From positions 2,061 to 26,060 of the forward strand of contig JAFNFQ010000029.1 of NCBI GenBank assembly GCA_017885655.1: a stretch of 24,000 bases of DNA, given 5' to 3'. How positions within the stretch are numbered: the stretch's first letter is position 1; every line of letters begins with the position of its first letter. Source of the stretch: Methanobacteriota archaeon (GTDB lineage Archaea; Thermoplasmatota; Thermoplasmata; RBG-16-68-12; JAFNFQ01). Below the pieces are notes generated by a model. The model saw nothing but the letters and a program-made list of their open reading frames with translations. It was not told the origin of the DNA and made no database searches. This document shows, piece after piece, positions 1-24,000 of the stretch. Position numbers and translations under genes: made by a program.

Positions 1-1
1 C

Positions 2-1183
2 AAGTCCCTTTACACGCCCGCGGACGAAACGGACATGGTGTTTCTCGGGTTCGGAGCCTTCCTCGATCCGCCGAGGGAATCGGCCAAAGAGGCGCTCAAA
101 CTCCTTGGACGTGCGGGGGTTGAGCTCAAGATACTCACCGGCGACAACGAGCTCGTGACGGCGATGGTGTGCCACAGCCTCGGCTTCAGGCCTAAGGGCG
201 TCGCGACGGGGCACGAGATAGCCGAGATGACTGACGAGAAGCTCGCCGAGGTCGTCGAGAAGAGCAACGTCTTCACTCGGCTGACGCCGGACATGAAGAA
301 CAGGATAATCGGCATACTGAAGAAGAACGGGCACGTCGTCGGATTCTTGGGGGACGGGATCAACGACGCTCCCTCGCTCAAGACGTCTGATGTCGGCATA
401 TCCGTCGACACCGCCGTCGACGTCGCGAAGGAATCCGCGGACATCATCCTCCTGAAGAAGGACCTCAGGGTGCTCGCGGAGGGCGTCTTCGAGGGGAGGA
501 AGACGTTCGGGAACACGATGAAGTACGTGATGATGGGCACGAGTTCGAACTTCGGCAACATGTTCAGCGCGGCTGGCGCGGCGGTGTTCCTCCCGTTCCT
601 CCCGATGCTGCCAATCCAGATCCTGCTGAACAACCTGCTCTACGACATTTCGGAACTGGGCATACCAACGGACAACGTGGACCAGGAATACGTCGAGAAG
701 CCCCGCAAATGGGACATCAAGTTCATACGGAAATTCATGCTCACGTTCGGTCCGATAAGCTCGGTGTTCGACTTCCTTACTTTCTTCACGATGATCGCGT
801 ACTTCACGCTGCAGGAACCCCGCATGTTGGATGCATCCCTGTTCCAGACGGCCTGGTTCGTCGAGTCGCTGTCGACGCAGACGCTCATCATATTCGTTAT
901 ACGAACTCGGAGGATCCCGTTTTACAAGAGCAGGCCGAGCAGAATACTCACTGTGACGAGCATCGGAGTCGTCGCTCTTGCCTGGATCATACCGTACACG
1001 CCCCTCGGCGAACTATTCGGGTTCAAGCCCCTGCCTTGGGCGTTCCTGCTGGTGCTGCTGGGCATGATCGTGGTGTACATGACGCTGGTGGAGGTCATCA
1101 AGAAAGGTTTCTACAACAGCACCACCGCCAAGCAGCCGCCAGAGAGAGGAATGAAACCGAGGTCGAATCCAGCGAAGGTCTAG
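2..1183 (+). CDS. mgtA: Mg2+-transporting P-type ATPase (MgtA-like), C-terminal ~393 aa; 5' end lies outside the window
   Basis: The frame is open from nt 2 (KSLYTPADETD precedes the listed Met at 35). It has the ILTGDN and GDGINDAPSL P-type ATPase motifs followed by C-terminal TM helices. The blocks LTPDMKNRIIGILKKNGHVVGFLGDGINDAPSLKTSDVGISVD, NFGNMFS, LPFLPMLPIQILLNNLLYD and QTLIIFVIRTRRIPF are collinear with enterobacterial MgtA as I recall it. Stop TAG at 1181-1183. Confidence 0.9.
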   Translation, partial: KSLYTPADETDMVFLGFGAFLDPPRESAKEALKLLGRAGVELKILTGDNELVTAMVCHSLGFRPKGVATGHEIAEMTDEKLAEVVEKSNVFTRLTPDMKNRIIGILKKNGHVVGFLGDGINDAPSLKTSDVGISVDTAVDVAKESADIILLKKDLRVLAEGVFEGRKTFGNTMKYVMMGTSSNFGNMFSAAGAAVFLPFLPMLPIQILLNNLLYDISELGIPTDNVDQEYVEKPRKWDIKFIRKFMLTFGPISSVFDFLTFFTMIAYFTLQEPRMLDASLFQTAWFVESLSTQTLIIFVIRTRRIPFYKSRPSRILTVTSIGVVALAWIIPYTPLGELFGFKPLPWAFLLVLLGMIVVYMTLVEVIKKGFYNSTTAKQPPERGMKPRSNPAKV

Positions 1184-1211
1184 AGCGGTCGCGCACCGTC
1201 ACCGGCTAGGG

Positions 1212-1220
1212 TTTTATATC
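1212..1220 (+). promoter_or_regulatory. TATA-like box (TTTTATATC) for the tRNA-Thr gene
   Basis: This is the only AT-rich octamer in the GC-rich spacer. It is centred ~28 nt upstream of tRNA position 1, the usual archaeal TATA-to-start distance. Confidence 0.4.
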
Positions 1221-1243
1221 GCCGGGTGCATGAACCAACCCGC

Positions 1244-1317
1244 GCCACCATAGCTCAGCTGGCCAGAGCAGCTGCCTTGTAAGCAGCGGGTCGGGAGTTC
1301 AAATCTCCCTGGTGGCT
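1244..1317 (+). tRNA. tRNA-Thr (anticodon UGU)
   Basis: Cloverleaf folded by hand. Acceptor GCCACCA/TGGTGGC (1244-1250 / 1310-1316). D arm GCTC-AGCTGGCCA-GAGC. Anticodon stem GCTGC/GCAGC with loop CTTGTAA (anticodon TGT at 1278-1280). Variable loop GGGTC. T arm GGGAG-TTCAAAT-CTCCC. Discriminator T at 1317. No encoded CCA and no intron. Confidence 0.9.
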
Positions 1318-1330
1318 CTTCGACTGTTGA

Positions 1331-1885
1331 CTCGGAGGGCAAAGGCAGAGAGGATGCATTGCCCCCGCGAAAAAGAAATCGAAACGAGCGATCCAACATC
1401 CCGACGATACTTCGATTTGTCCGCTCGCCTTCCCAGGGTCTGGAGGAGTCATCGTTCTCAAGGACCCCGTCGCTGACGTGGCTCCGGGCATTCTTCCAGC
1501 AGAGGGATATCTCAGCGCGCTCGATGCGCGGGGCTTGCTCAAGGACGCGAAGTTCATCAACGTCGGTTACGGCACGGACGAGAGCATGCCGGCGAACAGG
1601 AAGTCCTATCCTGGGCCTGACGCGAGGTGGTCCTCCGTCTCGGGGTTCAGGTCTTTGCATGACGCCTGGCTGTATATGTCCGGGAACCCGCACCTGGGTT
1701 ATGGCGGGACGTGCTACGGTGATTCAGGTGGACCGACACTGCACAAGGACGCGGCGGGAGTGGAGACGATAGTGGCGCTCACTGTCTGGGGAGACGCGCC
1801 GTGCAAGTCGACGAACAACAACTACAGGGTGGACACGGGGGAGTCGCTGGCTTTCGTCCTAGATATGATCGGGCGCAATGGTTAG
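1331..1885 (+). pseudogene. Trypsin-like (S1 family) serine protease, C-terminal fragment only
   Basis: The frame opens at 1331, 14 nt after the tRNA; the listed ORF starts at GTG 1478. It contains the catalytic-Ser motif GDSGGP and the preceding VGYG and CYGDSGGP blocks. The whole open frame has no TAAHC-type His region. The expected Asp position reads GGVIVLKDPV instead of (D)(I/V)A(V/L). About half a protease domain is left. Confidence 0.55.
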
Positions 1886-1910
1886 ATAACTTCACTCATT
1901 TTCCCGCCGC

Positions 1911-2636
1911 ATGGCAGTCGACATCAAAGCGGAGAGGGCGTGGATCGTCTCGCGCCTCAAAGCGCTCGGAAAGCCCGGCGGCAATCCCAAGTTGCAGGCC
2001 TACATCGGGTCGCCCTATCCCGTGCTCGGCCTCTCGACCCCGCAATTCAGAGACCTGCACAAGGAATTCAGGAGCAGGCAGTCGGGACTCAAAGCCTCTG
2101 AAGTGAATGCACTGGCGAAGGCGCTGTGGTCCGGCGGCACATGGGAGGAAAAGGCGTTCGCAATTGGCATCCTCAGCAGGAACGAGGGGGTGCTTGACGA
2201 GTCCTCTTGGAAACTGATGGACCAGATGGTGGATCAGGCGATCGGCTGGGCGCTCAGCGACGGCCTAGCCTCCGGTCCAGTAGGCGCATACGTGCACTCG
2301 CATCCCGCCAAGTTCAAGGATTTGATCAAGTGGACGAGAGCCGAGCACTTCTGGCGGCGGCGGGCATCCACTTACGCACTCAGCGAGTTCGTGAGCGCGC
2401 GTGAACTGGACAAACCATTCAGGCTGCTGGAGAAGCTCCTCTACGACAGTGAGTTCTGGGTCCAGAGGGCGGTGGGGACGTGGCTGAGGGAGTGCTGGAA
2501 GAAGGATCAGAAGAGGACAGAGGCATTCCTGAGGAAGCACGTCAAGGGACTGCCGCCGGTCACGATCACGGTTGCGACCGAGCGAGCGTCCAAGAGCTTC
2601 AGGGAGGAATTGAGAAGGAACAGCAAGCGAGGTTAG
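1911..2636 (+). CDS. DNA alkylation repair protein (AlkD/AlkC-like HEAT-repeat family)
   Basis: 241 aa, ATG start. The family-typical pattern is present: AYIGSPYPVLGLSTPQFRDL, WEEKAFAIGIL, W..MD.MVDQAIGWALSD, HFWRRRASTYAL, EFWVQRAVGTWLRE. It is an all-helical repeat protein of the expected size. Confidence 0.7.
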   Translation: MAVDIKAERAWIVSRLKALGKPGGNPKLQAYIGSPYPVLGLSTPQFRDLHKEFRSRQSGLKASEVNALAKALWSGGTWEEKAFAIGILSRNEGVLDESSWKLMDQMVDQAIGWALSDGLASGPVGAYVHSHPAKFKDLIKWTRAEHFWRRRASTYALSEFVSARELDKPFRLLEKLLYDSEFWVQRAVGTWLRECWKKDQKRTEAFLRKHVKGLPPVTITVATERASKSFREELRRNSKRG

Positions 2637-2730
2637 AGTCACATCCACGGATTCGCTTCGACATTATGATGTGGGTTCTCGCGATGGTTTTTCGTGTCAT
2701 TTCCCATCCCGGTCGCACGACATCAGACCG

Positions 2731-3189
2731 TCATGACTTGGCTTCCGACGTCGCTGAAATCAGCGTTGCGTGATCAACGCACTCGAAGCCTTCCTTCTGG
2801 AGTATATCGACGCCGTGTTCTGGCGGCACTCCTCCGATAGCAATCAGCACCACGACCTTCCCGCGAACTGGCTTCGCGGCGGTGTAGGAGTATTGGATAT
2901 TTGCGCCGTGCGCGGCAAGCGCGGCCGAGACTTTCCAGAACTCGCCCGGCTGATCGGCGACCAGGACCGCGACGAGCTTCGACTCCGTCACGGCGAGGTT
3001 GTGCTTGACCAGAGCTTCCCTCGCGACCTTGGGCTTGTCGAGGACGATTCGCACCGTGGATCCACCGACGTCCTCGCGCACCATGATTGCGTGCATGTTC
3101 ACGCCGGCCTCGGCGATTGCGCGGGAAAGCTTCTCGAGCTCGCCAGGGCGGTTTGGCAGGAGGACCTGTGTCTGGATGACGAATGACAT
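2731..3189 (-). CDS. Tandem ACT-domain (small-molecule-binding) protein
   Basis: Two ACT-like units are present: FVIQTQVLLPNRPGELEKLSRAIAEAGVNMHAI and KLVAVLVADQPGEFWKVSAALAAHGANIQYSY. I prefer the internal ATG at 3189 (MSFVIQ..., 152 aa). A TATA-like CTTTATC (complement of 3216-3222) lies ~30 nt upstream of it, and the longer N-terminal extension is not ACT-like. Confidence 0.7.
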   Translation of the reverse strand: MSFVIQTQVLLPNRPGELEKLSRAIAEAGVNMHAIMVREDVGGSTVRIVLDKPKVAREALVKHNLAVTESKLVAVLVADQPGEFWKVSAALAAHGANIQYSYTAAKPVRGKVVVLIAIGGVPPEHGVDILQKEGFECVDHATLISATSEAKS

Positions 3190-3338
3190 GCGAGGACGAA
3201 GAGGCGCCTCTACCCGATAAAGTCTTTCTGCATGGCGAGGTTCTGGCCCGGGTATCCATATCAACTCGATGGTCGGTTCACCCGCTATCCCTCTCCTTCA
3301 TGATGGGGTGTGCTGGCAGACATCAGATGCGTCCGCAA

Positions 3339-3429
3339 CCGCAATCTACTTCAGTAGTTTCACGTCATGTCACGCAAGCATCCTTCCACAACGAGACCAT
3401 CCTTTCTAATTGTGGACGGTCTCATTTTT
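3339..3429 (+). repeat. Copy A of a ~92-nt intergenic element (possible small RNA or terminator module)
   Basis: It shares three parts with copy B (8881-8973). The first is an identical 16-mer, CCGCAATCTACTTCAG. The second is the core AAGCATCC(T/C)TCCACAAC (3376-3392). The third is a hairpin, GACCATCC (3395-3402) paired with GGACGGTC (3414-3421) around an 11-nt loop, followed by TTTTT (3425-3429). No frame is conserved between the two copies. Confidence 0.6.
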
Positions 3430-3533
3430 CCAGATGTCCCTTCGAACAGAGTCAAGCACGGTTGAGGACGAGTGACATTGGTGGGAATGGACTCCACTAA
3501 GCACAGCTTCTTGGAAAGCGCCATGGCGCGACA

Positions 3534-4127
3534 TCAGACGGTCCGCCCTCGCGTAGGCGAGCGGGAGGGGATCAGTGGAGACTCAAGCGGCGACGAGGTC
3601 CTTCCCTGCTCCTCATCCGTCACCATCTCCCTCGCCAAGTAACTGATGGCCTCCTTCACGTTCTCGCCGGTCTTGGCGCTGGTCTTGAGAAAGCGAAGGG
3701 CATGCGAGTTGCAGAATCTCTGGACGTCTTCGTCGAGCGACCGGTCTGCCATTTCGAAGTCTACTTTATTGGCCATGACGACGGTCGGGATCTTGCCCAC
3801 GGACGACTGCACGCTGCGTATCCAATCATCCAGCGAGTCGAGCGTCTTAGGCCTGGTCAGGTCGAACACCGCGACGATCCCCCTGACGTGGTTGAAGTAG
3901 GCTGCCTTGAACAGCTCCATGAAGTCCTTGCGGCCCATGATGTCCCAGATCATCAGGGTGATCCTGCACCCCATCTCCGGGAGATCGACTTCCCTCTTGG
4001 AAACCATGGTGCCAACGGTTCTGATGTAGGCCTCGTCAAATGTGTTGCACGCGAACCGGCGGATGAGACACGACTTCCCGACTCCCTCGTCCCCGACCAG
4101 GCACACCTTTCGCTTCATCTCGAGCAT
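3534..4127 (-). CDS. Rab/Ras-superfamily small GTPase (197 aa)
   Basis: G1 is GDEGVGKS. The switch I region is YIRTVG. G3 is WDIMGRK (DxxG retained). G4 is NKVD and G5 is SAKTG. The protein is collinear with eukaryotic Rab1/Ypt1-type sequences, e.g. KVCLVGDEGVGKSCLIRRF against KLLLIGDSGVGKSCLLLRF. Start taken at ATG 4127 (MLEMKRKV) or ATG 4118. The 65-aa Arg-rich extension of the listed ORF overlaps the upstream gene and is rejected. Confidence 0.85.
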   Translation of the reverse strand: MLEMKRKVCLVGDEGVGKSCLIRRFACNTFDEAYIRTVGTMVSKREVDLPEMGCRITLMIWDIMGRKDFMELFKAAYFNHVRGIVAVFDLTRPKTLDSLDDWIRSVQSSVGKIPTVVMANKVDFEMADRSLDEDVQRFCNSHALRFLKTSAKTGENVKEAISYLAREMVTDEEQGRTSSPLESPLIPSRSPTRGRTV

Positions 4128-4149
4128 TTCAGACTCAACCGGCGTAGTC

Positions 4150-4509
4150 TCACGTCCCGCCGTAGTGCCAGAACGTCTCGACCTCGATGCCCCGTTCGGC
4201 TGTGATGCGCTTGGCTGTCTCCAGGCACGATTGGGGAATCGTGACATGCAGCGTCGCCCACTCCGCGAAGTCCTCCAGCTGTTCCCTCGTCTCCGGCTGC
4301 TCGATCGTCTCGCAGGTCTCAACCTCGTTGTAGACCACCTTCCCGCGGTACTCGACCATGATGTCGGGGACGTGCCTGCCCACCACGGGCGGCGTCGGCC
4401 AGCCGTCCAGGTCCGCGGCCACGACCCTCGACCCCTCTTTCTGGTACGTCTGGATCTGCAGCAGGAGCATCCGGTCGTGGAGCTCCTTGTCCGAATCGCT
4501 GACTCTCAT
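4150..4509 (-). CDS. Hypothetical 119-aa protein, paralog of 4727-5089; possible Hjc/restriction-endonuclease-like fold
   Basis: Start at the internal ATG 4509 (MRVSDSDKE...), because the TATA box and palindrome lie at 4542-4569. It stops 20 nt before the GTPase start on the same strand. The segment VPDIMVEYRGKVVYNEVET resembles the PD...(D/E)xK core of Hjc-type nucleases. The fold assignment is tentative. Confidence 0.55.
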   Translation of the reverse strand: MRVSDSDKELHDRMLLLQIQTYQKEGSRVVAADLDGWPTPPVVGRHVPDIMVEYRGKVVYNEVETCETIEQPETREQLEDFAEWATLHVTIPQSCLETAKRITAERGIEVETFWHYGGT

Positions 4510-4541
4510 GGATTTTCTCGGTGGAAACAGTCTCCGGGGGG

Positions 4542-4569
4542 TCTTTAAGCGCGATGTGGACATGTCCAC
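4542..4569 (-). promoter_or_regulatory. TATA-like box plus perfect 14-bp palindrome GTGGACATGTCCAC (operator candidate)
   Basis: On the gene strand the order is GTGGACATGTCCAC (4556-4569), then ATCGC, then GCTTAAAGA, then about 30 nt, then ATG 4509. The same palindrome-then-TATA layout occurs at 5114-5139 and 8113-8138. Confidence 0.6.
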
Positions 4570-4689
4570 CCCGAGCCAAAGTCAGCACCATAAGGACGGA
4601 TTCTCTCATCTCCCGGGCAAGCGCTGGGAAGGCTGTCCAGAGAGAGGAGGACCGGGCGCGTTAGGAACCTAGGCTCCCTACACGCCCGG

Positions 4690-4730
4690 AAGCATCCCCC
4701 ACAATAGGCCGCGCATCAGTCCTAATTCAC
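4690..4730 (+). repeat. Partial, degenerate third copy (C) of the 92-nt element core
   Basis: AAGCATCCCCCACAATAGGCCGCG...TCCTAATTCACC can be compared with copy B (AAGCATCCCTCCACAACAAGGCCGTCC) and copy A (...CTTTCTAATTGTGG). The 5' 16-mer, the hairpin and the T-tract are absent. Confidence 0.3.
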
Positions 4731-5089
4731 CATCCCGTCACAGCTATGCCGTCCAGTCCCCAACGCTCCAGGTTGGACAGCAACCGCCAGCGCAGGGGCC
4801 AGGGCACGTACACCCTTGTCTCGCCACGTTCGTGCGAGTCCCGAAGCTTCTCTCTCGTTTCCTCAAGGTCGACCTCTTTCTCCAAGAGGATCAGGACCCG
4901 AACCGTTCGAGAACCCTTTGCCGCCCTGATGATCGGGGAGCCTGCTCCCTCCTTTGCCCGGATGGCGGTAGCCCGGAACTCGATGAATCCTTCCTTCTCC
5001 AATAGAGCCTGGCAGCGGCTGACCGCTTTCATTCTGTCTGCATCCGACACGACTCCCTTTCTGGGCATGATCATCTGCATCGCTTGCAT
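4727..5089 (-). CDS. Hypothetical 120-aa protein, paralog of 4150-4509
   Basis: It shares an ordered set of blocks with the 4150-4509 product. These are VSD(A/S)D near the N-terminus, (E/Q)KEG, P(I/D)I, E.E, ETRE(K/Q)L(R/E)D, V(Y/T)(V/I)P and ER(W)G(L/I). The segment LLEKEGFIEFRA...SPIIRAAKGSRTVRVLILLEKE resembles the Hjc N-terminal half (LLEK.GF.V.R...D...G....IE.K) but lacks the Asp. Start ATG 5089 is chosen because it lies ~27 nt from the TATA centre (leaderless) and gives a 120-aa product, against 119 aa for the paralog. ATGs at 5098, 5080, 5074 and 5068 remain possible. Confidence 0.55.
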   Translation of the reverse strand: MQAMQMIMPRKGVVSDADRMKAVSRCQALLEKEGFIEFRATAIRAKEGAGSPIIRAAKGSRTVRVLILLEKEVDLEETREKLRDSHERGETRVYVPWPLRWRLLSNLERWGLDGIAVTGW

Positions 5090-5113
5090 GGTTCTCATGT
5101 TCGATTCGAGACC

Positions 5114-5139
5114 TTTAATACCGCAGTGGAACTGTCCAC
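5114..5139. promoter_or_regulatory. Shared divergent promoter: TTTAATA box plus near-palindrome GTGGAACTGTCCAC
   Basis: TTTAATA lies at 5114-5120 and GTGGAACTGTCCAC at 5126-5139, a 12/14 match to GTGGACATGTCCAC with the outer arms intact. For the + gene (ATG 5144) the palindrome sits between the TATA box and the start codon. For the - gene (ATG 5089) it sits just upstream of the TATA box, as in the other two promoters. Confidence 0.55.
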
Positions 5140-5143
5140 CGCG

Positions 5144-7726
5144 ATGGCTCTGGAGGTGACCGTGGCGGAGCGGTGCCTGCTCTACTTGCTCGACAGGGTG
5201 GGAATTGCCAAGAGCGATCCGGCGTCCGAACAGCTCGTACAAGACCGCATCGCGGAGGTCATTGGTGCCCGTCGCCCGCACGTGTCGAGGGCTCTCAACC
5301 AGCTGGCGAGAGCAGGGCATGTTGACATCGAGAAGGTCCACGTACGAGGGAAGAACAGGAGGGTGCTGGGGTACTTCCTCACTCCGAATGGGGTGCGCAA
5401 GGCAGGAGGGATCAAGAGACTGGTCGAAGAGAAGAAGGTGACCGTAGTCGACCTCGAGGGCAATGAGAAGAGGCTCAGGCTCTTCGAGGCTAGGTCGCTT
5501 CTGGCGCGGAAGCCAAGGCTACTTCAGCTCGCCATGGGCGTGCAGGACGGTCGAATCGACCTGCGCCGCTTCCTGAACCTGGATAAGCGCATGCAAGGCG
5601 GGATGATGTACGACGTTGAAGAGGTGATCTCGGTCCCCCACTTCTCTGGGCGGGAAGATACCCTCGCCCGCCTCGACGGTTTCATGAAGGAGCCGAGTAG
5701 ACGGGGATTCCTGCTCGTGGGCCTGCCGGGCGTCGGCAAGACCGCTCTGGCGTCAAAGTGGGTGGCGGGAGTCAAGGGCCAAATGCATGTTCTGTGGCGT
5801 CGCGTGCAGCCCGGGAGGACGGCCAGCGACACCCTGCGCGACCTGGCAAGAGTCCTCAATGCCGCCGGCAGGCCTGCCCTCATGGAGTCTCTGCAGCAGC
5901 CTGCACAAGATTGGAGGGCGAGGTCGGTCGAGCTCCTCAAGCGGGACCTCCGTGGGATAGTCGTCCTTCTGGTTCTCGACAATGCTCACCTGGCTTCCGA
6001 GGACTTGGGGACACTTGTGTCCGAGATACTCGCAATCGAACCTGCCAACGCAAGTATCAAGGTAATCCTTCTCGGGCGAGAGCGTTGCCAGTTCATCAGG
6101 GCGGAGGACATCGCGAGGGGGAGAGTCCTCCAAGAGGAATTGCCGGATCTCTCCCAGTCTGAAGCTGAACGCATGATGGCGGCGCTGGAAGTGGACAGGG
6201 CGCGTCGAGGTCGCATTTGGGAAGTGTGCGGCGGGCACCCGCTTTCGATCGAACTAGCTGCAGAAGGTGGTGTGTCGGTCGACGCAGTCAAGGAAACATC
6301 CGCATCAAGACTGGCGCAAGAAGTGTTGTCAAGGCTAGATCCCAGGCTGCGCGAGGCCCTGGTCTTCGCCTCTGTCTTCGAGGGTTCAATTCCATTGAGC
6401 CTGCTCGGCGGTCACGGTCGCGAACTGGTCAGGTTGTGCCTCCTTCGGGACGCCGGGAACGGCCGGGCGAGCATGCACGACCTGGTAAGAGCAGCTACGG
6501 TCCGGGGTGCGTCGTCGCAAGAACTCGGAGCCTTCCACAGGCGTGCCGGTGAGTTCCTGGCGAGCAGCAAGGAACCCGGAGAAGCACTGGAAGCCGCTAG
6601 GCATTTCGTGGAATCGGAGGCGTATCCGGAAGCCGAGATCCTTGTCTCCACGAGGGGGCAGGAATTCATCGATGCGGGACTCGCCGAGATGCTGCTCTCG
6701 ACGCTTGAGAAATTGGCATGGACATCGAAGACCACCAAGAGGGAGCCCCCGCTGTCGTTGCTCCGGGCGCAAGCCTTGTTCGCGCTCGGCCGGTGGGCGG
6801 CTGCGTCCAAGGCGTACGAGCTCTGTTCGGGATTCAGGGATGGGCGGATCGCGGCGGAGGCGCTGCTGGGACAGGGCAAGGCGGAGGTTCAGAGACACTC
6901 GCCTCTGGCAGGCAATCACTTGAAGAGGGCGAAACAGAGGTTGGAGCGACTCGGTGCCCTCAGACTGCTTGTGGAGGCAGAGTACTGGGTTGGCGGACAA
7001 CTCGAGGAGACAGGAAGGATCGATGGCGCGCGCGAGGCCTACGAACGGGGCAGAGCGGTTGCCATACAGGTTGGCGATAGACGGTGGGAAGGCCTTTGCA
7101 CCTACGGAATCGGCGGCATCCTCTCGCTCAAGAAGGACTATGCTGGCGCGGCCGAAGAGGACGAGGAGGCGCTGCGACTGCTCGAACGTGACGGTCAGCG
7201 ATTGGAAATCGCCAAGGTGTGCAGTGGATTGGGCGGGGAGTTGATGGAGCTCGGGCGGTATGAGGAATCCGAGAAGTATCTCATGCGCGCAATCGCAGAA
7301 TCACGGGCGACCGGGGCAGTTGGTGTGCTCGCATCCGCGCTGTTCAACTTGGCGGGTCTCCGGAACGAACTGGGCCGAGGTGACGAGGCGATTCCCCTGT
7401 TCACGGAGGCTCTTTCCGAGTTTGACGCGCAGGATAAGTCTTATGAGGCCGCCCTGTGCGCTGCGTGGCTCGCTTCCTATTCATGGATGGCGGGACACGA
7501 GGAGATCGGAAATGAATACGCACGGCGGGCTCGACGGTTGCTTTCCAGGACATTGGAGCCTGCACTCCGGGTCAGGGCGTTGCGCACCTTCGCTCGCGCC
7601 GCGCTGAAGGCGGGCAATAAGGTCACCGCTCGAAAGCATCTTCGTGAAGCCCTCGCCGCCGCCAGAAAGGCCCATCTGGGAAGGGGCGGGTCCGATCTGA
7701 CGGCGGAACTGGACAAGTTGGGCTAG
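5144..7726 (+). CDS. STAND-class NTPase with N-terminal winged-helix DNA-binding domain and C-terminal TPR array (860 aa)
   Basis: The N-terminal wHTH is LLYLLDRVG...DRIAEVIGARRPHVSRALNQLARAGHVDIEKVHVRGKNRRVLGYFLTPNG (MarR/ArsR-like). Walker A is GLPGVGKT. Walker B is VVLLVLDNAH. The NB-ARC-type GxP motif is CGGHPLSIELAA. The C-terminal ~400 aa are Ala/Leu/Glu/Arg-rich helical repeats of TPR type. Start ATG 5144 is preferred over the listed TTG 5084, because the TATA box at 5114-5120 lies inside that extension. Confidence 0.85.
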   Translation: MALEVTVAERCLLYLLDRVGIAKSDPASEQLVQDRIAEVIGARRPHVSRALNQLARAGHVDIEKVHVRGKNRRVLGYFLTPNGVRKAGGIKRLVEEKKVTVVDLEGNEKRLRLFEARSLLARKPRLLQLAMGVQDGRIDLRRFLNLDKRMQGGMMYDVEEVISVPHFSGREDTLARLDGFMKEPSRRGFLLVGLPGVGKTALASKWVAGVKGQMHVLWRRVQPGRTASDTLRDLARVLNAAGRPALMESLQQPAQDWRARSVELLKRDLRGIVVLLVLDNAHLASEDLGTLVSEILAIEPANASIKVILLGRERCQFIRAEDIARGRVLQEELPDLSQSEAERMMAALEVDRARRGRIWEVCGGHPLSIELAAEGGVSVDAVKETSASRLAQEVLSRLDPRLREALVFASVFEGSIPLSLLGGHGRELVRLCLLRDAGNGRASMHDLVRAATVRGASSQELGAFHRRAGEFLASSKEPGEALEAARHFVESEAYPEAEILVSTRGQEFIDAGLAEMLLSTLEKLAWTSKTTKREPPLSLLRAQALFALGRWAAASKAYELCSGFRDGRIAAEALLGQGKAEVQRHSPLAGNHLKRAKQRLERLGALRLLVEAEYWVGGQLEETGRIDGAREAYERGRAVAIQVGDRRWEGLCTYGIGGILSLKKDYAGAAEEDEEALRLLERDGQRLEIAKVCSGLGGELMELGRYEESEKYLMRAIAESRATGAVGVLASALFNLAGLRNELGRGDEAIPLFTEALSEFDAQDKSYEAALCAAWLASYSWMAGHEEIGNEYARRARRLLSRTLEPALRVRALRTFARAALKAGNKVTARKHLREALAAARKAHLGRGGSDLTAELDKLG

Positions 7727-8079
7727 CCTGTCGTGCAGATCGCCGGGTCTGACAACTCAGATGCGATTCCGTCATTGTAGACCGCTTTCACGGCGAAATT
7801 GTATAATGTCATGCTCACCAGACCGGAAACGGTGTAATACGTTACCGTCACCAGATTCTGATTCGCTTTGACATAGTCTGGGTCACCGGGAGCTTTCTTA
7901 TAGATGTTGTATCCCGTGAGGTTGGCATCCAAGACTGCCTCCCAGGAGACTTGGGCCGAGTTGGAAGAGCAGGCCGCATTTACTGACTTCGGTCTGATGT
8001 GACCTGTCTCCGATTCACCCATGACCATTCCGGCCATCATCACGCACGCAAGCACCACCACGAATGTTTTCGGAATCAT
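7723..8079 (-). CDS. Secreted single-FN3-domain protein (118 aa)
   Basis: The signal peptide is MIPKTFVVVLACVMMAGMVMG. An FN3-like pattern follows: AQVSWEAV, LTGYNIYKK, TYYTVSGL, LYNFAVKAVY. GGTGA lies 5 nt upstream of the ATG. Its stop overlaps the STAND gene's stop within CTAG (7723-7726). Confidence 0.7.
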   Translation of the reverse strand: MIPKTFVVVLACVMMAGMVMGESETGHIRPKSVNAACSSNSAQVSWEAVLDANLTGYNIYKKAPGDPDYVKANQNLVTVTYYTVSGLVSMTLYNFAVKAVYNDGIASELSDPAICTTG

Positions 8080-8112
8080 GGCTCACCTGCGTCGATAGGC
8101 TTGGTGCGGTGT

Positions 8113-8138
8113 GATTAAAGCGCCGTGGACATGTCCAT
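8113..8138 (-). promoter_or_regulatory. TATA-like box plus palindrome GTGGACATGTCCAt (operator candidate) of the FN3 gene
   Basis: On the gene strand the order is aTGGACATGTCCAC (complement of 8125-8138), then GGCG, then CTTTAATC (8113-8120), then ~33 nt including GGTGA, then ATG 8079. 13 of 14 positions are identical to the 4556-4569 palindrome. Confidence 0.55.
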
Positions 8139-8336
8139 ATGTCCGAACTGACTGGTTTCCCCCCATGCGTGTCGGGTCCGCCGCGCGTCAGAATCACCGC
8201 GCTCGGTGACACTCCTACCACTCTTCGTGCAACTTTGCGCACATTGAGGCTCCTCAAGAGAACTCGTTAATCATTGTCAGGCGTCCGCCGAATCCTGTCC
8301 ATGTGTGCAGTTCTCGCAAGATAGCAGCCGCCGCCT

Positions 8337-8879
8337 TTGCCACATCCTCTGAGGTTTCCTTCAGCTTGGACCGCCACGGACTCCGGCTGCGGTGTGAACG
8401 TCACGATGTACAGGATAGACGGCGGGAGCTGGACGGTCTACACAGGCGGCTTCACCCTTGCCGAGGGGGAGCACACCATATTCTACTACTCGATCGACAA
8501 CCTGGGCAACGTCGAGCAGGAGAGGTCGCTGGCCGTCAGGCCGACGACTGAAGTGGCGGTGAACTACAAGCCGATGATGGCGCTGTTGTTCGCTGTCATC
8601 CTGCTCGTGGCGGGAGTATGGTCGTCCAAGAAGAGACCATGGAAAGGCGGGAAGGAAAAGAAATCGGTATTAAAGGCCTTCGTTCTCACGTCGTTGCCCT
8701 TCGTTCTTGTCGAGGCCGCCACGGGCATCCTCTCCCTCCCGTTCGAGCCTCTCAGGATCCCGCCTCTGGTCGGTTGGGGCGCGGGCGTGGACTGCACCAT
8801 ATTGGCGGCTGGCCTCCTCTTCCTTGTCGATAGGTTGGTTTGGAAACATGAAAGCAAGGTCGAGCAATCTCCCAGCTGA
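8337..8879 (+). CDS. Membrane-anchored Ig-like-domain protein, probably the C-terminal remnant of a larger surface protein
   Basis: WTATDSGCGVNVTMYRIDGGSWTVYTGGFTLAEGEHTIFYYSIDNLGNVEQE is a bacterial/archaeal Ig-like surface-domain pattern (..D.SGV....Y.IDGG.W..Y). Three hydrophobic helices follow. There is no signal peptide. The only starts are TTG 8337 and ATG 8406, which falls inside the domain. An in-frame TAG lies at 8322. Confidence 0.45.
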   Translation: MPHPLRFPSAWTATDSGCGVNVTMYRIDGGSWTVYTGGFTLAEGEHTIFYYSIDNLGNVEQERSLAVRPTTEVAVNYKPMMALLFAVILLVAGVWSSKKRPWKGGKEKKSVLKAFVLTSLPFVLVEAATGILSLPFEPLRIPPLVGWGAGVDCTILAAGLLFLVDRLVWKHESKVEQSPS

Positions 8880-8880
8880 G

Positions 8881-8973
8881 CCGCAATCTACTTCAGCAGG
8901 TTCGCGATAGGGTTGCACAAGCATCCCTCCACAACAAGGCCGTCCTCTTTGATTATGGACGGCCATATTTTTT
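8881..8973 (+). repeat. Copy B of the ~92-nt intergenic element (possible small RNA or terminator module)
   Basis: It starts 2 nt after the stop of the 8337-8879 ORF. It has the 16-mer CCGCAATCTACTTCAG and the core AAGCATCCCTCCACAAC (8919-8935). A perfect 8-bp hairpin pairs GGCCGTCC (8938-8945) with GGACGGCC (8957-8964) around an 11-nt loop, followed by TTTTTT (8968-8973). Confidence 0.6.
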
Positions 8974-9110
8974 CATATTCGTGCTGGGCCTGTCTGCCGA
9001 TTGTTAACAGGCGTGGATGTGCAGCTATCAACGCCCACAGACCTGCAGTGGCAACCCCCTCTGGATTCCTCTCCGCAGGAGCGACAGCACACGCACCGAC
9101 AACAGAAACC

Positions 9111-9118
9111 CTAAATAG
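9111..9118 (+). promoter_or_regulatory. TATA-like box (CTAAATAG) of the Ubl-E2-E1-JAMM operon
   Basis: It is an AT-rich box 31-38 nt upstream of ATG 9149, preceded by purine-rich AGAAACC (BRE-like). The same CTAAATAG box precedes the 16510 gene at 16467-16474. Confidence 0.4.
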
Positions 9119-9148
9119 CGCGCTCAACATGGCAAACTCAGGTGTCTC

Positions 9149-9394
9149 ATGCCCCAAGTCGTGCTGCGTTTTGTCTTCATAAGTGAAGCGGAAAAGCCCG
9201 TGGTCACCCTCAAGGTCCCCGACGACATGCTCTTCCAGGAAGCCTTCGTCCTGGCCGCGAAGAGGCAGAACAAGGATGCGACGGTGCTCAGCGCGACCTT
9301 CCCCGGCGGCTCGCCGATCCCAGGCGGCACGGTGAAGGAGATTGCGGAGAGGAGCACCAACATCCACGTGATAGATCCCTCGATCGTCGGGTGA
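9149..9394 (+). CDS. UFM1-like ubiquitin-fold modifier (81 aa) ending in ...VG-stop
   Basis: MPQVVLRFVFISEAEKPVVTLKVPDDMLFQEAFVLAAKRQ...TNIHVIDPSIVG can be compared with human UFM1 as recalled: [40 protein letters not shown]...SELRIIPRDRVG(SC). Length is the same to within 2 residues. The VP..F....AA block and the terminal I.P/D...VG are shared. The gene lies directly upstream of the E2 and E1 genes. Confidence 0.75.
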   Translation: MPQVVLRFVFISEAEKPVVTLKVPDDMLFQEAFVLAAKRQNKDATVLSATFPGGSPIPGGTVKEIAERSTNIHVIDPSIVG

Positions 9395-9397
9395 GGC

Positions 9398-9868
9398 ATG
9401 GCCAAGGAAGACGACCTCTTCTACTTTCTCCAGTGCGCGACAGTCGCCTCGCCGCGAGACGATTCTTGGCTCTTGCGGGCGAAGGAGGAGAGGTACGCCC
9501 TCAGGAGGTTCGAGGAGTACCTGAGGTTTCTGGAAGGCGGGAAGTGGTTCAGCCTCAGCCCGACCGGGGACAAGGCGACTAGCTGGACCGGCACGGTATT
9601 CGACGGCCCGCACTCCTGGGACATAGAGCTCGTCCTGAAGGACGCCTATCCCCAGACGCCTCCCGCCTGCCGCATCCCCGAGCTGATGAACTACACCGAC
9701 CGCAAGGTGGACGACGGTGTGCTCGGGCTGAGGCTCTGCGACATGCACATGGAGCAGAACTACTGGTGGGACGACTACTGCAGCATCGCGCTCTACCTGA
9801 AGAGGGAAGTCTCTTACTGGGTGCAGAGCGTGGTCAAGGACATGAGGGGGAAGGGATGGCTTGACTGA
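9398..9868 (+). CDS. UFC1-like E2 (Ubl-conjugating enzyme fold), 156 aa
   Basis: SPRDDSWLLRAKEERYALRRF, WDIELVLKDAYPQTPPACRIPEL and LRLCDMHMEQNYW correspond to human UFC1 [45 protein letters not shown] and KICLTDHFKPLW. There is no HPN motif, as in UFC1. The candidate catalytic residue is Cys114 (nt 9737-9739). The ATG lies 3 nt after the Ubl stop, with GGTGAGG overlapping that stop. Confidence 0.7.
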   Translation: MAKEDDLFYFLQCATVASPRDDSWLLRAKEERYALRRFEEYLRFLEGGKWFSLSPTGDKATSWTGTVFDGPHSWDIELVLKDAYPQTPPACRIPELMNYTDRKVDDGVLGLRLCDMHMEQNYWWDDYCSIALYLKREVSYWVQSVVKDMRGKGWLD

Positions 9869-10616
9869 GCGATACGCGCGTCTCAAGATATTCCCGTTCG
9901 CGGACTTCTCGAAGCTGAAGGAGAAGAAGGTGACCGTCGTCGGCGTCGGCGGCCTCGGCGCGACCTGCGCGGAGATCATGACGCGCTGCGGCGTCGGGCG
10001 CCTGACAATCTTCGACTTCGACAAGCTCGAGGAAGCGAACCTGAACAGGCTGATCTACAGGACTCACCAGGTAGGCATGTTCAAGGTGGACGCGCTCAGG
10101 GAGTACCTCCTCGCGGCGAACTCCGACGTTGAGCTTCTCACCTATCCTAACGACGTCACCGACGGCAAGGGATACGATGCCCTCCTGAAAGAGGCGAGGG
10201 AGTCAGACCTCGTCCTCGGATGCGTCGACTCGTTCCACGTCCGCATATTCCTCAATTCCCTGTGCGTGAGGCTGAAGGTCCCCCTCATCGACGGCGGAGC
10301 CTCCCTTGACGGAATCAACGGTTCGGTGCATTCGATCATCCCCGGCAAGACGCCCTGTTACCGCTGCAACAAGCCCGCCTTGAAGGATGACAGCACAACG
10401 GACCTGAAGAAGGCCGGAGACGGCGCCTGCCACTTCACTTCCCTCCCCACCACCATGGGCATCATCGCGAGCCTGCAATGTCAGGAAGCGCTGAAGTACC
10501 TCCTCGGCTTCGGCAATGTCGCGCCTTACATCCTCTACTATGGCCTGGAGGGGAAGATGCAGAGGTACAACTGGAAACGGGATCCCAAGTGCCCGGTCTG
10601 CGGTGGTGTGAAGTGA
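9861..10616 (+). CDS. UBA5-like E1 (ThiF/MoeB-fold adenylating enzyme), 251 aa
   Basis: Four segments match human UBA5. [43 protein letters not shown] matches [54 protein letters not shown] matches [42 protein letters not shown] matches [38 protein letters not shown] matches NPQCDDRNC. The candidate catalytic residue is Cys190 (nt 10428-10430). The two CxxC pairs form a Zn site. TTG 9861 is the only start upstream of the conserved N-terminus, and it overlaps the E2 gene by 8 nt. Confidence 0.85.
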   Translation: [251 protein letters not shown]

Positions 10617-11572
10617 CGGTCAGCGTGCGCATGCAGCGGAGCGCGTTGCGCAAGATCAACATGCACGTGAACGAGGTCGCGCGGTCGCGAGGCGTCGAGA
10701 CGATCGGCTGGCTCCTCGGCTTCTTCGGGAGGAGCGAGGTCTGGGTCTGCGACTCGGTCCCCTGCACCCGGTACAAGTCGCAGAGCAGGTACGGCGCTCA
10801 TGCGGATGCGAGAGAGGAGGTCGAGCTGGCGATGCAGTACCCCCGGAACGTGGGCATCGTCGGCATCTTCCACAGCCATCCCTTCAGGGGCGAGACGGAG
10901 CACGCGGTGTTCCACAGCGCGACTGATGACAGCACGCTGAAGTCCAGAGCCTCCCGCCACGAGAACTACCTGAGCGTTGTGACGGACGGGACGGACACGG
11001 AGTTCTTCGTGCTCAGGGACGGCGCGCAGCCGGTGAAGCCGGAGATCGTCGAATCGATATCCTACAGGGAGGAGATGAAGTCCTACCGCTGCCCGCTCGC
11101 TTTCAGGCTGAGGCGGGAGACGAGCCTGCCCAGAGTCGACTTCGTGCCCGGCTACCTGGAGCAGGAGATGCTCGCGCTCGTCGAGAGGGACCTGCGGGGC
11201 GATGGCCTCAGGGTCAAGAAGGACTCGAACACGATCGAGGTGCCCGCGCTCCAGGGCGGGGCGGAATCGAACTCCCTGGTCATCACGAAGACCGGCTCGA
11301 CCGCCATGATAGAGCTGGAGATGATCCTGGAACCAATGGTTTTCGTCCGTGGCGGGAACGCGGAGGAGCTGCGCACCGCCGTGAAGAACGAGATACTGGA
11401 CGATGTGGTGTTCCTCCTATGGAACAGCCTCGGCGGCGGGAGTACCTCGCTCGATGGCGTCAAGAGCTTCGAGGCGAACCTCGGCAGCTTCCGCGTGCAC
11501 GAGACGAGCCCACTGCCAAGGAAGATATTCAAGCCGCCCAGGGGATCCGCGGTACTAGTCCGCGAAGGATAG
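10613..11572 (+). CDS. JAMM/MPN+ metalloprotease with ~190-aa C-terminal domain of unknown function (319 aa)
   Basis: The MPN+ signature is present: Glu in VETIGWLLG, then HSHP (nt 10871-10879) ... SATD. Start is GTG 10613, overlapping the E1 stop as GTGA, or ATG 10631. The upstream part of the listed 364-aa ORF overlaps the E1 gene and is rejected. I recognise nothing in the C-terminal half. Confidence 0.8.
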   Translation: MTVSVRMQRSALRKINMHVNEVARSRGVETIGWLLGFFGRSEVWVCDSVPCTRYKSQSRYGAHADAREEVELAMQYPRNVGIVGIFHSHPFRGETEHAVFHSATDDSTLKSRASRHENYLSVVTDGTDTEFFVLRDGAQPVKPEIVESISYREEMKSYRCPLAFRLRRETSLPRVDFVPGYLEQEMLALVERDLRGDGLRVKKDSNTIEVPALQGGAESNSLVITKTGSTAMIELEMILEPMVFVRGGNAEELRTAVKNEILDDVVFLLWNSLGGGSTSLDGVKSFEANLGSFRVHETSPLPRKIFKPPRGSAVLVREG

Positions 11573-11977
11573 CTTCGCCCCGCACTTCGCGCAGAACCTG
11601 TCCTCCTCCTCCACCTCGTTGTTGCACGCCGTGCACTTGAGCACCGCGGGGTTGCCGCACTTCCCGCAGAAGTTGTCGCCCACCTGCATCGGCGTCCCGC
11701 ACTTCCTGCAGATCGCCGCCGGAGGCATGGCGGGCGCGCCCCTCGACCTGCGGTAGCAGTCCCTGCATGTGTACTCGATCACTCCCTTGACCTCGACCTC
11801 CATGTACTTGTCCCTCTCGAGACCGCAGACGGTGCAGAACGGATTGATCTTCTTTGTCGAGAAGTCGACGATGCGCAACTCGGGCTTTGGCGGGACTACG
11901 GGGACTTCTGGGGCCTGTTCTTCGGCCTGCTCCTGAGGTTCCTCCATCTCGCCTTCTTGCTCTTCATCGGGGGGCAT
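11555..11977 (-). CDS. Triple zinc-ribbon protein with acidic N-terminus (140 aa)
   Basis: There are three CxxC...CxxC units: CTVCG...CRDC, CRKCG...CGKCG and CTAC...CAKCG, the last two in double-zinc-ribbon style. The N-terminal 30 aa are Glu/Pro-rich. A TATA-like ATTTTATG (complement of 12005-12012) lies ~30 nt upstream of ATG 11977. The 3' end overlaps the JAMM gene by 18 nt in convergent orientation. Confidence 0.7.
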   Translation of the reverse strand: MPPDEEQEGEMEEPQEQAEEQAPEVPVVPPKPELRIVDFSTKKINPFCTVCGLERDKYMEVEVKGVIEYTCRDCYRRSRGAPAMPPAAICRKCGTPMQVGDNFCGKCGNPAVLKCTACNNEVEEEDRFCAKCGAKLSFAD

Positions 11978-12284
11978 GATGTTACTTTACTACCCCCGCG
12001 CGCACATAAAATACTTTGCCGCATGGATCCAAGTTGGGCTGCAATGAATTCGGTTTCTGCTCTTTCCCGTGCGTAAGGAATGAACGCGGACTCAGACGCT
12101 AGGTGAGTCAAGATGATTGTCCCGAACAGAAAGGACGGCGGCATCGAACGGGGAAGCTTGGAGGGGCGTGCCCAATTTGAGCTTATCTCGCGACAACCGG
12201 CGCGAGCCACCTCAAGGCTGGTGCCGGCCTTCGCACGACCGTGCTGGACTTCCGCTCGTCTGGATCCTGTCTCCGCGCGACCGC

Positions 12285-12347
12285 GCGGAACGTCCGAACA
12301 ACCGTGCGGAACCTCCAATCGTACGCGCGGAACGTCCGGACGGAAGA
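12285..12347 (+). repeat. Three 21-bp-phased GCGGAAC(G/C)TCC units inside a 738-bp non-coding tract
   Basis: GCGGAAC starts at 12285, 12306 and 12327, each step exactly 21 bp. A second phased pair, AAACAGAC(T/G)GCGA, starts at 12540 and 12561. CGCGCGACCG/GCGCGGAAC motifs recur at ~12274 and ~12490. Confidence 0.6.
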
Positions 12348-12715
12348 AACCGCCCTTTTCGACATCAGAGGGGCTGTTCGAGCGGTCGCCGGCAACCGCC
12401 GGACGACTATCCGCGACCTCCGAACGACCGGATTTCGGCCGGTTTCGGCCCAAAAATGCCCGTGACAGCCGCCCGACGCCTCCGCACAGACGCGCGGAAC
12501 CTCCGCGCGACCGAGCGGCGACAGGAACCAGCGCGCCGGAAACAGACTGCGATAGGAAGAAAACAGACGGCGAACCGTCGGCACCGGCGGTCGGTCAGCC
12601 GGGACACGCCATCTGCTGCTCGATTTCCGCCTCCGTGTGGTTTCTCCTCGCCGAGGGCGGGGCGGCGTCCGCGCATGATCATCCAGATAACAGATGGAAT
12701 CTGGTCGGCACTCGA

Positions 12716-15184
12716 TCAACCGTGGATCACGACGGAAATGGTTGTGGTCGAGTTCCCGCCATCGTCGTCGCGGACCGTGAGGCTCACCGCATAGGTCCCG
12801 GGTCCGGGGAAAGCGTGGCTGACCTCCGCCATGGCGGTGAACGGGAAGGTACCGCCTGGGCTCTCTGGCGGGTCCGGCCCGACGCCGTCGTTGAACACGG
12901 TCGAGTTCTGGGGCGTGCTGTTATCCCCAAAGTCCCACTCGAACGTGATGTCGTCGCTTCCTGGGTCCACTGCCGCCGCCTTGAAGCGAACCGCCAGCCT
13001 CGCCACATACGGCGTGAGGTCCACCTCCCACACGTAGGTCCCGGGGTGGTTGACGTTGAACGTGTGGTGTATCCTGACTGGCTCTTCTCCCGGAGACCCG
13101 ACCATGATCCACACGGGGTTCGCGCCATTCGGCTGCCCGTTGATCGGGTCGTCCTCCGGCGTGTACACGATCCTCGCGGAGTAGTTGGCCGAGAGGAACA
13201 GATTCGTCACGTTCGTTGACATCGCCTGATCATCGGGAGAGCCCGGCATCCTGACGATGCGCAGATGGCCGAGCACCGTGTCGTTGATGAAGAAGATGCC
13301 CTCGACGTCGTGCCACTTCTCTCCCGCAACGCGCAGCGTGAACATCCCTGGACGATTGACCTGGACGATCCGCGCGGTCGGCGCGACATTCCTGACGATG
13401 ACCGCTGTCTCATACACCACAAAGGCGCCGTTCTCATCTGTCACAGTGAGGCGGACCGTGTAGTTGCCGTCATCCCCGTACAGGAAGTCGGCGGTGCTGG
13501 TGGCGCTCATCGGCGATCCCGTTGCTGGGAATGTCTCATCCAGGGTGGGCCCGAGTTCGAACTCCCAATGGAATGAGAGGCTGTCGTTGCCCGGATCTGT
13601 TGCGGTGGCGGTCATGCTGCCGGGCGATCCCTCATCAACATAGACCGGTCCGAAGGGGATAATCGTCGGAGGAACATTCTGAATGTGGATCGAGAATGCG
13701 ACCCCGAGGCCACCGCCATCGTCATCCTGAACCGTCAACTCCCCGGCATAGTCCCCGTCTTGCGGGTAGAATGCCGTGAATGTGGATGTGGCGGCGAACG
13801 GGAATGCCCCGAGCGGGCTCTGCGGCGGGTCAGGGCCGGCCCCATCGTTGTAGAACACCCTCGACTCCACGTCGCCGTTTCCGAAGTCCACGGTGAAATG
13901 GAGGTCATCGCTCCCCGGGTCCTGTGCGGTTGCTGTCATGTCGACGTGCGACCCCTCGTCTGCAGTGGCTGGGAATGAAAGTGCGATGATTGTCGGCGGG
14001 AGGTTCTGCACGACCGCGAGCTTCCCTCCGAGCATCCCGACACCGCCATCGTCGTCGGCCGCGATGATCTCGAGCGGGAAGCTGCCGTCATCTCCGTAAG
14101 TCCGCGTGGCGGTCACCGCCTGTCCGCTCGGGTTGAACCACGTGCCGATGAATTCCGGCGGGAGGCCGTCTCCCCAATCCACCGTGACATTCACCGGATC
14201 TGCTCCTGGGTCGGTGACGCTGAACTGCAGCGTGATCATACCGCCCTCTGAAGAATCCGTGACTGAGCCGAAGGTTATTGACGGGGGGACATTCTTCACA
14301 CCAACGTCGGCCAACGTGGAATTCTGCAGTTTGCCATCGGAGACCGTGAGCTTCGCTCTTCCCTTGAAGTCGTCAGGATATGTGTGGCTGACCGTGGCGT
14401 TCATCGTCGTGATGTCCGTGGTGCCGTCGTTCTCGAAGTCCCATGAGTAGGTGAGCGCATCGCCATCGGGGTCATAGGAACCGCTCGCGTTGAACAGGAT
14501 CGGAGACCCCTCGGTGCCGATGTACGGCCCGCCGCCGTTCGCCACAGGAGGCTTGTTGCATGCGCTCCCAATCGTGACCTGCCCAGTCATCGAGAGCGGG
14601 ATATGGGTCCCGTCACCGTCGACCCAGCGCTGGTAGCGCGCCGGGTCCGGGCCATAGTGTGTCAGGTCCACCTTCAGGGTCCACTCGCTGCTCGTCGGCA
14701 GCGGTCCAAGAGCGCCGCCGTCCGTGTTGGTGAAGTAATGGAACTGGCCCTGGGGATTGCGCGCCAGGTTGAACTCCCCGGGGTCGTCGGAGACCGCCAC
14801 TGAAGCTCCTGCCGGGATTCCCTGTAGCTCAACATCCGTCAGCGCATCAGGCGTTCCGCTCCCGTCGACGTTGAAGTGGAATACGAAGTACAGCTTGCTG
14901 CTCCCCGTGTCAAGATAGAGATAGAGCACGCTCACGTAGGCCTCAACGAACGGCGTGTGTGCGCTATCGCTGTAGTAGTTGTAGAACGAGCTGACTGTCT
15001 GCGCTCGCTCGACGGGCTCTACTGGATGGTCCGACCCGCCCTGGGTGACCTCGAACAAGCAGGGCAGCGTCACCGTCTGAGGCGACGGCGGCTGCGGCAT
15101 GTTGTAGCCAGAAATGGAATTCACGAAGAGGCACCCGACCAAAAGTGCGGCAATAATCCTCACGGTCCCCGCCTCCAGACCCAT
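12716..15184 (-). CDS. Secreted multi-PKD-domain surface protein (822 aa)
   Basis: PKD signatures recur: FNASGSYDPDGDALTYSWDFENDGT, WDFGDNSTP, FTVDFGNGD, VTVDWGDG, and repeated NVPPTI linkers. Start is ATG 15184 (MGLEAGTVRIIAALLVGCLFVNSISG, a signal peptide). An AT-rich box lies ~30 nt upstream (complement of ~15207-15224). The longer listed N-terminus lies upstream of that box. Confidence 0.8.
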   Translation of the reverse strand: MGLEAGTVRIIAALLVGCLFVNSISGYNMPQPPSPQTVTLPCLFEVTQGGSDHPVEPVERAQTVSSFYNYYSDSAHTPFVEAYVSVLYLYLDTGSSKLYFVFHFNVDGSGTPDALTDVELQGIPAGASVAVSDDPGEFNLARNPQGQFHYFTNTDGGALGPLPTSSEWTLKVDLTHYGPDPARYQRWVDGDGTHIPLSMTGQVTIGSACNKPPVANGGGPYIGTEGSPILFNASGSYDPDGDALTYSWDFENDGTTDITTMNATVSHTYPDDFKGRAKLTVSDGKLQNSTLADVGVKNVPPSITFGSVTDSSEGGMITLQFSVTDPGADPVNVTVDWGDGLPPEFIGTWFNPSGQAVTATRTYGDDGSFPLEIIAADDDGGVGMLGGKLAVVQNLPPTIIALSFPATADEGSHVDMTATAQDPGSDDLHFTVDFGNGDVESRVFYNDGAGPDPPQSPLGAFPFAATSTFTAFYPQDGDYAGELTVQDDDGGGLGVAFSIHIQNVPPTIIPFGPVYVDEGSPGSMTATATDPGNDSLSFHWEFELGPTLDETFPATGSPMSATSTADFLYGDDGNYTVRLTVTDENGAFVVYETAVIVRNVAPTARIVQVNRPGMFTLRVAGEKWHDVEGIFFINDTVLGHLRIVRMPGSPDDQAMSTNVTNLFLSANYSARIVYTPEDDPINGQPNGANPVWIMVGSPGEEPVRIHHTFNVNHPGTYVWEVDLTPYVARLAVRFKAAAVDPGSDDITFEWDFGDNSTPQNSTVFNDGVGPDPPESPGGTFPFTAMAEVSHAFPGPGTYAVSLTVRDDDGGNSTTTISVVIHG

Positions 15185-15426
15185 GAGTCCAGATTCGCTG
15201 GCAAGCTCATAAGTCTTTTGTAGAGCGTGGGGCGCGGTGGTCTGCATGCTGGGTAGTGGTGCAGAATGAAGGATCGCGAGATTGCGGGGAGGAATTCGCA
15301 CCGGCGAGAGAGATTCCCTGCTTCCTCATGATGAAGTTGAGGAAAGGCACCGCAAGGTCGAATAATCCCCGGTCCAAGTAGAAAGCGTGGCTCCCGCGTC
15401 AGTCCTCTTGTTCACCTGATCGCAGC

Positions 15427-15603
15427 CTAGTCCTTTGCCGCCTTCTTTCTCGCATTGCCTTCGAGCGATATCCCCTTCACCCTGACGTCCCCTTGCCTGC
15501 AATCCTCTTCGAGGTATGTGACGTAGCCCGAGCCGACGTTCAAGTGCACCACGTGCACCTTCTTGTTCACCTTGATCAGGGGCTTCGTCGCCTTCTTCTT
15601 CAT
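15427..15603 (-). CDS. Small basic hypothetical protein (58 aa)
   Basis: MKKKATKPLIKVNKKVHVVHLNVGSGYVTYLEEDCRQGDVRVKGISLEGNARKKAAKD. It has an ATG start and GC3-rich codon usage like neighbouring real genes. A TATA-like TTTAAGTA (complement of 15639-15646) lies ~36-43 nt upstream. It has Lys-rich termini and a beta-strand-looking core. I recognise no family. Confidence 0.45.
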   Translation of the reverse strand: MKKKATKPLIKVNKKVHVVHLNVGSGYVTYLEEDCRQGDVRVKGISLEGNARKKAAKD

Positions 15604-15723
15604 CTTGGCTTCCTTGCGCTCCAATACCCACGGGGGCTACTTAAAGGGTCTGCCGAGAATATCAAGCGTTGTCGTGCACGAATGCGAATTGGACTTCGAT
15701 GCATCCGGAGCAAGCTCGGGCGA

Positions 15724-16266
15724 GTGCGGTGGAAGCCGCTCCAGTGTGGGGGGAGCAGCTCCGCGTGTGGATGGAGGTCGGACGAGCGTGGGGCGAGCTG
15801 CTCCACATGTGGGCGGAGTCGCTCCGAGTGTGGAGGAAGTTCGTCCGCGTGTGGATGGATTCTCACCAAGTGTGGACGGAGTCTCGGAACACTCGGACCG
15901 AGCTTCGAAACATCGTCGCGGATGCGGAAAACTGCACCGGAAGCCCCGGAGAGTGTGGAGCGAGCCGCTCCGTGTGTGGACGGAGTTCCTCCGCACGTGG
16001 ATGAAGCCGGTCCGCGTGTGGACGGGTCCTCTCCACGTGTGGACCGAGGCCGGGCGAGTGTGGGCGGAGTCTCTCCGCGTGTGGACGGAGGCGGAGCGAG
16101 TGTGGACGGAGCCCGGGAACATTCTCGCGTATATACGCGCAAGTATCGATATCCCCGGAAAACGCGGACGGAGTCCGTGCGCGTGTGGACGGAGTGTCTC
16201 CACATGTGGACGGAGGCGGAGCGCGTGTGGACGGAGTCCGTGCGAGTGTGGTTGAATGGGCCCCTG
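15724..16266 (+). repeat. Nested tandem array: ~20 units of 21 bp (consensus GTGTGGACGGAG-N4/5-CTCCGC) inside a ~230-bp higher-order repeat
   Basis: GTGTGG-type cores start at 15744, 15765, 15786, 15807, 15828, 15849 and 15870. A second block starts at 15953, 15974, 15995, 16016, 16037, 16058, 16079 and 16100. A third block starts at (16162), 16183, 16204, 16225 and 16246. Every step within a block is exactly 21 bp. The phase jumps by 83 bp (4x21-1) at both interruptions. The two interrupting segments are homologous to each other (GGAACA(C/T)T..., (G/C)CGGAAAAC...). Confidence 0.85.
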
Positions 16267-16509
16267 TATGGGGTGGGATGCGCACCGATGGAGGATTCCT
16301 CGATCCCAACGGCCTCCGATTGGCCCTCGTCGCTTTCGCATAAGGCGATTATCCCATTCGCATGATGCAAGATTCTTCCGACCAGCGTCCGGATGAAGAT
16401 CATATCCACCACCCACTCCGCTCAATCGACCATCCGGGTCCGTGCATAGCCCTGCGTGTGAAACTGCTAAATAGAGATTCGACAGGTAGACATCCGCTTG
16501 CATCCGCGA

Positions 16510-19500
16510 ATGTCTCGCGCTGGTCAGCCATATGATGCGACTAGGCATGCGCACCCAGGCGGCATCCTGGCCGTGTCGGCATCGGTGGCCTTCATCCTCG
16601 TGTCGAGCCTGACAGCAGTCCCGCTGCTGCAGACCGCCCCCCCTTCGGGCGATGGCGGGAGCAGGGCAATGTCCCAGGAGACGGTCGTGCGGAGCCTTTC
16701 CGGAGACTACGTCATCGAGAACGCCGGTCAAGTCGCGGACGGTGTAAGATTTTATTCGATGGGGAATCCCTCGGCTGGATTCCGCGATGACGGCGTGGTG
16801 TTCGTACTGTCTGACGAGATGAAGGCGCAAGATGGGACGGAGAGTGATCAGGTACTCCAGCACGCCCGCCCAGCCCTTTTCGAAGCGGTGCAACGAACCG
16901 TCTCGGTCGCCTACCTCCTCCGCTTCGAGGGGGAGAACGAGGTCAGGCCGGTCGGCAGAGACCGCCTGCCTTTCGATAGCAACTTCTTCCTTGGAGACGA
17001 TTCGGCCAGGTGGAAGGTTAATGTCCCCAGTTACGAGGAGGTCGTTTACGAGAATCTCTATGATGGCATCGACCTCGTCTACCGCCCGATCGAGCACGGA
17101 GTGAAATACGAGTTCCTCCTGAGTCCCGGGGCGGACCCGCGCTCGATCAGCCTGAGGTATGAGGGAATCGAGTCTCTTGAAGTCAGAGCGGACGGAATAG
17201 CGGTTGCGACAACATCAGGTGAAATCCTGGACTCCGCACCTTACTCGTTCCAAGAAGGCGGGGCTGAAGTCCATTGCGTTTTCTCGTTCCGCAGTCCCAG
17301 CTCCTATGGCTTCGACTGCGCCGGATGGGACGGGACTTCGCTCCTGACCATCGACCCTCTGATCTACTCCACTTTCCTTGGCGGGAGCGGCTGGGACCAA
17401 GGTTACTCCATCAAGGTAGACAGCAATGGAAACGCCTATGTGACCGGACAGACTCGGTCAGCCAATTTCCCCACGACGCCCGGTGCATACGACACCACTC
17501 GCGGCGGAACGGACGACGCCTACGTGACGAAGCTGAGCTCAGACGGGACATCGCTGGTCTATTCCACGTATGTTGGCGGAGGCAGTACTGATGTTGGTCT
17601 CTCCATAGCCCTGGACGCGAATGGCAACGCGTGCATAGCGGGTGAAACCCTGTCCTCTGACTTCCCGACCACTCCTGGCGCCTTCAGCAGGACTTATCAT
17701 GGTAAGTCCGATGGATTCGTCACGAAGCTGAATTCGGATGGAAACGCTCTCCTGTTCTCTACTTACATCGGCGGGGCGGAAAACGACACCTGGCCAACTG
17801 TGGCGGTCGATACCGCGGATAATGTCTATGTTGCAGGCATCACCAAATCAGTGGATTTCCCCGTCACACCAGGAGCGTTCGACGTCTCGTACAACTCTGG
17901 TGGTTCGGACGCGTTCGCTATGAAGCTGAACTCGACAGGCATGGCCCTGATCTATTCCACCTTCCTTGGCGGGAACGATGCGGACTTTGCCTACTCGATT
18001 GCGGTGGACACCGCCATGAACGCGTATGTGACAGGGGGCGCCTGGTCTGTCGACTTCCCGACCACGCCAAGCGCCTTCGATAGATTGCAGAGCGGCTCTT
18101 GCGATGTCTTCGTCACGAAGATTAGCGTCACAGGCGGTTCCCTCGACTATTCCACCTTCCTAGGGGGAGGCGGTTTCGACGTCGGGCTCAGCATCGCGGT
18201 CGATTCCTCGGGGCTGGCCTTCGTGACCGGGTCGATAGACTCGCTGAACTTCCCCGTGACCCCCGGCGCGTACGACTCCTCTTTCAACGGAGGTCTCTAC
18301 GATGCCTTCATCGCGAAGCTGAATTCGGGCGGGAGCTCGCTGCTATACTCGACCTATTTTGGCGGTGGGAACGGTGAGTTCGGGAACGCCATCGCGGTCG
18401 ATTCGGCGGGGAACGCCTACATAACGGGCGGTACCGACTCGAATGACCTCCCAGTCACACCTGGTGCTTTTGATACATCTTACAATGACCTCATGGACGC
18501 ATTCGTCACGGAGATGAACGGGACTGGATCCCTCGCCAACTCCACCTACCTTGGCGGGAGCGGCACAGAAGGATACCTGAACTTCCTGACCGTCGACCCT
18601 ATCGGTGAAATCTACGTGACCGGCATCACGAACTCCACGGATTTCCCGATCACGCCAGGCGCCTTCGACACGACAGTCGATCCCAACAGGGATGGTTATG
18701 TCACGAAACTGGGCCCACTGTTCCCGGATCTCGCGGTCGGTCAGCGGGACATAGCATTCGACCCGCCAGGGCCCGTGATGGTCGGCACAACGGTCACGAT
18801 AAACGCGACCATCGATAACCTTGGGTCATCTGATGCCATCGGTGTCATTGTCAGGTTCCACGATGGTCCGCCGTCCGGCTCGAACCAGATAGGATCCGAC
18901 CAGGTCATAGCGTTTCTCCCGGCTCCGGGCGGCACTGGGCTCGCCTCGGTTGTGTGGATTGCGGACCCGCCCGGGATGCACAATATTTGTGTAGTCGCAG
19001 ACCCTGATAATAGAATAGCCGAAAGCAATGAAGCTAATAATCTGGCCTGCCGCAGATTCCCGGTTCTGACAACTTACACTCTCCCGCTCACCCCTGGCCA
19101 CCGGTTCGTGTCGTTCCCGCTCAAGCCTGTCCCTGATGACGTCGCGTCAGTGCTGAGTTCGCTTTCCGGTTGCTACGACTACATCCGCTGGTATGATGCG
19201 CTCGATCCGAGCGACCATTGGAAGTCCTACGAGCCCGCAAGGGGATACAACGACATAGAGCGACTGGATAACACCATGGGCTTCTGGATGAACGTCACAA
19301 TCGCTTGCGATTTCATTGTGACCGGCTACCCCGAGAGACTCACCATGCTCTCCCTTTACGCCGGCTGGAACATGGTCGGCTATCCGTCTTTCAACACGTC
19401 TTACACCGTGGCGGACCTCAAGGCCGCAATCGGCCTTGCTGGCGTGATCGTCGAGACGTTCGATGCGAGCGCTGCCCCGTACTATCTGCAGAGAGCGCCG

Positions 19501-19578
19501 GACAGATACACGTTTGCGGCGGGAGAGGGCTACTGGATATTCGTGCCATCTGATGTCGACTGGGCAGTCTATGGTTGA
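16510..19578 (+). CDS. Surface protein with N-terminal conserved region, SBBP-type beta-propeller repeats, CARDB-like domain and C-terminal domain (1022 aa)
   Basis: The N-terminal anchor is GILAVSASVAFILVSSLTAV. About 8 repeats follow of YSTFLGG...D.G..IAVD..GNAYVTG.T.S.DFPTTPGAFD....G..DAFVTKLN..G..L. Next comes DLAV...GTTVTINATIDNLGSSDA (CARDB-like). The C-terminus has GWNMVGYP and GEGYWIFV. Start is ATG 16510 (the listed TTG 16498 is possible). CTAAATAG box at 16467-16474. Confidence 0.85.
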   Translation: MSRAGQPYDATRHAHPGGILAVSASVAFILVSSLTAVPLLQTAPPSGDGGSRAMSQETVVRSLSGDYVIENAGQVADGVRFYSMGNPSAGFRDDGVVFVLSDEMKAQDGTESDQVLQHARPALFEAVQRTVSVAYLLRFEGENEVRPVGRDRLPFDSNFFLGDDSARWKVNVPSYEEVVYENLYDGIDLVYRPIEHGVKYEFLLSPGADPRSISLRYEGIESLEVRADGIAVATTSGEILDSAPYSFQEGGAEVHCVFSFRSPSSYGFDCAGWDGTSLLTIDPLIYSTFLGGSGWDQGYSIKVDSNGNAYVTGQTRSANFPTTPGAYDTTRGGTDDAYVTKLSSDGTSLVYSTYVGGGSTDVGLSIALDANGNACIAGETLSSDFPTTPGAFSRTYHGKSDGFVTKLNSDGNALLFSTYIGGAENDTWPTVAVDTADNVYVAGITKSVDFPVTPGAFDVSYNSGGSDAFAMKLNSTGMALIYSTFLGGNDADFAYSIAVDTAMNAYVTGGAWSVDFPTTPSAFDRLQSGSCDVFVTKISVTGGSLDYSTFLGGGGFDVGLSIAVDSSGLAFVTGSIDSLNFPVTPGAYDSSFNGGLYDAFIAKLNSGGSSLLYSTYFGGGNGEFGNAIAVDSAGNAYITGGTDSNDLPVTPGAFDTSYNDLMDAFVTEMNGTGSLANSTYLGGSGTEGYLNFLTVDPIGEIYVTGITNSTDFPITPGAFDTTVDPNRDGYVTKLGPLFPDLAVGQRDIAFDPPGPVMVGTTVTINATIDNLGSSDAIGVIVRFHDGPPSGSNQIGSDQVIAFLPAPGGTGLASVVWIADPPGMHNICVVADPDNRIAESNEANNLACRRFPVLTTYTLPLTPGHRFVSFPLKPVPDDVASVLSSLSGCYDYIRWYDALDPSDHWKSYEPARGYNDIERLDNTMGFWMNVTIACDFIVTGYPERLTMLSLYAGWNMVGYPSFNTSYTVADLKAAIGLAGVIVETFDASAAPYYLQRAPDRYTFAAGEGYWIFVPSDVDWAVYG

Positions 19579-19606
19579 GGCGCAGGGCGACTCGGGTCTT
19601 TCCTGC

Positions 19607-20677
19607 TCAAGCATGTTTCCTGTTGAGTCTCACGCTGAGGAGCGCGACCACGACGATTGCCGCCACCGCAATCATCAGGCCGATCCAGAGACCTGACCAA
19701 TCGGCCGTCTCGCCTCCCCCCAGGCTGAACTTGACTATCTCGTCCAGTGGAAGGATCACGTTGCTCAGCCCTCCGAAGATATAGGCTGCGTTCCCGTCCC
19801 AGATGGCGGTCGTCATCTCGCGGGGTCCGGGGAGTTTCTCTGCGAGCAGCTTGACCTCGCCGGTGGCGGGAGTGAACCGCACGATGTCCGCGATTGCGGT
19901 GGCGCCGTTGTTGCCACCGAAGATGTACGCGTTCTCCCCGTCCCAGACCGCCGAGGTGTGGAACCTTGGGCTTGGCAGAGTTGCATCCACTTGGGTCATC
20001 GTGTCCGTTTGCGGATCATACTTCAGAATTTGATTCGATGCCCCGGCGTTGGTCTTGCCCCCGAAGATGAAAATGTCAGTCCCCGTCCACACTGCAGAAG
20101 TGCCGCCCGAGCCCACGGGCATCCTCGCGGACATCAGAGAGAACGCGTCAGTCGTCGTGTTGTATTTGAACACCCTCGCCTCGATTGCCGTCCCGTTGTG
20201 CCCGCCGAATATGTATGCGTCATGCCCATCCCATACCGCCGCCGCACCGATGCGCGTGGTCGGAAGTCTGGCATTCATCAATGTCGTGACGTGGTTGACC
20301 GGATCGTAGCGGAAGATCCGGGATTGCCTGGAGCTGCTGTTCTCTCCCGCGAATATGTAGACATCATGTTCGTCCCAGACGGCGGGAGATGTCATCGTTG
20401 CATCTGGGAGGACTCCTCTGAAACTCGCGTCATTCGCCGACGTGTTGTAGGCGACGATATCGGCGAAAACGTCGATGTCATTGGTGCCGCCGAATACGAG
20501 TGCCTCGGTATCGTCCCAAACTGCTGATGCGCGGCAGAGCGCTTGGGGCAAACGCGCTGCCACCTCGACGGAGATTCCCGGGGCAGCTTCAGTACTTGGG
20601 GCAAGAACCGCCGCGGAGACGATGACTCCGAGGACGAGCAGACAGACCCCACTTTTGCGGATCGGATTGTCTCTCAC
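19607..20677 (-). CDS. Kelch-repeat beta-propeller protein with signal peptide and C-terminal TM anchor (356 aa)
   Basis: There are six repeats with AVWDG..AYIFGG-type signatures: SAVWDDTEALVFGG, PAVWDEHDVYIFAG, AAVWDGHDAYIFGG, SAVWTGTDIFIFGG, SAVWDGENAYIFGG, TAIWDGNAAYIFGG. The N-terminal hydrophobic segment is VCLLVLGVIVSAAVLA. The C-terminal TM segment is LWIGLMIAVAAIVVVALL. GTG start at 20677, with a GATTAATC box ~26 nt upstream. Confidence 0.85.
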   Translation of the reverse strand: MRDNPIRKSGVCLLVLGVIVSAAVLAPSTEAAPGISVEVAARLPQALCRASAVWDDTEALVFGGTNDIDVFADIVAYNTSANDASFRGVLPDATMTSPAVWDEHDVYIFAGENSSSRQSRIFRYDPVNHVTTLMNARLPTTRIGAAAVWDGHDAYIFGGHNGTAIEARVFKYNTTTDAFSLMSARMPVGSGGTSAVWTGTDIFIFGGKTNAGASNQILKYDPQTDTMTQVDATLPSPRFHTSAVWDGENAYIFGGNNGATAIADIVRFTPATGEVKLLAEKLPGPREMTTAIWDGNAAYIFGGLSNVILPLDEIVKFSLGGGETADWSGLWIGLMIAVAAIVVVALLSVRLNRKHA

Positions 20678-20817
20678 GAGGTCCAGAGATACGACGCGAT
20701 TAATCCCTTTTTCGGATTATTGACGCACACACTGAATATTGCCATCTTGGCGCGAGCCGCCCTCCAGCCCCGGAAAGAATCATATAGTTGCGTTCGGCTG
20801 TGCCACCGGGAAGTAAT

Positions 20818-23800
20818 ATGTACTGGGCATGGGTTGCTTGTAGGGGCAGGCGAAAGCGGAACACACAGACAATCCGGTTGTTCTCATTCGTTTTCGCGTT
20901 CTTTCTGATTCCAGTTTTTCCGTCTCTCTTCGTGCCCTCAACGCGAGATTCTATTGTTTCAGTATCTCCACAATCGACGGACTCTACCGAGCAGAACGTT
21001 TTGGACGCTTTCGAGGATTTGCATGGTTACTTCATCGAGAACAGAGGCCAGGTAATTGACGGAGTCCGCTACTATTCAAGGGGCAATCCCGCCGTTGCAT
21101 TTAGGGATGACGGGGTGATGTTCGCTATCAGACGCGTGGAAGAGAAGGCAACGCGGGAAGATGTGAACTGGCGTGATTCTGCCACCAGATTCTCCTTGTC
21201 CGCCAAGGACCAGGTCACGGTGAAATCCTTCGCCTATCTCCTCCGTTTCCAAGACGCGCATGAGACTAGACCTGTCGGCGTTGATCGACTATCTTCCAGC
21301 AGCAACTTCTTCATTGGTGACGATCCGGCGAGATGGAGGACGAAGGTCGCGAACTACGGAGGGATAGCTTACCCTGATCTTTACGACGGCGTAGACCTCG
21401 TGTTCAGACCGGGAATCAACGGTGTGAAGTATGAATTCGTGGTCAGCCCGGGGACCGATCCAGGAATCATTGAGATGAGATATGAAGGAATAGAATCAAT
21501 GAAGCTGGAATCGTCCGGAATTGTCGTTCATACGATGCTGGGGGAATTGCGTGACTCGCCACCGTATTCCTATCAGGAAGGAGAGGAGGTCAGGTGTGAG
21601 TTCGCAATGCGAGGTCCTGTCTCCGTTGGCTTCGACTGCTCGAGAAGGGACCCGGCCAAGACTCTGACGATTGATCCGTTGGTTTATTCAACTTATCTCG
21701 GTGGCAGCGATATGGACGGCGCGTTTGGCATCGCTTTGGACTCCGTGGGCAATGCATATGTGACTGGCTACTCCATGTCACTCGATTTCCCCGTCACTCC
21801 GGGGGCATTCGATATCAGCTGCGCCGCAAACGGGGATGTGTTCGTCGCGAAGCTGAATCCCGACGGAAAGAGCCTCGTCTATTCGACTTTCTTGGGTGGC
21901 AGCGATGTGGACCGTGGCAAATCCATCACGGTGAGTACCCTCGGATCCGCATACGTGACCGGCTACACGAAATCGTCTGACTTCCCATTAACGGTCAACG
22001 CATTCGACAGCACTCAAGATAGCTTCGACGCCTTCGTGACTGTGCTAAATCCCACCGGCAGCACGCTGTCCTATTCCACCTTCCTCGGCGGCACGATTGA
22101 TGACTATGCGAACTCGATTGCTGTGGACCCCGGTGGCTGGGCATACGTGGCGGGAGAAACCTACTGCTCTGACTTCCCTGTCACTCCAGGCGCTTACGAT
22201 ACTGTCTTCAACAGTACGGGATTCGGAGAAGACGCCTTTGTTACCAAGCTCGATGTCGTCGGCGGGGGGCTCGTCTACTCGACTTTTCTTGGCGGTGAGA
22301 CAGATGATTGGGGCATTGCGATTTCTGTGGACGTCAGTGGCAACACATATGTGACCGGCATGACCACATCGATTGATTTTCCGACCACACTTGGCGCGTT
22401 TGATGATTCCTTTAACGGCGTCAGTGACGCTTTCGTGACCAAGTTGAACGACACCGGCAAAGGGCTTCTCTATTCCCTATTTCTTGGAGGTTCTCGCGAA
22501 GATCAGGGTAATGCCATCGCGCTTGACTCCGAAGGAAACGTCTACGTTGGCGGCAGAACCGAATCGTTCGACTTCCCCGTCACTATCGGTGCTCACGATA
22601 CGGAGGTCAATGATACCGACGGCTTCGTCGCGAAAATCAATCAGACTGGCAGCACTCTTGATTATTCCACGTTTCTGGGCGGGAGTGGCAGCGACTGGAT
22701 CCAATCCGTCGCTGTGGATTCCCGCGGAAGAGTCCACGCGACCGGTGATACCGCATCGGTCGACTTCCCAGTGACCTCCAGCGCCATCGATATCGTTCTG
22801 AATGGCACGGACGCCTTCGTGTCAGAGCTCAATCCTGTAGGTTCAGCCCTCACGTTCTCCACATATCTCGGTGGCAACTCCTCCGACTCCGGAAACATGA
22901 TTGCAGTCAATTCCTCAGGCAACGCGTACGCCACCGGGAGCACGTCATCAGCCGACTTCCCAACCACTCCGGGTGCGTTTGATCGCATTTTGAACGGGAA
23001 CGACGGCTACGTCGTCATGTTCACAATCGCCCCCAACAACCGACCGATGCCTCCAGACCCGCTGTGCATCCAAGGGATATGCTCCAACAACGTGGACGCG
23101 AGGATGTATCACATCACGCAACTCACCAACTTCCCGCTTTCTTGGACTCACTTAGACCCTGACCTGGATGCACAGACAGCGGCTGAAGCTGCCATCTCAA
23201 AGGCCCCCAACAGGGGTTCCCTCATCTGGATAAATGTCCTCTCAGGGACAGCCTCTCAGATGACCTATGCCGGTCTCCCCTTGGAACGCTGCACCGATTA
23301 CTGGTATTCGGTGAGGACCAAGGACGTGCCCCAATGGGGGGCCGTCGCTGAAGTGAAGTTCCATACGAACTGCTTGCCCGCCCCAGTCAACCGGCTGTGG
23401 CCGGCGAACGGCTGGACCACGTTGCCAAGGAGTGACCAGAAGGTCTTCTGGTCGTTCATGACGGACAACGACCCGGGTGACTCATTGAACTACACATGGA
23501 AGGTCGACGATCAGATTGGATTCCCAAGCCCGGTTACCAACACCACCCAGAACAACTACTCGGATCCATTCCAGACAGTCCCGTCGATGACATACTTCTG
23601 GTGCGTCGAGGAATCCGATGGCTGGGACTCGGCTATAAGCAACTGCGCCAATCCGTGGATGTTCCTGACCGGGGTGCCGCCCAGGCCGCCGACCGTCACG
23701 GAGCTAAAGGTCGACAACCACGCGGCGGGCGACGCATACCTGCAGCGCGTCACGAACCGTGTCCCTGTATTCACGTGGAAGTTCAATCCGATGGGCAGGT

Positions 23801-24000
23801 CGCAAACGGCCTTCCACATACAGGTCCGGCAGCAGTCGGGTGATACTTTGAAGTGGGAGTTAAACAACACGGGAGTTGGCGGCGACGTTTCAACGGCCAC
23901 TTACAACTCGGACAGCAGTGGCACAGCTCTCACCAACGGCGCCTGCTATTACTTCCAGGTCAAGGTTCGCGACAGCCTCACGCCGCAGCTCTGGAGCGTC
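20818..24000 (+). CDS. Second SBBP-repeat surface protein, paralog of 16510-19578; 3' end outside window (at least 1061 aa)
   Basis: It is not in the supplied ORF track because no stop occurs before the window end. I translated frame 1 by hand at the start and over 22981-24000 and found it open. No other + ORF in frame 1 is listed here. Start is ATG 20818: MYWAWVACRGRRKRNTQTIRLFSFVFAFFLIPVFPSLFV (a signal anchor). The segment FIENRGQVIDGVRYYSRGNPAVAFRDDGVMF...NFFIGDDPARW...GVKYEFVVSPGTDP...TIDPLVYSTYLGG is collinear with the 16510 protein. SBBP repeats follow. After ~23040 come FN3-like modules (P.F.W.F..., Y.G..L....YY.QVKVRD....WS). Confidence 0.8.
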   Translation, partial: MYWAWVACRGRRKRNTQTIRLFSFVFAFFLIPVFPSLFVPSTRDSIVSVSPQSTDSTEQNVLDAFEDLHGYFIENRGQVIDGVRYYSRGNPAVAFRDDGVMFAIRRVEEKATREDVNWRDSATRFSLSAKDQVTVKSFAYLLRFQDAHETRPVGVDRLSSSSNFFIGDDPARWRTKVANYGGIAYPDLYDGVDLVFRPGINGVKYEFVVSPGTDPGIIEMRYEGIESMKLESSGIVVHTMLGELRDSPPYSYQEGEEVRCEFAMRGPVSVGFDCSRRDPAKTLTIDPLVYSTYLGGSDMDGAFGIALDSVGNAYVTGYSMSLDFPVTPGAFDISCAANGDVFVAKLNPDGKSLVYSTFLGGSDVDRGKSITVSTLGSAYVTGYTKSSDFPLTVNAFDSTQDSFDAFVTVLNPTGSTLSYSTFLGGTIDDYANSIAVDPGGWAYVAGETYCSDFPVTPGAYDTVFNSTGFGEDAFVTKLDVVGGGLVYSTFLGGETDDWGIAISVDVSGNTYVTGMTTSIDFPTTLGAFDDSFNGVSDAFVTKLNDTGKGLLYSLFLGGSREDQGNAIALDSEGNVYVGGRTESFDFPVTIGAHDTEVNDTDGFVAKINQTGSTLDYSTFLGGSGSDWIQSVAVDSRGRVHATGDTASVDFPVTSSAIDIVLNGTDAFVSELNPVGSALTFSTYLGGNSSDSGNMIAVNSSGNAYATGSTSSADFPTTPGAFDRILNGNDGYVVMFTIAPNNRPMPPDPLCIQGICSNNVDARMYHITQLTNFPLSWTHLDPDLDAQTAAEAAISKAPNRGSLIWINVLSGTASQMTYAGLPLERCTDYWYSVRTKDVPQWGAVAEVKFHTNCLPAPVNRLWPANGWTTLPRSDQKVFWSFMTDNDPGDSLNYTWKVDDQIGFPSPVTNTTQNNYSDPFQTVPSMTYFWCVEESDGWDSAISNCANPWMFLTGVPPRPPTVTELKVDNHAAGDAYLQRVTNRVPVFTWKFNPMGRSQTAFHIQVRQQSGDTLKWELNNTGVGGDVSTATYNSDSSGTALTNGACYYFQVKVRDSLTPQLWSV

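Follow-up and report, generated by a model that had tools for sequence, protein, structure and literature searches.

MalT of E. coli, GutR of B. subtilis and the AfsR/SARP-LAL proteins are listed as the known STAND regulators (PMC13581612), and the logic attributed to such proteins, in which a ligand leads to ADP/ATP exchange, multimerisation and promoter binding (PMC6468293), would be expected to apply to the protein considered here. In the Archaea, PH0952 of Pyrococcus horikoshii (PDB 6MFV) is a predicted transcription factor that is conserved in several archaeal phyla (PMC6468293), and the papers examined that mention PH0952 report no operator, DNA target, regulon or autoregulation for it. 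We have analysed a stretch of 24,000 nt from a Thermoplasmata archaeon, referred to as the window, in which a gene for a protein with the same domain order as PH0952 is accompanied by three copies of a 14-bp palindrome, each beside a TATA-like box. The features concerned are as follows.

3534-4127, minus strand: small GTPase of the Ras superfamily (197 aa), with p119 22 nt upstream
4150-4509, minus strand: p119, first gene of the operon, for an acidic protein of 119 aa whose fold is restriction-endonuclease-like (PD-(D/E)xK)
4542-4550, minus strand: TATA-like box CTTTAAGC (CTTAAAG) of the p119/GTPase promoter, centre 37 nt from ATG 4509
4556-4569: candidate operator copy O1, GTGGACATGTCCAC, preceding the p119/GTPase TATA box by 5 nt in the direction of transcription
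4727-5089, minus strand: p123 (120-aa protein), basic (pI 9.8), restriction-endonuclease-like fold
5113-5120: TATA box CTTTAATA serving both p123 and the regulator, in a symmetric bidirectional promoter
5126-5139: candidate operator copy O2, GTGGAACTGTCCAC, between the shared TATA box and the regulator start, ending 4 nt before ATG 5144
5144-7726, plus strand: wHTH-STAND-TPR regulator, 860 aa (Pfam HTH_Crp_2, AAA_16/AAA_22 and TPR)
7723-8079, minus strand: secreted single-domain fn3 protein, 118 aa, with signal peptide (Pfam fn3, 5e-11)
8113-8120, minus strand: TATA-like box GATTAAAG (CTTTAATC) of the fn3 promoter, centre 37 nt from ATG 8079
8125-8138: candidate operator copy O3, GTGGACATGTCCAT, with the fn3 TATA box 4 nt downstream and the ATG 45 nt away

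The regulator, for which 27 orthologs were found, comprises an N-terminal Crp-type winged HTH (wHTH; approximately residues 1-90), a STAND NOD with Walker A (GLPGVGKT), Walker B (LVLDN) and GxP (GGHP) motifs, an arm and a TPR sensor, which is the wHTH-NOD-arm-TPR order of PH0952. A profile of the regulator family matches the NOD/arm of PH0952 (PDB 6MFV) with an E value of 5.6e-23, and at the level of sequence the regulator is thus a relative of this archaeal predicted transcription factor, albeit only a distant one (84 bits). The wHTH of PH0952 has been called ArsR-like, whereas that of the regulator matches HTH_Crp_2 (28.0 bits, threshold 27 bits) and weakly matches the DNA-binding domains of Crp/Fnr entries in the PDB. 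A pI of 10.3 was obtained for residues 1-100, and S48, R49 and A50 of the putative recognition helix, together with H66 and R73 of the wing, show at least 90% conservation. Like the regulator, MalT, GutR and AfsR/SARP-LAL combine a STAND NTPase core with a repeat sensor (TPR in MalT and AfsR, as here) and a DNA-binding domain, and the initial proposal of an NTP- and TPR-ligand-dependent switch would follow by homology from PH0952 and MalT. However, MalT carries a C-terminal LuxR-type HTH and acts on arrays of asymmetric MalT boxes, and in AfsR an OmpR-type wHTH at the N terminus is combined with a BTAD domain; a Pfam search of the regulator found neither the MalT-type LuxR HTH nor the AfsR-type OmpR wHTH/BTAD, and the locus has one palindrome per promoter in an archaeal TBP/TFB setting rather than a sigma-70 one. 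CRP and FNR bind TGTGA-N6-TCACA and TTGAT-N4-ATCAA, respectively, and the half-site spacing of the CRP core, GTGA-N6-TCAC, equals that of the palindrome rewritten as GTGG-N6-CCAC, which we regard as a lead only. The regulator differs from CRP/FNR in having its wHTH at the N terminus rather than the C terminus and in being without the cNMP/FNR sensor barrel and the C-helix dimerisation module.

When the window was re-checked, the three palindrome copies described in the initial annotation were found with the coordinates and sequences claimed, and the TATA-like box reported beside each is A/T-rich and lies on the low-coordinate side at a gap of 5, 5 and 4 nt. That the copies exceed chance was also confirmed: three were seen at up to two mismatches to GTGGACATGTCCAC against 0.107 expected, and none of 1000 dinucleotide shuffles of the window reached three. 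At up to one mismatch, GTGGANNNNTCCAC had five matches against 0.96 expected (0 of 100 shuffles reached five), the two extra one-mismatch matches, at 16018 and 22724, having non-palindromic centres and no TATA box alongside; a scan of the window agreed with the earlier inspection by eye in finding no other good copy. Copy-to-copy similarity is confined to the 32 nt from the TATA box through the end of the palindrome, so that a dispersed repeat can be discounted. The geometry first suggested, in which the three minus-strand genes have the palindrome upstream of their BRE/TATA (directly so for O2 as seen from p123) and the regulator has it between TATA box and start codon, holds in the window and is kept in orthologs.

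It is this conservation in orthologs that provides the decisive evidence for the palindrome. The comparison proposed with the original description was made on about 20 cassettes from Thermoplasmata metagenome genomes (regulators 45-76% identical), which keep the palindrome, in the degenerate form GTG[G/C]A-N4-T[C/G]CAC, at three fixed positions. The first has an invariant TTTAA box on one side and the leaderless start codon of the regulator on the other; the palindrome was found there in 19/19 ortholog loci having an upstream region, and of the 18 loci in which the start is defined, 17 have a gap of 3-5 nt to it (the exception being L056, with a gap of 7 nt to a start that is only approximate). 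When 14 non-redundant lineages are compared, the intergenic region between p123 and the regulator has no invariant columns other than TTTAA (14/14) and the palindrome. The second position lies 45-48 nt before the fn3 ATG and is occupied in all ortholog loci that extend to it, and the third is upstream of the p119/GTPase operon, whatever the location of that operon (L051, L077, L004, L054, L057 and L075). In the last four of these loci the p119 operon is divergent from fn3 and a single palindrome is flanked by two TATA boxes, and in L077, whose regulator is the 76%-identical ortholog, all three palindromes of the window are reproduced. Nor is the motif a common repeat: of 44 perfect matches to the degenerate pattern in ortholog loci (205 kb plus 41 kb), all but two lie at promoters (L052 2245 is intergenic and unexplained, and L075 10943 is within the regulator coding sequence), and the two matches in 505 kb of unrelated loci equal the chance expectation. 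Because the palindrome holds fixed positions in about 20 cassettes while the intergenic DNA has diverged, these comparisons show it, on sequence grounds, to be a promoter element under selection in three promoter types. The initial interpretation was upheld in each part open to computational testing. The motif was absent from L009 and L010, which encode distant relatives of the regulator (21-25% identity). In L004 and L045, extra lineage-specific palindromes occur upstream of a small wHTH gene.

An arrangement of palindrome, 5 nt, TATA box, 33 nt and start codon was found in most p119 promoters available, and the centre of CTTTAATA is 27.5 nt from both ATG 5089 (minus strand) and ATG 5144 (plus strand), with purine-rich BRE-like sequence on either side. 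Both the p123 and the regulator mRNA are predicted to be leaderless, and a Shine-Dalgarno sequence (GGTGA) lies 3 nt ahead of the fn3 ATG; transcription starts are placed here from TATA spacing only. Bidirectional BRE-TATA-BRE promoters, with one TATA box and two transcripts starting about 50 bp apart, are described in P. furiosus (PMC6640164), and ATG 5089 and ATG 5144 are likewise symmetric about one TATA box and 55 bp apart; however, the second P. furiosus transcript is mostly non-coding antisense, whereas here conserved protein genes lie in both directions, with the operator on one side. The single palindrome between the fn3 and p119 TATA boxes in L004, L054, L057 and L075 resembles the GvpE element, which lies between the closely spaced, oppositely oriented PA and PD gas-vesicle promoters of haloarchaea, upstream of both BREs (PMC2241852), although GvpE is unrelated and leucine-zipper-like and its element is non-palindromic.

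A Pfam search found all the earlier gene calls around the palindromes to be correct. The GTPase (Pfam Ras, 7e-34, also Roc and Arf; TIGR00231) adjoins p119 in L001, L004, L051, L075 and L077, and the two are presumably co-transcribed. The p119 protein (pI 4.75) has a conserved VPDI...NEVET motif and an AF2 model (pLDDT 92.5) with weak Foldseek matches to the nuclease domains of SfsA, Cdn1 and Can2. The p123 gene is transcribed divergently from the regulator in every ortholog locus, and its product has an invariant, Arg/Trp-rich C-terminal motif, GETRVYVPWPLRWRLLSNLERWG; the AF2 model (pLDDT 79) matches AF2093, AF1548, XisH and Hjc in Foldseek, and family pI values are 9-12 in most members. The suggestion that the 119-aa and 120-aa proteins are paralogs failed by BLASTP (E 1.7) and stood by hhalign (85.6%, E 5.6e-6) and by their identical predicted topology, so that p123 is a distant paralog of p119. 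The fn3 gene is convergent with the regulator gene, overlaps its 3' end and is kept in every ortholog locus reaching far enough except L007, where tblastn did not detect it and the palindrome is nonetheless present near the end of the locus.

Our best model, to which we give a probability of about 0.7, is that the palindrome is the operator of the regulator, which would repress its own promoter and activate its targets. We infer that the regulator wHTH is the binder, and this assignment is strengthened by the autoregulatory position of the palindrome, by the Crp type of the wHTH and by the way in which operators differ between paralogous cassettes. Two such cassettes of a single MAG have different operators, GTGGA..TCCAC in L004 and GTGCACATGTCCAT in L008, and different helix/wing sequences (RQAHVSR/HVRG vs RREHVSR/RAGG); in L048 a symmetric operator variant, GTGCA..TGCAC, accompanies the helix SRAEISR. 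This co-variation amounts to some three independent events and does not separate the regulator from p123 as binder; both are encoded by the same cassette, and p123 is basic. Position 4 of the palindrome (G/C) differs between sites of one cassette (L005/L047) and therefore may not be a specificity determinant.

As we envisage it, two wHTH domains would bind the two 5-bp half-sites, probably only after a ligand of the TPR sensor and exchange of ADP for ATP permit multimerisation, as in MalT and other STAND proteins. The palindrome of the regulator's own promoter would occupy approximately -18 to -5; with the invariant, strong TATA box on one side of it and the leaderless start on the other, a bound regulator would prevent RNA polymerase from being recruited, so that autoregulation would be negative. 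In the fn3 and p119/GTPase promoters, the palindrome is directly upstream of a G+C-rich BRE position and a weak TATA box. Archaeal activators recruit TFB/TBP from such a position, and the bound regulator would accordingly switch these genes on, the direction of regulation in general being our inference. The divergent p123 gene, which has the regulator's TATA box in common, would have the same palindrome in the upstream position. Such positional rules are established for archaeal regulators, among them TrmBL1/Tgr (TGM motif) and SurR, whose sites repress when downstream of TATA and activate when upstream of BRE/TATA (PMC4158304). Archaeal activators compensate for weak BRE/TATA elements (PMC5937170, PMC5512572), and the contrast between the regulator's own TATA boxes, strong in all lineages compared, and the degenerate TATA boxes of orthologous fn3 genes (TTTCATC, CCTCATC, CTCTTGG, CATGATG) fits activator dependence. 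TrmBL1/Tgr, SurR and the BRE-proximal activators Ptr2, TFB-RF1 and EarA are small one- or two-domain proteins of the TrmB, ArsR and Lrp families, whereas the wHTH here is part of an 860-aa NTP-driven switch, with no TrmB family match in Pfam. The palindrome lies 4-6 bp from the TATA box, and a bound dimer could instead occlude BRE/TATA and so repress the targets.

A quite different outcome could thus come from the same operator and binder if the regulator were purely a repressor, its dimer covering the BRE and blocking TFB/TBP at fn3, p119 and p123 until the ligand-activated (or inactivated) form frees all four promoters together. Several archaeal repressors work through BRE/TATA occlusion, a typical footprint would overlap the BRE across so short a gap, and the target TATA boxes of the window (CTTAAAG and CTTTAATC) are not notably weak. 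Set against this, the fn3 TATA box is degenerate in most lineages, as is typical of activator-dependent promoters rather than of those in need of repression, and for TrmBL1/Tgr, Ptr2 and TFB-RF1 activation goes with sites that lie upstream of BRE/TATA (PMC4158304), so that we consider pure repression a possible but clearly less probable reading. Binding by a p123 dimer, with the STAND protein acting on p123 or in parallel, seems to us unlikely, even though p123 is linked to the palindrome as strictly as the regulator is, belongs to a fold class (PD-(D/E)xK-type) that often recognises palindromes as dimers, is basic (family pI mostly 9-11.8) and has the invariant Arg/Trp-rich C-terminal motif. 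Pfam and further family searches gave it no recognisable DNA-binding family match and two family members are acidic (pI about 5), whereas the regulator has a bona fide wHTH with a nearly invariant putative recognition helix, and autoregulation has as its classical signature a site placed as the palindrome is here, after the TATA box and before the start of the regulator itself.

We would give still less credence to a global or stress regulator encoded elsewhere, with the STAND gene merely one target. The inspection covered about 24 kb from the source genome and at most 10 kb of flank in relatives, which also makes the regulon size a lower bound, and the extra palindromes of L004 and L045 precede a wHTH gene; however, that gene is missing from the window and from most ortholog loci, in all lineages the motif accompanies the cassette, none occurring in the flanks, and the differing operators of paralogous cassettes in one MAG fit insulated, cassette-encoded binders rather than a single global factor. 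Least probable by far is that the palindrome is not a protein site at all. The p119 and p123 promoters could have common ancestry, as the genes are distant paralogs, and the 14-mer can form a 5-bp hairpin, but fn3 is unrelated to these paralogs and has the palindrome too, there was no Rfam match, the fn3, p119 and p123 copies lie upstream of the predicted start and so would not be transcribed, chance is excluded by the shuffle tests, and the palindrome is kept while its flanks diverge at 45-76% protein identity. The comparative data effectively refute duplication, hairpin and chance alike.

The preferred reading, of an operator that is bound by the regulator, would define a small circuit that includes, besides the regulator, the secreted FN3 protein, the Ras-like GTPase and the two small proteins with a nuclease fold. 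A PH0952-like STAND protein has thereby been given a candidate operator and regulon.

Three copies of a 14-bp palindrome, each accompanied by a TATA-like box, lie around the gene for a STAND-type wHTH-NOD-TPR protein, here called the regulator. The copies and the surrounding genes are as follows.

O1, 4556-4569: GTGGACATGTCCAC, with the TATA-like box CTTTAAGC at 4542-4550
O2, 5126-5139: GTGGAACTGTCCAC, with the TATA-like box CTTTAATA at 5113-5120
O3, 8125-8138: GTGGACATGTCCAT, with the TATA-like box GATTAAAG at 8113-8120
3534-4127, minus strand: Ras-family GTPase (Pfam)
4150-4509, minus strand: 119-aa ORF (p119), preceding the GTPase gene
4727-5089, minus strand: 120-aa ORF (p123)
5144-7726, plus strand: regulator gene (Pfam)
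7723-8079, minus strand: secreted FN3 protein gene, fn3 (Pfam)

The gene calls of the initial annotation were confirmed by Pfam, in which p119 and p123 have no family match, and the three 14-mers were recovered exactly where it had placed them. Its contention that they cannot be due to chance was also borne out, in that three matches with up to two mismatches to the perfect copy occur in the window, whereas 1000 dinucleotide-preserving shuffles of it averaged 0.107 and none (0/1000) reached three. On the plus strand a TATA-like box precedes every copy (3/3) with a gap of 4-5 nt. The copies are alike over 32 nt only, beginning with the TATA box and ending with the palindrome, which rules out a dispersed repeat or MITE, and a known RNA element was ruled out because the region has no Rfam match except one tRNA. 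The half-site pattern GTGGANNNNTCCAC, with at most one mismatch, gave five matches in the window against 0.96 expected, the extra one-mismatch matches at 16018 and 22724 having no adjoining TATA box.

The decisive part of the case is the comparative evidence. The regulator set comprised 27 full-length orthologs (45-100% identity), and about 25 orthologous loci were recovered, from Thermoplasmata metagenome-assembled genomes. The gene order of the window is reproduced in a near-identical Logan contig (L001), and the core cassette of divergent p123, regulator gene and convergent fn3 is present in every locus of sufficient extent with the sole exception of L007, where fn3 was not detected by tblastn. 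Across these loci the pattern GTG[G/C]A-N4-T[C/G]CAC repeats at the same promoter positions. At the regulator's own promoter it was found in all 19 of the 19 loci with an upstream region, about 6 nt downstream of an ATTTAAG/CTTTAAT box, and it ends 3-5 nt before the ATG or GTG in 17 of 18 loci with a defined start; in L056 it ends 7 nt before a start that is only approximate there. At fn3, all loci that reach far enough have the site, 45-48 nt before the ATG. The p119/GTPase promoter of the window has the order site, 5 nt, TATA box, 33 nt, ATG, and the same site and TATA box occur upstream of p119 in L051 and L077; L077, at 76% identity the nearest ortholog whose locus is complete, has all three sites of the window. 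In L004, L054, L057 and L075 the p119/GTPase operon is on the other side of the cassette, divergent from fn3, and one palindrome stands between the two outward-facing TATA boxes of fn3 and p119. Among 14 non-redundant lineages the only invariant intergenic columns are a G at the BRE position, TTTAA, and G, T, G, A, T, T and C of the palindrome. The position relative to BRE/TATA and start codon is therefore fixed across orthologs with diverged flanks, as expected of an archaeal operator.

The degenerate pattern has 44 perfect matches in the ortholog loci (205 kb + 41 kb), two of which are not at promoters, one within the regulator coding sequence of L075 (10943) and one intergenic in L052 (2245-2258, GTGCAAGGTTCCAC), 82 nt past the L052 fn3 site and directly before an ATG. 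In 505 kb of unrelated loci there were two matches, equal to the chance expectation. A common repeat unrelated to promoters, which the initial annotation had named as the finding that would tell against an operator, was thus seen neither in the ortholog loci nor in the unrelated ones. The motif was not found in the distant homologs L009 and L010. A weaker second palindrome is present in the window (GTGCAACTTTGCGC, 8227-8240), intergenic and 102 nt past O3; this and the L052 2245-2258 match could be auxiliary sites or chance.

The extra sites of two loci are also promoter sites: in L004 6970-7398 and L045 5751-6109 a leaderless gene for a 125-aa wHTH protein, weakly matched by HTH_IclR/HTH_20, has a TATA box with a further perfect palindrome (GTGGATATATCCAC) 7-8 nt upstream. 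Neither the window nor any of the other loci has this gene, which thus seems to extend the regulon in a lineage-specific way, and the same absence rules out its product as the general binder. In lineages without p119/GTPase beside fn3, the shared palindrome, followed by a weak GGCTAAGG-type box, precedes other plus-strand genes, which may be variable regulon members.

L047 11154-12263 and L076 4059-5168, plus strand: 369-aa membrane protein, no Pfam matches
L008 about 11000-11856, plus strand: alpha/beta-hydrolase-like ORF

The centre of the TATA box at 5113-5120 is 27.5 nt both from ATG 5144 on the plus strand and from ATG 5089 on the minus strand, the latter being the start of the 120-aa protein in the public annotation, and both flanks of the box are purine-rich and BRE-like. 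The p123/regulator promoter therefore has the arrangement of the BRE-TATA-BRE bidirectional promoters of P. furiosus, which were defined experimentally and have two starts about 50 bp apart (PMC6640164). Leaderless transcription seems to be usual in the source organism, since a TATA box likewise lies about 27 nt from the ATG at the DNA_alkylation gene at 1911 of the window. The TATA-start spacing would put O2 roughly between -18 and -5 in the promoter of the regulator gene itself; from the p123 side the same site comes immediately before BRE/TATA. The TATA boxes of fn3 and p119 are centred 37 nt from the ATG, implying a leader of about 10 nt, which in fn3 carries a conserved Shine-Dalgarno sequence, GGTGA; here 4-6 nt separate the palindrome from the TATA box downstream of it, with a conserved G+C-rich CGCGC at the BRE position in between. 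The predicted transcription starts are thus at about 5144 on the plus strand and about 5089, 4520 and 8090 on the minus strand. The TATA box of the own promoter is invariant and strong, and that of fn3 is degenerate in most lineages (TTTCATC, CCTCATC, CTCTTGG, CATGATG). The central four bases of the own-promoter site are in most lineages asymmetric, usually ACTG or ACTA, and those of the target sites are symmetric, CATG or TATA; L008-type cassettes are the exception, with a CATG centre at the own promoter.

The start of the regulator called in the Logan contig, GTG 5126 within the palindrome (866 aa), was rejected because the gap varies between 3 and 5 nt, which breaks the frame in other lineages. 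The shared order of TATA box, gap and palindrome on the plus strand, along with an ATG at 8139 after O3, prompts the reading that all three promoters face the plus strand. It is ruled out on three grounds, namely the genes, since neither O1 nor O3 is followed by a conserved gene on the plus strand; the fixed distances of the minus-strand ATGs; and the flanking TATA boxes of L004, L054, L057 and L075, which serve fn3 and p119 outwards from the palindrome.

The regulator is a protein of 860 aa with an N-terminal winged helix, a nucleotide-binding region and TPR repeats, assigned by Pfam as follows.

Residues 28-64: HTH_Crp_2 (28.0 bits against a cut-off of 27)
Residues 167-315: AAA_16/AAA_22
Residues 537-760: TPR_12 and related families

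Among the 27 orthologs the Walker A motif (GLPGVGKT) has G193, G196, G198 and K199 invariant and T200 conserved in at least 90%, the Walker B motif (LLVLDNAH in the window) has D279 invariant, and the GxP motif of the helical domain (CGGHPLSLELAA) has G363, G364 and P366 invariant. The second acidic position of Walker B is Asn in the window (5978-5992) and in L004 (LVLDNAH), the family consensus being DDAH, and this Asn might slow ATP hydrolysis. The family profile matched the NOD/arm of PH0952 (PDB 6MFV) with an E-value of 5.6e-23, profile positions 167-507 aligning with chain residues 15-343, and a further weak match was to an NB-ARC protein. PH0952, which has an N-terminal wHTH and a TPR sensor, is described as a predicted transcription factor of archaea and was crystallized in an ADP-bound autoinhibited form; a GxP-P-loop contact is also described for it (PMC6468293). 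The regulator has the wHTH effector, NOD, arm and TPR sensor in the order of PH0952-like predicted transcription factors, and homology to PH0952 is clear, with insignificant similarity over the TPR sensor.

Other classes fit less well. Pfam found neither the C-terminal LuxR/GerE HTH of MalT/LAL proteins, the only HTH being N-terminal, nor the OmpR-type wHTH (Trans_reg_C) and BTAD of SARP/AfsR proteins, and the AfsR NCBIfam model scored 28 bits against a cut-off of 1430, in the TPR region only. A cNMP-binding-type sensor barrel as in CRP/FNR was not found, the regulator having only the HTH_Crp_2 module, at its N-terminus; nor was a TrmB-type wHTH (PF01978) found by Pfam, so that the likeness to TrmB-family dual regulators is in cis-logic only. 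An antiviral STAND (Avs/bNACHT) defence system was rejected, as none of the five cassette proteins matches PADLOC models; the N-terminal domain is a wHTH rather than a nuclease, protease or TIR domain.

No cassette protein other than the regulator has a recognized DNA-binding domain, and we infer from sequence that the regulator's wHTH is the probable binder of the palindrome. Few N-terminal positions are conserved in 90% or more of the orthologs; they include S48, R49 and A50 of the putative recognition helix and H66 and R73 of the wing. The wHTH has weak PDB matches to Crp/Fnr DNA-binding domains. The CRP core is GTGA-N6-TCAC. Written as GTGG-N6-CCAC, the palindrome shares the half-site spacing of this core, which we take as a lead only. 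One metagenome-assembled genome, JBGPQV01 (isolate OBJ1_062018_150_24), has two paralogous p123-regulator-fn3 cassettes, at L004 8001-10580 and L008 8001-10577, and these and a third locus compare as follows.

L004 cassette: operator GTGGA..TCCAC, helix RQAHVSR, wing HVRG
L008 cassette: operator GTGCACATGTCCAT, helix RREHVSR, wing RAGG
L048: symmetric operator variant GTGCA-N4-TGCAC, helix SRAEISR

The L004/L008 differences suggest insulation between putative paralogous circuits of one genome. Because operator and helix/wing both differ between cassettes, a cassette-encoded binder is favoured over a global factor, on about three independent events that fit the regulator or the basic p123 alike.

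The claim that the 119-aa and 120-aa proteins are paralogs holds for a distant relationship: BLASTP between them was insignificant (E 1.7), yet their family profiles align (hhalign 85.6%, E 5.6e-6), their AlphaFold models (pLDDT 92.5 for p119 and 79.3 for p123) have the same topology of helix-strand-strand-strand-helix-strand-helix-strand, and weak but concordant Foldseek matches point to the restriction-endonuclease-fold proteins Hjc, XisH, AF1548, AF2093 and SfsA. p119 is acidic (pI 4.75) and p123 basic (pI 9.8). The Ras-like GTPase (3534-4127) has intact G1 (GDEGVGKS), G4 (NKVD) and G5 (SAK) motifs, and its G3 reads DIMGRK, which lacks a Gln where Ras has Q61; the GTPases of the window and L004 share 97% identity, whereas the regulators of these two loci are only 55% identical.

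Elsewhere in the window there is a eukaryote-like ubiquitin-type gene block (9149-11977), which includes an 81-aa ORF, a possible modifier with no Pfam match. L075 has a closely similar block near its cassette, in which the protein after the E1 has no recorded JAB match. The other features of the window are listed below.

1244-1318: tRNA-Thr (TGT)
9398-9865: UFC1-like E2
9861-10613: ThiF-type E1
10478-11569: JAB/MPN protease
11558-11977, strand opposite to the rest of the ubiquitin-type block: double-zinc-ribbon protein
12719-15301, minus strand: predicted large surface protein, four PKD domains
16498-19575, plus strand: predicted large surface protein, DUF7948 + SBBP beta-propeller + CARDB
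19610-20677, minus strand: predicted large surface protein, Kelch propeller

If the regulator works like MalT and other STAND proteins, a ligand on the TPR sensor would open the NOD, with ATP replacing ADP, and the ensuing multimerization would bring two wHTH domains together on the palindrome. In archaea a site downstream of the TATA box represses and one upstream of BRE/TATA activates, Ptr2 and TFB-RF1 being cited as cases (PMC4158304); TFB-RF1 and EarA are listed among archaeal activators (PMC5937170, PMC5512572). Applied here, this positional rule predicts that the bound regulator represses its own promoter and activates fn3 and p119/GTPase, and possibly p123. The bound regulator might instead act by repression throughout, occluding BRE/TATA at its targets, and the very short gap between palindrome and TATA box makes such occlusion plausible; the weakness of the fn3 TATA boxes favours activation of fn3. 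The combined reading, to which we would give about one chance in five, is that an archaeal NLR-like (STAND) transcription factor here would have a cis-regulatory code that can be read, the first of its kind: through one type of palindrome, a ligand/ATP-gated multimerization switch would shut off its own leaderless promoter and induce both a Ras-like GTPase module and a secreted FN3 protein. The cassette would then be a self-contained receptor-to-small-GTPase signalling unit in Thermoplasmata, the invariant C-terminal peptide of p123 would possibly be a TPR-sensor ligand or an anti-activator, and paralogous cassettes would be insulated by operator divergence.

As an element the palindrome is of an ordinary kind, a candidate operator with predicted autoregulation and position-dependent logic. 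A 2026 survey cites MalT, GutR and AfsR as STAND transcription regulators, all of them bacterial (PMC13581612), and the archaeal wHTH-NOD-TPR proteins typified by PH0952 have been structurally characterized, with no DNA target reported in the searched papers that mention PH0952; the candidate operator would therefore be new for the class of its regulator. At this locus the 14-bp candidate operator is well defined and conserved, occupying one repression position and three activation-type positions, and the candidate regulon is small enough for testing in vitro. The predicted output of the circuit is a Ras-like GTPase, two nuclease-fold proteins and a secreted FN3 protein. The locus would let communication from an NTP-driven oligomerization switch to TBP/TFB/RNAP be tested directly and, by connecting a Ras-superfamily GTPase from outside the Asgard archaea with a specific input at the level of transcription, would provide a handle on the role of such GTPases.

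What the first reader, a model, noticed from the sequence alone, without database searches (positions are those of the whole stretch)
9111..11572. Operon-encoded UFM1 / UFC1 / UBA5-like conjugation cassette coupled to a JAMM protease
Four co-oriented, abutting or overlapping genes encode an 81-aa Ubl, a 156-aa E2-fold protein, a 251-aa ThiF-type E1 and a 319-aa JAMM/MPN+ protease.

Compared at motif level with the human proteins as I remember them, the first three are closer to the UFM1 pathway than to ubiquitin, SAMP/MoaD/ThiS or Urm1.
- Ubl: VVTLKVPDDMLFQEAFVLAAKRQ...IHVIDPSIVG against UFM1 [22 protein letters not shown]...LRIIPRDRVG.
- E2: SPRDDSWLLRAKEERYALRRF / YPQTPPACRIPEL / LRLCDMHMEQNYW against UFC1 [22 protein letters not shown] / [13 protein letters not shown] / KICLTDHFKPLW. 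It has no HPN motif, as in UFC1.
- E1: [82 protein letters not shown] and DPKCPVCG against the corresponding UBA5 segments.

UFMylation is normally treated as a eukaryotic pathway: UBA5, UFC1, the UFL1 complex, UfSP cysteine proteases, and ribosomal uL24/RPL26 as main target. Here the three core parts sit in one prokaryote-style operon with a metalloprotease.

This layout recalls the Ubl-E2-E1-JAB operons predicted computationally by Iyer, Burroughs and Aravind, and the bacterial Bil antiphage systems. The difference is that the parts here are UFM1-type. I cannot tell from memory whether such an archaeal cassette has been described.
Basis: partly seen in the sequence, partly recalled or inferred. 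Interest (0 to 1): 0.92.

Follow-up and report, generated by a model that had tools for sequence, protein, structure and literature searches.

The report
Archaeal UFM1-type protein-tagging operon
A non-Asgard archaeon (Thermoplasmata) carries, in one four-gene operon, clear relatives of the UFM1 tag, its E2 (UFC1) and its E1 (UBA5) plus a metalloprotease, although published surveys treat the UFC1 E2 as eukaryote-only and report the UFM1 tag only from eukaryotes and Asgard archaea.

Summary
Four co-oriented, abutting or overlapping genes lie at 9149-11572 (+).

- **Tag (81 aa):** its predicted fold matches UFM1 best (top 11 PDB hits, TM 0.79-0.85). It ends in Val-Gly, like mature UFM1.
- **E2 (156 aa):** it passes Pfam's UFC1 threshold and has the UFC1 fold (TM about 0.8, against about 0.4 for ordinary E2s). 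Cys114 aligns with the human catalytic Cys116.
- **E1 (251 aa):** it is closest to human UBA5 (7e-48, against MoeB 2e-30). The catalytic Cys and both zinc CxxC motifs are kept, but UBA5's C-terminal tail is missing.
- **Protease (319 aa):** a complete JAMM motif with an unusually long spacer.

The same gene order recurs in 31 Thermoplasmata species. A sister cassette (E1-JAB-Ubl-E2, sometimes a Ubl-E2 fusion) occurs in contigs whose named relatives are Asgard and Korarchaeota.

Most likely this is a reversible UFM1-type protein-conjugation system. Its targets are unknown and no biochemistry exists.

The papers I could search call UFC1 eukaryote-only and report Ufm1 only from Asgard archaea among prokaryotes. 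I rate it a new variant of a known kind, of high interest.

The parts
9112..9117 (+). TAAATA element 32-37 nt upstream of the Ubl start codon; a possible archaeal TATA box for the operon
   Evidence: Read directly from the sequence. Inference only: the promoter tool does not cover archaeal promoters.
9149..9394 (+). UFM1-like ubiquitin-fold modifier, 81 aa, ending ...IDPSIVG-stop. The C-terminal Gly81 is already exposed.
   Evidence: ORF. 68 homologues with an invariant C-terminal VG; 46 of 64 end exactly at VG and 18 carry variable 1-12 aa tails. AF2 pLDDT 90.9. Foldseek: top 11 PDB hits are all UFM1, TM 0.79-0.85, rmsd 1.4-1.8. A profile search of the PDB returns only UFM1 entries, but weakly (best E 0.18). 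hhalign against human UFM1: 76%, E 2e-5; other Ubls below 4%.
9398..9868 (+). UFC1-family E2, 156 aa, catalytic Cys114 (nt 9737-9739), no HPN motif. GGTGAGG lies just upstream of its ATG.
   Evidence: Pfam PF08694 UFC1: 35.5 bits against a cut-off of 25. Profile against the PDB: 26 UFC1 chains, best 2.9e-8, full length, with Cys114 aligned to human Cys116. hhalign against a eukaryotic UFC1 profile: 99.1%, E 8e-19. AF2 pLDDT 90.3; Foldseek top 29 hits are UFC1 at TM 0.70-0.81, canonical E2s at about 0.4. Cys114 is invariant in the family.
9861..10616 (+). UBA5-like E1 consisting of the adenylation domain only, 251 aa. Features: GVGGLG ATP loop (nt 9942-9959), catalytic Cys190 (nt 10428-10430), zinc motifs C166xxC169 and C244xxC247. 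It has no C-terminal UIS/UBS tail.
   Evidence: Pfam ThiF 177 bits. Best PDB hits are human UBA5 at 7e-48, against MoeB 2e-30 and ThiF 1e-22, with [15 protein letters not shown] aligned to the UBA5 Cys250 segment. No NCBIfam MoeB, ThiF or UbaA model reaches its cut-off. JGI names many homologues 'ubiquitin-like modifier-activating enzyme 5'. HMM scores and NJ tree. The protein ends 3 residues after the second CxxC.
10613..11572 (+). JAMM/MPN+ metalloprotease, 319 aa from GTG 10613. N-terminal JAB domain with Glu29, His87-x-His89 and Ser102-x-x-Asp105, and a 12-residue spacer instead of the usual 7. It also has a family-specific C-terminal domain of about 170 aa of unknown fold.
   Evidence: Pfam Prok-JAB 22.2 bits (cut-off 25) and JAB 21.2 bits (cut-off 22.5) for the window protein. 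Sister-family members pass, at 27-38 bits. Glu, His-x-His, Ser and Asp are invariant in 18-30 homologues. Profile against the PDB: Caldiarchaeum Rpn11-like protein at 7e-4, then CSN5 and BRCC36. The C-terminal half has no Pfam or PDB match.
11555..11977 (-). Convergent gene whose 3' end overlaps the protease gene by 18 nt. It encodes a 140-aa protein with an acidic N-terminus and three zinc ribbons. Role unknown; possibly an adaptor, an E3-like factor or a substrate.
   Evidence: Pfam Zn_Ribbon_1 at 52 bits and DZR at 45.5 bits. It is found directly downstream of the cassette, convergent, in 21 of 32 Thermoplasmata loci, while other flanking genes are not conserved. Any link to the cassette's function is inferred from this adjacency only.

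Best explanation
This is a self-contained, reversible UFM1-type protein-conjugation system of a Thermoplasmata archaeon.

**Shown by homology and structure prediction**
- The 81-aa protein is a UFM1-like beta-grasp modifier with an exposed C-terminal Val-Gly.
- The 251-aa protein is a UBA5-type, presumably homodimeric, adenylating E1. Its catalytic Cys190 sits in the crossover-loop position of UBA5 Cys250.
- The 156-aa protein is a UFC1-type E2. Its Cys114 sits at the position of UFC1 Cys116.
- The 319-aa protein is an MPN+ zinc isopeptidase.

**Inferred mechanism**
1. The E1 uses ATP to adenylate Gly81 of the modifier.
2. The E1 takes the modifier as a thioester on Cys190.
3. The modifier passes to E2 Cys114.
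4. The E2 transfers it to lysines of target proteins. It does this either directly or with help from a factor outside the four genes. The conserved convergent zinc-ribbon protein is one candidate.
5. The JAMM protease removes the modifier from targets.
6. In relatives whose modifier carries a 1-12 aa tail, or is fused to the E2, the protease also exposes the terminal glycine.

The targets, and therefore the physiological role, are unknown.
For: - Identity of the Ubl, E2 and E1 with the UFM1, UFC1 and UBA5 families.
- Catalytic residues are invariant across the families.
- An invariant C-terminal Gly followed by variable, dispensable tails is the signature of a C-terminally activated modifier that needs a processing protease.
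- Operon structure with overlapping genes.
- The four-gene order is conserved in 31 species-level Thermoplasmata genomes, four of them deposited as whole chromosomes (2.0-5.2 Mb), with unrelated flanks.
- The same four families recur together in a second archaeal lineage in a different order (E1-JAB-Ubl-E2, or divergent pairs). Co-occurrence despite rearrangement argues for a functional unit.
- The JAB's nearest solved relatives are deubiquitinating or deneddylating enzymes (Caldiarchaeum Rpn11-like protein, CSN5, BRCC36).
Against: - There is no experimental evidence of any kind. No step of the chemistry has been shown.
- The window's Ubl does not reach any Pfam threshold, and its sequence-only link to UFM1 is weak (best E 0.18 in the PDB profile search).
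- The E1 lacks the UBA5 C-terminal UFM1-interacting and UFC1-binding sequences. Ubl recruitment and E1-to-E2 transfer therefore cannot work exactly as in human UBA5.
- No UFL1, DDRGK1 or CDK5RAP3-like E3, and no UfSP protease, lies in the window.
- The JAMM spacer is non-canonical (12 residues rather than 7), and the window protein falls just under Pfam's JAB thresholds.
- The equivalence of UFC1's TAK motif to the invariant archaeal T100-D-R-K103 is unresolved, because two alignments disagree.
Confidence: 0.78

Rival explanations
1. Anti-virus or conflict system. On this reading the cassette is an archaeal counterpart of the bacterial Ubl-E2-E1-JAB defence operons (Bil, Bub, type II CBASS Cap2/Cap3). 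It would tag viral or host proteins during infection rather than carry out a housekeeping modification.
For: - The four-part layout matches those bacterial operons.
- The E1 hits PADLOC 'E1-E2' models at up to 1.4e-25.
- A STAND-type HTH-AAA-TPR ATPase lies 1.4 kb upstream in the window.
- One Lokiarchaeota relative of the sister E2 family is fused to SIR2 and TPR domains, which are common in defence proteins.
Against: - The PADLOC hits cover only the generic ThiF adenylation domain. The E2 (E 0.011) and the JAB (E 2.6e-4) barely register, and the Ubl gets no hit.
- The cassette's neighbours differ between species and include housekeeping genes (tRNA and methyltransferase genes in L001).
- It was found once per locus in 31 species, at 50-97% identity. 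I read that as vertical inheritance, but I built no species tree to test it.
- Neither E2 family was found in 2.9 million viral contigs.
- The STAND gene is not conserved next to the cassette.
Confidence: 0.12
2. Sulfur-carrier system. On this reading the small protein is a MoaD/ThiS/SAMP-like sulfur carrier, the E1 is a MoeB/ThiF/UbaA-like adenylyltransferase, and the pair works in cofactor or tRNA thiolation, with or without SAMP-like conjugation.
For: - The E1 belongs to the ThiF superfamily and scores 105-130 bits against the NCBIfam MoeB, ThiF and UbaA models.
- NCBI annotates homologues as 'HesA/MoeB/ThiF family protein'.
- Archaeal SAMPs are known to do both jobs and are paired with JAMM proteases (established knowledge; PMC4443979, listed).
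Against: - All of those NCBIfam scores are far below the curated cut-offs (266-450 bits).
- UBA5 outscores MoeB and ThiF by 90-120 bits.
- The carrier ends in Val-Gly, not the Gly-Gly of MoaD, ThiS and SAMPs (established knowledge).
- Its fold matches UFM1, and no MoaD or ThiS appears among the top 50; hhalign probability against MoaD, ThiS and Urm1 is 0.5% or less.
- An E2 with an invariant catalytic Cys is always present, and sulfur-transfer systems do not need one.
- The E1 has no rhodanese domain, and no MoaE, ThiG or Ncs6-type gene lies in the window.
Confidence: 0.04
3. Recent acquisition from a eukaryote, or eukaryotic contamination of the assembly, so that the cassette says nothing about archaeal biology or origins.
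For: - With a eukaryotic UFC1 HMM, the Thermoplasmata E2 scores higher (median 55 bits) than the Asgard-type E2 (31 bits).
- UFC1 had been reported only from eukaryotes (PMC10183829).
Against: - The genes overlap in a prokaryotic operon at the same G+C (about 61%) as the rest of the window.
- The cassette sits inside archaeal records of 2.0-5.2 Mb deposited as whole chromosomes.
- Identity to the human proteins is only about 25% for the E2 and about 36% for the E1.
- In an NJ tree the eukaryotic, Asgard-type and Thermoplasmata E2s form three separate clades, each with 100/100 support, and Thermoplasmata is not nested inside eukaryotes.
- The partner protease is a prokaryotic-type JAB shared with the Asgard-type cassette, not a UfSP.
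Confidence: 0.03

Closest known systems
Eukaryotic UFMylation core (UFM1, UBA5, UFC1)
   Same: All three core proteins have their best, and essentially only, matches there.
- The UFM1 fold and the C-terminal Val-Gly.
- The UFC1 fold, the catalytic Cys position and the absence of HPN.
- The UBA5 adenylation domain, with the catalytic Cys in the crossover loop and two CxxC zinc motifs.
- Some relatives carry short tails after the Gly, as the human precursor does with Ser-Cys.
   Different: - The genes form one prokaryotic operon.
- The protease is a JAMM metalloprotease, not a UfSP cysteine protease.
- The window's E1 stops right after the adenylation domain and has no UIS/UBS tail.
- No UFL1, DDRGK1 or CDK5RAP3 lies in the window.
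- There is no endoplasmic reticulum, so the eukaryotic ER-ribosome role cannot simply be carried over.
- Sequence identity is low: about 20% (Ubl), 25% (E2) and 36% (E1).
Asgard archaeal Ufm1 homologues (Koestlbacher et al., Nat Microbiol 2026, PMC12962969)
   Same: I found a second archaeal family of UFM1-like modifiers ending in (V/A)G. It aligns over its full length with the window's Ubl (hhalign 94.7%, E 6e-8). Named relatives of the E2s encoded next to them come from Promethearchaeota, Heimdallarchaeota, Lokiarchaeota and Korarchaeota. These are probably the proteins that paper reports, but that is my inference.
   Different: - The paper states that Ufm1 homologues occur in no prokaryote other than Asgard archaea, and its main text mentions neither UFC1 nor UBA5.
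- The window is from Thermoplasmata.
- Both lineages carry the full Ubl, UFC1-like E2, UBA5-like E1 and JAB set side by side.
Caldiarchaeum subterraneum-type archaeal ubiquitin operon (Ub, E1, E2, small RING E3, Rpn11)
   Same: It is an archaeal operon encoding a complete modifier, E1 and E2 cascade together with a JAMM protease. The window's JAB has the Caldiarchaeum Rpn11-like protein as its best solved relative.
   Different: - That system uses genuine ubiquitin (Gly-Gly C-terminus), a canonical UQ_con E2 and a RING E3 (established knowledge; PMC5654768 and PMC6043591, listed).
- Here the modifier, E2 and E1 are all of the UFM1 type, and canonical E2s match the E2 model only at TM about 0.4.
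- No RING protein is present. The neighbouring protein has zinc ribbons, not a RING.
Prokaryotic Ubl-E2-E1-JAB operons predicted by Iyer, Burroughs and Aravind; bacterial Bil and Bub systems
   Same: The same four functional parts sit in one operon, and the same general chemistry is expected.
   Different: - Those E2s and Ubls belong to other families. The window's E2 hits Pfam Prok-E2_B only at E 0.046.
- PADLOC models match only the generic adenylation domain.
- BubCD lacks the crossover-loop cysteine (PMC11601596), whereas this E1 keeps it.
- The host is archaeal, and nothing in the neighbourhood points to defence.
Archaeal SAMP/UbaA sampylation with HvJAMM1
   Same: It is an archaeal ubiquitin-fold modifier activated by a ThiF-type E1 and removed by a JAMM protease.
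   Different: - Sampylation needs no E2, and SAMPs end in Gly-Gly and double as sulfur carriers (established knowledge).
- Here an E2 is always present, the terminus is Val-Gly, and the UbaA model scores 105 bits against a cut-off of 450.

Membership tests
UFM1 (Pfam PF03671 Ufm1) | Beta-grasp fold closest to UFM1 rather than to Ub, SUMO, MoaD or ThiS | tested here: met
   AF2 pLDDT 90.9. Foldseek against the PDB: ranks 1-11 are all UFM1, at TM 0.79-0.85 and rmsd 1.4-1.8 A. SUMO follows at TM about 0.7. No MoaD, ThiS or SAMP appears in the top 50.
UFM1 (Pfam PF03671 Ufm1) | Significant sequence match to the family model | tested here: inconclusive
   The window protein has no Pfam hit even at E 1. 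Seven of 20 family members hit Ufm1 weakly, best E 0.0069. All 13 PDB hits of the family profile are UFM1, but the best E is 0.18. hhalign against human UFM1 gives 76%, E 2e-5, over 42 columns; controls stay below 4%.
UFM1 (Pfam PF03671 Ufm1) | C-terminal Val-Gly exposed for activation, optionally followed by a short removable tail | tested here: met
   The window protein ends ...SIVG-stop. VG is invariant in the family. 46 of 64 homologues end at VG and 18 have 1-12 aa tails.
UFC1 (Pfam PF08694) | Score above Pfam's gathering threshold | tested here: met
   35.5 bits against a cut-off of 25, E 9.7e-9. Nearly all 96 homologues carry a precomputed PF08694 hit.
UFC1 (Pfam PF08694) | UFC1-type E2 fold, distinct from canonical UBC | tested here: met
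   AF2 pLDDT 90.3. Foldseek ranks 1-29 are all UFC1 at TM 0.70-0.81; canonical E2s score TM 0.36-0.48.
UFC1 (Pfam PF08694) | Catalytic cysteine at the position of human Cys116; no HPN motif | tested here: met
   Cys114 aligns with Cys116 in both the HMMER and hhalign alignments and is invariant in 17 of 17 sequences. There is no HPN in the sequence.
UFC1 (Pfam PF08694) | TAK motif (Thr106-Ala-Lys108) in place of HPN | tested here: inconclusive
   An invariant T100-D-R-K103 lies in the same loop, but the HMMER and hhalign alignments place it differently relative to TAK. A structural superposition was not available.
UBA5-type E1 | Closer to UBA5 than to MoeB, ThiF, UbaA or Uba4 | tested here: met
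   phmmer against the PDB: UBA5 7e-48, MoeB 2e-30, ThiF 1e-22, Uba4 1e-17. Family HMM scores: UBA5 232 bits, MoeB 142, ThiF 112. In an NJ tree UBA5 plus the archaeal E1s separate from MoeB and ThiF in 200 of 200 replicates. NCBIfam UbaA scores 105 bits against 450. Caveat: one eukaryotic sequence, two outgroups, and no UbaA in the tree.
UBA5-type E1 | [quoted passage not shown] | tested here: met
   GDGAC(190)[10 protein letters not shown] aligns with REGVC(250)[9 protein letters not shown]. C166xxC169 and C244xxC247 align with the human pairs and are conserved in both archaeal families.
UBA5-type E1 | C-terminal UFM1-interacting sequence and UFC1-binding sequence | tested here: not met
   The window's E1 ends 3 residues after the second CxxC. 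Some relatives have a tail of about 25 aa with an acidic amphipathic helix, but a PDB search with one such tail found no UBA5 match.
JAMM/MPN+ metalloprotease | E...HxH...SxxD zinc-site motif | tested here: met
   Glu29, His87, His89, Ser102 and Asp105 are invariant in the family. The spacer is 12 residues (up to 22 in relatives) instead of the canonical 7. The sister family has 6-8.
JAMM/MPN+ metalloprotease | Score above the Pfam JAB or Prok-JAB thresholds | tested here: inconclusive
   The window protein scores 22.2 against 25 and 21.2 against 22.5. Sister-family members score 27-38 bits and pass, and they match the window family's HMM at about 100 bits. The family profile hits the Rpn11-like protein, CSN5 and BRCC36 in the PDB at 7e-4 to 0.2.
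Complete eukaryotic UFMylation pathway | UFL1-DDRGK1-CDK5RAP3 E3 complex and UfSP cysteine protease | tested here: not met
   None was found in the window: Pfam scans of the cassette, its neighbour and 10 further window ORFs. The rest of the genome could not be searched. In the sister lineage, the conserved neighbours X370 and TM-PCI show no UFL1 or DDRGK1 match in PDB profile searches.
Complete eukaryotic UFMylation pathway | Ribosomal protein uL24 (RPL26) as the main substrate | not testable with these tools
   No proteomic data exist, and the host's uL24 is not in the window.
Known anti-phage Ubl systems (PADLOC models: CBASS Cap2/Cap3-type E1-E2 and JAB) | Full-length match of the E1-E2 and JAB proteins to the defence-system models | tested here: not met
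   Only the ThiF domain of the E1 matches (best 1.4e-25, covering a partial stretch of the model). The E2 scores E 0.011, the JAB E 2.6e-4, and the Ubl gets no hit.

The most novel reading that the evidence does not exclude
The UFM1 system did not arise in eukaryotes, and did not arise piecemeal. Its catalytic core (modifier, UBA5-type E1 and UFC1-type E2) already existed in Archaea as a compact operon with a JAMM protease. That operon is present in at least two deep lineages: Thermoplasmata on one side, and Asgard plus Korarchaeota on the other. Eukaryotes inherited it, later swapped the protease for UfSP and added the UFL1 complex. The Thermoplasmata operon would then be a minimal, E3-independent UFMylation machine whose native targets, perhaps the ribosome, reveal the ancestral function of UFMylation.
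Probability: 0.5. Interest if true: 0.9.

Novelty: new variant of a known kind. Interest (0 to 1): 0.82.

Why it matters
**What the published surveys say.** UFMylation is one of the least understood ubiquitin-like pathways, and its origin is disputed.
- One survey found Ufm1 absent from Archaea and Bacteria (PMC4327156).
- A third found Ufm1 in Asgard archaea but in no other prokaryote (PMC12962969).

**What this cassette changes.** It shows the tag, the E2 and the E1 together, physically linked, in a non-Asgard archaeon. My searches show the same linked set in Asgard-type contigs. This turns the origin of UFMylation into a question that phylogeny can test.

**What it offers experimentally.**
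- Four small soluble proteins for reconstituting a minimal UFM1-type cascade in vitro.
- A natural experiment on how UBA5 and UFC1 work without the UBA5 tail or the UFL1 E3.

**What it suggests.** Archaea may have a reversible protein modification that has not been described.

Tried and rejected
1. **Structure of the JAB protein.** The fold of its C-terminal domain of about 170 aa therefore stays unknown. Pfam and a PDB profile search gave nothing for it.
2. **AFDB search.** A Foldseek search of the E2 model against afdb50 was unavailable.
3. **C-terminal tails of longer archaeal E1s.** I tested whether they resemble the UBA5 UFC1-binding sequence. A PDB phmmer search with one such tail hit only designed pentatricopeptide repeat proteins by chance. 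The idea is unsupported, and the window's E1 has no tail anyway.
4. **Conserved neighbours of the Asgard-type cassette.** I tested whether X370 and the multi-TM + PCI protein are UFL1 or DDRGK1 homologues. The PDB profile searches showed no such match. X370 has only a LysW-like zinc ribbon, at E 0.03.
5. **Viral origin.** Neither E2 family was found in the viral contig collection.
6. **First metagenome scan.** The 14-sequence alignment was too divergent. I repeated the scan with five sequences.
7. **E1 homologue search.** It returned only close Thermoplasmata relatives among the 120 listed, so it gave no outgroups. I took E. coli MoeB and ThiF from the MG1655 record instead.
8. **Literature.** Searches for any description of archaeal UFC1, or of a Thermoplasmata UFM1 cassette, found nothing. 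Supplements of PMC12962969 are not held.
9. **Typed-in reference sequences.** Small errors would not change the outcome, because independent PDB searches agree.

Full report
**1. What is in the window**

One search lists four co-oriented ORFs on the + strand:
- 9149-9394 (81 aa, ATG);
- 9398-9868 (156 aa, ATG);
- 9861-10616 (251 aa, TTG);
- 10478-11572.

Homologues of the fourth protein begin at the position of a GTG at 10613, which overlaps the E1 stop codon. The junctions are a 3-nt gap, an 8-nt overlap and a 4-nt overlap, which is typical of a translationally coupled operon. G+C is about 0.61, the same as in the rest of the window. A TAAATA element at 9112-9117, 32-37 nt upstream of the first ATG, may be the archaeal TATA box. 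That is inference from reading the sequence.

**2. The E2**

- It scores 35.5 bits on Pfam UFC1 (PF08694), above the curated cut-off of 25.
- A profile of 17 homologues finds 26 UFC1 chains in the PDB (best 2.9e-8, full length) and nothing else credible. Cys114 aligns with human Cys116.
- Profile-profile comparison with eukaryotic UFC1 gives 99.1% probability, E 8e-19. Against UBE2D2 it gives 8.8%.
- An AlphaFold2 model (pLDDT 90.3) has UFC1 as its top 29 PDB matches (TM 0.70-0.81). Canonical E2s reach only TM about 0.4.
- Cys114 is invariant in the family.
- Whether the invariant T100-D-R-K103 corresponds to UFC1's TAK motif is unresolved, because two alignments disagree.

**3. The E1**

- Its best solved relatives are human UBA5 structures (7e-48). 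MoeB follows at 2e-30 and ThiF at 1e-22.
- The UBA5 catalytic segment, REGVC(250)AASLPTTMG, aligns with GDGAC(190)[10 protein letters not shown]. Both zinc CxxC pairs are present.
- No NCBIfam model for MoeB, ThiF or the SAMP-activating UbaA comes near its cut-off: 130 against 266 bits, and 105 against 450.
- JGI's pipeline already labels many homologues 'ubiquitin-like modifier-activating enzyme 5'.
- With E. coli MoeB and ThiF taken from the MG1655 record, the family HMM scores human UBA5 at 232 bits, MoeB at 142 and ThiF at 112. A neighbour-joining tree separates UBA5 plus the archaeal E1s from MoeB and ThiF in 200 of 200 replicates.
- Important difference: the protein ends three residues after the second CxxC. 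It therefore lacks UBA5's C-terminal UFM1-interacting and UFC1-binding sequences.

**4. The modifier**

Sequence evidence alone is weak:
- The window protein has no Pfam hit.
- Seven of 20 homologues touch Pfam Ufm1 weakly.
- The family profile's only PDB hits are 13 UFM1 entries, but the best E is 0.18.
- hhalign against human UFM1 gives 76%, E 2e-5. Against ubiquitin, SUMO1, NEDD8, MoaD, ThiS, Urm1 and Atg8 it stays below 4%.

Structure decides the question. A pLDDT-91 model has UFM1 as its top 11 PDB matches (TM 0.79-0.85, rmsd 1.4-1.8 A). SUMO follows at about 0.7, and no sulfur carrier appears in the top 50.

The C-terminus is also diagnostic. Val-Gly is invariant. Of 64 homologues, 46 stop exactly there and 18 carry variable tails of 1-12 residues. 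That is the pattern of a modifier activated at its terminal glycine, and Val-Gly is UFM1's own terminus.

**5. The protease**

- The N-terminal half is a JAB/MPN+ domain. Glu29, His87-x-His89 and Ser102-x-x-Asp105 are invariant, but the spacer is 12 residues (up to 22 in relatives) instead of 7.
- The window protein falls just below the Pfam thresholds.
- Its family profile finds the Caldiarchaeum Rpn11-like protein, CSN5 and BRCC36 in the PDB.
- The C-terminal domain of about 170 aa is conserved within the family but matches nothing.

**6. Host and conservation**

- Named homologues come from Thermoplasmata, Methanomassiliicoccales and 'Methanobacteriota' MAGs.
- A scan of one genome per GTDB species found 31 loci, all from such archaea. 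One is 97% identical to the window, and four lie on records deposited as whole chromosomes, 2.0-5.2 Mb long.
- The order Ubl-E2-E1-JAB holds in essentially all of them, while the flanking genes differ.
- The only other recurrent neighbour is a convergent zinc-ribbon protein (window 11555-11977, minus strand). It is present in 21 loci, and its 3' end overlaps the protease gene by 18 nt.
- Neither E2 family occurs in the viral contig collection.

**7. A sister cassette elsewhere in Archaea**

An exhaustive HMM search of 1.84 billion representative proteins with the E2 profile gave only 45 hits. They fall into three groups:
- the Thermoplasmata family;
- eukaryotic UFC1, at 45-70% identity to human;
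- a second archaeal family with an ICHDHM active site.

Named members of the second family come from Promethearchaeota, Heimdallarchaeota, Lokiarchaeota and Korarchaeota. Several are fusions of a modifier ending in ...RDDVG...GGVG or ...GEVG to the E2.

A metagenome scan recovered 55 loci for this family. Wherever the contig was long enough, the same four families sit together as E1-JAB-Ubl-E2 or as divergent pairs. The Thermoplasmata E1 HMM matches at about 235 bits and the JAB HMM at about 100 bits. The two modifier families align end to end (hhalign 94.7%, E 6e-8).

- In an E2 tree, the eukaryotic, Asgard-type and Thermoplasmata groups form three clades, each with 100/100 support. Thermoplasmata is not nested in eukaryotes.
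- In the E1 tree, human UBA5 joins the Asgard-type clade in 175 of 200 replicates.

These trees are small neighbour-joining analyses with thin outgroup sampling. They indicate a direction; they do not settle it.

**8. Most likely mechanism**

The identities of the parts and their catalytic residues are shown by homology and structure prediction. The steps below are inferred from what is established for UBA5, UFC1 and MPN+ proteases.
1. The E1 adenylates Gly81 of the modifier with ATP.
2. The E1 forms a thioester with the modifier on Cys190.
3. The modifier passes to E2 Cys114.
4. The E2 aminolyses onto target lysines, either directly or with an accessory factor.
5. The JAMM enzyme reverses the modification. 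In relatives with tails or Ubl-E2 fusions, it also matures the modifier.

Because the window's own modifier already ends in Gly, its protease should act mainly as a deconjugase. How the tail-less E1 recruits the modifier and the E2 is unknown. Targets and physiological role are also unknown.

**9. Rivals**

- **Defence system (about 0.12).** It fits the layout. However, PADLOC models match only the generic adenylation domain, the neighbourhood is not defence-like, and I read the spread over 31 species as vertical inheritance, without a species tree to test it.
- **Sulfur-carrier role (about 0.04).** It is contradicted by the obligatory E2, the Val-Gly end, the UFM1 fold and the sub-threshold MoeB, ThiF and UbaA scores.
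- **Eukaryotic contamination or recent transfer (about 0.03).** It is contradicted by the operon structure, the chromosomal context, the low identities and the tree.

**10. Comparison with the literature**

- Grau-Bove et al. (PMC4327156) found Ufm1 absent from Archaea and Bacteria.
- Picchianti et al. (PMC10183829) found UFM1, UFC1, UFSP2 and C53 only in eukaryotes, UBA5 in diverse prokaryotes, and UFL1 and DDRGK1 in Asgard archaea.
- Koestlbacher et al. [quoted passage not shown] Their main text mentions neither UFC1 nor UBA5.
- Eight full-text searches found no description of an archaeal UFC1 or of this cassette.

The library lacks most subscription journals, so prior description elsewhere cannot be excluded. 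Automated annotations (Pfam UFC1 hits and JGI's UBA5 labels) already exist in databases.

**11. Verdict**

The kind of system is known: a prokaryotic Ubl-E2-E1-JAB operon on one side, and the UFM1 cascade on the other. The combination is what appears new. It is a UFM1-type cascade in an operon with a JAMM protease, in a non-Asgard archaeon, and it has a sister cassette in Asgard and Korarchaeota. I rate it a new variant of a known kind, of high interest. Two caveats apply: everything rests on sequence and predicted structure, and the targets are unknown.

Noticed in passing
L033-L087 (e.g. L044 1412-4371; L042 4524-7471; L033 6977-9869): A second archaeal version of the cassette, whose named relatives are Promethearchaeota, Heimdallarchaeota, Lokiarchaeota and Korarchaeota. 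It holds a UBA5-like E1, a JAB, a UFM1-like Ubl and a UFC1-like E2 with an ICHDHM active site, ordered E1-JAB-Ubl-E2 or as divergent pairs. The E2 scores just under Pfam's UFC1 cut-off (23.4 against 25), which may be why it has escaped annotation.
   Followed up: yes
P0173-P0176, P0183; L039 336-1196, L042 6653-7471, L046 6656-7471, L048 6656-7471, L079 841-1656: Natural Ubl-E2 fusion proteins. A UFM1-like domain ending in ...DVG, ...VG or ...AG is joined by a short linker to the UFC1-like E2. This implies cleavage after the glycine, presumably by the neighbouring JAB.
   Followed up: partly
L041 1981-3594; L049 4316-5645; L061 6935-8165; P0178, P0198: Some Asgard-type loci carry two tandem UFC1-like E2 genes. 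Two representatives (P0178, P0198) lack the catalytic cysteine, so they may be UEV-like pseudo-E2s.
   Followed up: no
P0189 (866 aa, Lokiarchaeota): A SIR2 + TPR + UFC1-like E2 fusion protein, with a possible Ubl-like C-terminal segment. This architecture hints at a conflict or defence use of the same E2 family.
   Followed up: no
L044 309-1394, L042 3365-4489, L061 1523-2632 and 14 other loci: A 370-aa protein with no Pfam hit sits directly upstream of the E1 in about 17 Asgard-type loci. It ends in a LysW-like zinc ribbon. The Thermoplasmata cassette also has a zinc-ribbon neighbour, so this may be a shared accessory factor. A PDB profile search showed no similarity to UFL1.
   Followed up: partly
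L074 4011-4709, L056 1791-3168, L051 13116-14521 and others (16 loci); also L044 5983-7107: Multi-pass membrane proteins with a C-terminal PCI or winged-helix domain (Pfam PCI 24.6 bits), and an SPFH/Band-7 protein, recur near the Asgard-type cassette. DDRGK1 is a membrane-anchored PCI-like protein (from memory), but a PDB profile search gave no DDRGK1 match.
   Followed up: partly
L001 8480-9370, L023, L026-L029, L031; L044, L048, L055, L062 (E1 C-termini): Many archaeal E1s in both families, though not the window's, carry a tail of about 25 aa: a basic linker followed by an acidic amphipathic helix (e.g. KLEEIEKAAEMFDKMT, KDIDDIIEKIE). It could be a partner-docking motif analogous to the UBA5 C-terminus. 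A PDB search with one such tail found no UBA5 match.
   Followed up: partly
window 3534-4322 (-): A 262-aa Ras/Roc/Arf-type small GTPase (Pfam Ras 116 bits). This is another eukaryote-like signalling protein in this archaeal contig.
   Followed up: no
window 5084-7726 (+): An 880-aa STAND-type protein (HTH + AAA_16/AAA_22 ATPase + TPR repeats) lies 1.4 kb upstream of the cassette. It is not conserved next to the cassette in other genomes.
   Followed up: partly
L019 8981-9364 and 13 other Thermoplasmata loci: A small DUF6015/TFIIE-alpha-like winged-helix protein often follows the zinc-ribbon gene downstream of the cassette. It was not detected in the window's 24 kb by the ORF clustering.
   Followed up: no
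window 11980-12715: An intergenic stretch of about 730 nt lies between the zinc-ribbon gene and the 861-aa surface protein gene (12716-15301, minus strand; not scanned against Pfam). It holds only overlapping Arg/Pro-rich ORFs on both strands, which look like high-G+C artefacts. I did not search it for RNA genes or repeats.
   Followed up: no

Follow-up and report, generated by a model that had tools for sequence, protein, structure and literature searches.

Several described repeat systems invite comparison with the intergenic array reported here. REP/BIME elements (RAYT) are extragenic and lineage-specific, consist of short, often palindromic head-to-tail units at regular spacing, combine several unit types in mosaics, vary in copy number, and are known or suspected to dock proteins; BIMEs alternate the orientation of their units, and REPs favour 3' ends and convergent gaps. 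Plasmid iterons (e.g., those of F, R6K, and pPS10, with their Rep initiators) are direct repeats of 17–22 bp in 3–7 copies, with a conserved core and variable flanks, placed on one helical face. The parC site of plasmid R1 comprises two sets of five 11-bp repeats around a promoter, which are bound by ParR, while sopC of plasmid F is composed of 12 repeats of 43 bp, recognized by SopB, and the omega repressor of pSM19035 acts on heptad arrays. In archaea, the tandem repeats of the Borgs of Methanoperedens are reportedly near-perfect, of many unit lengths, and young.

The array described here was found in a Methanobacteriota archaeon (Thermoplasmata, RBG-16-68-12, JAFNFQ01; assembly GCA_017885655.1, here G000) on contig JAFNFQ010000029.1 (C29), in a stretch of 24,000 nt that was analysed as a whole and is referred to as the window. 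With the REP/BIME elements it has in common the extragenic and lineage-specific occurrence, the short, regularly spaced head-to-tail units of an often palindromic class, the mosaics of several unit types, the varying copy number, and a suspected role in protein docking; however, its host is an archaeon, its units all point one way, the period is locked at 21 bp across unrelated units, this core is not dispersed singly, and arrays of this kind favour promoter-bearing gaps. It resembles the iterons in unit length, core, and helical phase, but at least 20 copies are present, the array is chromosomal and one of dozens, and neither a rep gene nor a DnaA/ORB box accompanies it. As in parC, sopC, and the omega arrays, phased direct-repeat blocks enclose a promoter-like element, a sub-motif in direct or inverted orientation is tolerated (as in the omega heptads), and function would depend on many sites together and not on single sites; in contrast to them, the unit length is another one, no partition ATPase or centromere-binding gene is adjacent, and the arrays are chromosomal, multi-locus, and of many families. 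Borg repeats and non-coding minisatellites likewise are intergenic and change by whole units, the former also being archaeal; the present units, however, are old and degenerate, their core is conserved, and their period is fixed at a single value.

The whole element spans positions 15681–16287 of the window (~600 bp) and consists of ~23 head-to-tail 21-bp units in a single orientation (plus strand), ~20 of which keep the 12-bp core GTGTGGAcGGAG. These strong units are arranged in block A (7 units, 15744–15890), block B (8 units, 15953–16120), and block C (5 units, 16162–16266, with a 1-nt slip after the first unit). Three degenerate units in the 21-nt register, with ATGCG, ATGCA, and GTGCGG heads, form the left edge (15681–15743), and the terminal degenerate unit TATGGGGTGGGATG (16267–16287) forms the right end, where similarity to a paralogue in a sister species stops. 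Tandem Repeats Finder (TRF) reported period 21 (and 42) at 15744–15854, 15953–16111, and 16166–16251, with unit matches of 60–75%, i.e., the units are degenerate. Inside every block the cores follow each other in exact 21-bp steps, whereas the step from block A to B is 83 bp and those from B to C are 63 and 20 bp, so that the spacers amount to 4 × 21 − 1 and 3 × 21 − 1 (the register minus 1 nt). Self-match at lag 21 over 15700–16290 is 0.523, against 0.285 ± 0.018 in 1000 shuffles (z = 13) and 0.26–0.27 at lags 20 and 22. The strict phasing of ~20 units in three blocks, which an earlier note had proposed from inspection, is thereby confirmed, as is the placement of the cores on one face of the DNA: since 21 bp equal two helical turns, all cores face the same side of the helix over ~600 bp. 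The 230-bp higher-order repeat claimed in the same note also holds (lag 230, 0.554; lag 209, 0.576; lags 210 and 231, ~0.27).

Within the unit, positions 1–12 (GTGTGGAcGGAG) carry 1.1–2.0 bits each, with the exception of position 8 (0.5 bits), the linker positions 13–18 carry 0.3–0.8 bits, and the CCG tail carries ~0.8–1.3 bits, in agreement with the suggested alternation of a conserved core and a variable linker, a pattern also known from arrays of sites for protein binding. In the second half of the unit, CGGAG stands in inverted (CTCCG) or in direct orientation; a dyad of 3–5 bp in shifting registers is present in about 12 of 19 units, and the others hold the half-motif in direct orientation. 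The motif CCACATGTGG does occur twice, as had been noticed (15803–15812 and 16199–16208). Spacer 1 (15891–15952, 62 bp) is made up of three variant units ending in GGAAC, GAAAC, and GAAAAC, while spacer 2 (16121–16161) holds the perfect palindrome CGCGTATATACGCG at 16126–16139, possibly a two-way TATA box. The interrupting segments had been described as homologous to each other; this stands for their starts (GGAAC-A-YTC) and ends (CCCCGGA-R-A), which both spacers share, but not for the interiors, which are only weakly alike (26 of 62 positions ungapped; alignment score ~1.2 sd above shuffles). Similarly, of the more degenerate left copy that had been placed at ~15640–15722, the three in-phase units are real, whereas 15640–15680 contains no repeat and instead holds a TATA-like box. 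The GC content of the array is 0.61–0.68, its sole AT-rich spot being the 6-bp TATATA at 16130–16135, and G strongly exceeds C on one strand (skew +0.2 to +0.27).

Long open reading frames traverse the region in several frames on both strands; nonetheless, the array is non-coding, as had been argued. The reading frame differs among the blocks (offsets 83 and 20 bp), indels of ±1 nt separate orthologous arrays, and substitutions per unit position folded by three show no codon periodicity (16:19:20 against the orthologue L042 and 36:25:22 against the paralogue), whereas a neighbouring gene has a clear third-position excess (0.086:0.063:0.222). Pfam returned no match for the long frames over the array, and Rfam returned nothing relevant, either at the gathering threshold or at E up to 1.

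The large reading frames of the window match, according to Pfam, a P-type ATPase, a DNA alkylation repair enzyme, a Ras-like GTPase, a STAND regulator, a UFM1-type cassette, a Zn-ribbon protein, and PKD, DUF7948, and Kelch proteins. The array had been placed between divergent surface-protein genes. Its flanks are indeed divergent, but the immediate left neighbour is the gene of a small Lys-rich 58-aa protein without a Pfam family (15427–15603, minus strand), behind which the gene of an 861-aa PKD-domain surface protein (12716–15301, minus strand; PKD_4 3.5e-47, PKD 3.9e-29) is the second gene of the leftward unit. The TATA-like box of the small gene (CTTTAAG on the minus strand, 15640–15646) has counterparts of CTTTAAG/CTTTAAT type at two of three operator promoters examined. 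The small gene is single copy in both G000 and the sister species (genome G001, of the same Thermoplasmata genus), and 70 of 79 genomes from the order encode homologues; it is, thus, not specific to the array. On the right, a unique upstream region that is not shared with the paralogue (16288–16497, with a TAAATA box at 16468–16473) leads to the plus-strand gene of a DUF7948/SBBP beta-propeller/CARDB surface protein (16498–19578), which probably starts at the ATG at 16510. Upstream of long reading frames in G000 (−50 to −18), enrichment of TATATA is 8.9-fold, and TAAATA is among the most enriched upstream hexamers.

The contig carrying the array belongs to the chromosome and shows synteny to a contig of 170 kb in the sister species. 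Pattern scans of genome and metagenome collections returned the two copies of the sister genome and four metagenome contigs, of which three represent additional orthologues and one is a copy of the sister locus; the remaining matches were unrelated. Nothing similar was found in viral contigs (pattern scan) or in plasmid and phage collections (BLAST), and full-text literature searching yielded nothing on such arrays. In G000 the array is single copy, and it occupies the same locus in all five orthologous sequences. The paralogue lies at another locus of the sister species (G001:C9), beside an OST-HTH/LOTUS-domain gene, and has AAATGCGGAC units in 21-bp steps where the degenerate left units lie here. 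Copy number does vary among relatives: block A has ~3 to 7 units among the orthologues, block C has 6 in G001, L042, and the paralogue but 5 in G000, and indels among the five orthologues are mostly multiples of 21. The element is chromosomal and vertically inherited within one Thermoplasmata genus, changing mainly by gain and loss of whole units.

Orthologous units each retain their own linker sequence across species, which means that the units are old. If duplicated units decayed neutrally, erosion should affect the 21 positions equally; here the linker positions have decayed while the core positions have kept most of their information, which argues for constraint on the core. Among the orthologues, substitutions number 55 in 877 core positions and 62 in 656 linker positions (odds ratio 0.64, p = 0.025, with lineages that are not independent); the difference in rate is modest and is absent from the G001 and paralogue comparisons. 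Against the paralogue, spacer 1 is the best conserved part (7/62 differences versus 83/378 in the units). Purifying selection on blocks B and C and the right flank, considered on account of a G000–G001 divergence of 0.02–0.07 versus 0.23 at four-fold sites, was rejected in favour of a recombination tract: the two genomes are 97–99% identical over 16000–16950, and because 100 codons inside this tract show 0/64 four-fold changes, the low divergence of blocks B and C cannot be taken as a sign of selection. Outside the array, the core occurs in G000 at chance level (2 exact and 12 one-mismatch matches, i.e., 14, versus 18.4 expected), so that an ordinary regulon is not present.

The array is one of ~35 regions of a genus-wide class in which unit sequences differ while the period is always 21 bp. 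A scan of G000 detected 35 such regions, which lie mostly in promoter-bearing gaps and comprise at least eight unit families. At lag 21, windows whose self-match exceeds 50% cover 4886 positions versus 160–401 at lags 15–27, making period 21 commoner than neighbouring periods by 12–30 times, and TRF run on the genome listed 77 period-21 rows. Cores differ among the families and are mostly palindromic; several families are multi-copy (one with seven copies, another with four), with 72–96% identity and sharp boundaries in unrelated contexts. By a rough count, the gaps holding arrays are divergent in 10, tandem in 8, and convergent in 2 cases, where 1:2:1 is expected (p = 0.027). Arrays often sit at contig ends.

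The class is present in both genomes of the genus and was not found in ~620 kb from five other genera of the order. At two loci both genomes carry 21-bp arrays of differing unit families, namely in the gap upstream of hel308 and at the locus where G001:C9 and G000 C4:168142–168560 have their right flank in common. When four array loci of G000 were sampled against G001, two were kept, one was replaced, and one was an insertion. A 917-bp element carrying a 21-bp array (C5:20156–21072) is bounded by terminal inverted repeats of 11 bp and accompanied by a target duplication of 10 bp; in G001 the corresponding site is empty. Modules recur between arrays: the C26:47860 array contains a TTCTCG..TATATACG module like that of spacer 2, the C4:168142 array contains GAATATAC, and TATGGRGTGG terminates not just the present element but also the arrays at C4:168596 and C33:3567. 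As features common to all arrays, these candidates were rejected, the TATATAC-like internal module being confined to a sub-group and TATGGRGTGG terminating three arrays only; likewise, AATATCAAG as a shared end or promoter motif is not specific, and a small reading frame beginning at the conserved ATGGAGTGG gives unrelated products among the copies. A link between Argonaute and the 21-nt unit was also dismissed, with the Piwi domain present in G001 only.

We tentatively favour, with slightly less than even confidence, the interpretation of the array as a phased multi-site DNA docking platform for a putative protein partner. The array would act at the DNA level, where cooperative binding of a sequence-specific protein could take the form of a filament or a wrap. 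The evidence pointing this way is the non-coding nature of the element, the constraint on the core, the kept phase, the membership in a fixed-pitch class, the association with promoter gaps, and the orientation of the half-motif, which may be direct or inverted, a freedom that is tolerable for recognition of double-stranded DNA and fatal for a hairpin. Such a platform would leave ~35 bp to the TATA box of the small-gene/PKD unit on one side and ~200 bp to the DUF7948 promoter on the other, with the TATA-like palindrome enclosed between blocks B and C; most probably, it would affect promoter access or local chromatin at the divergent promoters. The binder might serve either the host or the spread of the repeats. 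No partner protein for the platform was found, and the basic 58-aa neighbour was rejected as a candidate: it is conserved across the order, in genomes that lack arrays and in which its upstream regions are short, and no paralogue of it accompanies the second array. Parts of the behaviour of the class are selfish-like, i.e., the sharp-ended dispersed copies, the one insertion with inverted repeats, and the restriction to one genus.

An interpretation that covers the whole class, the "two-turn ruler", is rather improbable in our judgement. It would have one lineage-specific DNA-binding or polymerising protein, or an amplification machinery, impose the exact 21-bp pitch on unrelated arrays with palindromes at no fewer than 35 loci, most of them promoter-proximal; the arrays would be exchangeable cassettes, as at the two loci where the sister species has an array of another family, of an undescribed archaeal chromatin or promoter-control element, of which the present array, with its TATA-like palindrome between blocks, would be a typical working copy.

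The strongest competitor, which we regard as unlikely though deserving serious attention, is a selfish or neutral minisatellite without host function, i.e., one copy of a lineage-specific REP/BIME-like or MITE-borne family, in which the core is kept as the substrate of an amplifying or mobilising machinery that also sets the 21-bp step. The dispersed, sharply bounded families, the insertion on C5 with its empty counterpart in G001, the frequent position of arrays at contig ends, the unit number varying among close relatives, the confinement of the class to the sampled genus, and the chance-level frequency of single-site core copies all suit such a satellite, and the spacers resemble relic units of other families (GGAACAT/GGAACAA type). 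However, the present array itself is not dispersed in G000 and stays at one locus in five orthologous sequences, neither terminal inverted repeats nor a target duplication were seen at its ends in the paralogue comparison, and this locus has no known empty counterpart. The Y1/RAYT transposase (PF01797) is absent from G000 and G001, although three other genomes of the order and six control genomes have it. Moreover, the core positions have remained uniform while the linkers decayed, and the enrichment of arrays in promoter-bearing gaps, with depletion in convergent ones, is the opposite of what REP elements show.

Function at the RNA level is distinctly less probable. The array would be transcribed, either from the embedded TATATA palindrome or as part of a long DUF7948 leader, and its hairpins or GGA-rich motifs would bind or titrate an RNA-binding protein. 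Folding is stronger than in shuffles for either strand (z = −4.1 and −3.8), but these scores fail to separate the strands. On the plus strand, the junction between units (UCCRCRUGUGGA) is complementary to itself when G-U pairs are counted; about one third of the units, however, have no internal dyad, and several carry a direct second half-motif. The G over C skew of one strand, the plausibility of TATATA as a TATA box in spacer 2, and the OST-HTH/LOTUS-domain gene adjoining the paralogue are in keeping with an RNA. Against it, the RNAalifold covariation term is unfavourable (+4.1, at the low power of six sequences, four of them close), an Rfam match is lacking even at E up to 1, and an RNA would not need a two-helical-turn phase across the spacers.

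Slightly more doubtful again is that the array offers half-sites, as a platform or a sink, to the wHTH-STAND regulator whose gene lies 8.5 kb upstream (5084–7726); the oligomerised regulator would occupy the phased half-sites in the manner of MalT on MalT-box arrays. The operator GTGGAC-AT-GTCCAC, which is present at three promoters of the same window, shares GTGGAC with the core; this hexamer occurs in 9 of the 20 strong units, a given 6-mer falls inside a 12-mer by chance in less than 1% of cases, and ACATGT, the centre of two unit junctions, is also the operator centre. Yet only GTGG is invariant, with A following in 15 and C in 12 of 20 units, and the next operator base, A, is G in 17 of 20. 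Nothing in the operator flanks corresponds to the highly conserved GT that precedes the hexamer or to the GGAG that follows it, the half-sites of the junction palindrome are everted relative to the operator, and no such regulator lies beside the paralogue. The overlap between the core and the GTGGACATGTCCAC operator, which had been considered short and perhaps coincidental, thus stays weak.

A role of the units as iterons of a replicon, as a chromosomal origin, or as a partition centromere is very improbable, and the iteron analogy of the earlier note is not sustained beyond the iteron-like length of the direct repeats (17–22 bp) and their phase on one helical face. The blocks flank a promoter-like palindrome as in parC of plasmid R1; however, Pfam detected no Rep, ParA/ParB/ParR, SegA/B, or Orc1/Cdc6 gene in the window, and partition ATPase or centromere-binding genes are missing beside the paralogue as well. 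Both Orc1/Cdc6 genes (Cdc6_C matches) are on contigs C27 and C42, while the window is on the chromosomal contig C29; no AT-rich unwinding region is near the array, no similar sequence is contained in plasmid, phage, or viral collections, and no replicon model explains ~35 analogous arrays per genome with other unit sequences. Finally, a heptad-repeat protein, to which the long open frames on both strands and a period of seven codons might point, is scarcely credible, given the frame changes between blocks, the ±1-nt indels among orthologues, the lack of codon periodicity and of a Pfam match, and the overlap of the longest frame with the well-supported DUF7948 gene on the opposite strand.

For genome analysis, long stop-free frames across such arrays are not genes and call for caution in annotation, and the arrays break assemblies, as several of them sit at contig ends. 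Under either of the two foremost interpretations, docking platform or selfish satellite, the fixed 21-bp pitch over unrelated sequences is a concrete and testable oddity. If the arrays are selfish, they would be an archaeal counterpart of REP/BIME elements without a known transposase, and the fixed two-turn step would need a mechanistic explanation. If they are docking platforms, the binder would be findable by pull-down with a 63-bp probe, and the arrays would constitute a large, lineage-specific layer of archaeal promoter or chromatin control that relies on many phased sites instead of single operators.

The array at window positions 15681-16287 is non-coding, chromosomal and vertically inherited; its period is exactly 21 bp, its 12-bp core is conserved, and it belongs to a genus-restricted class of arrays that have a period, not a sequence, in common. 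Tandem Repeats Finder (TRF) returned period 21 (and 42) at 15744-15854, 15953-16111 and 16166-16251, and printing in a 21-nt register resolves block A (15744-15890, seven units), block B (15953-16120, eight units) and block C (16162-16266, five units). Within blocks, the core-to-core step is exactly 21 bp; between blocks, it is 83 bp from A to B and 63 + 20 bp from B to C. Self-match at lag 21 amounts to 0.523 over 15700-16290 against 0.285 ± 0.018 in shuffles (z = 13), confirming the phasing described in the earlier note. The 230-bp higher-order repeat proposed there is likewise real, because lags 209 and 230 give self-matches of 0.58 and 0.55; the array probably grew via duplication of multi-unit blocks. 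Three degenerate in-phase units are positioned to the left of block A, at 15681-15743. The two interrupting segments have interiors of only weak similarity (26/62); in register, both are variant units ending GGAAC, GAAAC or GAAAAC. Unit positions 1-12 (GTGTGGAcGGAG) carry 1.1-2.0 bits each, with the exception of position 8 (0.5 bits), and positions 13-18 carry 0.3-0.8 bits.

The genome of a sister species (G001) contains an orthologous array with 87% identity and a paralogous copy with 78% identity at an unrelated locus, adjoining an OST-HTH/LOTUS-domain gene. Four metagenome contigs (75-94% identity) add three further orthologues and one match to the G001 copy, while the array is absent from all 77 other genomes of the order and was not found in plasmid, phage and viral collections. 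Copy number does vary among the orthologues (block A ~3-7, block B 7-8 and block C 5-6 units), which differ by whole 21-bp units and rare 1-nt slips. Unit-specific linker sequences are retained between species; hence, the units are old and not being homogenised. Elsewhere in the source genome, the core occurs at chance frequency only, and there is therefore no conventional regulon. On an unrelated 49%-GC metagenome contig (Ga0163179_10118263, L049), several copies of GTGTGGACGG, some direct and some inverted, lie within 200 bp and probably form an independent binding-site cluster.

Blocks B and C together with the right flank differ from the sister species by 2-7%, compared with 18-23% at four-fold sites of the flanking genes. 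This low divergence was rejected as a sign of selection, given that a sliding comparison reveals a tract of 97-99% identity at ~16000-16950, in which codons 1-100 of the DUF7948 gene show 0/64 four-fold changes; in the remainder of that gene, 9-46% of four-fold sites differ. The comparison points to recent recombination or gene conversion across part of the array and the start of the gene. The remaining evidence for constraint comprises uniform cores versus decayed linkers among old units, a substitution rate 1.5-fold lower in cores (55/877) than in linkers (62/656; p = 0.025, with lineages not independent), and the conservation of spacer 1, whose divergence from the paralogue is 0.11 compared with 0.22 for units.

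Across the whole 2.5-Mb assembly, TRF lists 77 rows with period 21 and 74 with period 12, and period 21 is ranked second commonest behind period 12. Windows with >50% self-match cover 4886 positions at lag 21, compared with 160-401 at lags 15-27; merging them gives 35 regions (190-840 bp), the majority being gaps with several frames open over the repeat only. A few regions, all weak, fall within large genes and are possibly coding. Unit sequences differ among arrays, mostly containing a palindrome (e.g., CTCCTACGTGTAGGAG, CCAGAC-N4-GTCTGG, CCGCTG-N4-CAGCGG, TCCGCGG-A-CCGCGGA and GGGACAATYG), and by BLAST they fall into families, each comprising 2-7 scattered copies with 72-96% identity and sharp ends. 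Among the members are the CTCCTAC family, an array with TCCGCATTTTCCC and the hel308 array. Several arrays share unit types as mosaics: the C38 array mixes GCGGACGGAGTCC and CCTCCTAC units, and the spacers of the present array hold GGAACAT/GGAACAC units resembling those at C4:168142 and C86. Lag 21 is again prominent in 240 kb of G001 (five regions), unlike in ~620 kb drawn from five further genera of the order. Array-holding gaps are divergent, tandem and convergent in 10, 8 and 2 cases, respectively, against an expected 1:2:1 (p = 0.027, on rough ORF calls). They are often flanked by large surface-protein genes, but also by genes for hel308, primase, a TBP paralogue and a Ras-like GTPase.

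Turnover between the two species was followed at four loci. The present array and that at C29:32293 are retained in both. The gap upstream of hel308 contains a 21-bp array in both species, with differing unit families; between orthologous flanks (84-93% identity), C32:24245-24569 has CCGCTGAACACAGCGG units, whereas G001:C2:137692-137880 (L145:293-481) has unrelated AACATGTTGCG units. The C5 array lies inside a 917-bp insertion (C5:20156-21072; L075:2157-3073), which is bounded by 11-bp terminal inverted repeats (GGCGTTGTCAA / TTGACAACGCC) and has duplicated 10 bp of its target (GAATCGGGCG); G001:C4:50747-50764 (L144) is the corresponding empty site. The insertion holds 11 units of another 21-bp repeat, one frame is open along all of these units, and a heptad-repeat ORF is possible there. 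The right flank of the G001:C9 paralogue is also found at C4:168858-171228, where the source genome has an array of ~20 phased units of CGGAACAATCG type (C4:168142-168560, L080; core CGGRACAATCG), whose layout resembles that of the present array, with an internal GAATATAC element and an identical TATGGAGTGG end; its end motif is CATATGGAGTGGAC. G001:C8:28853-29479 (L143) encodes a Piwi-domain (Argonaute-like) protein that was found neither in the source genome nor in 19 further genomes from the order.

The array's left neighbour is a minus-strand gene for a 58-aa Lys-rich protein (15427-15603) that has its own TATA-like box (15640-15646), and beyond this gene comes one for a PKD surface protein; the right neighbour is the DUF7948/SBBP/CARDB surface-protein gene, whose TAAATA box is at 16468-16473. 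The 58-aa protein has a conserved core, HxNVGSGYVxYLEED, matches no Pfam family, and could be a hitherto undescribed small protein that binds nucleic acids or associates with ribosomes. Of 79 genomes from the order, 70 carry one copy of its gene, with short upstream regions in other genera; it is, thus, a conserved core gene and was rejected as a private partner of the array. A second gene-free gap of 740 bp (11978-12715) contains short 21-bp repeats (12278-12342 and 12479-12518, TRF) below the genome-scan threshold. TBP is encoded in the genome; several TBP gene copies or fragments occur on contigs C35, C75, C76 and C86, mostly at contig ends, with one (C75:30554-30940) directly downstream of a 21-bp array from the 7-copy family and one fragment (C86:2-127) ~2.2 kb from the C86:2308-2743 array.

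We tentatively favour, at somewhat less than even confidence, that the array is a phased docking platform with multiple sites, working at the level of DNA, because two helical turns set all cores on one helix face, phase is maintained across the spacers, and the CGGAG half-motif may occur in either orientation, direct or inverted, a freedom in keeping with recognition of double-stranded DNA rather than hairpins. The array encloses a TATA-like palindrome and abuts two promoters, so that an effect on promoter access would be the likeliest outcome. The chief alternative, selfish satellite DNA that propagates itself by means of its core, is on balance unlikely, and it is compatible with a docking platform; neither genome of the genus contains a Y1/RAYT transposase.

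A function as RNA is improbable. Both strands fold ~4 sd better than shuffles, neither being singled out, because of short dyads within units; the RNAalifold covariation term is unfavourable and Rfam is empty at the gathering threshold and at E up to 1, and a known RNA was rejected. A link to the GTGGAC half-site of the STAND regulator is quite improbable. An iteron, origin or centromere is very improbable, since no Rep, Par or Orc1/Cdc6 gene lies nearby (Orc1/Cdc6 genes are on other contigs) and the array is GC-rich along its whole length. A coding reading is hardly credible and a gene was rejected, in line with the earlier non-coding assignment: frames differ from block to block, orthologues carry ±1-nt indels, substitutions lack codon periodicity (16:19:20 and 36:25:22 by phase, compared with 0.086:0.063:0.222 in the adjacent gene), and no Pfam family matches the long ORFs.

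For the present array, the analysis adds its anatomy, its relatives and the caveat of a recombination tract; for the genus, it adds a quantified excess of the 21-bp period, its restriction to one genus, the family structure of the arrays and their replacement at fixed loci.
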